From a virus, in the IMG/VR virus record IMGVR_UViG_3300010354_006541, positions 5,855 to 69,854 of that record: a stretch of DNA of 64,000 nt. One strand, given 5' to 3'. Shown in pieces: positions 1 through 64,000 of the stretch (position 1 is its first letter; each line of letters starts with the position of its first letter). The position numbers were made by a program, and so were the translations under genes. The notes below the pieces were generated by a model, which had not been told where the DNA came from, made no database searches, and saw only the letters and a list, made by a program, of their open reading frames with translations.

Positions 1-235
1 CCAATGGCCAGCGTTCTTCTATTTCGTTAGGATCTAACCATCCTCCAGCATCACTATCCATGTATTGTCTATCTTCGCAAGTATTATCCCAACCTGCCGG
101 CATGCCATTGTAACCAATACTGATAATTCTATCATCTTTAACAATGATGGCGCCCACGTGCAATCTTTTAGCGTGACTAAGTTCTGCGAATATCTTTGCA
201 GTTTTCATGTACGCATTTTTTAATTTTGTTTTCAT
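1..235 (-). CDS. dCMP deaminase, N-terminal part (runs off window edge)
   Basis: Not in ORF track. Manual translation [54 protein letters not shown] contains the VGA.IV...IIS.GYNG.P.G signature; ATG overlaps upstream TGA. Confidence 0.85.
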   Translation of the reverse strand, partial: MKTKLKNAYMKTAKIFAELSHAKRLHVGAIIVKDDRIISIGYNGMPAGWDNTCEDRQYMDSDAGGWLDPNEIEERWPL

Positions 236-726
236 TCTACCGGATTTCCTTCGTCATCAACTTCTACCCATGTATAATCGCCTAACCATTTTACTTTGCA
301 GATATATTGATAAGTTAGAGGTGCTCCAGTACTCCAATCATTCGGCCCCATATGGCAAAGTATAGTTCTATCTTTGTTTGTTTCGTAGGCTAACCAATAT
401 ATTTTACCATGAAAGGTTTGAAAATCATACTTAGCAGCATGAACAGCATCTGTTATTTCTAATCTACGTTTTATACTTGCCGCTTGTTTTTGTAGAACAG
501 CCACTAATTCCATGATGCGATTATATTCTTGCTGTCCGTGCATACGGGCAACGTTAACCATTATGTCTTTTTGTTTTTCTACAGGAATTAAATCAAAGGC
601 AGGACCGCCTACTTCAGTAGGATAGGGAGTTACATTTTTGTTGAAAAATGCAACAAGACTATCTCCAATCTCAGCATCAAAACTATCTTTGCCTTTGGCG
701 AGATTAGATTTATCTTTTTCAGTCAT
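232..726 (-). CDS. Conserved hypothetical protein (resembles DUF2452 family)
   Basis: 164 aa, coupled to neighbours; [12 protein letters not shown] and KIYWL..LS..GP..W-like pattern recalled from DUF2452. Confidence 0.5.
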
Positions 727-1040
727 TCTTCTAGATATTGTTTTTTACCCGAAACACCTTTCCAATTGTCGGCATCGGGCAATGACAGTTTTCTTTTAGT
801 GATGTTTGGCCATTGTTGGCTGTATTTGATATTTAAAGGTAACCATTCCTCGGCCGAAGGATCATTGTCTGCTACGATAGCCTCTGCTGGACATTCAGGT
901 ACACATACGGCACAGTCAATACACTCGTCCGGATTAATTACCAGAAAATTAGGTCCTTCATAGAAACAATCAACTGGACATACCTCTACACAATCGGTAT
1001 ATTTGCATTTTACACACTGCTCTGTTACTACGTATGTCAT
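723..1040 (-). CDS. fdxA: 7Fe ([3Fe-4S]+[4Fe-4S]) ferredoxin, FdxA type
   Basis: [29 protein letters not shown]...[13 protein letters not shown] pattern of Azotobacter FdI-type ferredoxins. Confidence 0.92.
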
Positions 1041-1954
1041 TCGATTCTCGATAGTTTAATTAGAGTAGCAGCCAGGTTTATTTCTGGATCAGCACAAAGA
1101 GGATGATCAACAATGCCTTGTTTTATAACTAGCACAGCAGTATCTTGTTGTCGCTCATCGCCAAAGATTTCAATGTTGTTATAAAGCCATGAATAGATTT
1201 CTAGAATTTCTTCTGCTCTTACTTTACCGCAGAGTAATTTTCTTGCTTCCATTATTTTTCCTGCTTTAAATAAACCTACCATATCAAACTTCCAATCAGA
1301 TTCACCTTCATCGCCTTTAGAAGGTGCAACTAATTTATTTCCGATAGAATTTTGTTGTACTAATTGTATACATTTTCTTAGATCTGGATACGCTACCTTA
1401 ACATATAAATCTAAGGTATCGAGATCAAATTCTACATTTTCTTCAACCAATATCGTAGCCACCCTAGCAGTATATTCAGTTTGGTCTGTTTTTTCAAAAT
1501 GTAAAGTTTGAGTTCTACTATGAATCGCAGGAATGATCATGTGCGGGTAATTGCAGGTCAAAATAAATCTTGCAGTCTGATGAAATTCTTCCATGACACC
1601 TCGTAATGCTGCTTGTGCGTTAGGTGATAGATAATCGGCCTCATCCAGCAACACTACCTTGAACGGACCAAACGGAATCATCTGCACAAAATTAGTGATT
1701 TTATTTCGAACATCATCTACTGAATTAGTTCGAGAAGCATTCATCTCTAATACATCATATTCTTCAATACCTAGTTCATTAATTAAAATCTTTGCTAAGG
1801 TAGTTTTACCGATACCGGCATTACCACTTAATAATAGATGAGGAATACTTTTATCTTTAACCCATGTTTCGATTTGCTTTCTCTGATGATCATCTCTAAA
1901 CACATAACCTTCTAGTGTTTTAGGTCGATACTTTTCTACCCAAAGTTCTTTCAT
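1037..1954 (-). CDS. Sliding-clamp loader ATPase subunit (T4 gp44/RFC-like)
   Basis: LWVEKYRP, Walker [10 protein letters not shown], Walker B LLDEAD, AQAALR, IHSR. Confidence 0.92.
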
Positions 1955-2151
1955 TTTGTATCCTTGTTTGTACTTGCATTCGGCACCGGCGGATTAAATG
2001 CCTTCCAACTTTCTGGAGTGAATATACTTACCGGTTTCCAATATCTATGTAATATGTTGTTAACAAATACTGCGGCAGCAATTACAACAGTAAATCCTAC
2101 TGCTATTAAAATACTTCCGGCTAAAAATACAGCCGCTTGATCCATAGTCAT
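1951..2151 (-). CDS. Small membrane protein
   Basis: One hydrophobic helix; ATGA-type overlaps on both sides. Confidence 0.6.
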   Translation of the reverse strand: MTMDQAAVFLAGSILIAVGFTVVIAAAVFVNNILHRYWKPVSIFTPESWKAFNPPVPNASTNKDTK

Positions 2152-2582
2152 GCTTTAAGTCCTTTTTCTATCTCAGCCGCCACTACTCTGCCTCTGAGTT
2201 CTGTTGTTGAAAAACTATGTTCTCTTTTATTAAAATAAAATTCTATGCCTTTGTTGATACATTCCCATTTACCAGTAAACTCTTTTTCAGCATATTCATC
2301 TCCTAATATTCTAACATTAATAGGATAAGATAGCAAGATATCTACCAATTCTTTTTCAGTGGTATAGGGAATAACTTCATCAATATATTTGCAGGCTTTG
2401 AGTTGAACGAATCTTTCAAATACTGATTGCACCGGTTTATTTTTTTCTGTCGGGCGATCTATAGTCGGGTCAGTTTGTAAACCGACTATTAGATAGTCGC
2501 ATTGTTTTTTTGCTTCCTCTAGCATTAGCAAATGTCCTGCATGAAATAGATCAAAAGTAGAACATGTGAATCCGATTTTCAT
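2148..2582 (-). CDS. Cytidylyltransferase (TagD/RfaE-like HIGH family)
   Basis: TFDLFHAGH, LIVGLQTD, FSTTELR. Confidence 0.85.
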   Translation of the reverse strand: MKIGFTCSTFDLFHAGHLLMLEEAKKQCDYLIVGLQTDPTIDRPTEKNKPVQSVFERFVQLKACKYIDEVIPYTTEKELVDILLSYPINVRILGDEYAEKEFTGKWECINKGIEFYFNKREHSFSTTELRGRVVAAEIEKGLKA

Positions 2583-2980
2583 TGTTCGAATCCCTGTTTG
2601 ATCAATGCCTCTTCTTTACTAACATACGGTTTAAGATTAGGTGGTTCCCAACCTACAGGTTTTAAAACTTTACCATCTTCACGCTTACGAACTTTACCTG
2701 TGTCTTTGTCAATCTTAGCAAAGTTAGTACGCATCACTTCTTTCCACGCACCTTCGGCATCTGCGCCCATGGAATGTATAGCACCTATAGTAACGACCAG
2801 CATGTCGATAAGTGCGTCAAGCATCTCTACTTTATTATGATTAATTATGGCTTGATTTAACTCTTCGGCTTCCTCTTCAATCAATTTCAAATACATATTG
2901 AATTGATCTCTGTTACCTGAATCAACTGATTGATCACAGGCCCGCATGAATTTTTCTTGATCACGAAATGGATTGGTCAT
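2579..2980 (-). CDS. MazG-like / PRA-PH family NTP pyrophosphohydrolase
   Basis: LIEEEAEEL...DALID, EVMRTNFAK, REDGKVLKP.GW.PP. Confidence 0.8.
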   Translation of the reverse strand: MTNPFRDQEKFMRACDQSVDSGNRDQFNMYLKLIEEEAEELNQAIINHNKVEMLDALIDMLVVTIGAIHSMGADAEGAWKEVMRTNFAKIDKDTGKVRKREDGKVLKPVGWEPPNLKPYVSKEEALIKQGFEQ

Positions 2981-2997
2981 AAACTTCCTTTAAGAAT

Positions 2998-3237
2998 TTA
3001 ATCTTTTAGAAGTTTAATTATACGCTTTTGTTCTTGCTCTTTCAACCACTGTTTCTCCATATTGCCGAAGTCTGGAGCAACTTTAAATGCGTGGTCTAAA
3101 GCATCTTTGATAACATACAGATCTTGTTTAAGATACCAACCTGTGAATCCATCATTGTACGGACTGGCACATTCTCTGGCTAGGTTGTTAATTTGGGTAG
3201 CGATATCTGCTGTGTCCCAGTTTTTTTTGAAACCCAT
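2998..3237 (-). CDS. Hypothetical protein
   Basis: 79 aa ORF tiling the operon. Confidence 0.6.
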   Translation of the reverse strand: MGFKKNWDTADIATQINNLARECASPYNDGFTGWYLKQDLYVIKDALDHAFKVAPDFGNMEKQWLKEQEQKRIIKLLKD

Positions 3238-3632
3238 TATCTTATAAAATCTTCAGGACGAATATCAACACCTGTTCCGTGTGCGTACTCTTGTCCTATA
3301 TAAGCATCGTTTGGTCTTTCCGGAGATGTGGCTAAAATACAATTTACGTCAACTTTCTGTACTTCTTTCACTCCGTTGCCGTCATCGATTTTCATTTTCC
3401 TAGTCCATCGACCGTGTTCAATTAATATCCAGTCGCCTACTTTGATGTCTTGTTGTTCGGGCCCTACACAATATACTCGGGCCCATCTAGGTTTAATACC
3501 ATGAACTTTACCGTCGTCACTTTGAATTACGATTCCTGACGATGTGGTAATTTCTCCAAAATCCATGTCAGAGACTAATACATTATCGTGTAGCGCATTT
3601 ATTTTGGTTACTTTAATAGGATCATAAGTCAT
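3237..3632 (-). CDS. groES: Co-chaperonin GroES-like
   Basis: ALHDNVLV, TSSGIVI mobile loop, VYCVGP, IKVGDWIL. Confidence 0.8.
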   Translation of the reverse strand: MTYDPIKVTKINALHDNVLVSDMDFGEITTSSGIVIQSDDGKVHGIKPRWARVYCVGPEQQDIKVGDWILIEHGRWTRKMKIDDGNGVKEVQKVDVNCILATSPERPNDAYIGQEYAHGTGVDIRPEDFIR

Positions 3633-3634
3633 AG

Positions 3635-3859
3635 TTATTTCTTTCTGGATACTAATTCTTCCTTCACTGCACCCGGATTTGTAGCATAGTAATCTTGTAG
3701 CATCTGCTCTTTGGTTTTGACAATCTTCCCGCCCGGCCCTAGTTGGTCGCCACGTGCATTTACTCTAACATTTCCTACAGCAGGTGTTAGTTCGTTTTGT
3801 AGAGTTAATTTTTCCATATCTACAGATTTGCCTCGCATACTTGTATATGTTTTACCCAT
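3635..3859 (-). CDS. Hypothetical phage protein
   Basis: 74 aa ORF tiling the operon. Confidence 0.6.
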   Translation of the reverse strand: MGKTYTSMRGKSVDMEKLTLQNELTPAVGNVRVNARGDQLGPGGKIVKTKEQMLQDYYATNPGAVKEELVSRKK

Positions 3860-4327
3860 TTAAATCTCCTTAAAGAATTCTTCTATTGGTAAGTTGTATT
3901 TAATGCTGTCGATCATGTGTAACCCTAGAAGATGAAGAGCATAACTGGCTACACTTGAACCTCGTCCTACTCCCCATATAATGTTGTTTTTTTCAAAAGT
4001 ATCAACTAGATATTTGACTATTTTGAGCAGATCTAGCATATTATTTTTTTTATAGAGATCGAGTTCTAGTAATAATCTATCACGATTTTCCGAAGGACAT
4101 TTATCTAATAAAAATTTTTCTATATCCTCGTCGAAATAATTCCTAGGAACTAACCATCTATTTTCATTGTTTTCTATTTTTGGAAGAGGATACGGAAGTT
4201 TTTCTAAATCAATTTGATTGAGATAATTTATAATCCAATCTTCCTTGATCGAAAAAAGTTCTAAAGCATTAGGACCGTGTCGTAGAATAGTCTCTGTTAT
4301 TTGATCTTGTGTGTGTTCAGTCGACAT
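3860..4327 (-). CDS. Short DNA polymerase III alpha (DnaE)-like fragment protein
   Basis: RLLLEL...YLVD...WGVGRGSSVASYALHLLGLHMIDSIKYNLPIEEF matches the DnaE GxGRGS..S...Y.LGIT.vDP.ky.L.FERF region; ends before the catalytic PDID. Confidence 0.7.
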   Translation of the reverse strand: MSTEHTQDQITETILRHGPNALELFSIKEDWIINYLNQIDLEKLPYPLPKIENNENRWLVPRNYFDEDIEKFLLDKCPSENRDRLLLELDLYKKNNMLDLLKIVKYLVDTFEKNNIIWGVGRGSSVASYALHLLGLHMIDSIKYNLPIEEFFKEI

Positions 4328-4547
4328 TAATCAGTTGATCCAAATCATTATCTAAGTCAGTTTTTTTAATCTGCGATCTTTTAAATCGCTCTTCCTTATA
4401 CATTATAATGGCTGTTTGGATCTGTGTCAAGTATTCTGGTTTACCTAATCTTGCTGCCGTGAAATATTTTTTAGAAAGTTCTAAAATTTTCTGTTCTAAT
4501 TCAGCATCGCTTAATTCATGTAAATTGTCGATTAATGGATTAAACAT
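4317..4547 (-). CDS. Hypothetical protein
   Basis: 76 aa helical ORF overlapping neighbours. Confidence 0.6.
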   Translation of the reverse strand: MFNPLIDNLHELSDAELEQKILELSKKYFTAARLGKPEYLTQIQTAIIMYKEERFKRSQIKKTDLDNDLDQLINVD

Positions 4548-5320
4548 TAATTAAGATCAGTCCAGACTACAGACGGAGTAATTTGTGTTGCTACCTGTAC
4601 TTTGGTTGTTGTGGTATTCAAAATAATCATACCAACTTCGACACCGACAAGAGCATTTCTTTGCGTGGTAGTTAATGATTTTAATTTTGACACGCTGTCA
4701 ATGTTTGAGTAGGTACTGCTGTCCTTAAATGTTCCTAGATATTTTATAAAGATATCGTCTTTATTGTGACGTATGATTTCTACCATTACAGGTTTTGTTT
4801 CGTTGTCAACAGTTAGTTGTAAGGGGTAAGAGGGAAAATCGTTAAGATAGATTTTACTTACCCCTGATCCTGTTGATAAAAATTCTACTGTGATATTACT
4901 AGCACCAACCTGTTTATAAAGTTCTAATGTAACTCTCCCGCCACTTTCATAAGGAGAAACATCCTCGCCGGGATCTCCAGGAAAAAGTGTAAACGTAAAA
5001 TTAGTCGATTGGCTTAATGAATAAACTTGATAATGTGCGGTCTGAAATTCAATTCCCTGAGTAGCGGCGGCCGGAGTTTGTCTTGTTTGAACAGCGAATC
5101 TAGTATTTGCCAAAACAGCATTTGTGATTTTATTTTTATTAAAATCAGTTACTTGATCGTTCGTTTTAGCAGTATTATTTTGAAGACTTTCGATTTCTTC
5201 TTGGGCGTACCTGAAGTTTGTTTTAATAGAATCAAAATTTCTTCTAAAAGTTTCTGTATCATTATCCTGACCTGCTACAGGAAATGTTTCGTCTATAATT
5301 GCGTAGTTAATATTGCTCAC
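4547..5320 (-). CDS. Putative virion structural (tail/baseplate) protein
   Basis: FPVAGQDNDTETFRRNF N-terminus; C-terminal TTQRNAL..GMIILNTTT..WTDL motif shared with 13442-15946. Confidence 0.6.
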   Translation of the reverse strand: MSNINYAIIDETFPVAGQDNDTETFRRNFDSIKTNFRYAQEEIESLQNNTAKTNDQVTDFNKNKITNAVLANTRFAVQTRQTPAAATQGIEFQTAHYQVYSLSQSTNFTFTLFPGDPGEDVSPYESGGRVTLELYKQVGASNITVEFLSTGSGVSKIYLNDFPSYPLQLTVDNETKPVMVEIIRHNKDDIFIKYLGTFKDSSTYSNIDSVSKLKSLTTTQRNALVGVEVGMIILNTTTTKVQVATQITPSVVWTDLN

Positions 5321-7971
5321 GGTAATTTTTCTCCAATCTGCGGGAATGCTAGATATTTATTTTCTATTTCATTACCTAATATGTCAATTAGGTATCTATC
5401 AATTTCAAAATCGAGTTGATTAAAATTGAAATTTTTTGACCAGATATTAGGTGAAATATCCGGTCGTTGTCCTGCTGTAGCGGCTATAGCGCAGGTATAT
5501 ACTGATCCTTTATAAGACACGGTATCGTCTACGTTATAAGAATTTGTAGAAATCCATTCACCTCTTGATGCTACTGATGTTTTTATATTGATTCTATCAA
5601 TTATACTTTGGGCTGATCCTGGTTTAGCATAGCATAATGGTACTGCTTCAACAAATCCGCTTTCAAAACTATTGTTGTCTTGTAGGCTACGCATCCAGAG
5701 TGGAAGATAACTTCTATCTCTTTCTCCTAATACTTTTATTCTATTCCTCATGTTTTTAATAGAATTTGGAAATAATCTTTGATGGTCTTTATCGCTAACG
5801 AAGGGTATATTGCTATCAACCTTGATAGCATCGTAACTTACAATAATAGGGCTGTTTATTCTGTCATCTAGATTGACAACTGAAGAGATAGACTTTCCTT
5901 TTGAGTTTGTTTTTTCATCTCTAATTTCAACATATACAACTTCGTATATAGTCTCTTGAGTTATAGGATCCTTGGCCTTAGAATATCTAACATCACCGAA
6001 TCTAATTTTTTTCCTATAATGATTTCGACTCATAGCCTGTACAAAATTTACTGCATCCACAGTCTCGATACCGGCATACATTAATATTTTTAATTCGGAT
6101 TGTACTCCGAAGTTTACATCTCCGTATCTAAAAATATCTTCTGGTCTAAATATATTAGAATCTGTAATAAAGTTAAACCATAATAATCTTTTGTTCTTTG
6201 GTTGTAATGCCTTTGCGTAAAGATTAGAAAAAGTTTTATTTGTGACAGAGTTTACTTTTAGGATGAATTGTTTGTCTGATTGTGCAAATCTTGAAGCATC
6301 TCTTGCTCTGATTACAAATTTAAATTGATTATCAAATGATGTTTGTTCACCATCGAATGTTACATTAAATGATCTAGATGCGGCCGAATCTACAGTAGCA
6401 CTGTCTATTTTTTCATAGAATCTAGTTAATCCCGGTCCTTTTGAATCTGCGAATTGTTTTACTTTGCCTTGCAATATTCCTGAACCAGAAAGGGTTAGAC
6501 CTGGCGGAAGCGTTCCTGAAATAAGTTCGTAACTGGTTGTGTTACCATACAATAAACTTTGTGCTTTTACCGAAACAGTACTTGGCTTATTCGGCTCTAT
6601 CGAACCTAAGTCTGAATCGGTCAACCACTCTATAGCACTTTCTATTTCTCCTATTAGAGATATTGTAAAAGTTTTTTTGCTAGTACTTACACTACTAGTC
6701 CAAGTATCTGGATATTCTGTTGGTACCCTATTCCTGTTTTCTTCTTGTGCAATATAAACAAATCCTTCATACACTACTGCCTGATTCGCCGTATACGTGA
6801 TTGAAGCACTCCAATTTCCAACTAGAGTATATGATGCAGATAAAGTTTCAGTTAAGAAATTAACAGCATTAACTGTAAATTTATAATTTTTTGTAACTGC
6901 GGCTTGATAAGGAATACGTCCTGCTATTTCCCCAGTGAGTTGGTCTATGAACATTCCCGGAGGCAATACACTAGGACTACCGTCGTCTGGATTAGTTGTT
7001 TCTAAAAAATAAACCAACGATCCTGCTATTCCCGGCGCCCTATATACATCTAGATAAATTGTTAGATAATTGTTTGCTCTTTGTCTACCAAGGTCACTAG
7101 GAGTAATCCACAACGGTACTCTATTTGAACTTGAATCTGCTGTGAATACGTTTGTATCAACTTGTACTATAGAGTTATCTGATTTTAAAAATTCTTCAGT
7201 AACTACCCACATTCTAAACAGTCTTTTTGTTTCGTTTCTTCCGTCTGTAACTGTTACAACAAATGTATAAGATCTGCTCAATCTTCTAGGAGTATTACTA
7301 GGTTCGTTATAATCAAAAGTTAAAATATCGTAAGTGAAAGTATCAAAACCGTTTGGTCTTGCCTCAAGTTTATCTAATGGTGTTGTATCAAATGATGCAG
7401 TGTCGTAGGCTCCTGATCCTTTATTAATAGATTCAATAGAAAAGATTGGATCTGTAAATCCTGTAATTTTTCCTGATTTTGATAAACTGAGTCCAGGCGG
7501 AAGTTCGCCTCCCATAGGACCAATGTAATATTCTAATATATCGCCGGCAACTATGTCGGGATCTTCTGCTTCTAATTGAAAATCAACTCTAGCATTATCA
7601 AGTACAAAATATGATTTACCTTGTCCTACATTAAGAAATCCTTCTCTGGTAATCCATATAGGGGCATCTGAACCGTCTACTGATAAACTAAATGTACGAT
7701 CTTCTATATCTGTTCCGTCGTCGGCCCTTATAACAAATTTGCTAGTAACGAATGTCTTTACTTCAGCAGGACTTCCGATAATCCGCATTGTCGAGACAGA
7801 ACTATCATGTTGTACAATGGGATCGAGTCTCAATCCTCGTGGTAATCTCCCAGCAATTATACTGAAAGTAATAGGTCCTCTATTAGAAGAAGCATCAATC
7901 GGAATATTAACTGCTATTCTTTCGGTTAATGTTCCAAGGTCTCCGTTTTCGACTTGCCAAGAGATTGTCAC
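5317..7971 (-). CDS. Baseplate/virion protein with putative Ig repeats and CBM5/12-like modules
   Basis: Four LP(P/R)G(L/M)...G.(I/L).G repeats; W....Y.....V.Y.G.VY twice; in structural block. Confidence 0.65.
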   Translation of the reverse strand: MTISWQVENGDLGTLTERIAVNIPIDASSNRGPITFSIIAGRLPRGLRLDPIVQHDSSVSTMRIIGSPAEVKTFVTSKFVIRADDGTDIEDRTFSLSVDGSDAPIWITREGFLNVGQGKSYFVLDNARVDFQLEAEDPDIVAGDILEYYIGPMGGELPPGLSLSKSGKITGFTDPIFSIESINKGSGAYDTASFDTTPLDKLEARPNGFDTFTYDILTFDYNEPSNTPRRLSRSYTFVVTVTDGRNETKRLFRMWVVTEEFLKSDNSIVQVDTNVFTADSSSNRVPLWITPSDLGRQRANNYLTIYLDVYRAPGIAGSLVYFLETTNPDDGSPSVLPPGMFIDQLTGEIAGRIPYQAAVTKNYKFTVNAVNFLTETLSASYTLVGNWSASITYTANQAVVYEGFVYIAQEENRNRVPTEYPDTWTSSVSTSKKTFTISLIGEIESAIEWLTDSDLGSIEPNKPSTVSVKAQSLLYGNTTSYELISGTLPPGLTLSGSGILQGKVKQFADSKGPGLTRFYEKIDSATVDSAASRSFNVTFDGEQTSFDNQFKFVIRARDASRFAQSDKQFILKVNSVTNKTFSNLYAKALQPKNKRLLWFNFITDSNIFRPEDIFRYGDVNFGVQSELKILMYAGIETVDAVNFVQAMSRNHYRKKIRFGDVRYSKAKDPITQETIYEVVYVEIRDEKTNSKGKSISSVVNLDDRINSPIIVSYDAIKVDSNIPFVSDKDHQRLFPNSIKNMRNRIKVLGERDRSYLPLWMRSLQDNNSFESGFVEAVPLCYAKPGSAQSIIDRINIKTSVASRGEWISTNSYNVDDTVSYKGSVYTCAIAATAGQRPDISPNIWSKNFNFNQLDFEIDRYLIDILGNEIENKYLAFPQIGEKLP

Positions 7972-7980
7972 AACAGTTCC

Positions 7981-8526
7981 TTAAGAAAGTATTCCTAGGT
8001 CTAAATTTATATTTCCAGGACGTTCTACAGTGCCGAAATCAACATTAGAGTTAGCAATAGCGAATTGAATAGGATTTGGATACGATCCGGTAATAGGACC
8101 AAAATCCACAGTCCTTAAAATTTGATTTAAATCCAGTACAGTATCAACAGTAATAACTCCACCTGACGCACTAGTTGAAATATTTCTTGTACCTTGCAGA
8201 GTGATATCAGTTTCGGCATCGGCTTCGGCTACACCACTACCGGTGGTGATACTTGTAAATGCATCGGGCTGGGTCGAACTTATTACTAATCCTTGTGGAC
8301 GGTCTTCTATTAAGATTTTTGTACTAGGAATTAGACTTTTGAATTCTAGATTAGATCCTACTTTCTGCTTATAAACGCCAAACCCGCTACCAACATTAGA
8401 TGCTGTTACTGTTAAAAAACTCTGTAATTCTGCGAAGTTAGCATTTACCTTTTGAAACGCAGTGCGCAGATCATCACCTAGTCCGTCGTTGACTACATTT
8501 CCGATATTGATTGTTTGTATGGCCAT
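7981..8526 (-). CDS. Baseplate/fibre-attachment protein with T4 gp9/gp10-like N-terminus
   Basis: INIGNVVNDGLGDDLRTAFQKVNANF. Confidence 0.75.
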   Translation of the reverse strand: MAIQTINIGNVVNDGLGDDLRTAFQKVNANFAELQSFLTVTASNVGSGFGVYKQKVGSNLEFKSLIPSTKILIEDRPQGLVISSTQPDAFTSITTGSGVAEADAETDITLQGTRNISTSASGGVITVDTVLDLNQILRTVDFGPITGSYPNPIQFAIANSNVDFGTVERPGNINLDLGILS

Positions 8527-8555
8527 AATTTACGCTCTCTTTTGTATATTTACCG

Positions 8556-9260
8556 TTATAATCCGTACTTGCTTTTGGTAACATTGTAGTTACGTAGTAC
8601 CTGTTGTGCTGTCAGTGCGTTTCCGTAGCAATAAACTTCAGCAATTTTTCCGTTTAGCAGATTACCGCCAGGAGCAAAACAGGCCAAGTTAACCGATCCA
8701 TCGCCACCGTGTCCTCCTGCGCTGTAGGTAGGATCAAAATCGTTCTGGACACCATTTATATAAAGATAGATCTGCGGGTCTGAAAACACTACTGTAGCAC
8801 AGTACCAAGTGTCAGCATTAAATGATGTGACGCTGCCAAATCCGGGAATATAAGGCGGGCCTACGTTGGAGTTGCCGGCATACAAGGTGGATGTACCACC
8901 AAAAAACATATAGTGTCCACCCGCATCACTGCTGACAAGATTGTTGTCTGCACCTGGAGTTATTTGGAACCACACCATCTTAGTATAGGTATTAGGTGGA
9001 CATACATATGGCGTTGAGCCAGTGCTGTATTGGGTGAATCCGTCAAATGTAAAGTAACTGGGAGAACCTGAAACATAAGTTGGTGAACCCACTAAAGTTT
9101 GATCAGAATTGCCTGTAAGATCATACCAGGTTGATCCAATACCGTTATAACTTGCAGGATCGTTAGCATCAAGATGCATGGTCAATCCTGAAGTGACTAT
9201 ACTATTATATTTGACCACTCTACGACCAAACTTGCCAACACCTGTAAACGAACTTAACAT
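8556..9260 (-). CDS. LamG/concanavalin A-like lectin-domain virion protein
   Basis: GLTMHLDA..ASY.G.GSTWYDLTG, WYCATVV, LYING, G.IAEV..Y..AL...V..NY...KYG; start moved to the ATG at 9260 just after upstream stop. Confidence 0.75.
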   Translation of the reverse strand: MLSSFTGVGKFGRRVVKYNSIVTSGLTMHLDANDPASYNGIGSTWYDLTGNSDQTLVGSPTYVSGSPSYFTFDGFTQYSTGSTPYVCPPNTYTKMVWFQITPGADNNLVSSDAGGHYMFFGGTSTLYAGNSNVGPPYIPGFGSVTSFNADTWYCATVVFSDPQIYLYINGVQNDFDPTYSAGGHGGDGSVNLACFAPGGNLLNGKIAEVYCYGNALTAQQVLRNYNVTKSKYGL

Positions 9261-9261
9261 C

Positions 9262-11907
9262 TTAGAATCCTGTGAGTTGTCCAAGCACAGTATATGTACC
9301 TGAGTTGTTTATGATGCTTAATGTCACTACATCAGTTCTATTTGTGCTAGGTGTTGGAGTTGCATTGCCCTGCCAATTTAAAGTTTGTGCTGCGCCGCCT
9401 ATCTGTACAGCCGATGGATAGTATCCAGTGCCGCCTTGAACAATGACCAGTGTCACTGCTGTGGCATAACCTGAGGCTAAATTTAAGTTAGTTAAGTTAA
9501 CGGTCCAATTGGCATCTGGGCTTGTATGATAAAATATGTGTCCCAGAGAACAATCGTGCGTTACAACACCTGTGGCATCTGCCTTAGTTTGAAACTGTTC
9601 GTGTACGCCATCTTCTACCTTGAGAATACCTGGTAAAGTTAAACTACCGTCAAAACCAAATGTCCAATCTTTATTCACAGTAGCATTGACTGTTCTTAAT
9701 CTTATCGTACCTGGATCACCACCACTGATATTGTCTCCAGCAGTTAAGTTTATATCCCCACCATTACCAGTTATTGTAGTTCCAGCAGTGAGATTTATAT
9801 TTCCGCCGTCACCTGTGACTGTGCCTTTGGCCGCAATATTAATATTTCCTGCTGTGCCTGTGACAGCCTCTCCGGATTCAATTATGACATCGCCACCATC
9901 GCCAGTGACTGTATTTCCGGCTCTTATTTCTACAGGACCACCGTCACCTGTTGTTGCGGAACCGGCTGTGACATAGGCCTGACCACCCGTACCTGCTGTT
10001 GTATTTCCACCTAAGAGTTCAGCATAACCACCATTGCCTGTGACTGTGCTGCCTGCTCGAAGAACTGCCCAACCACTATTTCTTGGAGTACCCACAGAAC
10101 CTATGGTATCGCCGCCCCTTAGAATTAGATTTCCACCAACTTGAGTTTCGCTGTCCCCTGCTCTTACTGTGAGCGGATTACCAGCAGTAGTGGTTGATTC
10201 TAGTGGTCTAACAGTACCGGTAGCAGGAGTTATCAGTGTACCATCGTTGGCGAATGTGAACTTATCGCTGGTTCCGGGATTAGGCTGTATTTCAACTCTC
10301 AACCTGTCTGGACTGGTCACCGTCACAGGATAGAAACCTGAGGTGCTGCTGGCCGCTGCTGTTAGGTTGACTCGAATGACTCCGGGATATCCCGCTACAG
10401 GATATGTTACACTGCTGACTGTGGTATTGGCTGTGCCACCGACCACTGTCCATCCTGCTGCTATATTTGCGTTAGTAGTGTTATAGGCAACAAAGAAGTA
10501 GTTGGTGCTTTCACTGCTGGTCGAACCGGTAAAGTAACCGTCAGTGGCGAATGTGTATTGATAGCCTGCTGTACCTTTGATAGTGTCTTTGTCCAGGTCG
10601 AGGTATCCAAAATCTGCAGCAGTGGTCTGTGTTGTACCATCACCGAACCTTACATAGTTTCCAGGTGTGTCCAGTATGAAGTTGCCTATGGTGTTGAGAT
10701 CCCCACCGAACTTAGCACCTGCCTGTACAACCAACCATCCACCGTAGTTTGTGTTTAGTCCGCCATTGTTTGAAGGCAATGAAGAACCTACAAACAGGCT
10801 ACCATCCATTACTACGCTCATAGTACCAGCACCGTTGGCACCAAATGTAAATAGCGAATTGTTAGCGTTATTGGCAGTTTTGTAAACACCTGCCTTGTTG
10901 ATAGTTCCTGTACCGTCAGCGAATGTTGGCTTCCAGAAATTATTACCTGTGCCACCGTCAGTGCGAACACCAGAATCACCAAAATTAGTGTAAGTCAATG
11001 CCGCTGTGGTCTGTGCAGTTCCATCTGCAAATTGTAAATCCCCTGCCAAATTTAGAACACCGTCCTCACCAAACTGCCATCTGCGCAGTGTTGAGTCGCC
11101 TAAGTTGATATCTATGTTGATCGCTTGTTCGCTGCGGATATCGCCAGGTATAGTTAAACTACCATCTGCGCCAAATGTCCACGACTTTGATCCGCCGGGT
11201 GCTGTACCAGACCCATTTGATATAATATTTAGATTATCTTGTGATGTAAGAGCAAGATGGCCAGACACTGAACTAACTTCAGCACCTTGTATTATTAGTT
11301 GATCGCCACCTGTTATCGCAGGAAAAGTCACATAAGGATTAGCACCACCTACCAGAACAACCTCATCACCTTCACTGTGTAATCTATCCTCTCTGAAAGG
11401 AACATTGACGTATTGACTGCCCATCCAGACTAGTGTATCTCCAGCGTTAGGACTGGGGGCATTTACATCAGTAAGAGCGTCTAATCTAATAAACTCGCCA
11501 TCGGCATGAGCAAGAGTGCTGCCATTCCACGCAAGGTTGCCTTCGTTGTCTAACCCTAATGTATTGCCGCCAATGTAGATAGTTGAACCACTGACATACA
11601 AACTCTTCCAAGGTTTAGCCGCACTTCCTAAATCACCACCGTTGGCTATGCTAGGTAGTAGGTCTCCGCCTACTGTTAGGTTGCTCGAGATAGTAGTTGC
11701 TTGATCTATTGTAATAGCAGAACTATCTGTAGTACTCAGTGTACTACCCGAAAATTCAAATGCTCCTAGATTTAACGGAGCCGTATCTAATCCTAATGCG
11801 GTATATAGTTCTGTGAAATTAGCATTAACCTTTTGGAACGCTAGGCGTAAACTGTCACCTGATCGATCATTCGCTGAGGAACCTACGTTAATTGATTGTT
11901 TTGCCAT
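9262..11907 (-). CDS. Tail fibre protein with gp9/gp10-like N-terminus and Gly-rich repeats
   Basis: INVGSSANDRSGDSLRLAFQKVNANF; repeated (W/F)TF..DG.L; about 8 GGx(I/V)x(L/I)xAG repeats with ~15-aa period. Confidence 0.75.
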   Translation of the reverse strand: MAKQSINVGSSANDRSGDSLRLAFQKVNANFTELYTALGLDTAPLNLGAFEFSGSTLSTTDSSAITIDQATTISSNLTVGGDLLPSIANGGDLGSAAKPWKSLYVSGSTIYIGGNTLGLDNEGNLAWNGSTLAHADGEFIRLDALTDVNAPSPNAGDTLVWMGSQYVNVPFREDRLHSEGDEVVLVGGANPYVTFPAITGGDQLIIQGAEVSSVSGHLALTSQDNLNIISNGSGTAPGGSKSWTFGADGSLTIPGDIRSEQAINIDINLGDSTLRRWQFGEDGVLNLAGDLQFADGTAQTTAALTYTNFGDSGVRTDGGTGNNFWKPTFADGTGTINKAGVYKTANNANNSLFTFGANGAGTMSVVMDGSLFVGSSLPSNNGGLNTNYGGWLVVQAGAKFGGDLNTIGNFILDTPGNYVRFGDGTTQTTAADFGYLDLDKDTIKGTAGYQYTFATDGYFTGSTSSESTNYFFVAYNTTNANIAAGWTVVGGTANTTVSSVTYPVAGYPGVIRVNLTAAASSTSGFYPVTVTSPDRLRVEIQPNPGTSDKFTFANDGTLITPATGTVRPLESTTTAGNPLTVRAGDSETQVGGNLILRGGDTIGSVGTPRNSGWAVLRAGSTVTGNGGYAELLGGNTTAGTGGQAYVTAGSATTGDGGPVEIRAGNTVTGDGGDVIIESGEAVTGTAGNINIAAKGTVTGDGGNINLTAGTTITGNGGDINLTAGDNISGGDPGTIRLRTVNATVNKDWTFGFDGSLTLPGILKVEDGVHEQFQTKADATGVVTHDCSLGHIFYHTSPDANWTVNLTNLNLASGYATAVTLVIVQGGTGYYPSAVQIGGAAQTLNWQGNATPTPSTNRTDVVTLSIINNSGTYTVLGQLTGF

Positions 11908-11918
11908 TTATCGCTCCA

Positions 11919-13442
11919 TTATTTTCTGCGGATCCCGCCGGAATTATTAAAGCCTATGTCTTTAGCATAGGGCCAATAAAGAAACTTATTCTGTTGACCT
12001 TGTAGGCTTCTTGAGTTAGTGTAGTCATTGTCTAGACCTGTCGAATACATTTTACCATCCTTAGATCCAAAATTATTAAGCCAATTTTTACATTGCTGTG
12101 CAGTAGCACCTGGATTCATCTGTAAAAACAAGGCTAACATACCGGTAACCTGGGGAGACGCCATTGATGTTCCGCTTATTCGAGATATTTTATAACTTGG
12201 ATTGAATGGATATGTACTATCTGCTCCTATGCCAAATCCCGAACTATTGGTAGAACTAGTTATGTCGTCACCGGGCGCTGCAATATGAACACCGGGACCT
12301 CTTTCGGAATCTTGTCGTACTTGTTCGAGAGTACCGCCGTTTAATTGGCTATCGCAATTGGCAACCAATATCGTATCTAAACTCCACGGACTACCTCCAC
12401 GATGGTAATAGATAGGTTGTCCTGCCGGTACAGTTCCTATTGCCCAGTCGGTAGACCATGTATAATAGTTGTCCCAATCGCTGCCAGCAGGAACATCTAT
12501 TTTATGATAGTAGTTTCCGGCGGCCCTCACGCAGATTACTCCAGCATCAGTTAATTCTTGTTGATCGATATCTGCAGGTGTGTAGGTAAAATTATGTGTG
12601 TTGTTGACATTGCCGTACTGAGTTCCGGTCGTTCCTCGATTAGTTCCTCTATAATACAAGGTTGTTAGAGAACCCCCATATCCACCATTGTTATAATACC
12701 AACGATAGCCCCAACTGGCATTTAGAATAGTAGGTCTTCGATATCCTGTTTTAGGATCTACGGGTTTACGTTGGTGCCATGCTTTGACAAGATCAAATGC
12801 TTCTGAATCGAATAAATCGTATCTAATAGAATATATGTTAGCGCCTTTGGCCCAACCGTAGGTTTTGCCAGCAGCGATTCCGGCGACGTGTGTTCCGTGA
12901 TTTCCTACATCGCCGTAATGTCCTGCAGGCATAGTACCGCTGACTCCAGCAGCCGTAAACCAGTTATGTTCGATAAGTCTGCTGACTCCGTTTGAATCCT
13001 GCCATTCAGGATGACCGCTCATTACACCGTTGTCTTGAATAACAATGTCTACTCCAGTTCCGTCAACACAATACGGATATTGAGTTCCTACAGATAACTC
13101 GGGAGATTCTAATATGCATCTCCTTAAAGCCCAATTGACCCATGTATTAGTATTACCGCCGTTGTTTCTACTAAAGTTTCCGGTTTGAATTAAATTATGT
13201 GCTTTCAGATCTGGAGGTGCAACTAAAGAAACAGTAGCCACTCTAGGATCTTGTCTTAATATCTCTGCTTCAGCATCTGATAATGCATAATGGCAACACC
13301 TAACGCTTAGATCCCTGTTATTGACGATGTCAACAGATCTATCGGGAATGTATGTATGACCGTTAGTAGATGATTCCATCTCATGCCAAAACTGGCCGTA
13401 GTCTACATCTTTATGCAATCCGACAATGTATTCTTTTTCCAT
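11919..13442 (-). CDS. Subtilisin-like S8 serine protease
   Basis: VIQDNG (Asp), HGTHVAG (His), AAGN (oxyanion), SGTSMASP (Ser); N-terminal prodomain-like region; start at TAATG overlap. Confidence 0.9.
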   Translation of the reverse strand: MEKEYIVGLHKDVDYGQFWHEMESSTNGHTYIPDRSVDIVNNRDLSVRCCHYALSDAEAEILRQDPRVATVSLVAPPDLKAHNLIQTGNFSRNNGGNTNTWVNWALRRCILESPELSVGTQYPYCVDGTGVDIVIQDNGVMSGHPEWQDSNGVSRLIEHNWFTAAGVSGTMPAGHYGDVGNHGTHVAGIAAGKTYGWAKGANIYSIRYDLFDSEAFDLVKAWHQRKPVDPKTGYRRPTILNASWGYRWYYNNGGYGGSLTTLYYRGTNRGTTGTQYGNVNNTHNFTYTPADIDQQELTDAGVICVRAAGNYYHKIDVPAGSDWDNYYTWSTDWAIGTVPAGQPIYYHRGGSPWSLDTILVANCDSQLNGGTLEQVRQDSERGPGVHIAAPGDDITSSTNSSGFGIGADSTYPFNPSYKISRISGTSMASPQVTGMLALFLQMNPGATAQQCKNWLNNFGSKDGKMYSTGLDNDYTNSRSLQGQQNKFLYWPYAKDIGFNNSGGIRRK

Positions 13443-15946
13443 TAGTGTAGATCCACCCAAGTGCTATTAGCATATCCTTGGAATTTATTAGTATCAAGAT
13501 TGTAAATCATATCACCGTTTTGCGCAGTTAAAAGATTTCTTTGAGCAGTTGTATACTTTGCTAAACGTAAAGGACTCTGTGTAATTACAACAGCATTGCC
13601 TGCTGTAAGATTTAAATTTGTTACACTTGAAACTTCTGGAACGCCTACTGAATCTGTAATAAATTCTTTAGCACGTACAGAGTTTCTTACAATTAATTCG
13701 TTTTCTATTTCTACATCCGAATTAAACAACATTTTAGGTATAACAGTAATAGCACTAGAATCTAAAGTATCTATGTTGTTAATCATTGCTGTTGTTGCAG
13801 TTACTTGTGTAGAAGAAACAAAAGTTGCAGTTAAAACATTTCCGGACGGATTGTAAGTTAATGCTGTGTCAGTTCTAACGTTTTCGTTGCCCGATGCTGT
13901 ATCAACAAAAGTAATATAGTGTGTAGAGTTTGTTGAATCAGTCGGAACTAATGCTACTGTTGTGGCAGTTGTTGCAGTAGACGCATTGCCACTAATGTTA
14001 TTTGGACCAGTAATAGTAATTAGACCTTCACCGTCTGATGCTGTGGATATGCCGTTGGAACCGACAAATTTTAATGTTTCACCAGAGAAGATTCTACGTA
14101 GTGTAGAATCGTCGCCTGCAACGTTTAATTCAAAATCGCCCCCACCACCACCCCCACCACCACCGCCTGCTGGTACAGGTCCCCATGTAATTTCTTTGTT
14201 AGATGGATCGTAATATAGTACCTGTGGTCCTAGAATTTCTCTAATAGGCGTTACAAAAAATCCTGCCGCTGCCGCGTCTAATGTAGATCCGCTGGCATTT
14301 ATAACAATACTATTGGCAGATTGATTATTAGCACCAGCATACCTGCCAATAGCAATAGCATTAGTGCCATGATTACTCAAACCAGCATTTTCTCCTATGG
14401 CGATACCATTGATACCTTGACTAGAAGCACCTGCGGTCTCGCCTATAGCAATAGCATTAGTGCCTTGATTTGCGTTAGCCGCAGCCTGCCCAATAGCAAT
14501 TCCTCGCACACCTTGGTTCAGTAATCCTGCCTGGAATCCTATGGCTAACGCTCTATTACCCTGTGTATATTGACCTGCCATTTCACCTATAGCGATGGCG
14601 TTTATGCCGGCACCACCGGCATCTAAGCCTAATATAATTTTTGTTTCAAGGGTTCGTAGTGTTGATGTATAAACAGGACCAACTACTCTGCCAGAAGTTC
14701 CGTCAATGATCATTGAAGAGTCTTGTGCGAACACTGATCCTTTAAGGTCTCCGCTTACGTTTCCTGTTAGGTTACCAGTTACATTTCCGTTTACATTTCC
14801 ATTCAAAGTTCCATTAACAGTAGCATTGTTAATAGTTACAGTATTACCACCGTGGCCGATGGTAACAGGACCTGATGTGGTACCTGACGATCCTGCTCCT
14901 AGATAAACAGGAGCACCTGCTGCACCAATCACCTGAGCACCGCCGGTGCCTCCAATGATAACACCGCTAGGAGTCATGCTGATACTATTTGCTCCGTCGA
15001 ACGAATTTATTGGCCCTACAATCTTTCCACCGGTACCGTCTACTAGCATAGTAGAGTCGTCGGCGAAGATTGATCCAATAATATCCTGTCTGTTAGGAGA
15101 ACTGATTAATACTGTATTAGTTAATGAGTCTATACTGATTTCAATATTAGATCCGGCACCAAAAGTTAGAGTTGAGTTCGGCGAGGCTGGATCTAATGTA
15201 TCTTGGCCCGAAACAGCAATGAATCTCCATAAGTTTTGATTTATGTTAGGTGAACCATTGGTAATTGTAATGGCACCAGTTGAATTACTTAAAATTATAT
15301 TAGAGCCGGCTATCAGTTCTGTGACTCCAGTATTAGATATAGTCACCGATCCAGTACCTGCACTTATTCCAATTCCTGTTCCGTTAGCAATACTAGTAAC
15401 TCCGGTGTTAGTGATTGTCACGGCACCAGTAGAAGCACTCACTGATATACCTGCGCCGGCTGCGGTGCTTAACACACCTGCATTGGTAAATGAAATAGTG
15501 TCTGTAGATGCATTGGTTCCAATAGTGATTCCATTGCCTACAAAATTTAGGGTGTCTTTTAGATTTTCTGCAACAACAGTTTGTTGTCCAAAGACCTCGA
15601 TGTTTTTAAATGAGCCTTCAGTTGGATCTTTAACTAATACACCACCAACTTTGGTTCCGAACGGTAATTCTAATGTTGTGCCTGTAGCAGTAATAGGAGC
15701 ATTATCTACATAGATAGCACCACCACCTATATACAGTCGACGCCAGCGATTCGTAGGAGTACCTAAATCGTAGGTCATACTTTCTGAAGGACTAATACTA
15801 GAACTTATGTTAGAAAGATCAACAGCGCCGCCGCCACCTACGGTCAAGTATAGTTCTGTAAAATTATCATTTATTTTACCAAACGCATCCTCTATGGTAT
15901 CCCATAGTATCGGTGGTCTTTTTGGATCAATATATTTTTTAACCAT
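13442..15946 (-). CDS. Tail fibre/spike protein with YadA-head-like AIAIG repeats
   Basis: AFGKINDNFTELY anchor; TNTGV repeats; 6 (A/G)(I/L)AIG..A repeats at 14-aa period; poly-Gly linker. Confidence 0.75.
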   Translation of the reverse strand: MVKKYIDPKRPPILWDTIEDAFGKINDNFTELYLTVGGGGAVDLSNISSSISPSESMTYDLGTPTNRWRRLYIGGGAIYVDNAPITATGTTLELPFGTKVGGVLVKDPTEGSFKNIEVFGQQTVVAENLKDTLNFVGNGITIGTNASTDTISFTNAGVLSTAAGAGISVSASTGAVTITNTGVTSIANGTGIGISAGTGSVTISNTGVTELIAGSNIILSNSTGAITITNGSPNINQNLWRFIAVSGQDTLDPASPNSTLTFGAGSNIEISIDSLTNTVLISSPNRQDIIGSIFADDSTMLVDGTGGKIVGPINSFDGANSISMTPSGVIIGGTGGAQVIGAAGAPVYLGAGSSGTTSGPVTIGHGGNTVTINNATVNGTLNGNVNGNVTGNLTGNVSGDLKGSVFAQDSSMIIDGTSGRVVGPVYTSTLRTLETKIILGLDAGGAGINAIAIGEMAGQYTQGNRALAIGFQAGLLNQGVRGIAIGQAAANANQGTNAIAIGETAGASSQGINGIAIGENAGLSNHGTNAIAIGRYAGANNQSANSIVINASGSTLDAAAAGFFVTPIREILGPQVLYYDPSNKEITWGPVPAGGGGGGGGGGDFELNVAGDDSTLRRIFSGETLKFVGSNGISTASDGEGLITITGPNNISGNASTATTATTVALVPTDSTNSTHYITFVDTASGNENVRTDTALTYNPSGNVLTATFVSSTQVTATTAMINNIDTLDSSAITVIPKMLFNSDVEIENELIVRNSVRAKEFITDSVGVPEVSSVTNLNLTAGNAVVITQSPLRLAKYTTAQRNLLTAQNGDMIYNLDTNKFQGYANSTWVDLH

Positions 15947-18900
15947 TATGTCCTTCCTACGGCAACTTCAATAGTGCCGATATGATCTGAATCGTAATCT
16001 TGTAGTGCTTTACCAATTAATGTTCCCGGTTTAGGATCCTTGGCAAGACCTGCAACTCCTGGTATCCCGCTGGTACACAATAGATCTCCTTTGTTAATCT
16101 TGCCTACTACTTTACAAGGTACACGACCTTGCAGTGCTATTTGATTTTTAAATCCAGGACATGCACCGTACATAGAATATGCAGCATTATCTGAAACAAC
16201 TCCTGCGACTTTTGAATCTCCTCTTATGTTACTGGTTGTGACTTCTTTGTCACCGCCAAATACTAAAACAGTGCCTGTTTCGTATTCTTTATCACCTTCG
16301 TAGAATTCTGCTAAGTCTGCCGCATAGGTTGCCTGAAGCCTAGAATTACCTTTAACTCCACCGCCGGGAACATTGGCTAAAATCCATTGACCTGTAATTG
16401 TTCCGGGTGTGGTGTCAGATCCTGTGCTGATAGCAGTTGCAGTAAGAGTTGAACAACTGATAGGTGCAGGATTAAAACTGTCTTGTGTTCTAAACACATG
16501 ACTGTTATTGTCATAATAGGTTACATTTTCATTGGCTACAGTACTGTTGCCTATTAACACACCTCCATTGCCTAAGAAACCAAATAATCTAGTGGTGCCG
16601 CCACCTCCTGACGAAACCCTGTTCAGTGTGTTTGTAGAGGTAACTTCTGAAGATAATTTTAATTTTAAATCTTGTACTGTAACTGTTCTTGCTGCAAAAT
16701 CACCGTTGTTATCTCTGATAACCAAAGTATTTGCAGCCAATGTAGCAGAATCTTGGATGACAGTATACGAACCGTCTAAGAGTTCTGCACCGGCCCCTGT
16801 GGTTGATCTTTTTAGATACCCAACAGCGGTGTACAATGATTTTTTAACAGCAGCACCTTGATCAACAATGGTTGCATAAGAAACAGTGGATACATTGTCA
16901 GTGGCTACACCATTATTGCCTAATACTGTCTTAGAAGCAATCTGTGCTAGTTTGCCTATAGTGATTCCATTATCCTTAATAGATAACCAACCGTTGGTAG
17001 CATTAAATTGATTAGAATCAAATACTGACAGTCCCTTCAATGGTTCTATAGTTCCTGTTCCTACCGCAGGAGTAACAGGTAACGTCCATGAAGGTTGGCT
17101 CGCCGCATAAGCATTTGAACCTAGGCTAATATCATATGTTATCTGTGTGGCTGTACAACTAATAACCGTAAATGTACCGTTATATTTTGTCGTACTAAAG
17201 CCAGTTACAACTATACCACGACCTGCAGTGAATACCGGATTAGTCGTAGTTGCGAAAGTCAGCGTAACAGTATTTCCCACTCTTGTAGCGGTAGCGCCGA
17301 CGATATTGTTAACACTAGATGCATAAGCATTGGCCAAAGAAAGTTTAAATTGATCGATAGCAGCATTGGAACTTACATCTGCGGTATTAATACTTTCTGC
17401 AGAAATTTGTAAATCTATTGTATGAGCAGTACTGTCTATGTTTGCAGATATATCTCCAACCAATGTTGTATTAGTAATCTGAGTACCAACCCCAGTGAAC
17501 ACAGCGAAGTCATTGGCTTTTACATTATCGAAACTAGCATCTGCAAAATTACCGAGAACTAAACTTCTTAAATTGACAGCATCAGTAGGACTTACTGGAT
17601 CTGCTAAATTTTGTATACGATTGTTATCTAAATTTAAAGTAGATATCATTGGCGTTGTGCCGTCCAAGGCTAAAAAACCACCTGTTATAGCAGGTATCCT
17701 GTTAACAGGATCTAGTATTTCGCCTGTGTGGGACACGCCTAATCTCTTATCAACATACGTTCTTACAGCGTATTCCGTCGGTACTGTATCTGTGGCATTA
17801 TCTCCCATCGTAGCATCAACTGAAAATTCTGCGATAGGTACACCACGTTTAAATCCAATACCGTCTAGATTTGATAGGGCAATGGCCGCTGAGAAAGTAA
17901 CTGTTCCGGTTCCCTGGTCAACTCTAAAATAAGGACCTACTTTAAAATTACCGAATTGATCAGTGGTAACGAAGAACACACGCCCTGAACCTCGTTCTTC
18001 AGTTTCAGTAGCCTCTGATAACGGATTTACAGCCAGTCCGTAAATTTCATTAGGATAGTTTGTGTCTGCGTATGATCCAGTACCAATTTCTAAAAGGTCG
18101 TGTGATGTGACACGAGTCAATGAAATTCTAATAGTCAAGGTTCCAGCAGCACCCGATGTACGTTTTGGTACACCTGCTTTTAATGTAGGTGGGGATGATA
18201 AACTGAGAACATTACCTGTTCCTGTTGTAGCATCTAATTGAAGAGGAGTATTTAAGGTTATTCTGCCTACTCCTTCAATTCCCGTAACATTTGATCCTTC
18301 ATAATTTGTAATGGTATAATCAAACCCACACCAGGTTAATTTATAATTTATTAACCTTGATAAATCACCCGGACCTGGAGCCACTATCTGAAATGAATTA
18401 TCTCCTATACGTCCTTTAACTAACCCTACACTAAATGTCCCACTACCTGCTGTAGTAGTAGCAGCAGCCGGGCCATTCGGTACAGCACTTAATCTAAATT
18501 GATTAGCACCTAGACCTGTAGATAACACGTGATAGTGTCTAGATGAACTAAGTCCGTTAGGAAGGGTGCCCGTACTTGATAGTCTTACTACATCTCCTGC
18601 TATGAATCCATGAGAATTGCACGTGAATACAGCCGGATCTGCTACTGTTACTGTGAATGTTTTTGTTGACGCAGCATATTCATTTGGCTCGTATACTGTC
18701 AATTCTACATAGTCATAATTTTCCCTTAAGGTAGTTCTAGCCAATCCAGAATTCGCAAATGAATGTGTACCGCTGCCACCAGCAGTAGTATTGATCGGAG
18801 TGCCATTAGGACTAAGTGCTACCCTGAATGTATTCAAAGTTAAACTATCTTCTAGCACATAATAATTTGTGTCTACGACAAGTCCGGTAGGTAAAGCACC

Positions 18901-21900
18901 TGTGGTATAAAATTTAATAATATAGTTGGCTAATAAACCGTGACCAGCGGAAGTTATAACCACCGGTGATCCAACACTTATAGTACATGCTGTGTTAGCA
19001 GCAGGATCTACGTATTCTTCAAACTGTAAAATTCTATATACGAATGATGATTCGTTTAATAGAAGAGCAGTTGATGGTCTAGTAGCAACATCCACCACAT
19101 CACCAGTCAATACTACTTGGCTGTTATTTCTAATTGATACAGGTGTGTCATTTGGTACCTGAATAGCCAAACCAGCAGTTGAAGCATTACCTGTGCTGCT
19201 GATTGTTAATTTAGCCACCCCTGCAGGTAGTCCAACTGTAGACACAGAATTAATCGAATATCTAGTTAATTGCGGTAGCAGGGTCGCCGGAGTTATATGT
19301 ATAACTTCGAGTTCGCTTTTCGACAACGGAACATAGGTATAGTTATATACATAGATAGTAGTTTCGCCGGCATTGTTAGCATATAGAGAACTAGGGAAGT
19401 AACATTTAGCACCTTGGTTAAGATCATAAAATAGAGTTACCGGGGTTGGAATCTCTAACGGATCCGAACCCTCTGCTACTAAAGCATATGTTCCGTGAGC
19501 CGATGAACCGCCAACCGATCTAATTTGACCGCCGTTCAAAGAAAAATAAGAAATATAACAGTAATATGTAAACACGGATACTGCTTCTAGCAGACCGCCG
19601 TTGTGTGTAACAAGACCGTACCCCATGTCGCATATTTGGGTAAAGTCGTTAGCCAACATAGATCTATTGCCAGGCATTAGGACTTCATAAATTCTTTCAT
19701 ATGACAGTGTCCCTGTACCTAAAGTAGTAAGTGATATTCCAGTGTTAGATCCTGCGATAGCAGAGACTCTAAAACTGTTTAGACTAAAACCATCAGCAAT
19801 CACGTAGTATTCTTTGCCTGCTATCAGAGGACTAGGTAAAACTCCTGTACTTGAAAATACCAGTGTGGCTCCTTGTTCTAGATTATGAGATGTTTTGTTA
19901 AAAGTTCCCGGAGTACCGGTAACTACTGTAAAAGTCTGTGCACCGATGGCTAATGGAAATGGAGTTACTTCGTCCAATACAAACTGTGCTGTAGATCCTG
20001 CTGGATTATAAACATAATCTCTAACGTAGTTTATACGGTATACTGCATCGTTGACAATAAATGATGCTGGTAGATTCGGTGGACGAACCAAGTTACTGAC
20101 TCTTAATCTAGAATTGCTAGGTACTCCGTCTACGATTACTCTTTCTGTGATTTTAAATTGTAGGTTGCCGGTAAAGCCATCGACGAACATACCGCCCGCA
20201 AATCTTTTCCTTCCTGAACTCTTTGAAAAAGTAGCACACTCTTGAGCATAGGGCGATTTAGCCAGTATCTGTCCTTCCGGATCTAATACCATAGTAAATC
20301 CGCCAGATCCTTGCGATGTTAGTGCTCTAACAATAGTAGCATCGTTACATAAAAATACATCAATATTGTCATTGTTTTTAGGATAGTTAACAGCACCCGA
20401 ATTAGAAATGACATCAATGAGTGCACCGAACAATTCGTCAATAACATCATCTGATCCCGTTTCTGCGATAAATGCTTCATCTATTATTTGACTTCTTATG
20501 GTGTTATAAACAGGATCAATTTCAGTATTATCAATGATATCTTGTATCAGTGCTTTAACATGATTCAATGCTGCCACAGTTTGACTTAATTGAGTTGTGA
20601 TAGCAATAAGTCCGCTGGCATTGCTTCTATATTTTAGTGCTGCAGAAACAGTTCTATTATATCCCCCGTATTTGAGATCGAAAATCATTGCATCAACAAT
20701 TAAGCCCACGTCTCTAGAACAAGTGCTAATGTCGTAGTCAAAACTTGATGTAAATGGGGCGATAACGTTATTGATTTGATAATTAATCCATGCAATAGTT
20801 TCTTGCTGCAAGAAAATTTTATTCAACCCTATAAGTGATGCTGCTGCTCTGTAAGACCCTTTATTGTTGATTGGTGGGTACACCGGTAGTGTTGGATCAG
20901 CAAGATAATGCCAACCAAACAATTGTTCTGCTGTTGTATTGCCGTCTATAGTAAGATCGCGTCTAAATTTTTGAAATGCCCAAGGGCTAGAACTTTCTCC
21001 CGTCTTAGGTCTTACTATAACTCGTCTAAATTCATCTCCGATCAGAGCAACGTTTTGTGGAATCTTAAGAGGAAGATTTTCTTCATATATTCCGGTTTCG
21101 ATCAACACACTGATCTGTTGTGTTCTAGTTACATCACCATAAGAAATAACTTCGCCTATTTCAAATGCGCCATATTTAATATCAACATCAAACAATTCAT
21201 TAGGACCATCTAACGCCCCCGAGTGTCCTAGTATTTGAGCCAATGCTCCTGAGGTCTCTCCTCTTAGATATAGACCTTCTCTAACATCTCTACTTCTAAC
21301 TGCGGTAGGATCTGGAGATAAAACGTTGCCGGTAAAATCTGTTCTTAACCCATTAGTGAAAATTCTAAATCTTGGTAGATCGACAGTTACGGTTGGTAAA
21401 GCCGTGAATGAATTTCCAGGATCATCTACCGTGATGCTTACTACGGCTCCCGAAACAACATCGGCTGTACCGAATGCTCCAGAGCCTGTGGTATCTCCTA
21501 CTGCTGGTAGTATCCTCACGGAAACTAGACCGTAATCTACACCACCGCTGACTACATCAATTTTATTCACTTTGTAGTTTAAATCAAACCTAGCCCCGCC
21601 TCCGAATTCGCTGTTGCTGGTTGTAATTACATTGGTGTTTCCTGGTAATACTGTATAAACTCCAGAACTTACTGGGCGGAAAGATAAAACAGCACCAGGA
21701 TTTCCAATTGTTGCTAAAACTTCTACAGTTGCAGCAGTACCAACTCCACCACCAATAGAAATTATATCACCAACTCGATAGTTGGTTCCAGGAACAGTAA
21801 GAGTGAAAGAGTCGACACTCATGTATACCTGTCCGATAAATCCTGTTCCAGATTCCGGAGATGCTGTGATAGAAGTTAATGTACATTCTCCTGCACCTTC

Positions 21901-22722
21901 GCTATATGTCAATACCTTTTTGTAAGGTCCAATTTCTAGTCTAGATTCTAATAATATTTCTTCAGCACGTTTAAGAGCCGCTTCTAAAGTACGATAAGCG
22001 TAGGCTAATGCTCTACCTTGAAGACTAGAATTAATACCAGGTCTTTCATCTTGGCCGCTAGTAGCAACATATAGATTAATACTACTACCGAAAGCAGAAC
22101 CATCGACGTATCTTTTTGTAGCAGCGATTAATCCGCCGTAGACTTCGTCGTCTGCATCAACTGGATCTCTAGAAAGAATGAGAGGTCCGGTCATTGTTCC
22201 AAATGTCGGATTGGATGAACCGGTAGAGGGATCAACAGCATCAACACCTGCAAGAGACACCTTGCTGTCTGCATAGGCTTTGTTTACCGCTTCGTGTTTA
22301 AAAATTGGCAGTAGCGGTGAAGAAGTAGTTCCTAAATTTAGTATTCTGTATTGGGTGGCTCCGCTTCGTGTAGAGAGATTTCCTCCTAGTTGCGGAGTCG
22401 GATCCCCAGAAATAGAAGAAAACAATGTTGAAATAGCAATTTCGTTTGGATTAGTAGTGAAGTCGATCTGGACTCCGTTACCTGCTTTAAGTTGTTTAAA
22501 AACTAAACCAGTTTCAGTAGTGTTTACGCTGACTAATGAATTTTCCTGTCCTGAATAAGATGACGGTGTATCGTCTAGACCTTTGAAAGAAAGTCTATCA
22601 CCTAATCCTAAAGAACTGTATAATTCTCGGAAATTTTCATTAACTTTTCTAAAAGCGTCGCGAATACTATCGCCGGTGCCGTCATTACCGATAGCGCCAA
22701 TTTCAATCTGTCGTCTAGTCAT
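15946..22722 (-). CDS. Giant (2258 aa) tail fibre/baseplate protein with C-terminal autoproteolytic chaperone-like domain
   Basis: IGNDGTGDSIRDAFRKVNENF anchor; three H(G/N)....G.LP..L....Y(Y/H)V......F R(V/L) repeats; C-terminal ADLAEFY...G.VP.KV.G....GD.L...IGKAL. Confidence 0.8.
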   Translation of the reverse strand: MTRRQIEIGAIGNDGTGDSIRDAFRKVNENFRELYSSLGLGDRLSFKGLDDTPSSYSGQENSLVSVNTTETGLVFKQLKAGNGVQIDFTTNPNEIAISTLFSSISGDPTPQLGGNLSTRSGATQYRILNLGTTSSPLLPIFKHEAVNKAYADSKVSLAGVDAVDPSTGSSNPTFGTMTGPLILSRDPVDADDEVYGGLIAATKRYVDGSAFGSSINLYVATSGQDERPGINSSLQGRALAYAYRTLEAALKRAEEILLESRLEIGPYKKVLTYSEGAGECTLTSITASPESGTGFIGQVYMSVDSFTLTVPGTNYRVGDIISIGGGVGTAATVEVLATIGNPGAVLSFRPVSSGVYTVLPGNTNVITTSNSEFGGGARFDLNYKVNKIDVVSGGVDYGLVSVRILPAVGDTTGSGAFGTADVVSGAVVSITVDDPGNSFTALPTVTVDLPRFRIFTNGLRTDFTGNVLSPDPTAVRSRDVREGLYLRGETSGALAQILGHSGALDGPNELFDVDIKYGAFEIGEVISYGDVTRTQQISVLIETGIYEENLPLKIPQNVALIGDEFRRVIVRPKTGESSSPWAFQKFRRDLTIDGNTTAEQLFGWHYLADPTLPVYPPINNKGSYRAAASLIGLNKIFLQQETIAWINYQINNVIAPFTSSFDYDISTCSRDVGLIVDAMIFDLKYGGYNRTVSAALKYRSNASGLIAITTQLSQTVAALNHVKALIQDIIDNTEIDPVYNTIRSQIIDEAFIAETGSDDVIDELFGALIDVISNSGAVNYPKNNDNIDVFLCNDATIVRALTSQGSGGFTMVLDPEGQILAKSPYAQECATFSKSSGRKRFAGGMFVDGFTGNLQFKITERVIVDGVPSNSRLRVSNLVRPPNLPASFIVNDAVYRINYVRDYVYNPAGSTAQFVLDEVTPFPLAIGAQTFTVVTGTPGTFNKTSHNLEQGATLVFSSTGVLPSPLIAGKEYYVIADGFSLNSFRVSAIAGSNTGISLTTLGTGTLSYERIYEVLMPGNRSMLANDFTQICDMGYGLVTHNGGLLEAVSVFTYYCYISYFSLNGGQIRSVGGSSAHGTYALVAEGSDPLEIPTPVTLFYDLNQGAKCYFPSSLYANNAGETTIYVYNYTYVPLSKSELEVIHITPATLLPQLTRYSINSVSTVGLPAGVAKLTISSTGNASTAGLAIQVPNDTPVSIRNNSQVVLTGDVVDVATRPSTALLLNESSFVYRILQFEEYVDPAANTACTISVGSPVVITSAGHGLLANYIIKFYTTGALPTGLVVDTNYYVLEDSLTLNTFRVALSPNGTPINTTAGGSGTHSFANSGLARTTLRENYDYVELTVYEPNEYAASTKTFTVTVADPAVFTCNSHGFIAGDVVRLSSTGTLPNGLSSSRHYHVLSTGLGANQFRLSAVPNGPAAATTTAGSGTFSVGLVKGRIGDNSFQIVAPGPGDLSRLINYKLTWCGFDYTITNYEGSNVTGIEGVGRITLNTPLQLDATTGTGNVLSLSSPPTLKAGVPKRTSGAAGTLTIRISLTRVTSHDLLEIGTGSYADTNYPNEIYGLAVNPLSEATETEERGSGRVFFVTTDQFGNFKVGPYFRVDQGTGTVTFSAAIALSNLDGIGFKRGVPIAEFSVDATMGDNATDTVPTEYAVRTYVDKRLGVSHTGEILDPVNRIPAITGGFLALDGTTPMISTLNLDNNRIQNLADPVSPTDAVNLRSLVLGNFADASFDNVKANDFAVFTGVGTQITNTTLVGDISANIDSTAHTIDLQISAESINTADVSSNAAIDQFKLSLANAYASSVNNIVGATATRVGNTVTLTFATTTNPVFTAGRGIVVTGFSTTKYNGTFTVISCTATQITYDISLGSNAYAASQPSWTLPVTPAVGTGTIEPLKGLSVFDSNQFNATNGWLSIKDNGITIGKLAQIASKTVLGNNGVATDNVSTVSYATIVDQGAAVKKSLYTAVGYLKRSTTGAGAELLDGSYTVIQDSATLAANTLVIRDNNGDFAARTVTVQDLKLKLSSEVTSTNTLNRVSSGGGGTTRLFGFLGNGGVLIGNSTVANENVTYYDNNSHVFRTQDSFNPAPISCSTLTATAISTGSDTTPGTITGQWILANVPGGGVKGNSRLQATYAADLAEFYEGDKEYETGTVLVFGGDKEVTTSNIRGDSKVAGVVSDNAAYSMYGACPGFKNQIALQGRVPCKVVGKINKGDLLCTSGIPGVAGLAKDPKPGTLIGKALQDYDSDHIGTIEVAVGRT

Positions 22723-22788
22723 AGTGTTTGTCCAATAGGTTGACTACATATTTATCGTTCAATTTTATAAGCCGTATGTAAATAATGT

Positions 22789-23076
22789 ATGTTCATGACT
22801 ACAAAGATAGTTACTAACGAATATACTAGATGCAGTAAGACAGGTATATTGCATACCTATAAAAGAAAAAAGACCTTTGCGGTCTTTGCGTGTGATAATT
22901 GCGGATCTGAGTTTGAAAGATGTCTAAAAAATATTCAAAAAAAGCGGTTAAGTAATAATTATTTTCATTGCTGCCCTGCTTGTGACTCTAAAAGATTTGC
23001 ACAAAGAAAGGGAGTTGAACGCAAAAAAATATGGGATATGCCCGCCGGATTGGATCTACCTATTAATAAGTACTAG
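22789..23076 (+). CDS. Basic zinc-ribbon protein
   Basis: CDNC...HCCPAC; preceded by TAAATA-N4-ATG. Confidence 0.65.
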
Positions 23077-23393
23077 ACTCGAAAACTTTCGCCGCAACCA
23101 CAGCGATCACGTTCGTTGGGATTACGAAATTCGAAACCTTCGTTAAGTCCGTTGCGCACCCAATCCATCTCAATTCCGCTCAGATACGTTATGCTTTTAC
23201 TATCTATATAGATATGCACCCCATTGCTTTCGTATATATGATCGCTATCATATACTGTGTCCACAAACTCTAAAACATATTGTAGACCCGAACAGCCTGT
23301 AGTTTTTACACCTAAACGAATTCCTAAACCTTTGCCTCGTTTTTCTAGTTGATTTTTTACTTTTAGTGCTGCCGATTCAGTTAGCGATATCAT
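23073..23393 (-). CDS. iscA: Fe-S cluster assembly A-type carrier IscA
   Basis: [18 protein letters not shown]...CGCGESF. Confidence 0.95.
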
Positions 23394-23766
23394 GCTTTTC
23401 TTTGTAATCTCTTATAGCAGCCTTGATAGCATCTTCTGCCAGTATTGAGCAGTGAATCTTAACGGGCGGTAGCGCAAGTTCCTCAGCGATATCTGAGTTT
23501 TTGATTGCGGTTGCCTGATCCAGTGTGCGCCCCTTGAGCCACTCTGTAGCGAGGCTAGAACTAGCAATAGCACTACCACAACCGTACGTCTTAAACTTAG
23601 CATCAGTTATAACACCATCCTCGTTGACTTTGATCTGTAGTTTCATAACATCCCCGCAGGCAGGAGCACCTACCATACCAGTTCCCACCTCGGGGTCGTC
23701 CTTAGAGAAACTACCGACATTACGTGGGTTTTCGTAGTGATCAATAACTTTCTCTGAGTATGCCAT
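23377..23766 (-). CDS. iscU: Fe-S cluster scaffold IscU
   Basis: [36 protein letters not shown]. Confidence 0.97.
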
Positions 23767-23768
23767 AA

Positions 23769-24068
23769 TTAACCTCTCACTAAAACTTCTGTTTCTATAC
23801 CGTTTATAATCATAATTTGTTTCGTATAAACAATACCATCGATTATTACTTGATTTGGTTGTAAAACAATGTTTGGTTGGTGAACAACAATCGGTGTTGG
23901 TCTAGTAGCAGCATAGACTACTGCACCCCCTATTACAGCCGGTAATACCCAGTGAGTGTTTGCATGCCAGTGTTTGTGATGATGTCTGAAATGTCCGTGA
24001 TGTCCACGACCCTGTGCAAATGCGGTTGAACTGAGTGTTAGGACTAATATTGCGATCAACGTTTTCAT
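23769..24068 (-). CDS. Exported His-rich hypothetical protein
   Basis: Signal peptide ending AFA, His-rich stretch, GGAVVY helix; AGGAG RBS. Confidence 0.6.
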   Translation of the reverse strand: MKTLIAILVLTLSSTAFAQGRGHHGHFRHHHKHWHANTHWVLPAVIGGAVVYAATRPTPIVVHQPNIVLQPNQVIIDGIVYTKQIMIINGIETEVLVRG

Positions 24069-24099
24069 GTTGTTCTCCTTTATTACTATAACGCCTTAA

Positions 24100-24222
24100 T
24101 TATTCTTTTGGCTTACTGACCATACTTAAAACTTTGGCTTTGATAATCTTAGCCCAACTAGGTTCAGGAAAGTGCCAACCAATAAATGCACCTACTAATA
24201 ATATTAAAATTGTATCTAACAT
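24100..24222 (-). CDS. 40-aa small membrane protein (missed by ORF track)
   Basis: MLDTILILLVGAFIGWHFPEPSWAKIIKAKVLSMVSKPKE*; AGGAG RBS upstream; fills gap. Confidence 0.65.
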   Translation of the reverse strand: MLDTILILLVGAFIGWHFPEPSWAKIIKAKVLSMVSKPKE

Positions 24223-24223
24223 T

Positions 24224-24784
24224 TTACACTCCTTGTAGTCTAATATCAACTGTGTCCCAGTTGATGATTCGCCAAATATTGTTTAGGTACTTGGCTTTGT
24301 CCTGTTGATAGTCTAACGCCCAGGCGTGTTCCCACCAATCTATCAACAGAGCAATCTTCATGTTCTTCTTATACTCGTGATTGCGTATAGTTTTTATTTC
24401 TCCGGTGGTATCCATATATAGCCACCCGCTACCTTGAATTGACATAGCAGTTTTTTCAATTTCGTCTTTAAACTCGTCAAAACTTCCCCATTTATTTTCT
24501 ATCAAAGACTTACTGAGCCCCGTTGGTTTATTAGCGGCTCTGGGAGGGGTAAGATTTGCAAAAAAAATATTATGCAATATTGCTCCACCAAAATTGAAAT
24601 CCGGATCACCCTCGCCTTTATTATAGCGTTCAGAATACTTGGCGGCCAGCCCGTCATAATGGTATTTTACTGTGGCTTCGCTCATAACAGGTTCTAATTG
24701 ATTTTTATCAAATTTAAGTTTATCTTGATAAATTTCTCTAGAATCGGTGTTTTCGTTTAAAAACTTAATAAAATGTAGCGTCAT
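24224..24784 (-). CDS. sod: Fe/Mn superoxide dismutase
   Basis: TVKYH, GAILHNIFF, QGSGW, DWWEHAW. Confidence 0.88.
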   Translation of the reverse strand: MTLHFIKFLNENTDSREIYQDKLKFDKNQLEPVMSEATVKYHYDGLAAKYSERYNKGEGDPDFNFGGAILHNIFFANLTPPRAANKPTGLSKSLIENKWGSFDEFKDEIEKTAMSIQGSGWLYMDTTGEIKTIRNHEYKKNMKIALLIDWWEHAWALDYQQDKAKYLNNIWRIINWDTVDIRLQGV

Positions 24785-24823
24785 ACCTATATTTAGTGTA
24801 AATAAGGCACAGGAGGAATTTCC

Positions 24824-25147
24824 ATGGAAATCGTACTAGTTGCATTAGTTTTAGTTGCAGTTGGCGCATTTTGGTATTATAATAGAAATACCAAAAGTTT
24901 TGATGTGAATCAAGATGGCAAAGTTGATTCTGCTGATGTAAAAGCAGCCGTTCAAAATGTAGTCTGCGGAGTTAAAGAAACTGCAGATGTAAACAAAGAC
25001 GGAAAAGTTGATGCTGCCGATGCTAAGGTCGTAGTAGAAAAAGCAAAGACCGAAGTAAAGAAAGCCGCTACAAAAACTAAGGCCGCTGCTAAGAAAGTTG
25101 CAGACAAGGCCAAGACATCAAAAACATCAAAAACCAAGGCAAATTAA
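24824..25147 (+). CDS. Membrane-anchored protein with two EF-hand/dockerin-like Ca-binding loops and a Lys/Ala tail
   Basis: N-terminal TM; DVNQDGKVDSAD and DVNKDGKVDAAD; AGGAGG RBS. Confidence 0.7.
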   Translation: MEIVLVALVLVAVGAFWYYNRNTKSFDVNQDGKVDSADVKAAVQNVVCGVKETADVNKDGKVDAADAKVVVEKAKTEVKKAATKTKAAAKKVADKAKTSKTSKTKAN

Positions 25148-25386
25148 ATTACACCTTTAATACGCTGGATGAGAAATTCATTTTTCTCAATCCAGCGATA
25201 TTCAAAGATGGGTTCACCGGGACCGGTAAGCATACTCACACCCAAGTACGCTCTTTTTAACCATAGTAATTTTTTACTGTAGTAGCATCTCCGCGGCAAA
25301 AAAGAAATGCGGAATTCCCATCCAATGCATCTTCTTTTAAATGCTTCATCGGCAGTTTCTTGCCACATAAGACTATCTAGTGGCAT
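25144..25386 (-). CDS. Hypothetical protein
   Basis: Trp-rich ORF downstream of uvsE; start uncertain. Confidence 0.5.
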   Translation of the reverse strand: MPLDSLMWQETADEAFKRRCIGWEFRISFLPRRCYYSKKLLWLKRAYLGVSMLTGPGEPIFEYRWIEKNEFLIQRIKGVI

Positions 25387-26389
25387 GTCGGTAAAAATCA
25401 AAACTGGCTAGATTCTTAGCCTTGCTTTCGCACATGATGTCGGCCCACTCCCAGTGTGTAGCGGCCCAATCGTTACAATCTTTGTTCCAATAAAAGTTAG
25501 AGTGTGCTCTGAGTTTTGCTTTCTTATGTCCGGATTCTAAGAGGGTCTGAAGAGTGGGACGGGTGTCTCTGGAATGTTCTCTAAGTATATCTTCCCTAGA
25601 AACAGAGTAGTGTATGACAGGGCGAACACCACGCCAACTATCAATAACCCTTTTAATACGATCGTCAGATGCTTCAATATATTCTCCAGTTTTAATCCAA
25701 TGATGATGAATGTCTAATACCAATGCACAATGATCTACAAGTTCGAGGCTGTCTTCTAGACCCCATGTCATTTCGTCATTTTCGATCGTAAGTGTATTAC
25801 GAGCCTCGGGTGTCATGCGAGCCAACGCAGCAACGATTCCCATTGGGCCTTGTCTACCTGCGATGTGAACGTTGATTTTAAAGTCTTGAAACGTCTTGCC
25901 AAATCCCATCCAGCGAGCCATGTCCACATGATATTCAAACTCCTCTATGCTACGTTGAACAATGTCTTGATTATCACTAGCAAGAACAGTAAACTGACCA
26001 GGATGAAAAGAAAGACGGACATTGCACCGACGAGCACTATCCCCAACAGTGCTAAAATGGCGTTCAAGATAAGCACGAACATCTGACCTGCGCCAGAAAT
26101 AACTGTAAGTGGGTTCAGTATAAACAGGAAGAATATCACTGCTAAGACGAACCATCCTAAGTGATTCATTTTGTTCTCCTACTTTTTCTACAAGTTTTCT
26201 AACAGACTCGATGTTCTGTACCATAAGGTCCCAGAGTTTTTGTTCGGCAACATCTCTGGTCTGTCTATTTAACCATGCTACAGTAGTTGAACCTGTGTTG
26301 TATTTTTTACAGTCGTCTTTGGTTTTGATACCATTCATTTGATCGGGAAGATCAATCCATTTACAGGCAAAGCCGATACGATTAGTCAT
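25373..26389 (-). CDS. uvsE: UV-damage endonuclease
   Basis: RIGFAC, RLSSD, RLSFHPGQF, TIENDE, VLDIHHH, H.S, MCESKAK. Confidence 0.92.
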   Translation of the reverse strand: MTNRIGFACKWIDLPDQMNGIKTKDDCKKYNTGSTTVAWLNRQTRDVAEQKLWDLMVQNIESVRKLVEKVGEQNESLRMVRLSSDILPVYTEPTYSYFWRRSDVRAYLERHFSTVGDSARRCNVRLSFHPGQFTVLASDNQDIVQRSIEEFEYHVDMARWMGFGKTFQDFKINVHIAGRQGPMGIVAALARMTPEARNTLTIENDEMTWGLEDSLELVDHCALVLDIHHHWIKTGEYIEASDDRIKRVIDSWRGVRPVIHYSVSREDILREHSRDTRPTLQTLLESGHKKAKLRAHSNFYWNKDCNDWAATHWEWADIMCESKAKNLASFDFYRHATR

Positions 26390-26417
26390 TTTGAGTAGTA
26401 TACTTGATCATACTACT

Positions 26418-26446
26418 AGTATAACACAGTCAATGCCAGTTGTCAA
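26418..26446 (-). promoter_or_regulatory. sigma70-type promoter of uvsE
   Basis: TTGACA-17nt-TATACT. Confidence 0.75.
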
Positions 26447-27122
26447 CTACCAAAGGATCTTGTACATCTTCAGGTTTTGGATCACCATGGAACACCGCAA
26501 CACAGCAGTCGTCGGGTATTTCTGGATTTTTTATATCATAGAATGTTCTTTTAGGTCCGGAAAAATTGATTTCGTTTCTTTTTCGGATTTCCCATTTGTA
26601 ACTCATCAGCCATTGATCGGGCCAATATCTAATACGTGTTCCTGCTATTTTATAAATCCAATCTTGATCACCGTGTAGTTGCATAGCATTAGTTCGATTT
26701 TTAATAAACATTTCGTAAATATCGTGTTCTTTATTGCCCATCCAACTCATTACAGAACTGTTTAATATTTTCCACTTAGGGTTAAACTGTCTATTAAAAT
26801 CTCGTATACCGTAAAAAGTTTCTCCGTTACCCAATATTAGTTTATCTATGTTTTTATGTATTACAACGTCTAAATCGAAATATAAGATCCTATCATCTAA
26901 ACCCAATGAAGGATTAAACATATGAACCTTATGCCACCATGCTTTGGAATATCCATGATTGGTTTCGTGTATAATCTTTACACCTTTAATGGATCTATGG
27001 TCATCTGTCAAACATGCGAATTCATAAGGAACAGTTAGATTTCGCGAAACCATATTACGTAGTCTTTCTACATATTCTGGGCCGTACTTGTTTCCGAATC
27101 TAACACACAATACAGTTAACAT
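26430..27122 (-). CDS. Glycosyltransferase, GT-A fold
   Basis: YFDLDVVI (DxD), [19 protein letters not shown]. Confidence 0.75.
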
Positions 27123-27940
27123 TTTACCGCCTGTTCAATTGCTACTAGTTTACTCAATATATTTTTTAGATCTTGCAATTTTATCATATTAGGTCCATCA
27201 CTAGGCGCATTATCTGGATCTTCGTGTACTTCCATGAATACCGCAGAAACACAGCCTGTGGCTACAGCAGCCCTCGCCAAGTAGGGCACCATTTCGCGAT
27301 CTCCGCCTGAGACCGTTCCCATTCCTCCAGGCTGTTGCACAGAATGAGTGGCATCAAAGACCACTGGATACCCGGTGCTAGCCATAATGGGTAAACTACG
27401 CATATCAACAACAAGATTATTATATCCATGAGTGTATCCTCTTTCGCATAACATTATTCTATCATTGCCAGTCGAAGCAATTTTAGACGCGACATTTTTC
27501 ATATCATGTGGTGCTAAGAACTGACCTTTCTTGACATTAATAGCCTTGCCTGTAGCACCTGCAGCCAACAAAAGATCTGTTTGTCTGCAAAGAAAGGCAG
27601 GTATCTGTAGAACATCTATGCCAGCCCCGGCAACCAATTCTGCCTGCCATGTCTCGTGGATGTCTGTGAGAACAGGTACTCCTATAGATTGTTTGACACT
27701 AGTTAGAATTTTAAGACCTTCTTCTAGACCTAGACCTCTTTTAGTTGTTATACTGGATCTATTGGCTTTGTCAAAACTACTTTTATAAATTAAATCTATA
27801 CTTAGACTGTCGCAGATTTCTTTAATACGACCAGCAGTTTCGTGTGCATGATCAAGACTTTCGATTTGACAGGGACCAGCGATTAAGACAAATTTATTTT
27901 TGCCACCGATGGGGATATTGTGGATATTAAAAGTGCGCAT
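27116..27940 (-). CDS. kdsA: KDO8P synthase (3-deoxy-8-phosphooctulonate synthase), metal-dependent type
   Basis: [50 protein letters not shown]; start chosen from TAAATA-N5-ATG. Confidence 0.95.
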
Positions 27941-27948
27941 ATTATTAT

Positions 27949-28140
27949 TTACCAATGTCTAATGACGTTGGCAATAATAAAAAGACAGGTAATCACATGT
28001 ATAATTACCCAAAAGGTTTTTAAGAATAGTGCTATACGTGCTTCACGAACAGTTAAAATAGGGACATCCGGACGATCTTCATCCGTTTGCCCCATCAGGT
28101 GACCAGTGGCTCTGGCCCATATTTTTTCTAAACTGTTCAT
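27949..28140 (-). CDS. Small membrane protein
   Basis: 63 aa, C-terminal TM helix, coupled to neighbours. Confidence 0.6.
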
Positions 28141-28664
28141 CCTTCGTAGGTCGCTGAATTAGCACCATGTTCAAATACTTCTACAGATTTAATACGGACA
28201 CTTGGGTTGATAGGATAACGCATGTTACCACTGCCCAGTAATTCTGCCATTTTGTCATAGCACATCTTAGCAAACATTTCGCATCCGACAGCAGGAACAA
28301 TACGCAAGTCGCAGATACCCTGTCGACGATATGGCTCTACCTGTACACGTTCTGGATTTCCGTCATGCTCTGGATTTGAACTCCAGCCTGACATTTCTTT
28401 GAATCGATCTAACATTGGATCATCTTCGGCGATTACCAAAGTGTGATCAAACATATGATCGGCCCATGCTTTGAATTCTTTGAGACCGCCGAAGTCCATA
28501 CACCAGTTTTTGTCATCTAGTGTATCACATTCAAATATTAGTTTGATACCGATTGAGTAACCATGTAGTGTTGAACAATGACTGTGTGTGGCACGCCACT
28601 GTCTAAAGCAACATGACAGACCTCTGTCATTGCCGTAAGTTTTTGTTGAATAGAATTTCGCCAT
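28137..28664 (-). CDS. queD: 6-carboxytetrahydropterin / 6-pyruvoyltetrahydropterin synthase
   Basis: SHCSTLHGY, MDFG, FDHT, GCEMFA, VEVFE; AGGAGG RBS. Confidence 0.85.
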   Translation of the reverse strand: MAKFYSTKTYGNDRGLSCCFRQWRATHSHCSTLHGYSIGIKLIFECDTLDDKNWCMDFGGLKEFKAWADHMFDHTLVIAEDDPMLDRFKEMSGWSSNPEHDGNPERVQVEPYRRQGICDLRIVPAVGCEMFAKMCYDKMAELLGSGNMRYPINPSVRIKSVEVFEHGANSATYEG

Positions 28665-28750
28665 CTCTTGCCTCCTGTAAAAATTAAGCGAGTAAGTTTG
28701 ATGACACGCAGAGTATTTAAAGAGGGTTGAGCGTCATGTAAGTCCTCTAT
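28665..28750 (-). promoter_or_regulatory. Structured 5' leader of queD: predicted H-type pseudoknot, candidate riboswitch
   Basis: After TATAAT (28757-62): AGAGG/CCTCT stem whose loop ATGACGC pairs with downstream GTGTCAT. Confidence 0.5.
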
Positions 28751-28774
28751 AGGATTATTATACTACAGAGATAT

Positions 28775-29374
28775 TTATTTTACTAGAGAGAAGTCAGAAA
28801 TTTTTTTCAATTTAACATTTGGCAACTGCCATTCGATAGGCTGTTTCCAATCTTCTGAATTAATAATATAAAAAATTGTGTTTCGATACTGATTAAAAAT
28901 TTTCGATTTTTGAAGTATCCAGTAGGAATAATCTACACTTGGTCGATCGTCTTTAAGATAGTGTTCTGTATTTTTATAAATGTTATTGACTAAACCATTT
29001 TGAGAATACAAATCAAAACCTGCTATGAAGATTTCTTCAAATCCTAATTTTGCAGCAGTTAATAATGCATAACTGCCGCTGCCCCAGTGTATTGGTTGCA
29101 TGTGTCTATCTTTTTCCTGCCAGGGAAGATCTGGCACTCCTGCCAATCGGTCGCAATTAAAATGTGATAACCAATCTTTTCTTGTTAGTATTATTTCTAA
29201 AGAATTGTTTGCGATAGATTCTGTAACCATTTTCCGATCGCAGCAAACTAATATGTTGGGTGTGAAATCTCTATGTACAGCATTACAACCTATGGTTGTA
29301 ACACCTTTAGACAATTTCTGTAGATCTAAAACTGATCGGCTTTCACCGTTTCCTAGAACTAATGCTGAAGGCAT
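28775..29374 (-). CDS. Maf/MptE-like (DUF115-type) glycosyltransferase-like protein
   Basis: LVLGNGES, IGCNA, CCD, GSG..A...A...GF..I..AGFD. Confidence 0.55.
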   Translation of the reverse strand: MPSALVLGNGESRSVLDLQKLSKGVTTIGCNAVHRDFTPNILVCCDRKMVTESIANNSLEIILTRKDWLSHFNCDRLAGVPDLPWQEKDRHMQPIHWGSGSYALLTAAKLGFEEIFIAGFDLYSQNGLVNNIYKNTEHYLKDDRPSVDYSYWILQKSKIFNQYRNTIFYIINSEDWKQPIEWQLPNVKLKKISDFSLVK

Positions 29375-30255
29375 CAGTTACCTGTTTCTTTGATATCCCC
29401 GAACGGATTCCACATTCCTGGATTGCCGCCCCGTGTGCATACCCAACCAATCGGTGTACCTGATCTTGGAGCACTGTTCCAAACAATATCTCCGATACTA
29501 AAAGTACCTTCAACTGGTGGTGCTGAAGAGCAGATCTGTAAACGATTGTTAAGTCTGACTGAACCGGCTACATGTAGATCCACAGACGGATCCGCTGTTT
29601 TAACCCCGATTGACATTTTACCGTGAACCGCAACGTTAATAGGACTGTTCTGAGGATTGCCAAGAACAATATTACCGTTTGCTTTTACAGTAAATCTAGG
29701 AGTATCGTCAGTGACTATATCGAAATCGTGACTGGCAAAAGTTCCTATCATACCATGTCCTGTTTCGAACACAGTACCTATCATAACTTCTATGGCATTT
29801 TCTGCAACACTAAAAGCCGCGTTTGGTGCATCAGTACCTAGGCCTAGCCTATCAGCAGTTGAGTTATAAAAAAGATAGTTGTTAACAGTTACTGAGCCGT
29901 CAACCGTTAAACCTTTCAATCTTCCTAATTCTCGAAGATTACTCTTAACAACAGTTCTACCTAGTGATGATGCATTAAGAACTTCTACATTTGCAATGTG
30001 GTAAGACCTATCAGTATCAAGATTTAGATTTTCGGATACGAAAAAACTCTGTAAATCTGAACCTAAAACCAATTGTTTGGTATGTCCCTGCCCGCTGAAA
30101 ATCAGCCCTTTACCGGCATTACTTTCGTCTTTTTTAGATTTGAATTCTAAAAAACGTAGGTCACTAAATACCGCATCAGTAGAAGTGCGGTGTTTAGCAA
30201 GATCTGCAAGGGCTTGACTTATAGTTTCTAATGGATTTGAGGTTTGATCGTTCAT
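29374..30255 (-). CDS. Putative virion/fibre-like protein
   Basis: RLGLGT..P, LHVAG, GD.VWN..P..G...GWVC...G.PG.W..FG; start from TAAATA-N5-ATG. Confidence 0.6.
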   Translation of the reverse strand: MNDQTSNPLETISQALADLAKHRTSTDAVFSDLRFLEFKSKKDESNAGKGLIFSGQGHTKQLVLGSDLQSFFVSENLNLDTDRSYHIANVEVLNASSLGRTVVKSNLRELGRLKGLTVDGSVTVNNYLFYNSTADRLGLGTDAPNAAFSVAENAIEVMIGTVFETGHGMIGTFASHDFDIVTDDTPRFTVKANGNIVLGNPQNSPINVAVHGKMSIGVKTADPSVDLHVAGSVRLNNRLQICSSAPPVEGTFSIGDIVWNSAPRSGTPIGWVCTRGGNPGMWNPFGDIKETGN

Positions 30256-30285
30256 AACGATATTTATCAAACCTCAAGGATTTGA

Positions 30286-31476
30286 TTAAGACACTTTTAA
30301 TAAAATAGTATCTTCGTTGATTCGCCCATTGAGTTTAATATCTACTGCTTTAATGTCTTCTAAAAACTTACGAAGGGTAACTTTGCCAGCATTTTTGAAC
30401 TCTTTTAATTGTTCTTCGGGCTTGCGCAGGGTTTTCTGAACACTCTTACTCTCACTGAACCCAATAATTGTAGTGCCTTTAACAGCCAAATCTTTGAAGT
30501 CTTCAGCAATATATTTGCCTAACTTACGAGTTTTAGTGTTATAAACCCACAGTTCCTTGCTGCCAATAATATCAGCAGGGTTAACTGAGACTAGTTTCAA
30601 TTGATCGTGAGTCTTAGCGTACTTCATCTTAGCAATAAGTTTATCCTTACTAATTGCTTTGACTTTGCGAGGCTTACGATTAATTTTGGCTTCCTGCATC
30701 AGCATATCACAGGCGCTGAGTATTTCTTGGTGAAACGCAAAAATTTTCTTTATCTGTGATTTGGTGCGATGACTATAAGCCTCTTTGAGTTGTTCGCATT
30801 TACCTTCGAGCAACTCTGCATATTCATCATACTGCCGCTGATAGTAGTCCTTGATAATCCTAGCATGAGCCGCTTTGACCTGTTTGCCCTTTAATAGATT
30901 TACAAGTTTGAAAGCCTTTGGATCAAATGCTTCGGGATCTGTAGAGAAAGATTCGATAGCATCTTCTATTTCTTCAGTCATTTTAAACGTGGCTTCGCGA
31001 ACACGATCTTGAATAGTTACTATAGGACCAGTATCTTTTTTCTCAGAATCTTCTTCAACAACGTCATCCTTGCCCGCCTCGATTACATTATTAATCTGTT
31101 CACTTAACCACTGAGCAGTGTTTCTACCGTGATTGAAATCGGCACGATAAGGAGGCATACCTTTGAGTAGACACGCAGCAATGGCCCCCATAGTGACATT
31201 AGAACGCCAGTCTTTGGTATCTTTGAATGCTTTAATTTGATCTTTAGTAAACCCGTTAACACTCATCCAATTGATGACTTTGGGTTTTAGATCTTTGCCG
31301 CTGGATTCCATACGATACCAATCCATGCTGGATCGGAAATGTTTAAGGAAAGTATCAATGTCCCAAGTTTCGCAACCATCCCATTTTGGGCTTAGATCGC
31401 GACCAACTTTTGCACGGTGTTCTGCAACTTCTTTAGCAGTAACTCGGGTTTTCTTAACAGCGGCTTTAGTGGCCAT
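30286..31476 (-). CDS. Hypothetical phage protein (396 aa, Lys-rich)
   Basis: Long ORF with GGAG RBS behind a consensus promoter. Confidence 0.7.
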   Translation of the reverse strand: MATKAAVKKTRVTAKEVAEHRAKVGRDLSPKWDGCETWDIDTFLKHFRSSMDWYRMESSGKDLKPKVINWMSVNGFTKDQIKAFKDTKDWRSNVTMGAIAACLLKGMPPYRADFNHGRNTAQWLSEQINNVIEAGKDDVVEEDSEKKDTGPIVTIQDRVREATFKMTEEIEDAIESFSTDPEAFDPKAFKLVNLLKGKQVKAAHARIIKDYYQRQYDEYAELLEGKCEQLKEAYSHRTKSQIKKIFAFHQEILSACDMLMQEAKINRKPRKVKAISKDKLIAKMKYAKTHDQLKLVSVNPADIIGSKELWVYNTKTRKLGKYIAEDFKDLAVKGTTIIGFSESKSVQKTLRKPEEQLKEFKNAGKVTLRKFLEDIKAVDIKLNGRINEDTILLKVS

Positions 31477-31507
31477 TCCTTGCTCCTAAATTGTTTACGA
31501 TTTATAT

Positions 31508-31536
31508 ATTATACCATCTTTGATAAGTTTTGTCAA
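31508..31536 (-). promoter_or_regulatory. Perfect sigma70 (early) promoter
   Basis: TTGACA-17nt-TATAAT with extended -10 TG. Confidence 0.85.
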
Positions 31537-31727
31537 TCGGAACTTATAATTTCAATTTCCTCATAATCACCATCTTCGGTTTCTCTAAACACTTTGGCTA
31601 ATACCGAACCTTCATTTACGGTTTTTCTTGCCAAACCAATCGCTTCTTTTCTGCTTTTGGTAGTATCTACTAAACGCTCATGGCCATCCTCATCCTCGGC
31701 CCAGACCTCATAAAGTTCCCAGGTCAT
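31533..31727 (-). CDS. Hypothetical acidic protein
   Basis: 64 aa; AGGAG upstream. Confidence 0.6.
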   Translation of the reverse strand: MTWELYEVWAEDEDGHERLVDTTKSRKEAIGLARKTVNEGSVLAKVFRETEDGDYEEIEIISSD

Positions 31728-31752
31728 GATATATTATTAATCTCCTATTAGG

Positions 31753-32343
31753 TTATTCAAAATTTTTCCAATCTCCATCGGGCGCCAAAACCCAACCAAG
31801 ACTTTGGAGATCATTCCGGACCTCGACGGATACACAGCCTTCTGGCACGTATCTTTTTGTTACTTCTAATCTGTCTAATTGTTCTCTGGTACATTGTTCT
31901 TCATCGGCAGAATATTGATAACTGTCTCTAATACCAGAACAGTACCAATCAATATAATCGCCTTGTTGTCGCATATCGGCGATTATACCCCCAGCATAAC
32001 GCCAAGAGCAACTCCATTCTTCTTGTTTAAGGATAGGAATGACATCCATTTTAATAAAGCCGTTATTACACATAGCCGCATATAAATTTTGAGCGTATGC
32101 TTCGTCGGAACGAACTTTCTTCAAGATCCAATCTGAAGTTAACAGGTCGTATTCCATGTTATTGATTCTGCTTTTGGGATCTTCAAACTTGTGTTTATTA
32201 TCTTCGATTATCTTTTGAAAATAATCAAGATATGATTCATTGACAGGTTCGCCTTTTTCTTGCATACGCTTGATATAACCTTGCTTTTGGAAGGTATGTC
32301 TCTCAGGACTTTTTGACACGCTCTTGTTTGAATTGTCGGACAT
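31753..32343 (-). CDS. Hypothetical phage protein
   Basis: 196 aa; YAQNLYAAMCN, WSCSWR.AGG, DY.DWYCSG. Confidence 0.7.
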   Translation of the reverse strand: MSDNSNKSVSKSPERHTFQKQGYIKRMQEKGEPVNESYLDYFQKIIEDNKHKFEDPKSRINNMEYDLLTSDWILKKVRSDEAYAQNLYAAMCNNGFIKMDVIPILKQEEWSCSWRYAGGIIADMRQQGDYIDWYCSGIRDSYQYSADEEQCTREQLDRLEVTKRYVPEGCVSVEVRNDLQSLGWVLAPDGDWKNFE

Positions 32344-32650
32344 CGTCTATGGCTTTCTCTAGTGTCTTGCTGTAGTTGTATGCTGTTTGTTCATTCATAG
32401 TTAGAACAGTTTGATGTTCTAGATATCCCTTGGTCAACAATTTCCAGATCTGTTTAATACGATTCATAGACCACCAAGGTGATTTTACGGTTGCATATAT
32501 TGTAACATTGACACCTATATCTTCTGCTTCTATCCAAATATCATGGGTATGGTCTTCCGAACCACATTCACAAACAACGTGATACATTTTGGTATCACCC
32601 CAATCATTTTTTTTAAGGATTCCTTCTGCGGGAGTTTGCAATTTCATCAA
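32303..32650 (-). CDS. Hypothetical protein, possible Zn site
   Basis: CECGSEDH.H. Confidence 0.6.
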   Translation of the reverse strand: MMKLQTPAEGILKKNDWGDTKMYHVVCECGSEDHTHDIWIEAEDIGVNVTIYATVKSPWWSMNRIKQIWKLLTKGYLEHQTVLTMNEQTAYNYSKTLEKAIDDVRQFKQERVKKS

Positions 32651-32892
32651 TGTAGTATACCCATGTCAGGAGTTAATTTCAAGACTTTTTGGCTCGATTC
32701 TAAAATACTAGTTACCATTTTTTCATAGTCTTCTTCGTCTAACACTGTACGATAAAGAGTTAGACCTTGCGCAATCAGAATAGCAGCGATTTCAATAGGA
32801 CTATAGTCTTTATCAAACATGGTGCCATGAAAATTCCAATACTCTTGATATAGTTTTTCTAGTTCTTCAGTCATGTGATTTTCTTCAGACAT
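32647..32892 (-). CDS. Hypothetical protein
   Basis: 81 aa tiling ORF. Confidence 0.6.
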   Translation of the reverse strand: MSEENHMTEELEKLYQEYWNFHGTMFDKDYSPIEIAAILIAQGLTLYRTVLDEEDYEKMVTSILESSQKVLKLTPDMGILH

Positions 32893-33049
32893 TTTTCATC
32901 CTTTGATGTTTATATTCTCGTTTTAACCACCACTTAAACTTATTGAAATATTCTGCATGTGTGTATCTAGGTTCTTTTACTTCGGTATGTTCTTCGCAGT
33001 TAGCATACCATAATTCTCTAACCCATGTTCTAAATGCAGAAGTTTTCAT
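32885..33049 (-). CDS. Hypothetical protein
   Basis: Short aromatic/basic ORF; start set just after upstream stop. Confidence 0.55.
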   Translation of the reverse strand: MKTSAFRTWVRELWYANCEEHTEVKEPRYTHAEYFNKFKWWLKREYKHQRMKNV

Positions 33050-33050
33050 G

Positions 33051-33875
33051 CTAGGTCCAAAGGCTCTCACGAACTTTGATAAGACGAATCATCATAGCCT
33101 CGTCTTCGTCATTATATGCTTTTTCAATCTCTTGAGTTTTATTAAGAGCGATTCTGCACATTTCTGCTTCTTCTGGAGTTTTATCTTCCATGTCTAGAAG
33201 ATGATATCCTTTTTCACGGCGCATTTCACAATAGTCATGCCAACCACTAGCATCGTGTACGTCTGGTCGCTTTGGATAGACTTCTTTCCACCAGGTGTAG
33301 AGTTCTAGGATTTCCTTAGCGGCTTTGGCCTGATAAGTAGGTTCGGCTTTGTGCTTTTCACCTTCTTCTAGGAATTCTTCGTTGGTAAGAGTGCTGGCCC
33401 ACTTAAGATAGTCAATACCTGCTTCTGGACAGCGCCAAGTTCTCCAACGTAGCCAACCACTGCGCCACCAAGGTGTGCGATACTTTTTACGGGATTCGTC
33501 GTCCCACATACAGTGATGCCAGGCCTGTTCTACTTCAACAAAATCCACAAGTTCGTTAAAAAGACATGGAAGAAAACGGTTGCCAACATCACGCCACTCG
33601 CCGCGAGGAATATCGCTTGGATGAGCAGTAAGAGCGTGGGTTTTAGATACCCAGCGATTGTTGATATAGTAGCGTACATCATTTAACCTTTCAGGTATGT
33701 AACACCAAACGTCCTGTAGTTTGTCCAAACCTTCCTCAGCAATCCACCAGCGAATAGGATATCGAGCCTTAGCGGCTTCTTCCCATTCACGCCATTCTTT
33801 TCCTGTGCCACACTTTAATTTGGTAGTGCCACGGATCCAATCTGCAAATTTTGAGCAAGTCCAATAATTTCTCAT
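33051..33875 (-). CDS. Hypothetical Trp-rich phage protein
   Basis: 274 aa, directly behind a consensus promoter. Confidence 0.7.
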   Translation of the reverse strand: MRNYWTCSKFADWIRGTTKLKCGTGKEWREWEEAAKARYPIRWWIAEEGLDKLQDVWCYIPERLNDVRYYINNRWVSKTHALTAHPSDIPRGEWRDVGNRFLPCLFNELVDFVEVEQAWHHCMWDDESRKKYRTPWWRSGWLRWRTWRCPEAGIDYLKWASTLTNEEFLEEGEKHKAEPTYQAKAAKEILELYTWWKEVYPKRPDVHDASGWHDYCEMRREKGYHLLDMEDKTPEEAEMCRIALNKTQEIEKAYNDEDEAMMIRLIKVRESLWT

Positions 33876-33902
33876 AATATTTTCTTTCTGTCGAACAACT
33901 TA

Positions 33903-33931
33903 ATTATACGAGATTTCAAAAAACTTGTCAA
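33903..33931 (-). promoter_or_regulatory. Perfect sigma70 (early) promoter
   Basis: TTGACA-17nt-TATAAT. Confidence 0.85.
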
Positions 33932-33953
33932 TATGATTCATTTTTGAATCTTT

Positions 33954-34307
33954 TTATTTGATTAAATTTTGTGCCAAAACCATACAACTGATCCAAACCC
34001 AAATAGTATTAAAGCCTACTAAAGTAGGCAATAATTTTTTATTGCTGGCCCAAATTAATGTTAGACTAGTAAACAATGTTAAGAAAAAAAACCACCAAAT
34101 TTGAATTCCAAAAATTAAACCTGGCACAATGATCACGGCTTTTGCAGCCCAACTTGCAAATTCAACTATATTATAATCTGTCCAATATTCTCGAGTGAAC
34201 CACAAACTATAACATTTTCTGATCTCTGACCATTTTGAATGTGCGTAAACCACAGAAATAAGAATAATAAAACTGACGTTCGCCCAAATTATCTGTTCAA
34301 CAGTCAT
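33954..34307 (-). CDS. Integral membrane protein
   Basis: 3-4 hydrophobic segments. Confidence 0.65.
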   Translation of the reverse strand: MTVEQIIWANVSFIILISVVYAHSKWSEIRKCYSLWFTREYWTDYNIVEFASWAAKAVIIVPGLIFGIQIWWFFFLTLFTSLTLIWASNKKLLPTLVGFNTIWVWISCMVLAQNLIK

Positions 34308-34687
34308 ATTTTTCTTTGATATCCTGCTAAATTAAGCATGATAGAATACTGCTCATAGGCTTTTTGGACTGCGGGATTAGTTTGGCGATGGTACGCTTCT
34401 TCACGTTCTTTTTCCATTAGAGTTTGAAACATATCAATTTGACCGTGATCATGTCTATGAAATCGGAAGAACTTTTGTTCTAACTCAACCAAAGCACGTA
34501 ATCTTCCCTCCGGTATTTCTAAAGTATAGACTTTTTCTGTTTCATATTCTACAACATCATTGCGAATGATATCGGCACGTTCTGGGTCTGTAAAAAATTT
34601 TGGAGGATGATATTTTGCTCTACGTTTTTGATCGTTTAATATACGGGCTTCGTAGTTCTTACAGAATATGTGAAGTTCATCAGTCAT
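34304..34687 (-). CDS. Hypothetical protein
   Basis: 127 aa; C-terminal PAVQKAYEQY resembles the end of 35366 ORF (ALKKAYEHY). Confidence 0.6.
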   Translation of the reverse strand: MTDELHIFCKNYEARILNDQKRRAKYHPPKFFTDPERADIIRNDVVEYETEKVYTLEIPEGRLRALVELEQKFFRFHRHDHGQIDMFQTLMEKEREEAYHRQTNPAVQKAYEQYSIMLNLAGYQRKI

Positions 34688-35369
34688 TGCTAATCAAACT
34701 CTCGCTCATAGGAAAAATTGCTGCGATTACCCTAGCACACTCGAGAGCGATCAACTGATGTTCTTTTTGTGTACCGTTTCCGGACCTCAGTTCGATAAAA
34801 TGTACCCAAGAGCGCAATGTACCATTCATGTAAAGTTTACTTTCAATAAGTCCTTCTGGCAATACTGCACGAGCCTGCTCTTTGGCTATGCCATTAGAAA
34901 CAGCCCAGGTGTAGGCTTCTCTGGCTGTGCGTATAACTTCTTGCTGTTTCTCCAACCATAGTTTGGCTGTTTCTCTATGGTCGAGGTTGCTGACAACATC
35001 AAGTTCGACGGAGTTTTGTCTGTTCTTTGGATCTTGGAGTCGTGCTTCTCTATGTACGAACGAGAGATCTTTAGTAGGGTCAGCATATCGCTGACTGAAC
35101 TCTTGAAAGGAGAATGATCTGTGTCGCAAGATTTGTCTTGCAATATCTCTAGTTGTGGTAATTTCGAGGCATGCTGAGACCATTTCGAGTGGTGACCAGT
35201 GTGCGTGTTTGACCAAGTATTTGATGAGTTTCTCGCTTGTGTCTGTGTTGAATTGGTTGCTAGGGTTTGAGACACGGGCGCAATACGCAATGAGTTCCTG
35301 AGCATCCGAGATCCCCATATCGGAGAACTCGGCGGTAGGTTGTGAGTATGAGACAAGTTTAACATTCAT
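34680..35369 (-). CDS. thyX: Flavin-dependent thymidylate synthase
   Basis: H.SP.E, RHRSFSFQEFSQRY, EQAR..LP, LR.....Q.E. Confidence 0.95.
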   Translation of the reverse strand: MNVKLVSYSQPTAEFSDMGISDAQELIAYCARVSNPSNQFNTDTSEKLIKYLVKHAHWSPLEMVSACLEITTTRDIARQILRHRSFSFQEFSQRYADPTKDLSFVHREARLQDPKNRQNSVELDVVSNLDHRETAKLWLEKQQEVIRTAREAYTWAVSNGIAKEQARAVLPEGLIESKLYMNGTLRSWVHFIELRSGNGTQKEHQLIALECARVIAAIFPMSESLISND

Positions 35370-35953
35370 TTATTTTCTTCATCTTTTGGTTCGTCGAAGC
35401 AAAGACTTTCCATTGTTTTGTAATGTTCGTATGCTTTCTTTAATGCTTCGAACTTTTCGAGTTTTGCAGGATCGGGGACTAGTATAGCAAGTCGCTGTTC
35501 CATCTTAGTCATAAAATCTTTAAGACTTTTTCCGTCGACCTTTATATCTCCGCCTTCTTTAATTTCAATACCATCAGTATTAATATGAACTGTTGAAGGA
35601 CTAATACCAATTCCAGTATTGTATGAGTAAGTTCCTGTACCTGTGGTAGTCCAAGTAGGGTAGCAATTTGAGCCTGATATCGTTGTATTTCCATAATTAA
35701 CTCCACCACTGCCTGTGTAAGAAACAGATGGCAAGGTGATTGTAGAAATAGATGATGTATCAATTGTTGATAGTGTTGAACCACTGAGCGTTATGGTGTC
35801 TGCGGTAGTAAGACTATCAAAAGACAAAGTTTCACATGCAGCACCGTAACCGCTTAGATCTATAGTTGTAATCTCGGATGATTGTAGATCATCCAAGATT
35901 TTTTTCTGCTCCTCGGTTAACACTTTATTTCGCCTTGGCTTCTTTGCGGGCAT
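35366..35953 (-). CDS. Hypothetical protein with Ser/Thr/Gly-rich central region
   Basis: Low-complexity S/T/G tract then helical C-terminus; start uncertain (35953 or 35923). Confidence 0.6.
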   Translation of the reverse strand: MPAKKPRRNKVLTEEQKKILDDLQSSEITTIDLSGYGAACETLSFDSLTTADTITLSGSTLSTIDTSSISTITLPSVSYTGSGGVNYGNTTISGSNCYPTWTTTGTGTYSYNTGIGISPSTVHINTDGIEIKEGGDIKVDGKSLKDFMTKMEQRLAILVPDPAKLEKFEALKKAYEHYKTMESLCFDEPKDEENK

Positions 35954-36119
35954 TTTTTTCAGCAGTAATTTCGTTACGGCGTGCCTTAACAAGTTTACCA
36001 ACTTCTTGTAGTGCTTTACGACTACGAGTTCCGGCAGCGTTATTACCGCCTGCAAATTTTGCATCTTCTGCTAGAAAGTTTTCAAATGCTGTTTTTAGTT
36101 GTTCTACTGTGTTTGACAT
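35925..36119 (-). CDS. Histone H1-like protein (Hc1 family)
   Basis: DAKF..GN.AAGTRSRKAL.....L.K..R; GAGG RBS. Confidence 0.75.
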   Translation of the reverse strand: MSNTVEQLKTAFENFLAEDAKFAGGNNAAGTRSRKALQEVGKLVKARRNEITAEKNARKEAKAK

Positions 36120-36161
36120 ATATGTTCCTCTTGTTAGTAGTATTCTACTTATTCTAGAATA

Positions 36162-36271
36162 TGGTGTGGTCGGTAGGATTCGAACCTACAAAGATTTTAG
36201 GCTATGCCAAAATCCAATCCCAAGTGCGTTTCGCAACGGACAGGAGGTCTACCAATTCCACTGACGACCAC
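36162..36271 (-). ncRNA. 110-nt tRNA-like RNA without a canonical anticodon loop
   Basis: Perfect 7-bp acceptor GTGGTCG/CGACCAC + A-CCA; T arm GTAGG-TTCGAAT-CCTAC; Leu-type D loop GAATTGGTAGA; long variable arm; expanded anticodon arm. Confidence 0.75.
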
Positions 36272-36277
36272 AAGTAC

Positions 36278-36306
36278 ATTATATAAGTCTTTATACAAAT
36301 AATCAA
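36278..36306 (-). promoter_or_regulatory. sigma70-type promoter of the tRNA-like RNA
   Basis: TTGATT-17nt-TATAAT; predicted start falls on or next to G1 (36271). Confidence 0.65.
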
Positions 36307-36375
36307 ATATTTTTGTGTCAAATATAGCAGTTTTCGACCTCTGCAACGCATATATACTTCGAATCGAGATAAACA

Positions 36376-37128
36376 ATGACCCTTAGTAACGACTATTTTG
36401 GAATAATTGGCTACGGATATGTCGGCCGCGGAACACATTACGGACTGTTGAAAAAACAAGTAGTAACCATTCACGACACCCTTTTGAATACTAAAAGATC
36501 AGATCTTAAGGCGTGTAAATTCGTTTTCATCTGTATTCCAACAGAAAACTATCAACATATAGAAATACTTAAAAAAGAAATATCTCTGTTAATACATCAA
36601 AATTCAAAAGTGCAAATCGTAATTAGAAGCACCTTGCCAATTGGAACCTCGGATCAAATCGAAAAAGAATTTGGTATCAAACTAATTTATATTCCGGAAT
36701 TTTTGCGAGAACGATTTTGGGAAGAGGACTGCCAGAATCGTCCTTTAATAGTTGGACATAATTCAGTTAATTTACCCGATTGGTTGCTATCCGATGATAT
36801 CATTCAGTGTTCGACTAGCGAAGCGGAGTTGGTTAAAATGTTTTCTAACAACTTCGCTGTGATGAGAATAGCATTTGCTAACATATTTTACGATATGTCG
36901 CAAAAAGCAGATGCCAATTACGACAAAGTAAAGAGCATGTATTTTAAAGTAGCACACAGTCAAACATACATGGAGGTGCCGGGGCATGACGGAACAAGAG
37001 GATTCGGTGGAAAATGTTTGCCTAAAGACTTAGATTTTTTGATAGATTCAATAGATAAAGAACAACTCGATAGCCAATGGTTTAAACATATTAGAGATCT
37101 TAATAAAGAATGGCAGAAAAAATTTTAG
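36376..37128 (+). CDS. UDP-glucose/GDP-mannose dehydrogenase family (short form)
   Basis: GYGYVG, IRST, PEFLRE, ELVKMFSN, GFGGKCLPKD. Confidence 0.85.
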   Translation: MTLSNDYFGIIGYGYVGRGTHYGLLKKQVVTIHDTLLNTKRSDLKACKFVFICIPTENYQHIEILKKEISLLIHQNSKVQIVIRSTLPIGTSDQIEKEFGIKLIYIPEFLRERFWEEDCQNRPLIVGHNSVNLPDWLLSDDIIQCSTSEAELVKMFSNNFAVMRIAFANIFYDMSQKADANYDKVKSMYFKVAHSQTYMEVPGHDGTRGFGGKCLPKDLDFLIDSIDKEQLDSQWFKHIRDLNKEWQKKF

Positions 37129-37985
37129 TCACTGGTGCTTCGGGCCTAATAGGCAGAGAAATATGCAGACAACTATCTGGTCGTTTTTTAGTAGTAGGTG
37201 TAGATAATAATTTTAGATACCCTTCGTATGTTCCTGAATGCACATTTATCAAATCAGACTTGATTGAATATTTGAATAATACTACAAATAATTTCAAGTT
37301 TGTGTTTCACATGGCTGCTATAAACGGTACTGAGTATTTTTATAAGATTCCAAATACACTTATAGAAAACAATGTTAGCAATGATATAGCAATTTTTAAT
37401 TTTGTTAAAAAGAATAAATCGTGCAAGTTAATCTATGCTAGTAGTAGCGAAGTAATAGCAGGTACAGATAATTTTCCTACAGCAGAAGAAACTGACGTTC
37501 ACATAGAGAATATACATAACCCTCGATGGAGTTATAGGATTCCTAAAATTTTATCAGAAAATTATTTGTTTAACAGCGATATTGATTTTCTAATTGCAAG
37601 GTTCTTTAATGTCTATAGTGAGCACAGCGGCCCAGGGCACTTTGTTTACGATATTATAAACAAGATAAAAGGCAGCGATTATACGATAATCGGTCATGAC
37701 GAGACTAGATCCTTTTGTTATGTTGAAGATGCTGTCACGGCATTATTGCACATATACCGACAGACCAACAGAGAAGTGATCAATATAGGCAGCGATGAAG
37801 AAATAAACATCTTAGAAGCCGCTAACATTCTAGCAGACAAACTAGGCTATAAAATACAATGGAGACTGACTCCTGGCAGAGAAGGTAGCGTTAAAAGACG
37901 TATGCCTAATATAACAAAGTTAAAGAATATTCATCCTGAGTATAGTCCAAGGTCTTTTAAACAGGTAGTTGAGGAAAAATTTTAA
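37110..37985 (+). CDS. NAD-dependent nucleotide-sugar epimerase/dehydratase
   Basis: TGASGLIG, HMAA, YASSSEV, YRIPK, RFFNVY, RSFCYVED. Confidence 0.88.
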   Translation: MAEKILVTGASGLIGREICRQLSGRFLVVGVDNNFRYPSYVPECTFIKSDLIEYLNNTTNNFKFVFHMAAINGTEYFYKIPNTLIENNVSNDIAIFNFVKKNKSCKLIYASSSEVIAGTDNFPTAEETDVHIENIHNPRWSYRIPKILSENYLFNSDIDFLIARFFNVYSEHSGPGHFVYDIINKIKGSDYTIIGHDETRSFCYVEDAVTALLHIYRQTNREVINIGSDEEINILEAANILADKLGYKIQWRLTPGREGSVKRRMPNITKLKNIHPEYSPRSFKQVVEEKF

Positions 37986-38965
37986 TGCAGAACTTTGAAT
38001 CTATTCCGTTTGAGCGCATAGTAAAGTTTGGGCAACGCACTATGATGGAAAGACCTTTGTTTTCTGTCAGTTGGATACTAGGGCGATTCTGTAATTATAA
38101 CTGTTCGTACTGTTGGCCTTATGCTAGGTCTGATAGACAAGACTATCAAACTATAGAAGCCTACAAAAAGACTATAGATGAAATCAAAAGTCAAGCAAGA
38201 CAAAACGGATTTACACAATTTCATTGGAGTTTCAGTGGCGGCGAACCTACAGCCTATAAAGGTCTTTTAGAGTTAATTGCACATTTAGACGACGGGATGC
38301 AAACACCATATCAAAGTTTGCATATGACTACTAATCTCAGTCCAGGATCTAAATGGTGGAAGTCGTGGTGCTCTGCTTCTGAAATGAATGCTCGACGAAG
38401 TATTACAGCGAGTTATCATTCTGAATTTGCTAAAGAACAAGAATTTGGAGATAAGTGTCTCCAATTAATGTATGATGGTGTTTATGTAACTATAAATCAG
38501 GTCATGGTACCTGAGCAATTTTTTCAATTGTATGAACGATGTGCGAGATTTGTTGAAAGAGGTATTAATGTTACTCTTAAACCTCAGAGTGATCCTACCG
38601 CTAGTTTTGTAGTCGATGGTTATACTGAAGAGATGCTTAAATTAATGCGGACTGGGTTCCCTCAAGAATTTCGAGGAGAAGAAATTTATCAAATAGCATT
38701 GTACGATAATGATAATGTTGAACATCTGTTTGATCAGGCTGAAAGGTTTAATGCTTTTGGATTTAATAAATTTAAAGGATGGACCTGTAACAGCGGTTAT
38801 CAAAGTATGATTATTAGAGGCAATGAAGTTAAAAGATCTTACAGTTGCCACGATCAACCATTAGGAACATTAACAGAAGGATTCAAATTGTTTACAGAAC
38901 CTCAAGCATGTATGACTCCAAGTTGTGTTAGTTCCGCAGATTCGAAGATACCAAAATGCAAATAG
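37985..38965 (+). CDS. Radical SAM enzyme
   Basis: CNYNCSYC, SGGEPT, C-terminal Cys cluster (C..G...C...C.TPSC..D). Confidence 0.92.
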   Translation: MQNFESIPFERIVKFGQRTMMERPLFSVSWILGRFCNYNCSYCWPYARSDRQDYQTIEAYKKTIDEIKSQARQNGFTQFHWSFSGGEPTAYKGLLELIAHLDDGMQTPYQSLHMTTNLSPGSKWWKSWCSASEMNARRSITASYHSEFAKEQEFGDKCLQLMYDGVYVTINQVMVPEQFFQLYERCARFVERGINVTLKPQSDPTASFVVDGYTEEMLKLMRTGFPQEFRGEEIYQIALYDNDNVEHLFDQAERFNAFGFNKFKGWTCNSGYQSMIIRGNEVKRSYSCHDQPLGTLTEGFKLFTEPQACMTPSCVSSADSKIPKCK

Positions 38966-39576
38966 ACCTCGAACACCTACACTATTGGATGTGTGCTATC
39001 CGTGAAAGCAAAGATCCACTTCGTACCCTTGACGCCTTCTGGAAAGGACAGTTAAAAAGCAAAGAGTGGCTGATAGAGAATTTGGTATGTTACATCTATC
39101 CAGAGCGCAACAAAGAATTGAATTTTCCGTTAACTGTTGATATTCACGGCGGATGGGTAGGGGTGTTAGCCAGTATGTTATTCCAAAGTGCTATTCCTAT
39201 CAAACATATTCGCAGTATTGACATAGATCCTGAGTGCGAATCTGTGGCCACAATGATGAATAAAAAAGAAGAAATGGAAGGAAAGTTTCGTGCAGTAACC
39301 GCAGACATGTGTATGTTTCGTAGCGATGCTGATATTATTATTAATACAAGTTGTGAACATATAACGCAAGATAAGTATGACATATGGCTCAGCGGCCATC
39401 CTCAAAACAGCCTATTAGTCCTTCAAAGTAACGATTACAATATTCCAGAACATGTAAGGATTGCTAATTCTTTAGAAGAATTTATAGAACAATCGAATGT
39501 TGATGTGCTATGGGCCAGAGAATTAGAACTACCGTTGTATAAAAGATTTATGATCATAGGAAAGAAAAATGTTTGA
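38956..39576 (+). CDS. Class I SAM-dependent methyltransferase-like protein
   Basis: DIHGGWVG, SIDID, ADM, INTSCEH. Confidence 0.6.
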   Translation: MQIDLEHLHYWMCAIRESKDPLRTLDAFWKGQLKSKEWLIENLVCYIYPERNKELNFPLTVDIHGGWVGVLASMLFQSAIPIKHIRSIDIDPECESVATMMNKKEEMEGKFRAVTADMCMFRSDADIIINTSCEHITQDKYDIWLSGHPQNSLLVLQSNDYNIPEHVRIANSLEEFIEQSNVDVLWARELELPLYKRFMIIGKKNV

Positions 39577-40168
39577 AGAAATAAAATATCTAGAGTACCC
39601 AAAAATTTCTGTTTTCAGAAACGTACTTACGCCAGAAGAATGTAAACACTTTGTTGAAAAATATGATAATGCTATGAATCCTAACGCAGGATTAGAATCT
39701 AGAGAGCAGACCTACGGACAGATCACTGAAGAAGTTGAACAACGATCTATTAGCGAAAATACCGACCCCCTAGATAGAGAATTTTTCAAGCAGAAAATAG
39801 TAGAAATGATAGGAGTACCTATTTCTCACATTGAAGCAGGCGACATCTATAGATACAATACTAATCAATATTTCGGCCTACATCATGACTATCCTTACGA
39901 TACCAAAGTCGTTCCTTACTATGCAAAGGGGGGAGACCGTAAGGCTACAGCAATTTTTTGGTTGAACGAAGGCTATGAAGGTGGTAGGTGTACCTGGCCA
40001 GAGTTAAATGTTACAGTAGAGCCTGAGTTAGGCGGAGTAATGTATTTTGAATATGATTATCCGGATGAAAAGGTAAATTGGTCCACCATCCACGAATCAT
40101 TGCCCGTCACTAAAGGAATAAAATGGATCGCCGCCTTCTTTCTAGCCAACGGACCTAGAGTAGAATGA
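39569..40168 (+). CDS. Prolyl 4-hydroxylase-like Fe(II)/2OG oxygenase
   Basis: HHD, R.AT...LN...GG.T, H..LPV..G.KW. Confidence 0.85.
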   Translation: MFEEIKYLEYPKISVFRNVLTPEECKHFVEKYDNAMNPNAGLESREQTYGQITEEVEQRSISENTDPLDREFFKQKIVEMIGVPISHIEAGDIYRYNTNQYFGLHHDYPYDTKVVPYYAKGGDRKATAIFWLNEGYEGGRCTWPELNVTVEPELGGVMYFEYDYPDEKVNWSTIHESLPVTKGIKWIAAFFLANGPRVE

Positions 40169-40866
40169 ACATAGATAATTGGAAGCCTTTTTTCAAATTA
40201 GATGCTGCTGGGACTGAATGTATGTCGCAGCAAACTTACGAACCTTTGTTTAATCCCGAAGGTACTGTGTTTTGTGCTAATTATGACTGGCTTAACAAAT
40301 ATCAACGATTAGAGGATTCTATAAGGCCGCTTTACACCAAGGAGGCTGTGGATTATTTCTTTGATCAAGAAGTAAAATATATTTTAGAGTATAGAGATCA
40401 TTATTTTATGCCTAAACTTTTAGACATAGACTATCTCAAAAAAAGAATCTTTTTCCAATGGCATGGCGAAAGTTGTAATCATATGCTGTATGGCAGCAAG
40501 AATTTAGATTATGTTTGCCCTGATTGGAAAGAACAGATTAAAAATATTTTAGTAGATCTACACAAATCCGGAACGTACAAGTTAACCATGTACCCTCATT
40601 GTCATTTTATAGATACTGACGGAATCATGAAGTCAATAGACTGGTACGGTTGTATTCCTGTTAAAAATTATTGGGTAGATGCTGTATGGATGGATAGTAT
40701 TATTCATCATACAGCCAAGTTTAGATTAGAAGAAACCGGCGATATAATAGATGGAAAATATAATCTAGAACGAATGTTTAAAGGTTCTATGGGCAAACAT
40801 GTAGTATGGGGCGATCAGGATATGAAATATATCTACAAAGAAATTTTTGGAACAGACCCCGAATGA
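40165..40866 (+). CDS. Kinase-like fold protein (paralog of 50469-51164)
   Basis: F..EV.......P.L..ID, PDW.EQ, LH..G.YK....P, IDWY. Confidence 0.5.
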   Translation: MNIDNWKPFFKLDAAGTECMSQQTYEPLFNPEGTVFCANYDWLNKYQRLEDSIRPLYTKEAVDYFFDQEVKYILEYRDHYFMPKLLDIDYLKKRIFFQWHGESCNHMLYGSKNLDYVCPDWKEQIKNILVDLHKSGTYKLTMYPHCHFIDTDGIMKSIDWYGCIPVKNYWVDAVWMDSIIHHTAKFRLEETGDIIDGKYNLERMFKGSMGKHVVWGDQDMKYIYKEIFGTDPE

Positions 40867-41438
40867 CTATCTACATCGGTAATACTGGCGATCTGATTGA
40901 TTGGGATACAGTTATTAGAACTTGCCAGTCCAGAAACGACCCAGATGTTAATACCGTTACATCTGTAGTAGATCGTTCCGAAGCACAATTTCATACAGAT
41001 GAAAAGTTATTAGGATCCTACCACAATGTAATAGGTACGTGGCAAAAAGCAGGTTATAGATTAGATGATATCAGTTGGCTAGATTATTATCCTGGGCAGC
41101 ATTTTCCTTTAGAAGTTCAAACAATATTTTCTGAAATTATCAAGGCCAACCCATTAAGAGTCTTTATCAGCGAAGTATTTCCTGGAAAGATTATTCCTTA
41201 TCATTGGGATGTAGAGGATAAGGAAGAAGAATGGTTAGCGCAATACGGAATGCTTTATAGATACGTATGTTGTATAGACAAGCCAAGACCGGCTAGTGTT
41301 TTAGTTTTTGATAAAGAGGCATTATACTATAATAAGCAGGGAGATATCTTTCAATGGGACAGTTACAAAGATTATCACTCGGCAGCAAATGGTGGTGAGT
41401 TCCCTCAATACTATTTCCACTTTTTAGGTTATAAATGA
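40863..41438 (+). CDS. Fe(II)/2OG-type oxygenase (cupin/AspH-like)
   Basis: PG...PYHWD, YHSAANGG; start at ATGA overlap. Confidence 0.75.
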   Translation: MTIYIGNTGDLIDWDTVIRTCQSRNDPDVNTVTSVVDRSEAQFHTDEKLLGSYHNVIGTWQKAGYRLDDISWLDYYPGQHFPLEVQTIFSEIIKANPLRVFISEVFPGKIIPYHWDVEDKEEEWLAQYGMLYRYVCCIDKPRPASVLVFDKEALYYNKQGDIFQWDSYKDYHSAANGGEFPQYYFHFLGYK

Positions 41439-41977
41439 TCAAGCATATTGGAATATGTGATGTTATAGATTGGAATAATCTAATAAAACACTTAGAGAAT
41501 ACCTCTCCTACGTATGTTGGACCTAGTCACAAGGAAGGAGATCCTATACCTGGATTGAACGAAGTTACAGATATATGGAAACGTGCAAATTTTAAAACCG
41601 TACACGAGGGCGGCAATGTAGGTTGGGATATGTTTGTTTCTGGGGATAGTTTTAGTAAAGAGATACCTGAAAAATTTTGTGAGTTTGTAGGATTAACTTC
41701 ATATAACAGTTGCTGGATCAGTCGAATACATATAGGACATTTTAGTCCTTGGCATTGGGATGTTAATGACGACGAAGTTGAGTTATCTCTTAGAACGGAT
41801 ATAAGAAGGTTTCACTGCCATATTAGTCCACCTGCACATGGGCATATTTTAATAGTTGAAGATCAATGTTTCTATAATCAACAACAGGGATCAGTCTATG
41901 AGTGGCCTAGTAGAAAAAGTTGGCATGCTGGAATGAATTCAGGTTTGACCCCTAAGTATCTTTTTAATATTTGGTAA
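41435..41977 (+). CDS. Fe(II)/2OG-type oxygenase (tandem paralog)
   Basis: PWHWD, WHAGMNSG..PK. Confidence 0.75.
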   Translation: MIKHIGICDVIDWNNLIKHLENTSPTYVGPSHKEGDPIPGLNEVTDIWKRANFKTVHEGGNVGWDMFVSGDSFSKEIPEKFCEFVGLTSYNSCWISRIHIGHFSPWHWDVNDDEVELSLRTDIRRFHCHISPPAHGHILIVEDQCFYNQQQGSVYEWPSRKSWHAGMNSGLTPKYLFNIW

Positions 41978-41978
41978 T

Positions 41979-43004
41979 ATGTATCCTAACAATATCACAG
42001 ATCTTCATATAGAGTTAACTGACCGATGTCAGGCCAGTTGTCCTATGTGTGCTAGGAATGTAAATGGTGGGAAAGAAAGATCGTTCGTGGGGCAACACGA
42101 AATAAAATTAGATGTTTTTAAACAATGGTTTCCTGAAAACTTTTTAACTAGTTTAAAAAATTTTTATTCGTGCGGTAATTACGGAGATCCTATAATTGCA
42201 CAAGACTGTTTAGAGATACATGACTATGTAAGATCTGTGAATGATACATGCCATATTGGAATACACACTAACGGAAGTGCTAGAGACACCGGATGGTGGA
42301 AAGAACTTGCCGGCTCTTTAGGACAGAATCATATGTGTACTTTTGGTATAGACGGTTTTGAAAACAGTCATGTCTTATATCGAAGAGGAACTAATTGGAG
42401 AAAAATTATAGATAACGCTTCTGCATTTATTTCTGCAGGCGGCAAGGCATCTATAGATTGTTTAGTATTCAAACATAATCAAAAAGAATTAGATGAATTC
42501 AAGAAACAGATGTTAGATCTAGGATTTCTTAATATTAATTTTAAGTATACTAGAAGATTCTATGACATGCAGACATATCCTGTAGAAGATAAACAAGGAA
42601 ATATAGAATATTATCTAGAACCTGCTGTACAAGAATCTGTTGTAGAATTTTTACCTTTAGAAAAAATTAGTAAAGATATTTCATTATGGGAAAAGAAAGT
42701 TTCCGAAACCGCAATAGATCCTGCCTGTATTAAGAAAAAAGAAATTTATGTGGACAGTAGAGGAAATGTATTTCCCTGCTGCTGGATAGGTTCTGATTGG
42801 GTAGAACAACCTATCAAAGAGTCTTTACCTATACAAAAATTAAGAAACTTAGTAGTTCAAGATACCAAATTAAAATTTAAAGATTTAGGTGTACCGAATT
42901 TATCATTCAATAGTGTTTACGATTTACCATGGAATGATCTAAATAACGAACTACAGAGATTAAAACCCTGGACCTGTGTGAAGAATTGCAATGGAAGAAA
43001 ATGA
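41979..43004 (+). CDS. Radical SAM enzyme with SPASM/twitch domain
   Basis: CQASCPMC, HTNG, C....IYVD..G.V.PCC, C..NC. Confidence 0.92.
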   Translation: MYPNNITDLHIELTDRCQASCPMCARNVNGGKERSFVGQHEIKLDVFKQWFPENFLTSLKNFYSCGNYGDPIIAQDCLEIHDYVRSVNDTCHIGIHTNGSARDTGWWKELAGSLGQNHMCTFGIDGFENSHVLYRRGTNWRKIIDNASAFISAGGKASIDCLVFKHNQKELDEFKKQMLDLGFLNINFKYTRRFYDMQTYPVEDKQGNIEYYLEPAVQESVVEFLPLEKISKDISLWEKKVSETAIDPACIKKKEIYVDSRGNVFPCCWIGSDWVEQPIKESLPIQKLRNLVVQDTKLKFKDLGVPNLSFNSVYDLPWNDLNNELQRLKPWTCVKNCNGRK

Positions 43005-44409
43005 AATTTATTGGATGCAGTCTGGAACTACTAAGTTAGGATTGTGGCAAAACAAAATAGCAGAAGCAAGCGGAAGTAAAACATTTTGTATACTTCCTTG
43101 GATACATTTTGCTACTCGCCCTAACGGAGATATGCGTCTATGCTGCTCAGCAAATGCCAGCGGTGCAGGTAATGATCATACAGTAGGACTTGTAAAAAAC
43201 GAAAACGGAGTTCCTGCTAACTTCGGAAAAGAAACACCTATGAGCGCATGGAACAACGAATATATGAAATCAGTTCGTAGGATCATGTTAGAAGGAAACA
43301 TTCCTACAAGTTGTTCTAAGTGTTTTCAAGAAGAAGGCAAAGGTGTGGCCAGTAAACGTGTATGGGAAACCGGCACGTGGATGGAAGAAGGTATAGATAT
43401 CGACGACCTACTTACAAACACTCAAGAAGATGGTACTATTCCGGATAGATTAGTTTATTTAGATCTTAGATTGGGACATACCTGCAATTTAAAATGTGTT
43501 ATGTGTTCCCCACATGACAGCAGCCAATGGGTCGGGGATCACAAAAAGATATATCCTCTGTTTCAACACAAGGCCCTTCAACAACAGATGGCTTGGAACA
43601 GAAAAGATTTTAACAACTTTTGGCATGAAAATCCAGATTTCTGGGATGAGATGTACAAACAAATACCTAATCTCAAACAGGTATATTTTGCAGGTGGCGA
43701 ACCTTTAATGATCAGAGAACATAAAATGTTCTTAGAAGAAATTATCAGACAAGGATATGCAGATAAAATTTTAATTCGTTATAATACCAACGGATTGTTA
43801 GTAGATGAAGATATAATCGATCTTTGGACTAAGTTTAAAAAAGTCAAAGTAGGTTTTAGTATCGATGCTTGTAGCGATAGAAACTATTACATAAGATATC
43901 CCAGTGACTGGGCGACCATCGAAAAGAATCTGCACAGGCTAGATAACACACCAGCCAATATACATGTTAGTGTAGCCACTGCCATACAGATCTTAAACAT
44001 TAAACATTTACCAGATTTTGCTCGTTGGAAGATACAGCAGAACTTCAAGAAAGTAAATTTTGACAATGTTACAGGCGGAATACAGGCAGGTGGCGGTATC
44101 TTCAATATGCATCTGTTGTATATTCCTACTTTCCTTAGCATCAGATGTTTGCCGCCTGAGGATAAAGCAGAAGTAAGACGCAAGTTTGCAGAGTTCGCTA
44201 ATTGGCTGTATGTTAATTATAGACAGGACGAGGACTTCTGGAAAGTAAATCCATACGGATGGAAGCGATGGCAAGCGGTTTTAGATTTTATGGATGCGGA
44301 AGATCATACGCATTTACTTCCTGCATTTAAAGAGTACATCGATAGATTAGATCAACTAAGAAATACAAATTTTAAAAATGTATTTCCAGAATTACAACAT
44401 TTAACATGA
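42991..44409 (+). CDS. Radical SAM enzyme with N-terminal SPASM/twitch domain
   Basis: FCILPW..RLCC..WN...R..CSKC, then CNLKCVMC, AGGEP, NTNG. Confidence 0.92.
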   Translation: MEENEIYWMQSGTTKLGLWQNKIAEASGSKTFCILPWIHFATRPNGDMRLCCSANASGAGNDHTVGLVKNENGVPANFGKETPMSAWNNEYMKSVRRIMLEGNIPTSCSKCFQEEGKGVASKRVWETGTWMEEGIDIDDLLTNTQEDGTIPDRLVYLDLRLGHTCNLKCVMCSPHDSSQWVGDHKKIYPLFQHKALQQQMAWNRKDFNNFWHENPDFWDEMYKQIPNLKQVYFAGGEPLMIREHKMFLEEIIRQGYADKILIRYNTNGLLVDEDIIDLWTKFKKVKVGFSIDACSDRNYYIRYPSDWATIEKNLHRLDNTPANIHVSVATAIQILNIKHLPDFARWKIQQNFKKVNFDNVTGGIQAGGGIFNMHLLYIPTFLSIRCLPPEDKAEVRRKFAEFANWLYVNYRQDEDFWKVNPYGWKRWQAVLDFMDAEDHTHLLPAFKEYIDRLDQLRNTNFKNVFPELQHLT

Positions 44410-45389
44410 ACGAAATTATAAGAATAGATTCAAATGTTGATTCTAATTTTTTAAGAATAGAATTGTTTCTTAGCAATGTTTGTAATTATAAATGCTGGTA
44501 CTGTTTTCCTGGCAGTAATGAAGGAACACATAGGTGGCCGAATTTAGAACCGTTAACTAAAAATCTTTCATTTTTATTAAATTACTATAAAAATAATCAA
44601 AATAAAACAAAATTTTTATTACATATAATCGGCGGAGAGCCTACAGTATGGCCTAACATAGGGCCTTTTATTAAACACTTCAAAGATAACTTTGACGTTT
44701 TAGTGAGTATATCAACAAATGGTAGTAGAACACTACGATGGTGGGACGACAATGCACAGTTATTTGATCACGTAATGATTAGTTGCCATCATCAGTATGT
44801 TAATACTGATCATATAATATCAGTGGCAGATTTACTTTATAAAAAAAATATTAATCTTACAACTATGGTTTTGATGGATCCTCACAAATGGGATACATGT
44901 CTTGAAATAATTGATCAATTAAAATGCAGTAAGTACAGGTGGCCTATCACTGTGATAGAGGTATTTCATAAAACTATAACATATACTGACGATCAGAAGA
45001 AATTCATTTCTAGGTCATTAAAAAGAATACCAAATCTTTTTTATTGGTTTAGATCTAAAAAAATACCTGACACAAAATCTACTGTGGTATATGACAATTA
45101 CAAAAAAATTAAAGTTTCAAATAATTGGCTGTCTTTAAACGATCTAAATAGATTTAAAGATTGGAAATGTAATCTAGGAATAGATACATTTTTTATTAAC
45201 AAGGTCGGAGATCTACAAGGCGCCTGCGGCGAAAATCTATATGACTTAAACTACAAGTTTAATATATTAGATGAAAACTTCATAGAGAAATTCTCGCCTA
45301 CTATTCTTCCTACTACCTGCCACAAAGAAATTTGCTACTGCCAACCTGAAATTAATACAACAAAATATATTCCTATAACGCCTGTTTAG
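44406..45389 (+). CDS. Radical SAM enzyme
   Basis: CNYKCWYC, GGEPT, STNG, C.LG...GAC...C...C.C. Confidence 0.92.
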   Translation: MNEIIRIDSNVDSNFLRIELFLSNVCNYKCWYCFPGSNEGTHRWPNLEPLTKNLSFLLNYYKNNQNKTKFLLHIIGGEPTVWPNIGPFIKHFKDNFDVLVSISTNGSRTLRWWDDNAQLFDHVMISCHHQYVNTDHIISVADLLYKKNINLTTMVLMDPHKWDTCLEIIDQLKCSKYRWPITVIEVFHKTITYTDDQKKFISRSLKRIPNLFYWFRSKKIPDTKSTVVYDNYKKIKVSNNWLSLNDLNRFKDWKCNLGIDTFFINKVGDLQGACGENLYDLNYKFNILDENFIEKFSPTILPTTCHKEICYCQPEINTTKYIPITPV

Positions 45390-46266
45390 TTAACGGAATA
45401 TCAGCAGCACATGTACACCAATTTCTGGTACATATAATAGGATCTTTAGGAGCAGCAAACGTACCTTTGTATATGTTGCCTAGGCTACCGCCCACTCTAC
45501 AGGTAGCACGATGTACCTCGCCATCCCAATTAATCATAAGACTTTCAAGACCAGCATTACAAGTCCAACCTTTGAACTGATTCATATGTTGTTTAATTAC
45601 ATCATTGGCGTGAATGATCTGTTCGTCGTTTATACGACAATTAGGTTTCGCTGTAGCATCTTGCTCTAAGATCCATTCTAAGTCTTTCCCCTCATACCGA
45701 AGATCGTCAAATACGTTATGATCTCCTTCAGTCCAGCGTATACGACGAACAGCAAATTTAATTCCTATGTCTTTAAATGCTTTAACGACATTTCGAACAT
45801 GATCCATCTTATTATGGTGCGCCATTACGTTAACAAAAAATTCTCTTTCTGTGTTATCGTAATACTTCATAATTGTATCGACTATTCTAGTCCAATCATG
45901 TTCGAAATGCAAACTAAACACAAGATGGTTGAAATACATTTCATTTTCTAGATACCATCGATAGCCTCGTGTTCCGTTTGTTGTTATGTTAACCCAAAAA
46001 ATATTTTTGCGTTTAAAATAATCTAGTAGAGATTCTATGTCAGGGTGAACACAAGGCTCACCGCCTGTAAGACTGATCCTTAATGGCTTATCCAGTTCGC
46101 AGAGTCTGTCAACAGCCGATTCTAAAATATTAATATCGGTATGAGGACTAAAATTATCATGTATTTCTGATGGACAGTAACTACAGTCGTAGTTGCAACG
46201 TTTTCCAATATTCCATTCTACTTTAACCTGATCTTGATGTGGCCATACTGAAGTTATCTTATGCAT
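45373..46266 (-). CDS. Radical SAM enzyme
   Basis: CNYDCSYC, TGGEP, TTNG, C.AG...ATC...C...CTC. Confidence 0.92.
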   Translation of the reverse strand: MHKITSVWPHQDQVKVEWNIGKRCNYDCSYCPSEIHDNFSPHTDINILESAVDRLCELDKPLRISLTGGEPCVHPDIESLLDYFKRKNIFWVNITTNGTRGYRWYLENEMYFNHLVFSLHFEHDWTRIVDTIMKYYDNTEREFFVNVMAHHNKMDHVRNVVKAFKDIGIKFAVRRIRWTEGDHNVFDDLRYEGKDLEWILEQDATAKPNCRINDEQIIHANDVIKQHMNQFKGWTCNAGLESLMINWDGEVHRATCRVGGSLGNIYKGTFAAPKDPIICTRNWCTCAADIPLTKQAL

Positions 46267-47524
46267 AGGCAGCAAACTCCGGAACAGCATCGAGCAAACT
46301 TTGATTTCTTGTTATGTCTAATTTACGATTAAAGTCTAAGAATTCTAACCATAAATGGCTTTGGTCTTTGGCGTTAAGATAGTTAATGTTGTCCTTGATC
46401 TGTTGTCTTGTTATTTTTTCTAACAACGCATTCTCAGTTATAGCAGGAAAACTAAACAGTCGTTGTTCGACTGATTTTAATCTATTAATTGCTTCTTCTT
46501 TTAAGGGTTGAGGTAAAACCTGAGCAGATAATACATTGGGATAACTCACACGATGACTATAGAATACTATGCCCATTTCATTGATAAAATAATCGATGCA
46601 CTCAGCGGCTTGTAATATGTTTCCGGCCTGTGCGGTAAATGCTCCTACTATTCTACTAATGTTAGGCAATGATTTTATTTCTTTGATATTTTTTTCAACT
46701 TCGCTAAAATTACTGTTACTGCGAATGTAATTGTAAACATCGTGAATGCCGTCAATAGAGACGTTAACGGCAATGCTTCTAAAATGTGGCCAATAGTCAT
46801 GTATGGTTCTTCCTTTGCTTATGCCCAACGTGGTTCCGTTTGTTGCATATTTTAATTCAATATTCTTACCATAGGGTTTAAGCATGTCTAGTATCTTATA
46901 ATGCTGAGGATCCATTAGAGGCTCCCCGCCAGCAAATTCTACTCTACGGAAATAAGGAATTAATTTTTCAAAATCTTTCCACCAGTTATCTGTATTGTCA
47001 AAAGGTCCTATATATTGACCCGGAACTCTTACCAGTTTAGAAACTGTAGGAACTAGATAATTATTTTCTTTTTCGTAGAACGGTTTAACTTCGTCCCAAT
47101 CTTTCCAACTAGTACTATCTAAAGGATTGCACATTCTACATTTAAGATTGCAAAGATTGTTCAATTTGATTTCCATCGTTGGAAATTCAAAAGGCATAGT
47201 GTAGTTTTCAGTTAACTGGTCTAAGGCATTTGGATATAGATTAATACGTGCCTCAGGAATAACACCATTAATATGTCGTTGACGTAAACTCTCAACACCT
47301 TGGTCTTCTAAATCGAAGCAGGGTTTACAAACTTCAGGACGTTCGTTGTTAAGTATCTGCTTGCGAACATTTTTCATAGTTTCGTTGTTCCATACAGACT
47401 CTAAACTTTCTTCTTGAATCCAACCTATAGGAAGGCTACGGCAACAAATTTTAATTGCACCATCTTCTCTGGTTGCCAACCCTGTAAAAGGGTGCATACA
47501 AAATGTTTTACTTTGATTGTTCAA
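46259..47524 (-). CDS. Radical SAM enzyme with N-terminal SPASM/twitch domain
   Basis: FCMHPF..KICC..WN..CKPC, then CNLKCRMC, AGGEP, ATNG. Confidence 0.92.
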   Translation of the reverse strand: MNNQSKTFCMHPFTGLATREDGAIKICCRSLPIGWIQEESLESVWNNETMKNVRKQILNNERPEVCKPCFDLEDQGVESLRQRHINGVIPEARINLYPNALDQLTENYTMPFEFPTMEIKLNNLCNLKCRMCNPLDSTSWKDWDEVKPFYEKENNYLVPTVSKLVRVPGQYIGPFDNTDNWWKDFEKLIPYFRRVEFAGGEPLMDPQHYKILDMLKPYGKNIELKYATNGTTLGISKGRTIHDYWPHFRSIAVNVSIDGIHDVYNYIRSNSNFSEVEKNIKEIKSLPNISRIVGAFTAQAGNILQAAECIDYFINEMGIVFYSHRVSYPNVLSAQVLPQPLKEEAINRLKSVEQRLFSFPAITENALLEKITRQQIKDNINYLNAKDQSHLWLEFLDFNRKLDITRNQSLLDAVPEFAAYA

Positions 47525-48188
47525 TGGCCCACGACCTTTCTTTGCACCAGAAGCAGTTTTCGCAAATGGGAATATTCTGTCCCGGTAAGTATGTTTTATA
47601 ATTTATACCCTCGAATTCACCTTCACAACTTCTTGTAATTTTTAACAAGTCTAAAATATCATTCTTATAATACTGATTAATGATCCAATCTTTTTTAGTA
47701 TTAACAAATGGATGACAGATAGCAACACCGTCGTGTAGAAAATATGGAGGGATGTGTCCCTGATTACGATCTTCTAATGCACCTTGTATTTCTATATCCG
47801 GATTCTGATTGATACCTCCATACAACGCATCTAATTTATATTTGTGCGCTATGTACTCGTTGTGTGATCGTAATATGATTTGATTACCGCTTTTTAGTTT
47901 GCCATACTCGTCTATAATATTTGGACCTTTATCAGCCCATTCTAGTTCAGGCGGTATTAAATTTCTATGAACAAAAAATTTATTTTTAAATCGAGTTTTA
48001 AACCAATCGATAACTTGATCGGCTACATATTCCTGCCAAGGCCTCGTTTTCCATAATCTTATTTGATTGGTAAAATGGATTTCTGCGGTGGTACTAGAAC
48101 ATATTAGATACGAAAGTAAAGCACTATCTGCTCCACCGCTAATACTAATGCCAATTTTAGTCCATTCTGGTCTTAGGTAAAGTTCCAT
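47508..48188 (-). CDS. QueC-like PP-loop ATPase (adenine nucleotide alpha-hydrolase)
   Basis: SISGGADS, PF...K, TRSC...CENCFWCKER; start from TAAATA-N5-ATG. Confidence 0.7.
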   Translation of the reverse strand: MELYLRPEWTKIGISISGGADSALLSYLICSSTTAEIHFTNQIRLWKTRPWQEYVADQVIDWFKTRFKNKFFVHRNLIPPELEWADKGPNIIDEYGKLKSGNQIILRSHNEYIAHKYKLDALYGGINQNPDIEIQGALEDRNQGHIPPYFLHDGVAICHPFVNTKKDWIINQYYKNDILDLLKITRSCEGEFEGINYKTYLPGQNIPICENCFWCKERSWAIEQSK

Positions 48189-48227
48189 GAATATATTTAA
48201 TCCATTATAGTAGCATATAAATATTTC

Positions 48228-48899
48228 ATGATTTCCGAAACCGAATACTGTGTTGATTCTAATATCATCGAACTCGCCAGGCAAGAGTTAAAAAACTTTG
48301 AAGGTAAGACTGCTCTTAATCAGCCAACAGGAAATTTTTTCTATGATCCGTGGGTCATAAAGGATCAATTTAAAAAAACTGTTTGGGAAGAAATACTTTC
48401 AACATTAAACTTCGATCACGGAGAGGCTAGAATAATTGTCTTAGCCCCAGGCGAAAGTTACATGGCACATGCAGATATTGACGATCGATATCATTTAAAT
48501 TTGCAGGGGAACTATAGTTTCTTAATAGATGTTTTGAATCAACATATGTATCCTACAGTTTCCGATAACAGGTGGTATGAAATGAATGCTGGACAGATTC
48601 ATGCTGCTACCAATTATGGAGAAACGATCAGGGCTCAACTTGTGGTAAGAAAACTATTAGTCCGGACACAATTAGATAAATTTGTACATATTTCGATTAC
48701 TCCGGCAAGTGAACGTTATGATTATAGGTATAGGTTTGATAATGATATCAGTCCATGGTTGAATTCTATGAATAAGTTGAATAAAATAAACAATTTTCAA
48801 TTTAGTAATGCTTCAGTAGAATTTGATGCCGCCGAAGAATTAATTTATGATCTTGTAAATTTTGATAAAAATATATTTGCTATAACTTATGAATTTTAA
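48228..48899 (+). CDS. Aspartyl/asparaginyl beta-hydroxylase-like oxygenase
   Basis: RI..L.PG..Y..HAD..DRYH, H.A.N.G...R..LV. Confidence 0.78.
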   Translation: MISETEYCVDSNIIELARQELKNFEGKTALNQPTGNFFYDPWVIKDQFKKTVWEEILSTLNFDHGEARIIVLAPGESYMAHADIDDRYHLNLQGNYSFLIDVLNQHMYPTVSDNRWYEMNAGQIHAATNYGETIRAQLVVRKLLVRTQLDKFVHISITPASERYDYRYRFDNDISPWLNSMNKLNKINNFQFSNASVEFDAAEELIYDLVNFDKNIFAITYEF

Positions 48900-49353
48900 A
48901 TGCGTAATTACTGGCGATACTAGAGGTATAGGAAAAACTTTCAAAGATCATTTTTTATCTAAGGGTTGGGAAGTTATAGGTTTTAATAGCAAGACAGGTC
49001 TAGAGAAAGTTGTTGATGCGGCAGTGGGTTGTGATCTTTTTATCAATAATGCTTATGCAGACGGTATTCAGATAAAATTTCTTAATCAATTATACAATAG
49101 TGTCGGAAAGATGATTGTATGTGGAAGTGTTGCAGCATTTTATCCTGATCCTAAATTACCTGTTTATACATATCATAAAAAAGAATTAGCAGAAAGAGTA
49201 AAAGAATTAGCCAGATCGAATATCTTGATGCTACATCTTAGTGCCAAGGGTTATAATAATAAAGAAGCATTGATAAAAATTATTGATCTATGGCTAGAAT
49301 TTCCAATAATAAATGAAGTGTCTTTTGATCCTACAGGAAAACCAAATGAATAA
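48889..49353 (+). CDS. Short SDR oxidoreductase
   Basis: ITGDTRGIG, INNA, YTYHK. Confidence 0.75.
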   Translation: MNFKCVITGDTRGIGKTFKDHFLSKGWEVIGFNSKTGLEKVVDAAVGCDLFINNAYADGIQIKFLNQLYNSVGKMIVCGSVAAFYPDPKLPVYTYHKKELAERVKELARSNILMLHLSAKGYNNKEALIKIIDLWLEFPIINEVSFDPTGKPNE

Positions 49354-49945
49354 AAAGATTGTTATCACAGGTCATACAAGCGGAATTGGCAAAGCAATCT
49401 ACGACAAATTTAAAGAAGTTAGTTGTAGAGATATCGTGGGACTCAGCAGAAGTAACGGATACGATATAGATAAGGACTTTGACAAAGTAATTGCCGAAGC
49501 AGAAGGTTGTGAACTGTTTATTAATAATGCATATAGGGATACGCAGCAATTAAAACTTTTTCACGCATTGAAAAATAAAGTTGATATGATGGTTGTAATG
49601 GGTAGTGTTAGTAGATTTTATCCCGAATTAATTCCTACTCAATATGTACATGATAAACAAGAATTAGCAGAAGCCTGCAGATTAGAAAGTATCAATCCTA
49701 ACGGTATTCCTATACTACATCTAGATTTAAGTTTCATTGAAGGCACAGTAGTGCCAGAAAATCATCCCACTGCATTTGTGAGTGATTATAATACATCGAA
49801 AGACGACATCGTCGACACTATTATATTTTGGGCTCAGAAGCCTTCTATAAGACAGATCGAGTTTAGATGGAAACTTACACCTTATGTTTTGTCCGAACTA
49901 AAAAGAATTAATCCTAATTTAGATCCATCTAGGGTAGCGTTCTAG
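49346..49945 (+). CDS. SDR oxidoreductase (tandem paralog)
   Basis: ITGHTSGIG, INNA, YVHDK. Confidence 0.75.
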   Translation: MNKKIVITGHTSGIGKAIYDKFKEVSCRDIVGLSRSNGYDIDKDFDKVIAEAEGCELFINNAYRDTQQLKLFHALKNKVDMMVVMGSVSRFYPELIPTQYVHDKQELAEACRLESINPNGIPILHLDLSFIEGTVVPENHPTAFVSDYNTSKDDIVDTIIFWAQKPSIRQIEFRWKLTPYVLSELKRINPNLDPSRVAF

Positions 49946-50476
49946 ATTTTCTAAAAATCTATCTCCGTGTATCTTCCATACAGTTTGATCTGTATGCCTA
50001 TAATGAACTTCTTTAATACGTTCTACTATTCCTATTTTTTCTAAAGTAGGAAAATAATATCTATGTACTAGCCTCTGACTTGCTACTTTACTATCATTGG
50101 ATGTAGCATAGATATTATCCTTACCTGCCCATGCAATACACGTAGGAAGTAGGAACTGATCTGTTAAGTTTTGATGTTCGGCAATTAATCGTTGAGGAGT
50201 TATCAACCCACCGTGTGGTCTTGCTGTACCAAATGTGCATGTTCTGGCCAACACTCTGAAACTACCATACCCCATGACATCATCAAAAGTGTGTGCAACA
50301 ACACTACCTATGGCCTTTTCATCTTGATATAGTATCCATGCTTTCCATAATTTTTCGTTACGAAAGCAATCTATCATAGCCTTTTGACTAGAATTGTTAG
50401 CGAACCCTCTTTCTCCGGCTTCTTTATAAAAATCGGAAAGTTCTAACTCTGGAGTCCATTCAACGATATTATACAT
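49919..50476 (-). CDS. Hypothetical protein, possibly GNAT fold
   Basis: W.LY....IG...H....R...R pattern; weak. Confidence 0.4.
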   Translation of the reverse strand: MYNIVEWTPELELSDFYKEAGERGFANNSSQKAMIDCFRNEKLWKAWILYQDEKAIGSVVAHTFDDVMGYGSFRVLARTCTFGTARPHGGLITPQRLIAEHQNLTDQFLLPTCIAWAGKDNIYATSNDSKVASQRLVHRYYFPTLEKIGIVERIKEVHYRHTDQTVWKIHGDRFLENLERYPRWI

Positions 50477-51164
50477 ATAACTTCTTACATTCGTCCATGA
50501 AGTCTGCCGGAAAGTTTGTTTTAAAACTCTCGAATGCTAATAATTGTATATCTTTGAAAGGGGTCGGCCTATCTACATCGATGCCCATAGCAGACATCTT
50601 AGGAAATAGATCTGCTTGTCTGTCTTCGCTGATGTGACTCATTACGTCTCGTAAACTAATCATCGGATCGTTATCTTTGTAGCAGAAAAAATAGTTGATA
50701 CTCTTTAGTTTACCATTGACTATAAAGTAACTGCTAGGATGCAGACTATATTTGTAAATTCCTAACACCTTGTGTGCTTTAAAAATTTCAAACATTTGTT
50801 CACGCCAGTCGGGCAATACACTATCGTAATCTTGAACTATAGGACCGGCAAGTTGCCAGAAGTCTGCACCTTCGATATCAAAATATAATTTTCTTTTTTC
50901 CAAATCTATATTAGTGATATTCGGTACTAGGTCAGGATATGAGTTACGCATCTGGGTGATAAAATTTACTTCTCGCAACCATTTTTCTTCCATTAACTCT
51001 GGATCAACAACTTGATTTTGACCTTTATGATAATCAGTATCGTTATGATACCATTGACAAAATGTTTTTCTATCTTTACTGATAAGGCTAGTGTAAATCA
51101 AATTATTACGACACAGCCCTTTACCTGGAACATCATTATAGTAGTATTCGAATTCTGTTTTCAT
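50469..51164 (-). CDS. Kinase-like fold protein (paralog of 40165-40866)
   Basis: W.REV.......P.I..ID, PDW.EQ, HK.LG.YK.SLHP; start from TAAGTA-N5-ATG. Confidence 0.5.
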   Translation of the reverse strand: MKTEFEYYYNDVPGKGLCRNNLIYTSLISKDRKTFCQWYHNDTDYHKGQNQVVDPELMEEKWLREVNFITQMRNSYPDLVPNITNIDLEKRKLYFDIEGADFWQLAGPIVQDYDSVLPDWREQMFEIFKAHKVLGIYKYSLHPSSYFIVNGKLKSINYFFCYKDNDPMISLRDVMSHISEDRQADLFPKMSAMGIDVDRPTPFKDIQLLAFESFKTNFPADFMDECKKLYV

Positions 51165-51195
51165 GTACATACTTAGCGGATAAGTATGTACATGA
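51161..51195. repeat. Perfect 15-bp inverted repeat forming a bidirectional promoter/start junction
   Basis: TCATGTACATACTTA-GCGGA-TAAGTATGTACATGA. Confidence 0.9.
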
Positions 51196-52007
51196 TTAGA
51201 GGTATTGGCGGTAAGCCCTACATAAATTTAGATCCTTTTTTGGATGTAAAAGGTTTTATAAATCTTCATGCAGAAATGTGTAAAGGATTCGCTTTGGCTA
51301 GAGATTATGCCAAAGAAGGAACTTGGATGAAGCCTGGCTTTGATCAAAGCAGAGGTAGTTATATTTGGAATTGGAAACCTATCTATAAAGCACATGAGGA
51401 GTATCTGGCATTACCAGACGATCATCCTATAAAGGTGCAGGGCAAAGAAATCTATCCTACAGATTTTAAGGACTATAAACAGCGCAATTTGTTTACACGT
51501 TATTTGAAAAGTTCTTTAGATGCCAATGATCCCTACATATATTATTTTTTATGGAACGAAGGCGATTGGAATGAACGTAATGCCGAACGTCAAAAGACTG
51601 AGGAAAGCCGATACTTTCCAGGTGTTGTCCGTTGGGTAGAAAATCTTCAGGAACAAGGTATCATAGATCGCATAGGTCGTGTGATATTTTTCCATTGTGA
51701 TCATAATGGTAAAGCATTTGAACATAGAGATTTAGATGCAAATAATGGTGTGTTTGAAAATGACTATTATACACCACACAATAATGAATTCATTCATATA
51801 CGTTATAGAACTAGGCGAGGATTCTATATATGGGATCCGGATACCCAAGACAAACATTATGTAAACTCACATGCTACCTTTTGGAACGATCAAGATTGGC
51901 ATGGAGGCGAATCAAGTCTTGAGCAAGAATACAGCCTACGAGTCGACTGTAAATTTACACCCGAATTTAGACAGCGCATAGGTATAGATCATCTTAATTT
52001 TTACTAA
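51192..52007 (+). CDS. Fe(II)/2OG-type oxygenase (divergent)
   Basis: GRV.F, EHRD, WN..DWHGG......SLRVD. Confidence 0.65.
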   Translation: MIRGIGGKPYINLDPFLDVKGFINLHAEMCKGFALARDYAKEGTWMKPGFDQSRGSYIWNWKPIYKAHEEYLALPDDHPIKVQGKEIYPTDFKDYKQRNLFTRYLKSSLDANDPYIYYFLWNEGDWNERNAERQKTEESRYFPGVVRWVENLQEQGIIDRIGRVIFFHCDHNGKAFEHRDLDANNGVFENDYYTPHNNEFIHIRYRTRRGFYIWDPDTQDKHYVNSHATFWNDQDWHGGESSLEQEYSLRVDCKFTPEFRQRIGIDHLNFY

Positions 52008-52501
52008 TGAAATACTTAGGTAATTATCAGTCATGGATTGATCCTCTCTGGGAACATTTAATAATGACCAGAGACGGTCAAGCCCGTCCCCGAGATTGGC
52101 CGCCGGCCACAGCGGTAGAATCTGCCGAATATTCTAAATATCAACTAGCAGGTTATGATCTAAATGCTGTTAATTGGTGGGTATATGAGTATGGGGACAT
52201 ATATGTAAATGTAAACCCTCCGTGGACCAAAGGAAAGATACACTGGTGGTTTACTAAAATGATGCCCGGACAGTTTATGCCAGTGCATACTGATCCTCAT
52301 GCGCATGATCAAGAATGCTATAGATATTGGATTCCGTTACAAGACTTTCAAATCGGTCATATATTTCTATACGGAAATAAAATGATTAATGATTACAAGG
52401 CAGGGGATGTGTTTCAGTTTGAAAATGAAAGAGACCTTCATGGTGCAGCCAACATAGGTCATACTCCTAGGATTTCATTGCTGATTACCGAATATAAATA
52501 G
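52007..52501 (+). CDS. Fe(II)/2OG-type oxygenase
   Basis: PGQFMPVHTD, LHGAANIG..PR. Confidence 0.78.
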   Translation: MKYLGNYQSWIDPLWEHLIMTRDGQARPRDWPPATAVESAEYSKYQLAGYDLNAVNWWVYEYGDIYVNVNPPWTKGKIHWWFTKMMPGQFMPVHTDPHAHDQECYRYWIPLQDFQIGHIFLYGNKMINDYKAGDVFQFENERDLHGAANIGHTPRISLLITEYK

Positions 52502-52512
52502 ATTTCTAATCT

Positions 52513-53442
52513 ATGAATCAAAAAATCTATCTACCCAACAATGTATCTATAATGGTCAATAATCTGTGCAACATGACTTGTAGTCATTGTGCAGGATTAG
52601 CCCTTTATGATTTTTTAGGCACATTTGACTGGGACGAATCTGCCGAGCGATACAAACGCTGGTCTGAAATTCTTGAAACAGAAAAACTTTCTATCTGCGG
52701 GGGTGAACCATATCTGCATCCGGATTTAGAAAACTGGTTTGACAACATTAGATCTTTATGGTCTAAAACTCCTATAGAGATTATGACCAACGGAACTAGA
52801 TTATCAAAACGTATAGATTTATCTAGAAAGTTTATACAAGATGGTAATTCGTGTATAGTAGTTTCCTGTCACGATTCTGCAACTTTTGATAGTATTCGTA
52901 ATGATATTTTAGAAATACTAAAACCATGGAAAGAAAATTTTACATTCACAGAATCATCTAATGAAGGAATTAATTCGTGGAAAGGAATTAGTTATTTCAT
53001 AGAGGGCAGAGAGGTAATAAAGTATCAATTAGTTGTAGATATGGTTCCGCCATATCATAAAAAGGTAGAACACGGAACAGTATATTTTGAAATGGGCGGA
53101 GATAGAGAAGCCAGTTATGCTAAATGTCCTTGGAGAGATGCGATAACTTTTCAACACGGTATACTATACAAATGCCCCCCTGTGGTAAATTATGGTGAGG
53201 CTAAAACACAGGTAAAATATGAAGAAGCGGCTGCTATTGTTTTAGACCAATACAAAGGCTGTGATCCATTTGATCAACAAGAAAATATAGAATATTTTTT
53301 TAACACTCTTCAACAATCTATTTCTGTATGTGAGTTATGTGCATTTGACAAACAGGAAGATACATTAAGTTTTAGTAGAAAGGTAGTGCTAGATCCTAGC
53401 ATGAAGAAAAAATTCAGACAATTTAAAATACAAGAAATATGA
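52513..53442 (+). CDS. Radical SAM enzyme
   Basis: CNMTCSHC, GGEP, MTNG, CP...LYKC...CELC. Confidence 0.9.
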   Translation: MNQKIYLPNNVSIMVNNLCNMTCSHCAGLALYDFLGTFDWDESAERYKRWSEILETEKLSICGGEPYLHPDLENWFDNIRSLWSKTPIEIMTNGTRLSKRIDLSRKFIQDGNSCIVVSCHDSATFDSIRNDILEILKPWKENFTFTESSNEGINSWKGISYFIEGREVIKYQLVVDMVPPYHKKVEHGTVYFEMGGDREASYAKCPWRDAITFQHGILYKCPPVVNYGEAKTQVKYEEAAAIVLDQYKGCDPFDQQENIEYFFNTLQQSISVCELCAFDKQEDTLSFSRKVVLDPSMKKKFRQFKIQEI

Positions 53443-53918
53443 AATACATTGGTAATTTCTCAGAATACATAAAAGATGAATGGGTTGATGAAGTCTTAGC
53501 ACTGCCTAGAGAATGGCCGAGACCTTTCTGTGAAAAAAGTAATGAGCATGAAAGATTGTCTAAAGCAGGCTACGATCTATCTCATTCTCATTGGGCTGTG
53601 GTTGAGCCGTATCATGTTAATTTTCAAATAGAATTTCCTTTTTTAACACATATAACTCAATGGTGGATTGCCAGACTATTTCCTGGACAGTTTATGCCCA
53701 TGCATGTCGACCCTCATCCCGATAACCAACAAGGGAATTTTTATTGGATTCCTATGCAGGATTATCATCCAGGACACATTTTTATTATCGAAGATGAATT
53801 TATCAAAGATTATAAAAAAGGTGATGTTTATGCATTTAATAATCTAAGAGACTATCACGGATCATCTAATATAGGAATGATTCCTAAACTGACTATATTG
53901 GTAGCAGAGTATTCATGA
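53439..53918 (+). CDS. Fe(II)/2OG-type oxygenase (paralog of 52007-52501)
   Basis: PGQFMPMHVD, YHGSSNIG..PK. Confidence 0.78.
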   Translation: MKYIGNFSEYIKDEWVDEVLALPREWPRPFCEKSNEHERLSKAGYDLSHSHWAVVEPYHVNFQIEFPFLTHITQWWIARLFPGQFMPMHVDPHPDNQQGNFYWIPMQDYHPGHIFIIEDEFIKDYKKGDVYAFNNLRDYHGSSNIGMIPKLTILVAEYS

Positions 53919-54568
53919 GAATAGGTTTTTTCGGTGACAGTTTTTGTATGGAGTTTGAAAACATACATAGTATAGAATATGGTTATGATACCTATCTTAC
54001 TATGATAAAAGATTACTACTCTGCAGAAATAGTAAATCTAGGAGAAGGAGGAAGTTCAGTATGGGATGTAATCATCAACCAGTTTCCTTCATTTATAGAT
54101 AATCCCCCGGACATTTGTTTTTTCTGTTGGACTGATCCAAATAGAATATTTCATAGAACTTTTAGAAGTTTGACCGAGGGCAGTGTCTTACAATTAAAAG
54201 AAAAAGATATAACTGAAGATCATCAAAAACAAAAAGATGTCTTTGAAGCGGCTAAGCAGTATTTTTTAAAATTACACGATAACGAAAAATCTAAAATAGA
54301 AGCGATAGCCGCATTACATTATTTTGATGATTATATCTTAGAAAAACTATCGCATAAAACTAAAATAGTACACATGTGGAGTTTTGAAAAGTACTACGAT
54401 TGGAAACATGGTATTGGAATTAGTACTCCTCTTATAGAATTTACTAATTTAAAAAATGAACACCCTCAAGAAGATTGGGCTCCTAATCACTTAGGCGATA
54501 GTGCAAAAAATCAAAAAGTATTTCAGTTGATTAAAGATACTATCGATGCCCATCATCTGCTTGCATAG
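53915..54568 (+). CDS. SGNH/GDSL hydrolase-like protein
   Basis: FFGDSF, NLGEGGSS, WT...R, NH. Confidence 0.6.
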   Translation: MRIGFFGDSFCMEFENIHSIEYGYDTYLTMIKDYYSAEIVNLGEGGSSVWDVIINQFPSFIDNPPDICFFCWTDPNRIFHRTFRSLTEGSVLQLKEKDITEDHQKQKDVFEAAKQYFLKLHDNEKSKIEAIAALHYFDDYILEKLSHKTKIVHMWSFEKYYDWKHGIGISTPLIEFTNLKNEHPQEDWAPNHLGDSAKNQKVFQLIKDTIDAHHLLA

Positions 54569-55634
54569 TAAAGTTTATATCAACATTTTTAATTTTATTT
54601 TTTAAAGCAGAGACAACAGTATTTTGGGCTGTAAGTCTATGTTGTAAAGAATATTTCGCAGCAGTACCTTCATAACAAAAAATGTTTGATAAGTTGACTA
54701 GGGTTTTGAGATCGGGGTCAAGGTGATCGATTAATTCAAGATCGTTGAGCAGATCAGTTTTAATAAACTCATAATCTATACCATCTTTTTTAATACAGTT
54801 TTCTTTGTAATGGTCTAAAGACTTTTGATTATAATCATAGAAAACTACAACACCACTAGTTATTAAATCCAGATATAGGGTACCGCTTGCAGGTATCACT
54901 ACTTGATTATATCTTTCTGTAATACCAGTAGACCATTCTGTGTTTGTAGTATGAACAAACTCGTTTTTACAAAAATTAAATTTGTATTCTATATACTCCG
55001 AGTGTTTATAATATTCTTGTTCTACTTCGGGGTAGTAATGTTTTTTATTGTTCCTAATAGATTCGTCAAATACTAATACAGGAAGATTGTTTTTGAAAGA
55101 TAAACTTAATAGATTCCAACCGTGGCATCTATTATTATAAAGTTTTTCTGTTGTTCCTTTTGATACAGTCTTAGGAGTGTAATCGTCGTGAAAATTTTCT
55201 GTACTTCTTAACGGTTCTATCTGTTGATGCAGAACATTACATTCTAATTTTCCCACTTCGGGGTAATTTAATTGTCTATAATATTTTAAATTAATAACAT
55301 AACACTGATGATGTAGTTCGTAATAGGCATCGTATTTTGATCTATCTAATATATGACCTGCTAGAAAAAAATCATTTGTTATAAGATTGTTTAGAGAATC
55401 AAAAAATGCGTACCCGTTTATATACTCGGTTCCAGGGCTCATTATAACAGCATAGTCGTAGTCAGCAAGTTTGCTTAAAAGACGATCTTCGTCTGTGTCT
55501 ATTAATACTCTATATCCTTTGATATAGAGATTTGAGATTGTAAAATCTAAAATATTTTGTATTGTGGTTTTAATTTCTTGGTTAGCATATGTTGAAATAT
55601 CATTGACTATCCCAAAAATAATTTTATCGTTCAT
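54540..55634 (-). CDS. Hypothetical enzyme-like protein
   Basis: 364 aa; GHILD, YYELH.QC..INL, C-terminal FYD..D....SNIF.Y. Confidence 0.6.
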   Translation of the reverse strand: MNDKIIFGIVNDISTYANQEIKTTIQNILDFTISNLYIKGYRVLIDTDEDRLLSKLADYDYAVIMSPGTEYINGYAFFDSLNNLITNDFFLAGHILDRSKYDAYYELHHQCYVINLKYYRQLNYPEVGKLECNVLHQQIEPLRSTENFHDDYTPKTVSKGTTEKLYNNRCHGWNLLSLSFKNNLPVLVFDESIRNNKKHYYPEVEQEYYKHSEYIEYKFNFCKNEFVHTTNTEWSTGITERYNQVVIPASGTLYLDLITSGVVVFYDYNQKSLDHYKENCIKKDGIDYEFIKTDLLNDLELIDHLDPDLKTLVNLSNIFCYEGTAAKYSLQHRLTAQNTVVSALKNKIKNVDINFTMQADDGHR

Positions 55635-56592
55635 CTTTATGAATTTTCAATACATTTATTTTATTCTTTTCGATCCCTATATATTCACCGGGACACATAC
55701 TACATTCGTCTATACTACAATAATGTGTGGCAGCAAATCGATCCAATTCTTCTTCGGTAGATGTTTCTAAATCTACAGGCTTATAGGCTAGATATTTCTG
55801 CCACTCGGGATCATCGACTAGATTATATTTTTCTAATAACCTTTTTAATGTGCCTAATGCGCCGCACTTATAAATTTTCTTATCGTGTAAAAAGGCACAG
55901 AACTGACTAGGACAACTATTTTTATATGCATCTGCAGGATTACTATTGAAAGGTTTAGGTATTCCGTTTACTTTATTGACTATGGTTTGAAATACAGGAG
56001 ATTCCATATAATGTATCCCCCAATTCTCTTTCATGTAGGTGATGTCGTTTGGATCTCTTGTCTCAAAGTTTATACCTTTGTTTTTAACATATTCTTTCCA
56101 GTTATCTGTTCCTGTTTCTAAGTTAAAAACATCATACCACCAAAGATGAGCAGGCACGGTTTCTTCTAACCCTAGATTCTTTCCTATGGTGTGAACAGCA
56201 TTGACCATTGCGTCTTTACTCATAAACAACGGAGTATGATTACAAACCTGTACCCATACTCGATATTCCTTTACGAGGTCAACCACCCAGTCGATATTTT
56301 TATGCAATAACATGCCATTGGTAGACATGAAAATTGTTTTATTAGGTTCGATACTTCTTATACACTTGATAATTTCTAATATTTTATCTTTGTAAAGAAA
56401 CGGTTCTCCACCAATCATACTCCAGTTTTCTACATCAAACTTTTCGTTGGCCAGTAGTATACTTTCTCTGATAGATTCTATACTAGGGCCTTCAAAATCT
56501 AATTCGTCACTTCTAGAGTCGCAATTGGAACAGGCTAGGTTACAGTTATTTCCGTAGAATGCATCTAATAATTTAATGTGTCTGTTTTTCAT
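55624..56592 (-). CDS. Radical SAM enzyme (paralog of 52513-53442)
   Basis: CNLACSNC, GGEP, STNG, CP...C...IYKC...CSMC. Confidence 0.9.
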   Translation of the reverse strand: MKNRHIKLLDAFYGNNCNLACSNCDSRSDELDFEGPSIESIRESILLANEKFDVENWSMIGGEPFLYKDKILEIIKCIRSIEPNKTIFMSTNGMLLHKNIDWVVDLVKEYRVWVQVCNHTPLFMSKDAMVNAVHTIGKNLGLEETVPAHLWWYDVFNLETGTDNWKEYVKNKGINFETRDPNDITYMKENWGIHYMESPVFQTIVNKVNGIPKPFNSNPADAYKNSCPSQFCAFLHDKKIYKCGALGTLKRLLEKYNLVDDPEWQKYLAYKPVDLETSTEEELDRFAATHYCSIDECSMCPGEYIGIEKNKINVLKIHKDER

Positions 56593-57247
56593 ATTGTTTT
56601 CTGTAACTTCTTGCTACCAGTTCTACAAAATCGTTTTTTCGATTTCCGGGTATTCCGTGAGCGATCAAATGTATCCTAGACACATTAGAATTATTTACAA
56701 AACTATGTACGTTTCTAATATTAATAATAAATGCTTTACCTTCTGTAAAAGGCACTGTACCATGTCCTTCTAATGTCATAAAACAGTCTTGAGGATGTAT
56801 AATGGCAATATTGATCGGTACTCCGAACTCAAGCATGTCTATGTCTTTTTCTCCCGGTAATCTTCCAGGAGCATCGCTGTGCGGGCGTATTCTTCCGCCA
56901 GGCTCTAATTCCATAAATCGAATTCGTCTATATTTTTCGTAAGGAAATGCTTCCCAAAACTTTTTAATATTAGGGGTATGTTCGCTTATGCTAGTCCATT
57001 TATAAGGTACATCTTCCTCTTTGGTATACCCATAGTTTGTCCATGCTCCGGTCTTATCGACATCGATGCCATGTATACAACTACTGTTCCATCCCGGATG
57101 ATCCGCTCCTCGATGATCTACAAACTTTGCCGCAGCGGTTTCTTTTTTCCATGCGTTCAGATCAAAATCAAGATCGAGTTCTAACCAACCAAAATTACTC
57201 TTATTCAATAGCCAATCTGCTATTTCGTACGAACTAGAATTTATCAT
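56573..57247 (-). CDS. Aspartyl/asparaginyl beta-hydroxylase-like oxygenase
   Basis: RIRFM.LEPGG.I.PHSD, H.F.N.S...RIHLI; start from TAAGTA-N5-ATG. Confidence 0.8.
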   Translation of the reverse strand: MINSSSYEIADWLLNKSNFGWLELDLDFDLNAWKKETAAAKFVDHRGADHPGWNSSCIHGIDVDKTGAWTNYGYTKEEDVPYKWTSISEHTPNIKKFWEAFPYEKYRRIRFMELEPGGRIRPHSDAPGRLPGEKDIDMLEFGVPINIAIIHPQDCFMTLEGHGTVPFTEGKAFIINIRNVHSFVNNSNVSRIHLIAHGIPGNRKNDFVELVARSYRKQYEKQTH

Positions 57248-57286
57248 ATTATTACTTAGCACCATATTGTTTTCATAAGTAAGAGT

Positions 57287-58165
57287 ATGACTGCTCCACA
57301 TGATAAACGATCTCTGCCCTATGGAGGGGCCTTTTCTATTTTAGATTCGGTAGTCATAGACTATATGAAAAGTCTGAATTTATTAGAAGGACTTTGGGAA
57401 GAAAATATTACTAAAGATTTTTGTACAGAGTACAAAGATTGGATATCCAAAACTAAAAATAACGCAATAAAAGGATTAGATCTATTCCCTCATAGTGTCT
57501 ATTCAAACGGTACTACGCAGGCTTTTGAAATGTTTTATATTAGAAACAGGCACAGACGATTTAGATGTTTCAAAGGAGAATATCTGTACCATCAGTTGGC
57601 CTGGAGAAACAGTTGGACCGATTGGAAATTTATCGAAGACGATGCATTGAGACCTAACGACGCTGTGGTTATCAGTTTACCTTTTTCTAATACAGGCAAT
57701 GAACACGAACAGTTAGAATGGTTATTAGAGACCTGTACTAATTTAGGAATACCTGTACTAGTTGATTGTGCTTATTTCGGAGTATGCAATTATTTAAATT
57801 TTGATTTTACTTCGGTATGTATTACAGATGTAGTTTTTAGTTTAAGTAAAACTTTTCCTGTAGCACATGCTAGAATTGGCATGCGTTTGACTCGCACCGA
57901 CGATGATGACCTAATGTTTGTCTACGATAAGATCAATTACAATAATAGAATAGGTGCCAAACTGGGTTTAGAATTAATTAAGAATTTTAGTCCGGATTAT
58001 ATCTATGACAAATATGCCAACCAGCAAAAAGTAATCTGTGACGATCTTGACATAGAACCGTCTAATACAATATTGTTTGGATTAGACCATAAAGGCCGAT
58101 ATCCGGAGTATAGCAGAGGAACAAATACTAATCGTCTAGGTTTGTATAAACACTATGAAGTCTAA
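57287..58165 (+). CDS. PLP-dependent fold-type I enzyme (aminotransferase/decarboxylase-like)
   Basis: GTT.AF, P...TG, VDCAY, FSLSK (Schiff-base Lys)...RIG. Confidence 0.8.
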   Translation: MTAPHDKRSLPYGGAFSILDSVVIDYMKSLNLLEGLWEENITKDFCTEYKDWISKTKNNAIKGLDLFPHSVYSNGTTQAFEMFYIRNRHRRFRCFKGEYLYHQLAWRNSWTDWKFIEDDALRPNDAVVISLPFSNTGNEHEQLEWLLETCTNLGIPVLVDCAYFGVCNYLNFDFTSVCITDVVFSLSKTFPVAHARIGMRLTRTDDDDLMFVYDKINYNNRIGAKLGLELIKNFSPDYIYDKYANQQKVICDDLDIEPSNTILFGLDHKGRYPEYSRGTNTNRLGLYKHYEV

Positions 58166-59216
58166 GTTTATTAACTTTGAATACTTTCGATTGAACGAAC
58201 AGCAATCGTACGAAAAAATCACCTCCGAAATATACTCAGCATCGTTACAAGGGTATACTTCAGTGATAGGACTTATGTTGGCCGACGGATTTCTTTACAA
58301 AAATAATGATAGATGGAATATACTACATAACAATATTATAGAGTATGCTAAATCATTAGGAATTAAAATTTCTATAATTTCGGGTATGAGTCATAAAAAT
58401 AATGTTAACTGCGAAACTATTCCTTTTAATTTTTATCTTCATACTGTATGGATGAGTTATAAAAATCGGCAAGTGGGCACCTACAATTCGAACACCGGAA
58501 AATTTTTATTTCTAGGAGGTGTTCCTGATAGAGATAATAGAATTGGTTTACTTTATAATTTATATAAACAAGATTTACTAAAAAATGCAGAGTGGAGTTT
58601 TTTTACTCCTTGGACCGAAACACAAAAAGAAAATTCTTTGAAATATTTTTCTTGCATTGATGATTACGAAAACTTTGTAGAGTTTGCCGCACGTGGTGTG
58701 GATGACTTATACGACTCTTCTAAACATTATGGCACTGGTGAAATTCCAATAGCCACAGAATGGACCAACGATTCTGCATGGATTGAACCTGCGGTCTTTC
58801 ATAAGACCAGCCTGAGTTTAATATCAGAAGGACACCCCGGTGACGAAAACAACAACAGTGAGTTTGCCACTGAAAAAATTTATAGAGTATTCGTTCAAGG
58901 ACATCCTTTTCTATTAGCAGCGAATCCATCAATCTTCAAGCATCTTAAAGATTTAGGATTTAAAACATTTGAAAATTATTTTCCTATTCAGGATTATGCC
59001 ACAGTCTATCCAGAAGAAACAAGATTAGAAAAGTTAGTGGAAAATTTAAAATACTTCGTATCTAACGACATAGATTTTGGTTCTGACGTAGAATTTAACA
59101 AACAACATTTTTGGAAACTAGCAGAAGAAAATGTAAAAATACTAGACAGTTTGAATGCTGATCCTAGTGATATAGATTTTTATTTTAATCGGAAAGGGTT
59201 TGGACACTTACTATGA
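58155..59216 (+). CDS. Glycosyltransferase-like protein
   Basis: FLFLGG...R, ISE....F.TEK......HPF......LK.LGFKTF, resembling the GT10-type TEK motif. Confidence 0.45.
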   Translation: MKSKFINFEYFRLNEQQSYEKITSEIYSASLQGYTSVIGLMLADGFLYKNNDRWNILHNNIIEYAKSLGIKISIISGMSHKNNVNCETIPFNFYLHTVWMSYKNRQVGTYNSNTGKFLFLGGVPDRDNRIGLLYNLYKQDLLKNAEWSFFTPWTETQKENSLKYFSCIDDYENFVEFAARGVDDLYDSSKHYGTGEIPIATEWTNDSAWIEPAVFHKTSLSLISEGHPGDENNNSEFATEKIYRVFVQGHPFLLAANPSIFKHLKDLGFKTFENYFPIQDYATVYPEETRLEKLVENLKYFVSNDIDFGSDVEFNKQHFWKLAEENVKILDSLNADPSDIDFYFNRKGFGHLL

Positions 59217-60268
59217 AAATAGTATCTAACAATGATTGGGATCCGCTCAAAGAAATAATAGTCGGTCGTGCAGACAAGGCTCGTGTACCTACAGTCGATC
59301 TCAGTACTATGAGCATGAGTTATACCAACTATAGTATAGAAAAGATAAAACCTTTAGAAGGAGAATATCCTCAGTGGTTAATAGATGAAGCCAACGAAGA
59401 TGCCGAGGAACTATGTTCAGTGTTGACACAGGCCGGAGTAAAAGTTCACAGGCCGGAATATGTAGATCATTCTAAAACATTTTCTACACCCGATTGGACC
59501 ACTACCGGTTGGTATACATGGTGTCCTAGAGATCTGTTATTACCATTAAACAATCTAATGATCGAAACTCCTAGTCCTTGCCGCAGCAGACTATTTGAAA
59601 CAAGAGCATATCATAATATAATGATAGATGCGGTCAAAGACGGAACCGAATGGATCGCTGCTCCAAAGCCTAGATTGTTAGACGAGTCATATCAGTTTAA
59701 AGAATTGAGTAAGCCCAGTCTCAATAACTTAGAACCTATATTTGATGCTCCTAATTGTATAAGATTAGGACGAGATATTTTGTTTCAGATCTCTAACACT
59801 GGTAATTGGTTAGGATTCCAGTGGTTAAAAAATACTCTAGAGCCTAGAGGTTATAGACTACATGCAGCAGAACATATCTACAGTTTTGCACACTTTGACA
59901 GTACTATCATTCCGCTTCGTCCAGGTTTGGTATTATTAAACAGCACAAGAGTTACACCTCGTAATTGTCCTAAATTATTTGCCGACTGGGATAAGATATA
60001 TTTCAGTGATGTAAATGTGAATGCTGTCACTCAGAGTGGACCGGGAAGTGTAAGTCCATGTAGCCCCTACATAGGAATGAATATCCTTAGTATAGATCAA
60101 AATACAGTAATAGTCGGGAGAGATCAAACTAATCTCATCAGCGTATTAGAACAGAAAGGATTCACTGTTATCCCCACTAGAATGCGTCATGCACAAACAC
60201 TCAGCGGCGGGTATCATTGTGCTACATTAGACCTAGTTCGAGAAGGAAATCTTGAGGATTATTTTTAA
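59213..60268 (+). CDS. Amidinotransferase (AGAT/StrB1-like)
   Basis: NDWDPLKEIIVG, CPRD, FDA.N, H.DST, GG.HC.T.D..R (Cys-His-Asp triad). Confidence 0.9.
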   Translation: MKIVSNNDWDPLKEIIVGRADKARVPTVDLSTMSMSYTNYSIEKIKPLEGEYPQWLIDEANEDAEELCSVLTQAGVKVHRPEYVDHSKTFSTPDWTTTGWYTWCPRDLLLPLNNLMIETPSPCRSRLFETRAYHNIMIDAVKDGTEWIAAPKPRLLDESYQFKELSKPSLNNLEPIFDAPNCIRLGRDILFQISNTGNWLGFQWLKNTLEPRGYRLHAAEHIYSFAHFDSTIIPLRPGLVLLNSTRVTPRNCPKLFADWDKIYFSDVNVNAVTQSGPGSVSPCSPYIGMNILSIDQNTVIVGRDQTNLISVLEQKGFTVIPTRMRHAQTLSGGYHCATLDLVREGNLEDYF

Positions 60269-61743
60269 TGCAGAATATTATTTCCAGACATATGATCAGT
60301 GATAACTTTGTAGGTTTGCCTTTATATAAGGGGCAACGCTACTCTAAAGATGATCTGTCTTCAAAAATTGATCTATGGAAATATATTTTAAAATACAAAT
60401 GTTCCGCAAAAGCAGGAGAGTCCATCCTTATAGGTATGCAGGTACTGAATATAGATTATCTTGCTATTTGTTTTGCTTCCGCAGAATTATCTTTACGTAT
60501 TGTTATTGTTGATTATAGTAGGAACGATGATTTCAAAGATCTTACCTATTACGATCCTAAGACTAAAATTCTATCACCTATAGATATATTCTTACACGAT
60601 TTTTCTAAAGAAGAATTTGAACAACATCCTAAAGCATTATCTAAGTTTACATTTTTTTCTCAATGTGCTAATCGAACATATAGTATCTATAATGACATAG
60701 ACTTCACTGTAGAGAACACAGAAGAATTTTCTAATGCTAAAAACATTTTTCCTAGTCCAGATGATATTGCTATGAGATGCACCAGTAGTGGTACTACCGG
60801 TACTCCTAAGATAGTAGAACATACTCACGAGTTTCTTTATAAAGTTTCTGTTCGAAACTCAGGAAAATTTTTCGGTCAATGCTTACATATTAGAAATTTA
60901 AATCACGGTAGTAGTCTTGCAGTGTATCTCTTACCTACATTAGTCAGCGATCGAGTTTCAACTCATATATTCTACGATCTCGGAGCGAGAGATACAGTAG
61001 ATGGTGTAGACGAAATCGAACCATTCGATAATTTTATTATTGATTTTAAAGATTTTACCGATACACTAGACTATGTAATATTCCCCTATCCTTTTATGAT
61101 AGATAAATTCATAGATGCTAGTATTAGACACAAAGTGCAATGGCCTAATCTAAATGTTCAGACACTGTCTTACATACAGGATAAACCTAAGCAGGCAATT
61201 GCTAATGGTATAATTAAATCTGTTACGAGTATATTCGGATCAAATGAAACCAGCGGCCCAGTTTTTGTTGCCTATATTGATAAGGACCGTGTTAATCAAG
61301 ACTCTGCATTGTTTGATAGCATAGATGATTTTTATAAAATAAACTTGTACGAAGGTGGAGTATTGGGCGTAACTATGCCTGTATATGAATCAGAGATTAT
61401 TACTAACGACATATTTGAAAAACAAGGAATTTTTTATAGGCATCGGGGACGCAGCGACTTAGTTAAAATTAATGGTGAAGTATTAGACATTAAAATAATA
61501 AACGAATTAAATTCTAATAACACATCTGCATACCTAATTACCGATACTGTAAAAAACTGTTTGTATCTAGCATTTTGGGATACACAGGATGATGCTACAG
61601 TAAAAGAATATTCTAATTTTTTCTCTAATAATTTTAATCGTATACAAATAGACAAGACTGCGGTGTTAAATAAAAATAAGTTCTTAACGGGTATAAAAAT
61701 AGACAACGAACTACTCAGAGAATATTTTAGAAATTATGTTTGA
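60268..61743 (+). CDS. ANL-superfamily adenylate-forming enzyme
   Basis: TSSGTTGTPK (A3), FGSNET (A5), TND (A7), GRSD..KING (A8), terminal KID (A10). Confidence 0.8.
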   Translation: MQNIISRHMISDNFVGLPLYKGQRYSKDDLSSKIDLWKYILKYKCSAKAGESILIGMQVLNIDYLAICFASAELSLRIVIVDYSRNDDFKDLTYYDPKTKILSPIDIFLHDFSKEEFEQHPKALSKFTFFSQCANRTYSIYNDIDFTVENTEEFSNAKNIFPSPDDIAMRCTSSGTTGTPKIVEHTHEFLYKVSVRNSGKFFGQCLHIRNLNHGSSLAVYLLPTLVSDRVSTHIFYDLGARDTVDGVDEIEPFDNFIIDFKDFTDTLDYVIFPYPFMIDKFIDASIRHKVQWPNLNVQTLSYIQDKPKQAIANGIIKSVTSIFGSNETSGPVFVAYIDKDRVNQDSALFDSIDDFYKINLYEGGVLGVTMPVYESEIITNDIFEKQGIFYRHRGRSDLVKINGEVLDIKIINELNSNNTSAYLITDTVKNCLYLAFWDTQDDATVKEYSNFFSNNFNRIQIDKTAVLNKNKFLTGIKIDNELLREYFRNYV

Positions 61744-61987
61744 TAAGCATCTCAGTGAAAGTAAAGTTACATATCTGTCGCATCTAGGATGGGCATTGCT
61801 TGCGGGTGTGCGTTTAATTTTTTCTGGGTTCGCTAGTATCATACACGGGTTCGTGCCGACGCTGTTTAATGGAACTACCCCAAGAACAATAATTGATATC
61901 TATCATTCACATTTGGAAAATCATCCCAATAGTGAATATAAAGATATGATAAATGAGGCCAAGAAAAAATATGAAAAAAAGAATTAG
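61736..61987 (+). CDS. Small hydrophobic protein (resembles DUF6356)
   Basis: HL......Y..H..W............IHG..P.LF. Confidence 0.55.
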   Translation: MFDKHLSESKVTYLSHLGWALLAGVRLIFSGFASIIHGFVPTLFNGTTPRTIIDIYHSHLENHPNSEYKDMINEAKKKYEKKN

Positions 61988-63206
61988 TATAGTAGGGGCA
62001 GGAACTTCTGGATACCTATCTGTTTTATATTTTTGTACAAAATATCCCGACTACGACATTACTTGGATATACCCAGAAAACAATGTTACTATTGGAGTAG
62101 GTGAAGGAACTGTACCTCAGGTAACGGAATTTCTTAAAGATCTTGGTATAACATTCAAACATGTTATAGAAGATATCGGGGGTAGTTTAAAGTTAGGAAT
62201 TAAATTAGAAAACTTTCTAGAAGAAGATTTCTTTCATCCGTTTGGTGGCCCAGACGAAGAAACAGCCGAACTGGTCTATATCATGGAAAACAATAAGATT
62301 CCAGAAAACATTGAATCTTACGATATATCATTTCATTTCAGTGTTGCTAATCTTGCAAAATTTTTAGATAAGTGGTTTGAAAGATTTGATAACCTTAAGA
62401 TAGAAAGAAGAACAGTAAATTCTGTAGATGAAGTTGACTGTGATTGGTTAATTGATTGTACAGGATTTAGAAGATCGTTTATTAATAATTATTTTGAAAA
62501 TAACTTTGTTCCAATTGATAAATCTATTCCGAATAATAAAGCATTTGTTTATAGGGCCGCTATACCAGATCATAAGAGATTTGCCTATACAACGTGCATA
62601 GGAATGAAACATGGATGGATATGGAATATACCTTTAAAAAATGAAATCGGTATGGGTTATGTTCACGACGACCGTTTCGACGTCAAAGAGGAATTTTTAA
62701 GTTATCTAGAACAAGAAGGTTTTGGCCGTCCTGAAGTACGCGAAGTTCGCATGGTTACAGGAAGAAATAAAAATCATTTTAAGGATTTAGGAAATAAAAA
62801 AATTGTTTCTGTGGGATTAAGTAGTGCATTTTTAGAACCCCTAGAAGCAACAGGTTTATATTTTACTGTCTTTGGAATTCAAAAACTAGATGACCTCATA
62901 CATGAAAAGATGAGTCCGGAAGAATATAATACGGCCCTTAACTATGAATTTGATGTAACAGTTGATTTTATTGTAGCACATTATAAATTTAGTCATCATA
63001 CCAACGAGTATTGGAACTTCTATAAGAATGTTTCTATAGAGTTATATAGACCAAATAATGCATTTCCGATAAGATCTTGGGGATATATCTTAAGAGATAA
63101 ATCGAAGATTCCTAAAATTACAGATAATCAAATTTCTAAACTCAAAGATGCAGATTCGTACTACGAATGGTACAAAAAATATTTTGACAGGGAGTTGGTT
63201 AATTGA
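61971..63206 (+). CDS. Flavin-dependent halogenase (tryptophan halogenase family)
   Basis: GAGTSG, GVGEGT, K.GIK (catalytic Lys position), DCTGF, GWIWNIP (WxWxIP), FLEPLEATG. Confidence 0.85.
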   Translation: MKKRISIVGAGTSGYLSVLYFCTKYPDYDITWIYPENNVTIGVGEGTVPQVTEFLKDLGITFKHVIEDIGGSLKLGIKLENFLEEDFFHPFGGPDEETAELVYIMENNKIPENIESYDISFHFSVANLAKFLDKWFERFDNLKIERRTVNSVDEVDCDWLIDCTGFRRSFINNYFENNFVPIDKSIPNNKAFVYRAAIPDHKRFAYTTCIGMKHGWIWNIPLKNEIGMGYVHDDRFDVKEEFLSYLEQEGFGRPEVREVRMVTGRNKNHFKDLGNKKIVSVGLSSAFLEPLEATGLYFTVFGIQKLDDLIHEKMSPEEYNTALNYEFDVTVDFIVAHYKFSHHTNEYWNFYKNVSIELYRPNNAFPIRSWGYILRDKSKIPKITDNQISKLKDADSYYEWYKKYFDRELVN

Positions 63207-63688
63207 TAAAATTCTATACCACAATAGAAAACTTTTGGCAGGAAGATCTTAAAAATCATTCTTATGCTAGGACCGTTCCATTTGTGGCTAGAAATTTCGA
63301 TCATCTAGATCGAAACTATTATAATAGAGATCATCTTTTACAAAGTTTCAATGACGAGTTACCTTGTGCAGATAGATTCGAGCAAGTACTGAATGTTAAG
63401 AATTCTTCCGTAAGTTGGACATGTATTCTCCCCAACACCATCCTACCTACTCATAGAGACACATTCTATACTCTTCGTCAACAGCATAATGTAGAAATAG
63501 ATCAATGTTTTAGGTATTTGATTTTTTTAGAAGATTGGTCTTTTGGGCATATTGCTGTATTCGAAAATAATATTATAACAAATTGGAAAGCCGGGAATGT
63601 TTGGATTTTTGATTCGGAAGAATTACACTACGCAGTCAACGCCAGCAATGTTCCTTTTCACAGTTGTCAGGTTAGTACATTCAAATAA
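63203..63688 (+). CDS. Fe(II)/2OG-type oxygenase
   Basis: P...LPTHRD, RYLIFLEDW..GH, H.A.N. Confidence 0.75.
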   Translation: MIKFYTTIENFWQEDLKNHSYARTVPFVARNFDHLDRNYYNRDHLLQSFNDELPCADRFEQVLNVKNSSVSWTCILPNTILPTHRDTFYTLRQQHNVEIDQCFRYLIFLEDWSFGHIAVFENNIITNWKAGNVWIFDSEELHYAVNASNVPFHSCQVSTFK

Positions 63689-63713
63689 AAAGGGCACCTA
63701 GGTGCCCTTTTTT
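63687..63713. terminator. Bidirectional intrinsic terminator
   Basis: AAAAAGGGCACC-TA-GGTGCCCTTTTTT perfect palindrome with U-tracts on both strands, between convergent genes. Confidence 0.85.
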
Positions 63714-63726
63714 ATCAAGTTAATTA

Positions 63727-64000
63727 TTATGGATTCAAACCGTACAATGGTAATCCATACTCTGTGTTACCAACTTTAACTTTTAGATAATTTACAACTC
63801 CGCCACCTACATTAACCTGTCCTGAACCGCCGCCTGCTGTAACAACAGAACCAGAATGCAGATTTAGAATTTTATTCACACCGTCAAAGGCTAACACACT
63901 ATCGAAACCCGTGCCATTCCAGAATGCGAAATCCATCTTACTTGGAATGTAACCATCAACGGGTGTATTTTCTACATTGACTCTCAGGGTACACATAAGA
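63727..64000 (-). CDS. C-terminal end of a probable tail-fibre/virion protein (truncated by window)
   Basis: Frame open to window edge; Gly-rich, ends YLKVKVG..EY.LPLY. Confidence 0.5.
   Translation of the reverse strand, partial: LMCTLRVNVENTPVDGYIPSKMDFAFWNGTGFDSVLAFDGVNKILNLHSGSVVTAGGGSGQVNVGGGVVNYLKVKVGNTEYGLPLYGLNP

Follow-up and report, generated by a model that had tools for sequence, protein, structure and literature searches.

The analysed window comprises 64,000 nucleotides from an uncultured jumbo T4-like myovirus, and its right-hand end is occupied by seven co-directional genes on the plus strand. The open reading frames encode a PLP-dependent enzyme (g1, 57287-58165, 292 aa), a glycosyltransferase-like protein (g2, 58155-59216, 353 aa), a putative amidinotransferase (g3, 59213-60268, 351 aa), a putative adenylate-forming enzyme (g4, 60268-61743, 491 aa), a mini-protein (g5, 61736-61987, 83 aa), a predicted halogenase (g6, 61953-63206, 417 aa as called) and a small cupin (g7, 63203-63688, 161 aa, with a TTG start). 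Successive frames overlap by 11, 4, 1, 8, 35 and 4 nt. The fifth overlap falls to 17 nt if g6 begins at the ATG at 61971, probably its true start (411 aa) because homologues align only from residue 7-9. A preliminary description of the locus had reported the overlapping frames, a TAAGTA-N5-ATG element and a terminator, and all are present in the sequence.

The TAAGTA-N5-ATG element lies at the start of g1 (57276-57289, plus strand), and a mirror copy on the minus strand (57258-57245) stands ahead of the probable true start of a divergent cupin gene (Met19, 57247). Exact matches occur four times in the window against 1.24 expected, a count reached in 5 of 100 shuffles, and all four are confined to two divergent gene junctions; the looser pattern ATAARTA-N3-8-ATG is not enriched in the window (5 seen, 6.1 expected). 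ATAAGTA or ATAAATA also precedes the ATG of some homologues of g1 and of the divergent cupin by 5-6 nt. The element might act as a promoter. The intrinsic terminator between the convergent genes at the other end (63687-63713), with an A-run before the hairpin and a T-run after it, is real and usable from either side. The hairpin (63687-63712, followed by T6), which folding detected but a consensus terminator scan did not, has a stability of -16.3 kcal/mol (z -3.44), equalled by none of 200 shuffles.

Profile, PDB and structure matches agree with every enzyme call of the preliminary description (PLP enzyme, GT-like protein, amidinotransferase, adenylating enzyme, halogenase and oxygenase), and the catalytic motifs that it listed are intact. 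The g1 product is a fold-type I PLP-dependent enzyme, class I/II aminotransferase-like and HisC/CobD-like. Its match to Aminotran_1_2 in Pfam (E 0.0049) is under the cut-off, and those to valine-pyruvate transaminase (4.8e-6) and CobD (3.7e-4) in NCBIfam are far under theirs; the best Foldseek matches of its AF2 model (pLDDT 91.4) are HisC, OvoB and aminotransferases (E 6.5e-10 to 1e-8, probability 1.00). K188, the SLSK lysine, is invariant in 22 of 22 homologues, as are D160 and Y163. No family in Pfam, PHROG or NCBIfam matches g2. Its AF2 model (pLDDT 88.1) has a GT-B fold, and the protein belongs to a phage-specific family that resembles glycosyltransferases. Of the 50 chains that VIA-align lists (best Z 10.5), almost all come from GT-B transferases, PimA/PimB' and both T4 glucosyltransferases (beta and alpha) among them, and T4 BGT is the best Foldseek match (E 1.8e-4). 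The predicted resemblance reaches the level of the fold only, and the donor and acceptor of g2 are therefore not given by it.

The g3 protein is confidently predicted to be an L-arginine-dependent amidinotransferase of the StrB1/AGAT type. Its closest solved relative is StrB1, matched by phmmer across residues 5-350 (PDB 1bwd, 8e-89) ahead of HsvA (2.6e-63), AGAT (5e-59) and SxtG (2.5e-57), and in PHROG it falls to phrog_25854 (4.5e-39). The Cys (HCATLD), His/Asp (HFDST), FDA and CPRD motifs align with those of StrB1. The small cupin g7 has the features expected of an Fe(II)/2OG oxygenase-like (Asp_Arg_Hydrox-like) protein: the Pfam match to Asp_Arg_Hydrox (E 5.3e-4) is under the cut-off, and all 19 aligned sequences, two small-cupin paralogues in the window (52007-52501 and 53439-53918) included, keep H84-x-D86 and H142.

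Between g3 and g7 lie three genes of a different kind. The first, g4, is predicted to encode a divergent ANL (adenylate-forming) enzyme with the core motifs: TSSGTTxxPK, FGSNET, ND, GRxDxxxIxG and K477 are invariant in 14 of 14 sequences. Its AMP-binding score in Pfam is 30.3 bits against a cut-off of 29.9, with only the region round motif A3 matched; no NCBIfam subfamily comes near its cut-off, and the best functional name among 457 metagenomic homologues is a generic acyl-CoA synthetase label. The 83-aa product of g5 is assigned to DUF6356 (Pfam, 2.4e-13) and is not recognisable as a carrier protein. Its invariant residues are H5, H16, H37, H59, H63, S9 and S34, the last within ASIIHG, with neither a D-S motif nor, as previously noted, any other phosphopantetheine-type serine motif in the protein, and its one hydrophobic segment has a Kyte-Doolittle 19-residue maximum of 1.68 at residue 18. 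A search for longer fused forms found none, which is weak evidence, and none of 223 similar small proteins carries a functional name. The g6 protein is predicted with confidence to be a short flavin-dependent halogenase (Pfam Trp_halogenase, 3.2e-57; phrog_2928, 1.8e-78; in the PDB, PyrH at 5.3e-39, RebH, and VirX1 at 9.3e-34) that carries GAGTSG, GWIWNIP, the SLKLGI lysine and EPLEATG. Compared with PyrH, residues 98-158 replace about 120 residues, and the C-terminus is shorter.

Three further genes run divergently from g1 on the minus strand. The nearest (56573-57301, called as 242 aa, with the probable start at 57247) encodes an Asp/Asn-hydroxylase-like Fe/2OG oxygenase, cupin242 (Pfam Asp_Arg_Hydrox, 5.5e-9), in which H123-x-D125 and H181, numbered from Met19, are invariant in 20 of 20 sequences. 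It is followed by a radical SAM protein (55624-56592, 322 aa; Pfam Radical_SAM 2.5e-11, Fer4_12 7.9e-9; NCBIfam twitch-domain rSAM 1.1e-6, under the cut-off) with a Cys-rich, SPASM/twitch-like C-terminal part, the cysteines of which were read directly from the translation; a paralogue of this gene lies at 52513-53442. The third (54540-55634) encodes a 364-aa protein for which Pfam, PHROGs and NCBIfam hold no family; its relatives are viral only, the nearest Atlas clusters being unnamed, and 51 of its alignment columns are invariant.

The seven genes form the right-hand end of an island of soluble tailoring enzymes of about 28 kb (36-64 kb of the window), which comes after baseplate and tail-fibre genes and contains radical SAM and sugar enzymes. 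Among these are a UGDH-like protein of 250 aa together with an SDR nucleotide-sugar epimerase/dehydratase of 291 aa (36376-37985, plus strand), and a radical SAM protein with a SPASM domain (46259-47524). KdsA and cytidylyltransferase-like genes are also present in the window, as are PTPS/QueD (Pfam 5.5e-16, passing the cut-off) and, more weakly, a QueC-like protein (phrog_1550, 5e-6) and a QueE-like radical SAM (phrog_2076, 1e-11). Transmembrane-like hydrophobicity is confined to two of the 34 island proteins, DUF6356 and, marginally and in a buried stretch, the ANL enzyme, which places the chemistry in the cytoplasm. Beyond the terminator, the window holds the C-terminal end of a convergent gene (63727-64000, minus strand; 55% identity to L004:13287-14894). 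Its full-length relatives of 381-535 aa have an N-terminal Mtd_N (major tropism determinant) domain, found by Pfam in two of them (2.5e-9 and 2.7e-6), suggesting that it is probably a receptor-binding or fibre protein.

Conservation was followed through 44 related phage loci collected with the amidinotransferase as anchor (identities between 93% and 68%); they fall into 27 groups and do not count as independent. The g7 cupin family (cupin161) is found in 43 loci, and in 32 of 42 it immediately follows the amidinotransferase. The g2 family is found in 40 (frequently duplicated), the g1 family and the SPASM radical SAM in 37 each, the radical SAM family of 55624-56592 and cupin242 in 36 each, and the 364-aa protein in 33. 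The usual order is radical SAM, PLP enzyme, one or two GT-B copies, SPASM radical SAM, cupin, amidinotransferase, cupin, and the Mtd_N family stands at the edge in 32 loci. The pairing of amidinotransferase and small cupin also occurs in L043, L044 and Synechococcus phage S-SCSM2R, lasting to 36% identity. By these counts the widespread core consists of the PLP enzyme, the GT-B protein, the amidinotransferase and the g7 cupin with the radical SAMs, further cupins and the 364-aa protein.

The ANL enzyme is present in only 14 of the 44 loci, at two alternative positions and with DUF6356 directly after it in 13, and the halogenase in two, both times directly after DUF6356; g4-g5-g6 thus behaves as an optional, movable cassette. 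The UGDH-like gene occurs in 9 of the 14 ANL-positive loci and in none of the 30 ANL-negative ones (Fisher p 2.8e-6, for non-independent loci in 27 groups), and it and the SDR gene directly follow ANL-DUF6356(-halogenase) in L002, L003, L006, L016, L029, L030, L037 and L041. All seven families are found together in two loci (L005 and L029), in neither with the order g1-g7. The description of a self-contained seven-gene operon must therefore give way to a conserved unit that is larger and different, since it extends to the divergent genes (54540-57301) and to further cupin and radical SAM genes elsewhere in the island.

From the observed gene identities, conservation and modularity we infer a substrate, an order of steps, a product and a target; the reading to which we give about an even chance is that the genes make a sugar-type unit with a guanidino group, destined for a glycoconjugate, to which acylation and halogenation are optional additions. 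A radical SAM enzyme or oxygenase would introduce a carbonyl into a small substrate that is either sugar-type or phosphorylated, the PLP enzyme would convert it to an amine, and the amidinotransferase would transfer the amidino group of L-arginine to that amine to yield the guanidino group. The cupins could add hydroxyl groups, and the GT-B enzyme would link either this unit or a sugar to an acceptor. The foremost candidates for the acceptor are the phage's own fibre or receptor-binding protein and a glycan of the host envelope. In the cassette that appears to travel with the UGDH-like and SDR genes, g4 would most likely adenylate a carboxylic acid, be it a uronic acid from the UGDH-like enzyme, an aryl acid or an amino acid. 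The activated acid would be joined to the product without a carrier protein, and an electron-rich part could then be halogenated. Since sugars are not known as substrates of flavin halogenases, the halogen would have to go onto some other moiety.

The sugar-type reading is supported by the UGDH-like, SDR, KdsA and cytidylyltransferase-like genes, by the glycosyltransferase-rich setting of distant versions, and by the relatives of g3 and g1: the substrate of StrB1 is a small polyol amine, a phosphorylated aminocyclitol, and HisC and CobD-type enzymes also act on phosphorylated small molecules. The position after baseplate and tail-fibre genes, with the Mtd_N gene at the end, favours a glycoconjugate. 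Against a sugar, g1 is of the class I/II type, whereas nucleotide sugars are normally aminated by enzymes of the DegT/AHBA_syn type, and searches of the operon brought up no nucleotidyltransferase, sugar kinase, flippase, polymerase or lipid-carrier transferase. The UGDH-like protein keeps the catalytic GGKCLPKD and is missing its C-terminal UDP-binding domain, the association of ANL and UGDH comes from related loci, and the modification of peptides and proteins is another typical setting for SPASM/twitch radical SAMs and for cupins of the Asp/Asn-hydroxylase-like kind. The QueC-like, QueE-like and PTPS matches likewise count against a sugar, keeping a link to nucleobases possible.

Modification of a structural protein of the phage (the Mtd_N neighbour, for instance) or of a small peptide by hydroxylation, cross-linking, glycosylation, conversion of lysine to homoarginine or tryptophan halogenation is unlikely. 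The Asp_Arg_Hydrox matches, the SPASM domain and the conserved convergent Mtd_N gene would suit it, as would the protein O-glycosyltransferases SdgB and GtfA and an O-GlcNAc-transferase-like protein among the structural neighbours of g2. However, the full length of g3 aligns with enzymes that act on small molecules, and we know of no amidinotransferase of the AGAT/StrB1 type that acts on proteins. It is hard to see what the class I/II PLP, UGDH-like and SDR genes would do on a protein, and a general look at the recurrent clusters revealed no conserved precursor-peptide gene. Purified virions of S-SCSM2R are reported to contain a second amidinotransferase and a 2OG oxygenase (PMC12801897).

The same source proposes antibiotic synthesis for the S-SCSM2R genes, and a diffusible aminoglycoside-like or guanidino compound, acylated and halogenated, and released or acting inside the host, carries a similarly small probability. 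The match of g3 to a streptomycin enzyme, the solubility of every enzyme and the natural-product pairing of ANL enzyme and flavin halogenase are consistent with it, and the succession of radical SAM dehydrogenase, aminotransferase and amidinotransferase recalls aminocyclitol routes. Yet profile searches of the window recognised no inositol or 2-deoxy-scyllo-inosose synthase, kinase, phosphatase, exporter or self-resistance gene, and a lytic jumbo phage would have little time to gain from a secreted antibiotic. Of the natural-product pathway first proposed, the sequence amine, amidination and transfer is still the best reading; a diffusible product is less supported than decoration of a glycoconjugate because of the tail-fibre and host-recognition setting and the glycosyltransferases round distant versions, which fit a polymer or conjugate better.

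It is somewhat more doubtful that there is no single product, and that auxiliary genes acting on different host metabolites accreted independently in a hypervariable region and are merely co-transcribed. The relatives' islands are highly modular, with genes inserted, moved and duplicated, and an unrelated phage operon (L057-L064) has the halogenase family as well, but the core families persist in 33-43 of the 44 loci, the amidinotransferase-cupin pair survives at 36% identity, and ANL and DUF6356 are almost always adjacent. Least probable is hypermodification of a modified base or nucleotide of the phage DNA, such as an aminomethyl-deazaguanine or a hydroxymethyl-pyrimidine sugar, with g2 as DNA glycosyltransferase. 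In its favour, the T4 beta- and alpha-glucosyltransferases (Z 10.2 and 9.9) rank near the top of the structural matches to g2, but they are tied with many others and do not rise above lipid and sugar GT-B enzymes, and, for all the PTPS/QueD, QueC-like and QueE-like genes, no TGT/DpdA gene is present in the 69.9-kb record, which covers about 20% of the genome. Campylobacter phages with a radical SAM-amidinotransferase module do have fully deazaguanine-substituted DNA, although the accessible portions of two deazaguanine papers, including the one on these phages (bioRxiv 10.1101/2023.04.13.536721), name an amidinotransferase only in their reference lists and for the unrelated archaeosine enzyme.

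The proposed guanidino-bearing glycoconjugate unit can be set beside several other phage loci. Islands with glycosyltransferases and radical SAM cassettes have been described in pelagimyophages and cyanomyophages (PMC7029224). Related modules are mentioned in the papers, the ANL-DUF6356-halogenase cassette not being among those mentioned. In Campylobacter phage CP220, the amidinotransferase stands amid radical SAM genes and two nucleotide-sugar-transferase-like genes. In S-SCSM2R, the 36%-identical amidinotransferase lies between annotated glycosyltransferases, and its neighbours are an aminotransferase of the AHBA_syn family (3-amino-5-hydroxybenzoate synthase-type), a radical SAM protein and a 2OG oxygenase.

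The row of seven plus-strand open reading frames at 57287..63688, in which neighbours overlap by 1 to 35 nt, encodes in order a PLP enzyme, a GT-B protein, an amidinotransferase, an ANL enzyme, an 83-aa DUF6356 protein, a short flavin halogenase and a cupin (cupin161). In the preliminary description these genes were taken to be a self-contained natural-product operon. The enzymology of that interpretation held, and the expected catalytic motifs were all found: the SLSK lysine, the Cys/His/Asp triad, the ANL core motifs, and the GxGxxG, WxWxIP and lysine of the halogenase. The seven genes did not prove to be a conserved unit, and the picture of a self-contained operon is corrected by comparison with related phage loci. 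A search of viral contigs with the amidinotransferase retrieved 44 distinct loci, at identities from 93% down to 36%, and a search with the ANL enzyme gave seven loci, five of them on contigs that the amidinotransferase had already retrieved. The loci were compared by tblastn and by all-against-all clustering of the 1,061 ORFs of the 44 loci plus the window; contig ends cut some flanks, such that absences are upper bounds. All seven families occur together in two of the 44 loci (L005 and L029), and the order seen in the window occurs in none.

What recurs is a different set of genes. Cupin161 is found in 43 of the 44 loci, the GT-B protein in 40, the PLP enzyme and a radical SAM-SPASM protein (rSAM-SPASM) in 37 each, a further radical SAM protein (rSAM; 55624-56592, minus strand, in the window) and a second cupin, cupin242, in 36 each, a protein of 364 aa (54540-55634, minus strand) in 33, an Mtd_N protein in 32 and another cupin of about 190 aa in 30. 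The ANL enzyme is present in 14 of 44, DUF6356 in 13 and the halogenase in two. The usual plus-strand operon runs rSAM, PLP enzyme, one or two GT-B genes, rSAM-SPASM, cupin, amidinotransferase and cupin161, and is followed by a convergent gene with an Mtd_N domain; cupin161 lies directly 3' of the amidinotransferase in 32 of the 42 loci with a readable position. In the window, the ANL, DUF6356 and halogenase genes are inserted between these two, and its copies of the rSAM, rSAM-SPASM and additional cupin genes are at other places in the island (52513-53442, 46259-47524, 52007-52501 and 53439-53918). Given these displaced copies and the inserted cassette, the window carries a rearranged version of the usual operon.

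The operon varies in other ways as well. The closest relative with long flanks, L004, has two extra genes within the operon, one for a 178-aa protein that clusters with the cupin of about 190 aa (L004:6965-7501) and one for a 196-aa protein (L004:9414-10004); therefore, the operon gains and loses genes. Two loci, L043 and L044, hold three amidinotransferase paralogues (36%, 28% and 21% identical to that of the window) within 9 kb, together with a cupin161-like cupin and an rSAM-SPASM gene. A contig scan with the GT-B alignment, using a single peptide pattern, gave one locus, L055 (NYWG01000113.1, 10,997 bases), which is filed under a Verrucomicrobiales MAG and is collinear with the phage island, in the order cupin, SGNH-like, unknown 364 aa, rSAM, cupin242, PLP enzyme, two GT-B, rSAM, amidinotransferase and cupin161. 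This is the same phage island, and therefore it offers no cellular context; either L055 is a phage contig that was binned wrongly, or it hints at the host.

The boundary features of the row were confirmed. A TAAGTA-N5-ATG element (57276-57289, plus strand) marks the start of the PLP gene, and a hairpin followed by T6 lies directly 3' of the cupin161 stop codon (63687-63713; -16.3 kcal/mol, z -3.44), with none of 200 shuffles equally stable. The exact element has four copies in the window versus 1.24 expected, a number reached by 5 of 100 shuffles, and these copies are confined to two divergent gene junctions at 51.17 kb and 57.26 kb. At each junction (51162-51194 and 57245-57289) the elements stand in mirror image, with only 20-40 nt between them. 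The minus-strand copy at 57258-57245 is upstream of Met19 of the divergent cupin242 (called ORF 56573-57301). Because relatives of cupin242 align from about Met19 (residues 19-22 where coordinates are printed), covering about 89-91% of the called ORF, its true start is probably at 57247, and therefore the two divergent genes would not really overlap. ATAAGTA or ATAAATA is found 5-6 nt ahead of the ATG before some homologues. For a looser TAAGTA-type pattern the window shows no enrichment (5 found versus 6.1 expected), and a general late-promoter-like signal is not supported; scans for sigma-70-like promoters and for terminator-like sequences gave chance levels. We treat TAAGTA-N5-ATG as a real element and a putative promoter; if it acts as one, transcripts from it would have no leader or almost none.

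The amidinotransferase matches StrB1 (1bwd) at 8e-89 over residues 5-350 without long gaps (351 versus 348 aa), and matches HsvA (2.6e-63), AGAT (4.8e-59) and SxtG (2.5e-57) each over approximately residues 3-351. Its motifs HCATLD, HFDST, FDA and CPRD line up with StrB1, and the catalytic Cys, His and Asp are kept; the triad and the guanidino-binding aspartates presumably have the roles assigned in the StrB1 and AGAT structures. From its sequence, it is predicted to be a genuine AGAT/StrB1-type amidinotransferase that transfers an amidino group from arginine. StrB1, the L-arginine:inosamine-phosphate amidinotransferase of Streptomyces, shares its length class and catalytic positions, but the phage-encoded enzyme has neighbours that are not streptidine genes. 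The 11 operon or neighbour proteins and 51 further window proteins include no recognisable inositol(-type) dehydrogenase, StsC-type (DegT) aminotransferase, kinase or phosphatase. The absence of these companion enzymes, and a PLP enzyme of class I/II type, speak against a streptidine-type aminocyclitol pathway.

Profile searches against PDB sequences with the PLP enzyme, the GT-B protein, the ANL enzyme, cupin161 and the upstream cupin242 gave nothing significant, and therefore folds were taken from predicted models. The PLP enzyme scores 16.5 bits against Pfam Aminotran_1_2, below the cut-off of 19.7, and its best PDB profile match is an aspartate aminotransferase at only E 0.18. Its model (pLDDT 91.4) has at least 500 Foldseek matches at E <= 0.001, headed by HisC, OvoB, aminotransferases and CobD with E of about 1e-9, and all 22 homologues keep K188 of SLSK, the expected Schiff-base lysine, together with D160 and Y163. 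The model is that of a predicted fold-type I PLP enzyme of class I/II type. The GT-B protein belongs to no family in Pfam, NCBIfam or PHROG, and its PDB profile search was likewise without a significant match. Its model (pLDDT 88.1) resembles the GT-B fold, with a best Z of 10.5 and an rmsd of 4.6 over 258 residues. GT-B transferases make up almost the whole list of 50 structure neighbours, and the majority of the listed Foldseek matches are GT-B enzymes too. A GT-B fold of two Rossmann domains is therefore what the model predicts.

Cupin161, a candidate Fe(II)/2OG oxygenase, scores 20.3 bits against Pfam Asp_Arg_Hydrox, for which the cut-off is 22.6, and its PDB profile search reaches only E 0.05, with proline 3-hydroxylase. 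Its facial triad of H84, D86 and H142 is invariant in 19 of 19 sequences, and the HxD...H triad of cupin242 is also invariant. An Atlas search with the 364-aa protein returned unnamed viral clusters only, with named neighbours below 0.8, which is chance level.

The ANL enzyme, DUF6356 and, at times, the halogenase form an optional cassette, and it is this cassette that is new; the tailoring island itself is uncharacterised but had already been noticed. In 13 of the 14 loci with an ANL gene, DUF6356 comes next. This pair occupies one of two sites, the first lying between the amidinotransferase and cupin161 (the window, L002-L005, L014 and L037) and the second 3' of cupin242 on the other strand (L006, L008, L015, L016, L029, L030 and L041). 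In L045 the ANL gene is also 3' of cupin242, and the next ORF is outside the DUF6356 cluster. Where the halogenase is found (the window, L005 and L029), it lies directly 3' of DUF6356. In eight loci, a UGDH-like gene and an SDR gene follow the cassette as a pair. Of the ANL-positive loci, 9 of 14 have the UGDH-like gene, versus 0 of 30 ANL-negative loci (Fisher p 2.8e-6), a p value that is overstated because the loci are related and fall into 27 groups at 95% amidinotransferase identity. The UGDH-like protein of the window (36376-37128, 250 aa) keeps the catalytic cysteine motif GGKCLPKD and ends about 25 residues on, without the C-terminal UDP-binding domain; this short form of about 246 aa is conserved in nine related loci.

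The ANL enzyme passes the Pfam AMP-binding cut-off marginally (30.3 versus 29.9 bits). Its TSSGTTxxPK, FGSNET, ND, GRxDxxxIxG and K477, which we take to be the ANL core motifs A3, A5, A7 and A8 and the A10 lysine, do not vary among the 14 homologues, as would be expected of an ANL adenylate-forming enzyme. Against the named NCBIfam ANL subfamilies its best score is 22 bits, versus cut-offs of 317-1000, and all 14 family members reach at best E 1e-6 in NCBIfam, with no cut-off approached. These scores are far too low for an amino-acid adenylation domain, an aryl-acid ligase or an acyl-CoA synthetase. The neighbouring 83-aa protein has DUF6356 (2.4e-13) as its sole Pfam match, one hydrophobic segment, five invariant histidines and the invariant serines S9 in SK(V)TY and S34 in ASIIHG. 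It had been pointed out at the start that this protein has no clear phosphopantetheine serine motif, and that is so: a PP-binding match and a (D/G)xDS-type serine are both missing, which rejects a PCP or ACP carrier protein. A DUF6356 similarity search returned 223 small proteins, all unnamed; fused or longer forms were searched for and none was found, which is weak evidence. A full-text literature search gave one incidental mention of DUF6356, with no function in print. Prediction of a complex between the ANL enzyme and DUF6356 scored 0.00, with the fold of the partner uncertain, an outcome that speaks neither for nor against an interaction.

The halogenase matches Pfam Trp_halogenase (PF04820) at 194.9 bits (cut-off 21; 3.2e-57), PyrH at 5.3e-39 and the cyanophage enzyme VirX1 at 9.3e-34. 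It has GAGTSG and GWIWNIP, the lysine of its SLKLGI falls on that of PyrH GYKLGI, and EPLEATG falls on EPLESTG; presumably the FAD-binding GxGxxG, WxWxIP and the catalytic Lys and Glu have the roles that they have in flavin-dependent halogenases, to which the protein is assigned by homology. At 417 aa, it is shorter than PyrH, RebH and VirX1 (PDB 2wet, 2e4g and 6qgm; 511-550 aa). Residues 98-158 face PyrH 95-214, so that some 60 residues are lacking between the matched blocks, and the C-terminus, where the substrate module lies, is shorter than that of PyrH by about 30 residues. Because of these missing residues and the shorter module, the substrate is probably not free tryptophan, and a strict tryptophan halogenase like PyrH, RebH or PrnA (about 510-550 aa) was rejected for want of a full-size substrate module. 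Two paralogous short halogenases (447 and 421 aa) occur elsewhere in one operon with a radical SAM gene, unknowns and an SDR epimerase, on identical 12-kb stretches of seven viral contigs (L057-L063), with the same gene hits in L064; these belong to a different phage group from the amidinotransferase loci.

The record, 69.9 kb and viral, is estimated to be 20% complete. The clamp loader in the window is closest to that of Pseudomonas jumbo phage PA5oct (50.7%), followed by Sinorhizobium phage Phosso, Atu_ph07 and RsoM2USA. When the operon and 30-50 kb of the window were compared at nucleotide level with 50,697 phage records, nothing matched. The genes for the baseplate and tail fibres are at 5-23 kb. 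Amid these is a subtilase (Peptidase_S8, 3.2e-26; 11919-13460), which adjoins a 2258-aa fibre-like protein (15946-22722). A Cpn10-like gene is at 3237-3632 and ThyX at 34680-35369, and the stretch 23377-27955 holds a NifU-like Fe-S scaffold (2.6e-53), an Fe/Mn superoxide dismutase, a UvdE UV endonuclease and a DAHP_synth_1-family (KdsA-type) enzyme. The island itself, at 36-64 kb, contains eight radical SAM genes, the UGDH-like and SDR epimerase pair, 2OG oxygenases, a QueC-like gene and many unknowns. Its upstream part of about 20 kb (36376-56592) has, besides the radical SAM gene at 55624-56592, the seven others (37985, 41979, 42991, 44406, 45373, 46259 and 52513), a 2OG oxygenase (39569) and many proteins without a family, a radical SAM density that is unusually high among phages. 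PTPS/QueD-like (28137-28664), QueE-like radical SAM (45373-46290; phrog_2076, 1e-11) and QueC-like (47508-48284; phrog_1550, 5e-6) genes are a hint of a 7-deazaguanine pathway. The 69.9-kb record contains no TGT/DpdA gene, which is uninformative in a record of about 20% of the genome. Of 34 island proteins, two alone show membrane-like hydrophobicity: DUF6356 and, to a marginal degree, the ANL enzyme in a buried stretch.

From the observed identities, conservation and modularity we infer a substrate and a product throughout what follows. The most economical chemistry would be oxidation to a carbonyl by a radical SAM enzyme or an oxygenase, transamination of this carbonyl by the PLP enzyme and amidination by the amidinotransferase with arginine as the donor; the cupins would hydroxylate and the GT-B protein would transfer a glycosyl group. 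The substrate of StrB1 is a polyol phosphate. Given this, and given the sugar-type enzymes in or around all versions of the island, the evidence points to a sugar-type or phosphorylated small molecule that would end in a glycoconjugate. The fibre of the phage itself is a plausible target, since all of the enzymes are soluble and the receptor-binding-type neighbour gene is conserved; a host envelope glycan built by the host machinery is equally possible. The linkage of the ANL enzyme to a UGDH-like gene suggests that a uronic-acid carboxylate is activated, and an aryl acid is the alternative, because the halogenase needs an electron-rich partner. With no carrier protein present, the acid would probably be joined directly, as an amide or an ester.

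In its most specific form, this would be a cationic guanidino sugar on the receptor-binding fibre of the phage, or on the surface of the infected cell, in this lineage further amide-linked by a carrier-independent ANL ligase with DUF6356 to an acid that the halogenase has halogenated; so complete a combination is improbable. If true, this would be a first among viral glycans, one both guanidino-bearing and halogenated, and would give phages a new means to tune adsorption or escape recognition. It is somewhat less unlikely, and doubtful all the same, that the genes make a diffusible metabolite, and much the same holds for modification of a protein or peptide. There is a small chance that these are auxiliary genes unrelated to one another. 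Modification of nucleic acid is the least probable.

Two systems offer a parallel in logic. Some ANL ligases, the aminocoumarin ligases NovL and CloL for instance, make amides directly and without a carrier. In the Campylobacter jejuni capsule, the glucuronamide route uses UGDH, HisC/CobD-like PLP enzymes and an ATP-dependent amidoligase, which is of the ATP-grasp type rather than ANL; UGDH supplies the carboxylate and the PLP enzyme the small amine. What is shared is the logic, in which an acid is activated without a carrier beside sugar-tailoring genes, and both systems are offered as analogy, not membership.

A streptomycin-type amidinotransferase in a conserved cassette is a feature of hundreds of aquatic giant phages that are uncultured and of at least one cyanophage in culture. 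Should the product prove to be a guanidino sugar on fibres or the host surface, it would be both a new kind of glycan chemistry and a new means of influencing how phage and host recognise each other. The window adds a separable cassette of ANL ligase, DUF6356, halogenase, UGDH-like and SDR genes, which gives a testable hypothesis for DUF6356 and points to the substrate class of the short viral halogenase.

By tblastn, the amidinotransferase is found in 15 records of isolated phages: Synechococcus phage S-SCSM2R (36%), 12 Campylobacter phage (32-23%) and two Enterococcus phage. In CP220, it lies amid five radical SAM genes and two nucleotide-sugar-transferase-like genes, and radical SAM and 'glycine amidinotransferase' genes are described as an interchangeable module of CP220/CPt10 by Timms et al. 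2010 (PMC2853527). Like the window, these T4-like phages have several radical SAM genes around the amidinotransferase, which is 32% identical in CP220 and 23% in CPt10-type phages, but homologues of the PLP, GT-B, ANL, DUF6356 and halogenase genes were not detected in their module. The S-SCSM2R gene lies among glycosyltransferases, an AHBA_syn-family aminotransferase, a radical SAM gene, KdsA and KdsB. A small 2OG oxygenase related to cupin161 directly adjoins it, and a PrnA-type halogenase is 7 kb off. In contrast to the window, S-SCSM2R is a cyanomyovirus rather than a member of the PA5oct/Atu_ph07-like jumbo lineage, its aminotransferase is annotated as of the 3-amino-5-hydroxybenzoate synthase family and its glycosyltransferases as GT2 and GT25, and it is without the ANL-DUF6356 cassette. 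Its authors named ORF305-310 'antibiotic synthesis genes' and report that the proteins of the virion include a second amidinotransferase and a 2OG oxygenase (PMC12801897). Pelagimyophages and cyanomyophages have a hypervariable tail-fibre island, the 'host recognition cluster' (Zaragoza-Solas et al. 2020, PMC7029224). The term amidinotransferase has 0 occurrences in that paper, which describes glycosyltransferases, UDP-glucose dehydrogenase and radical SAM cassettes beside tail fibres, much as in the island of the window, and proposes that these clusters modify the host O-antigen (PMC7029224).
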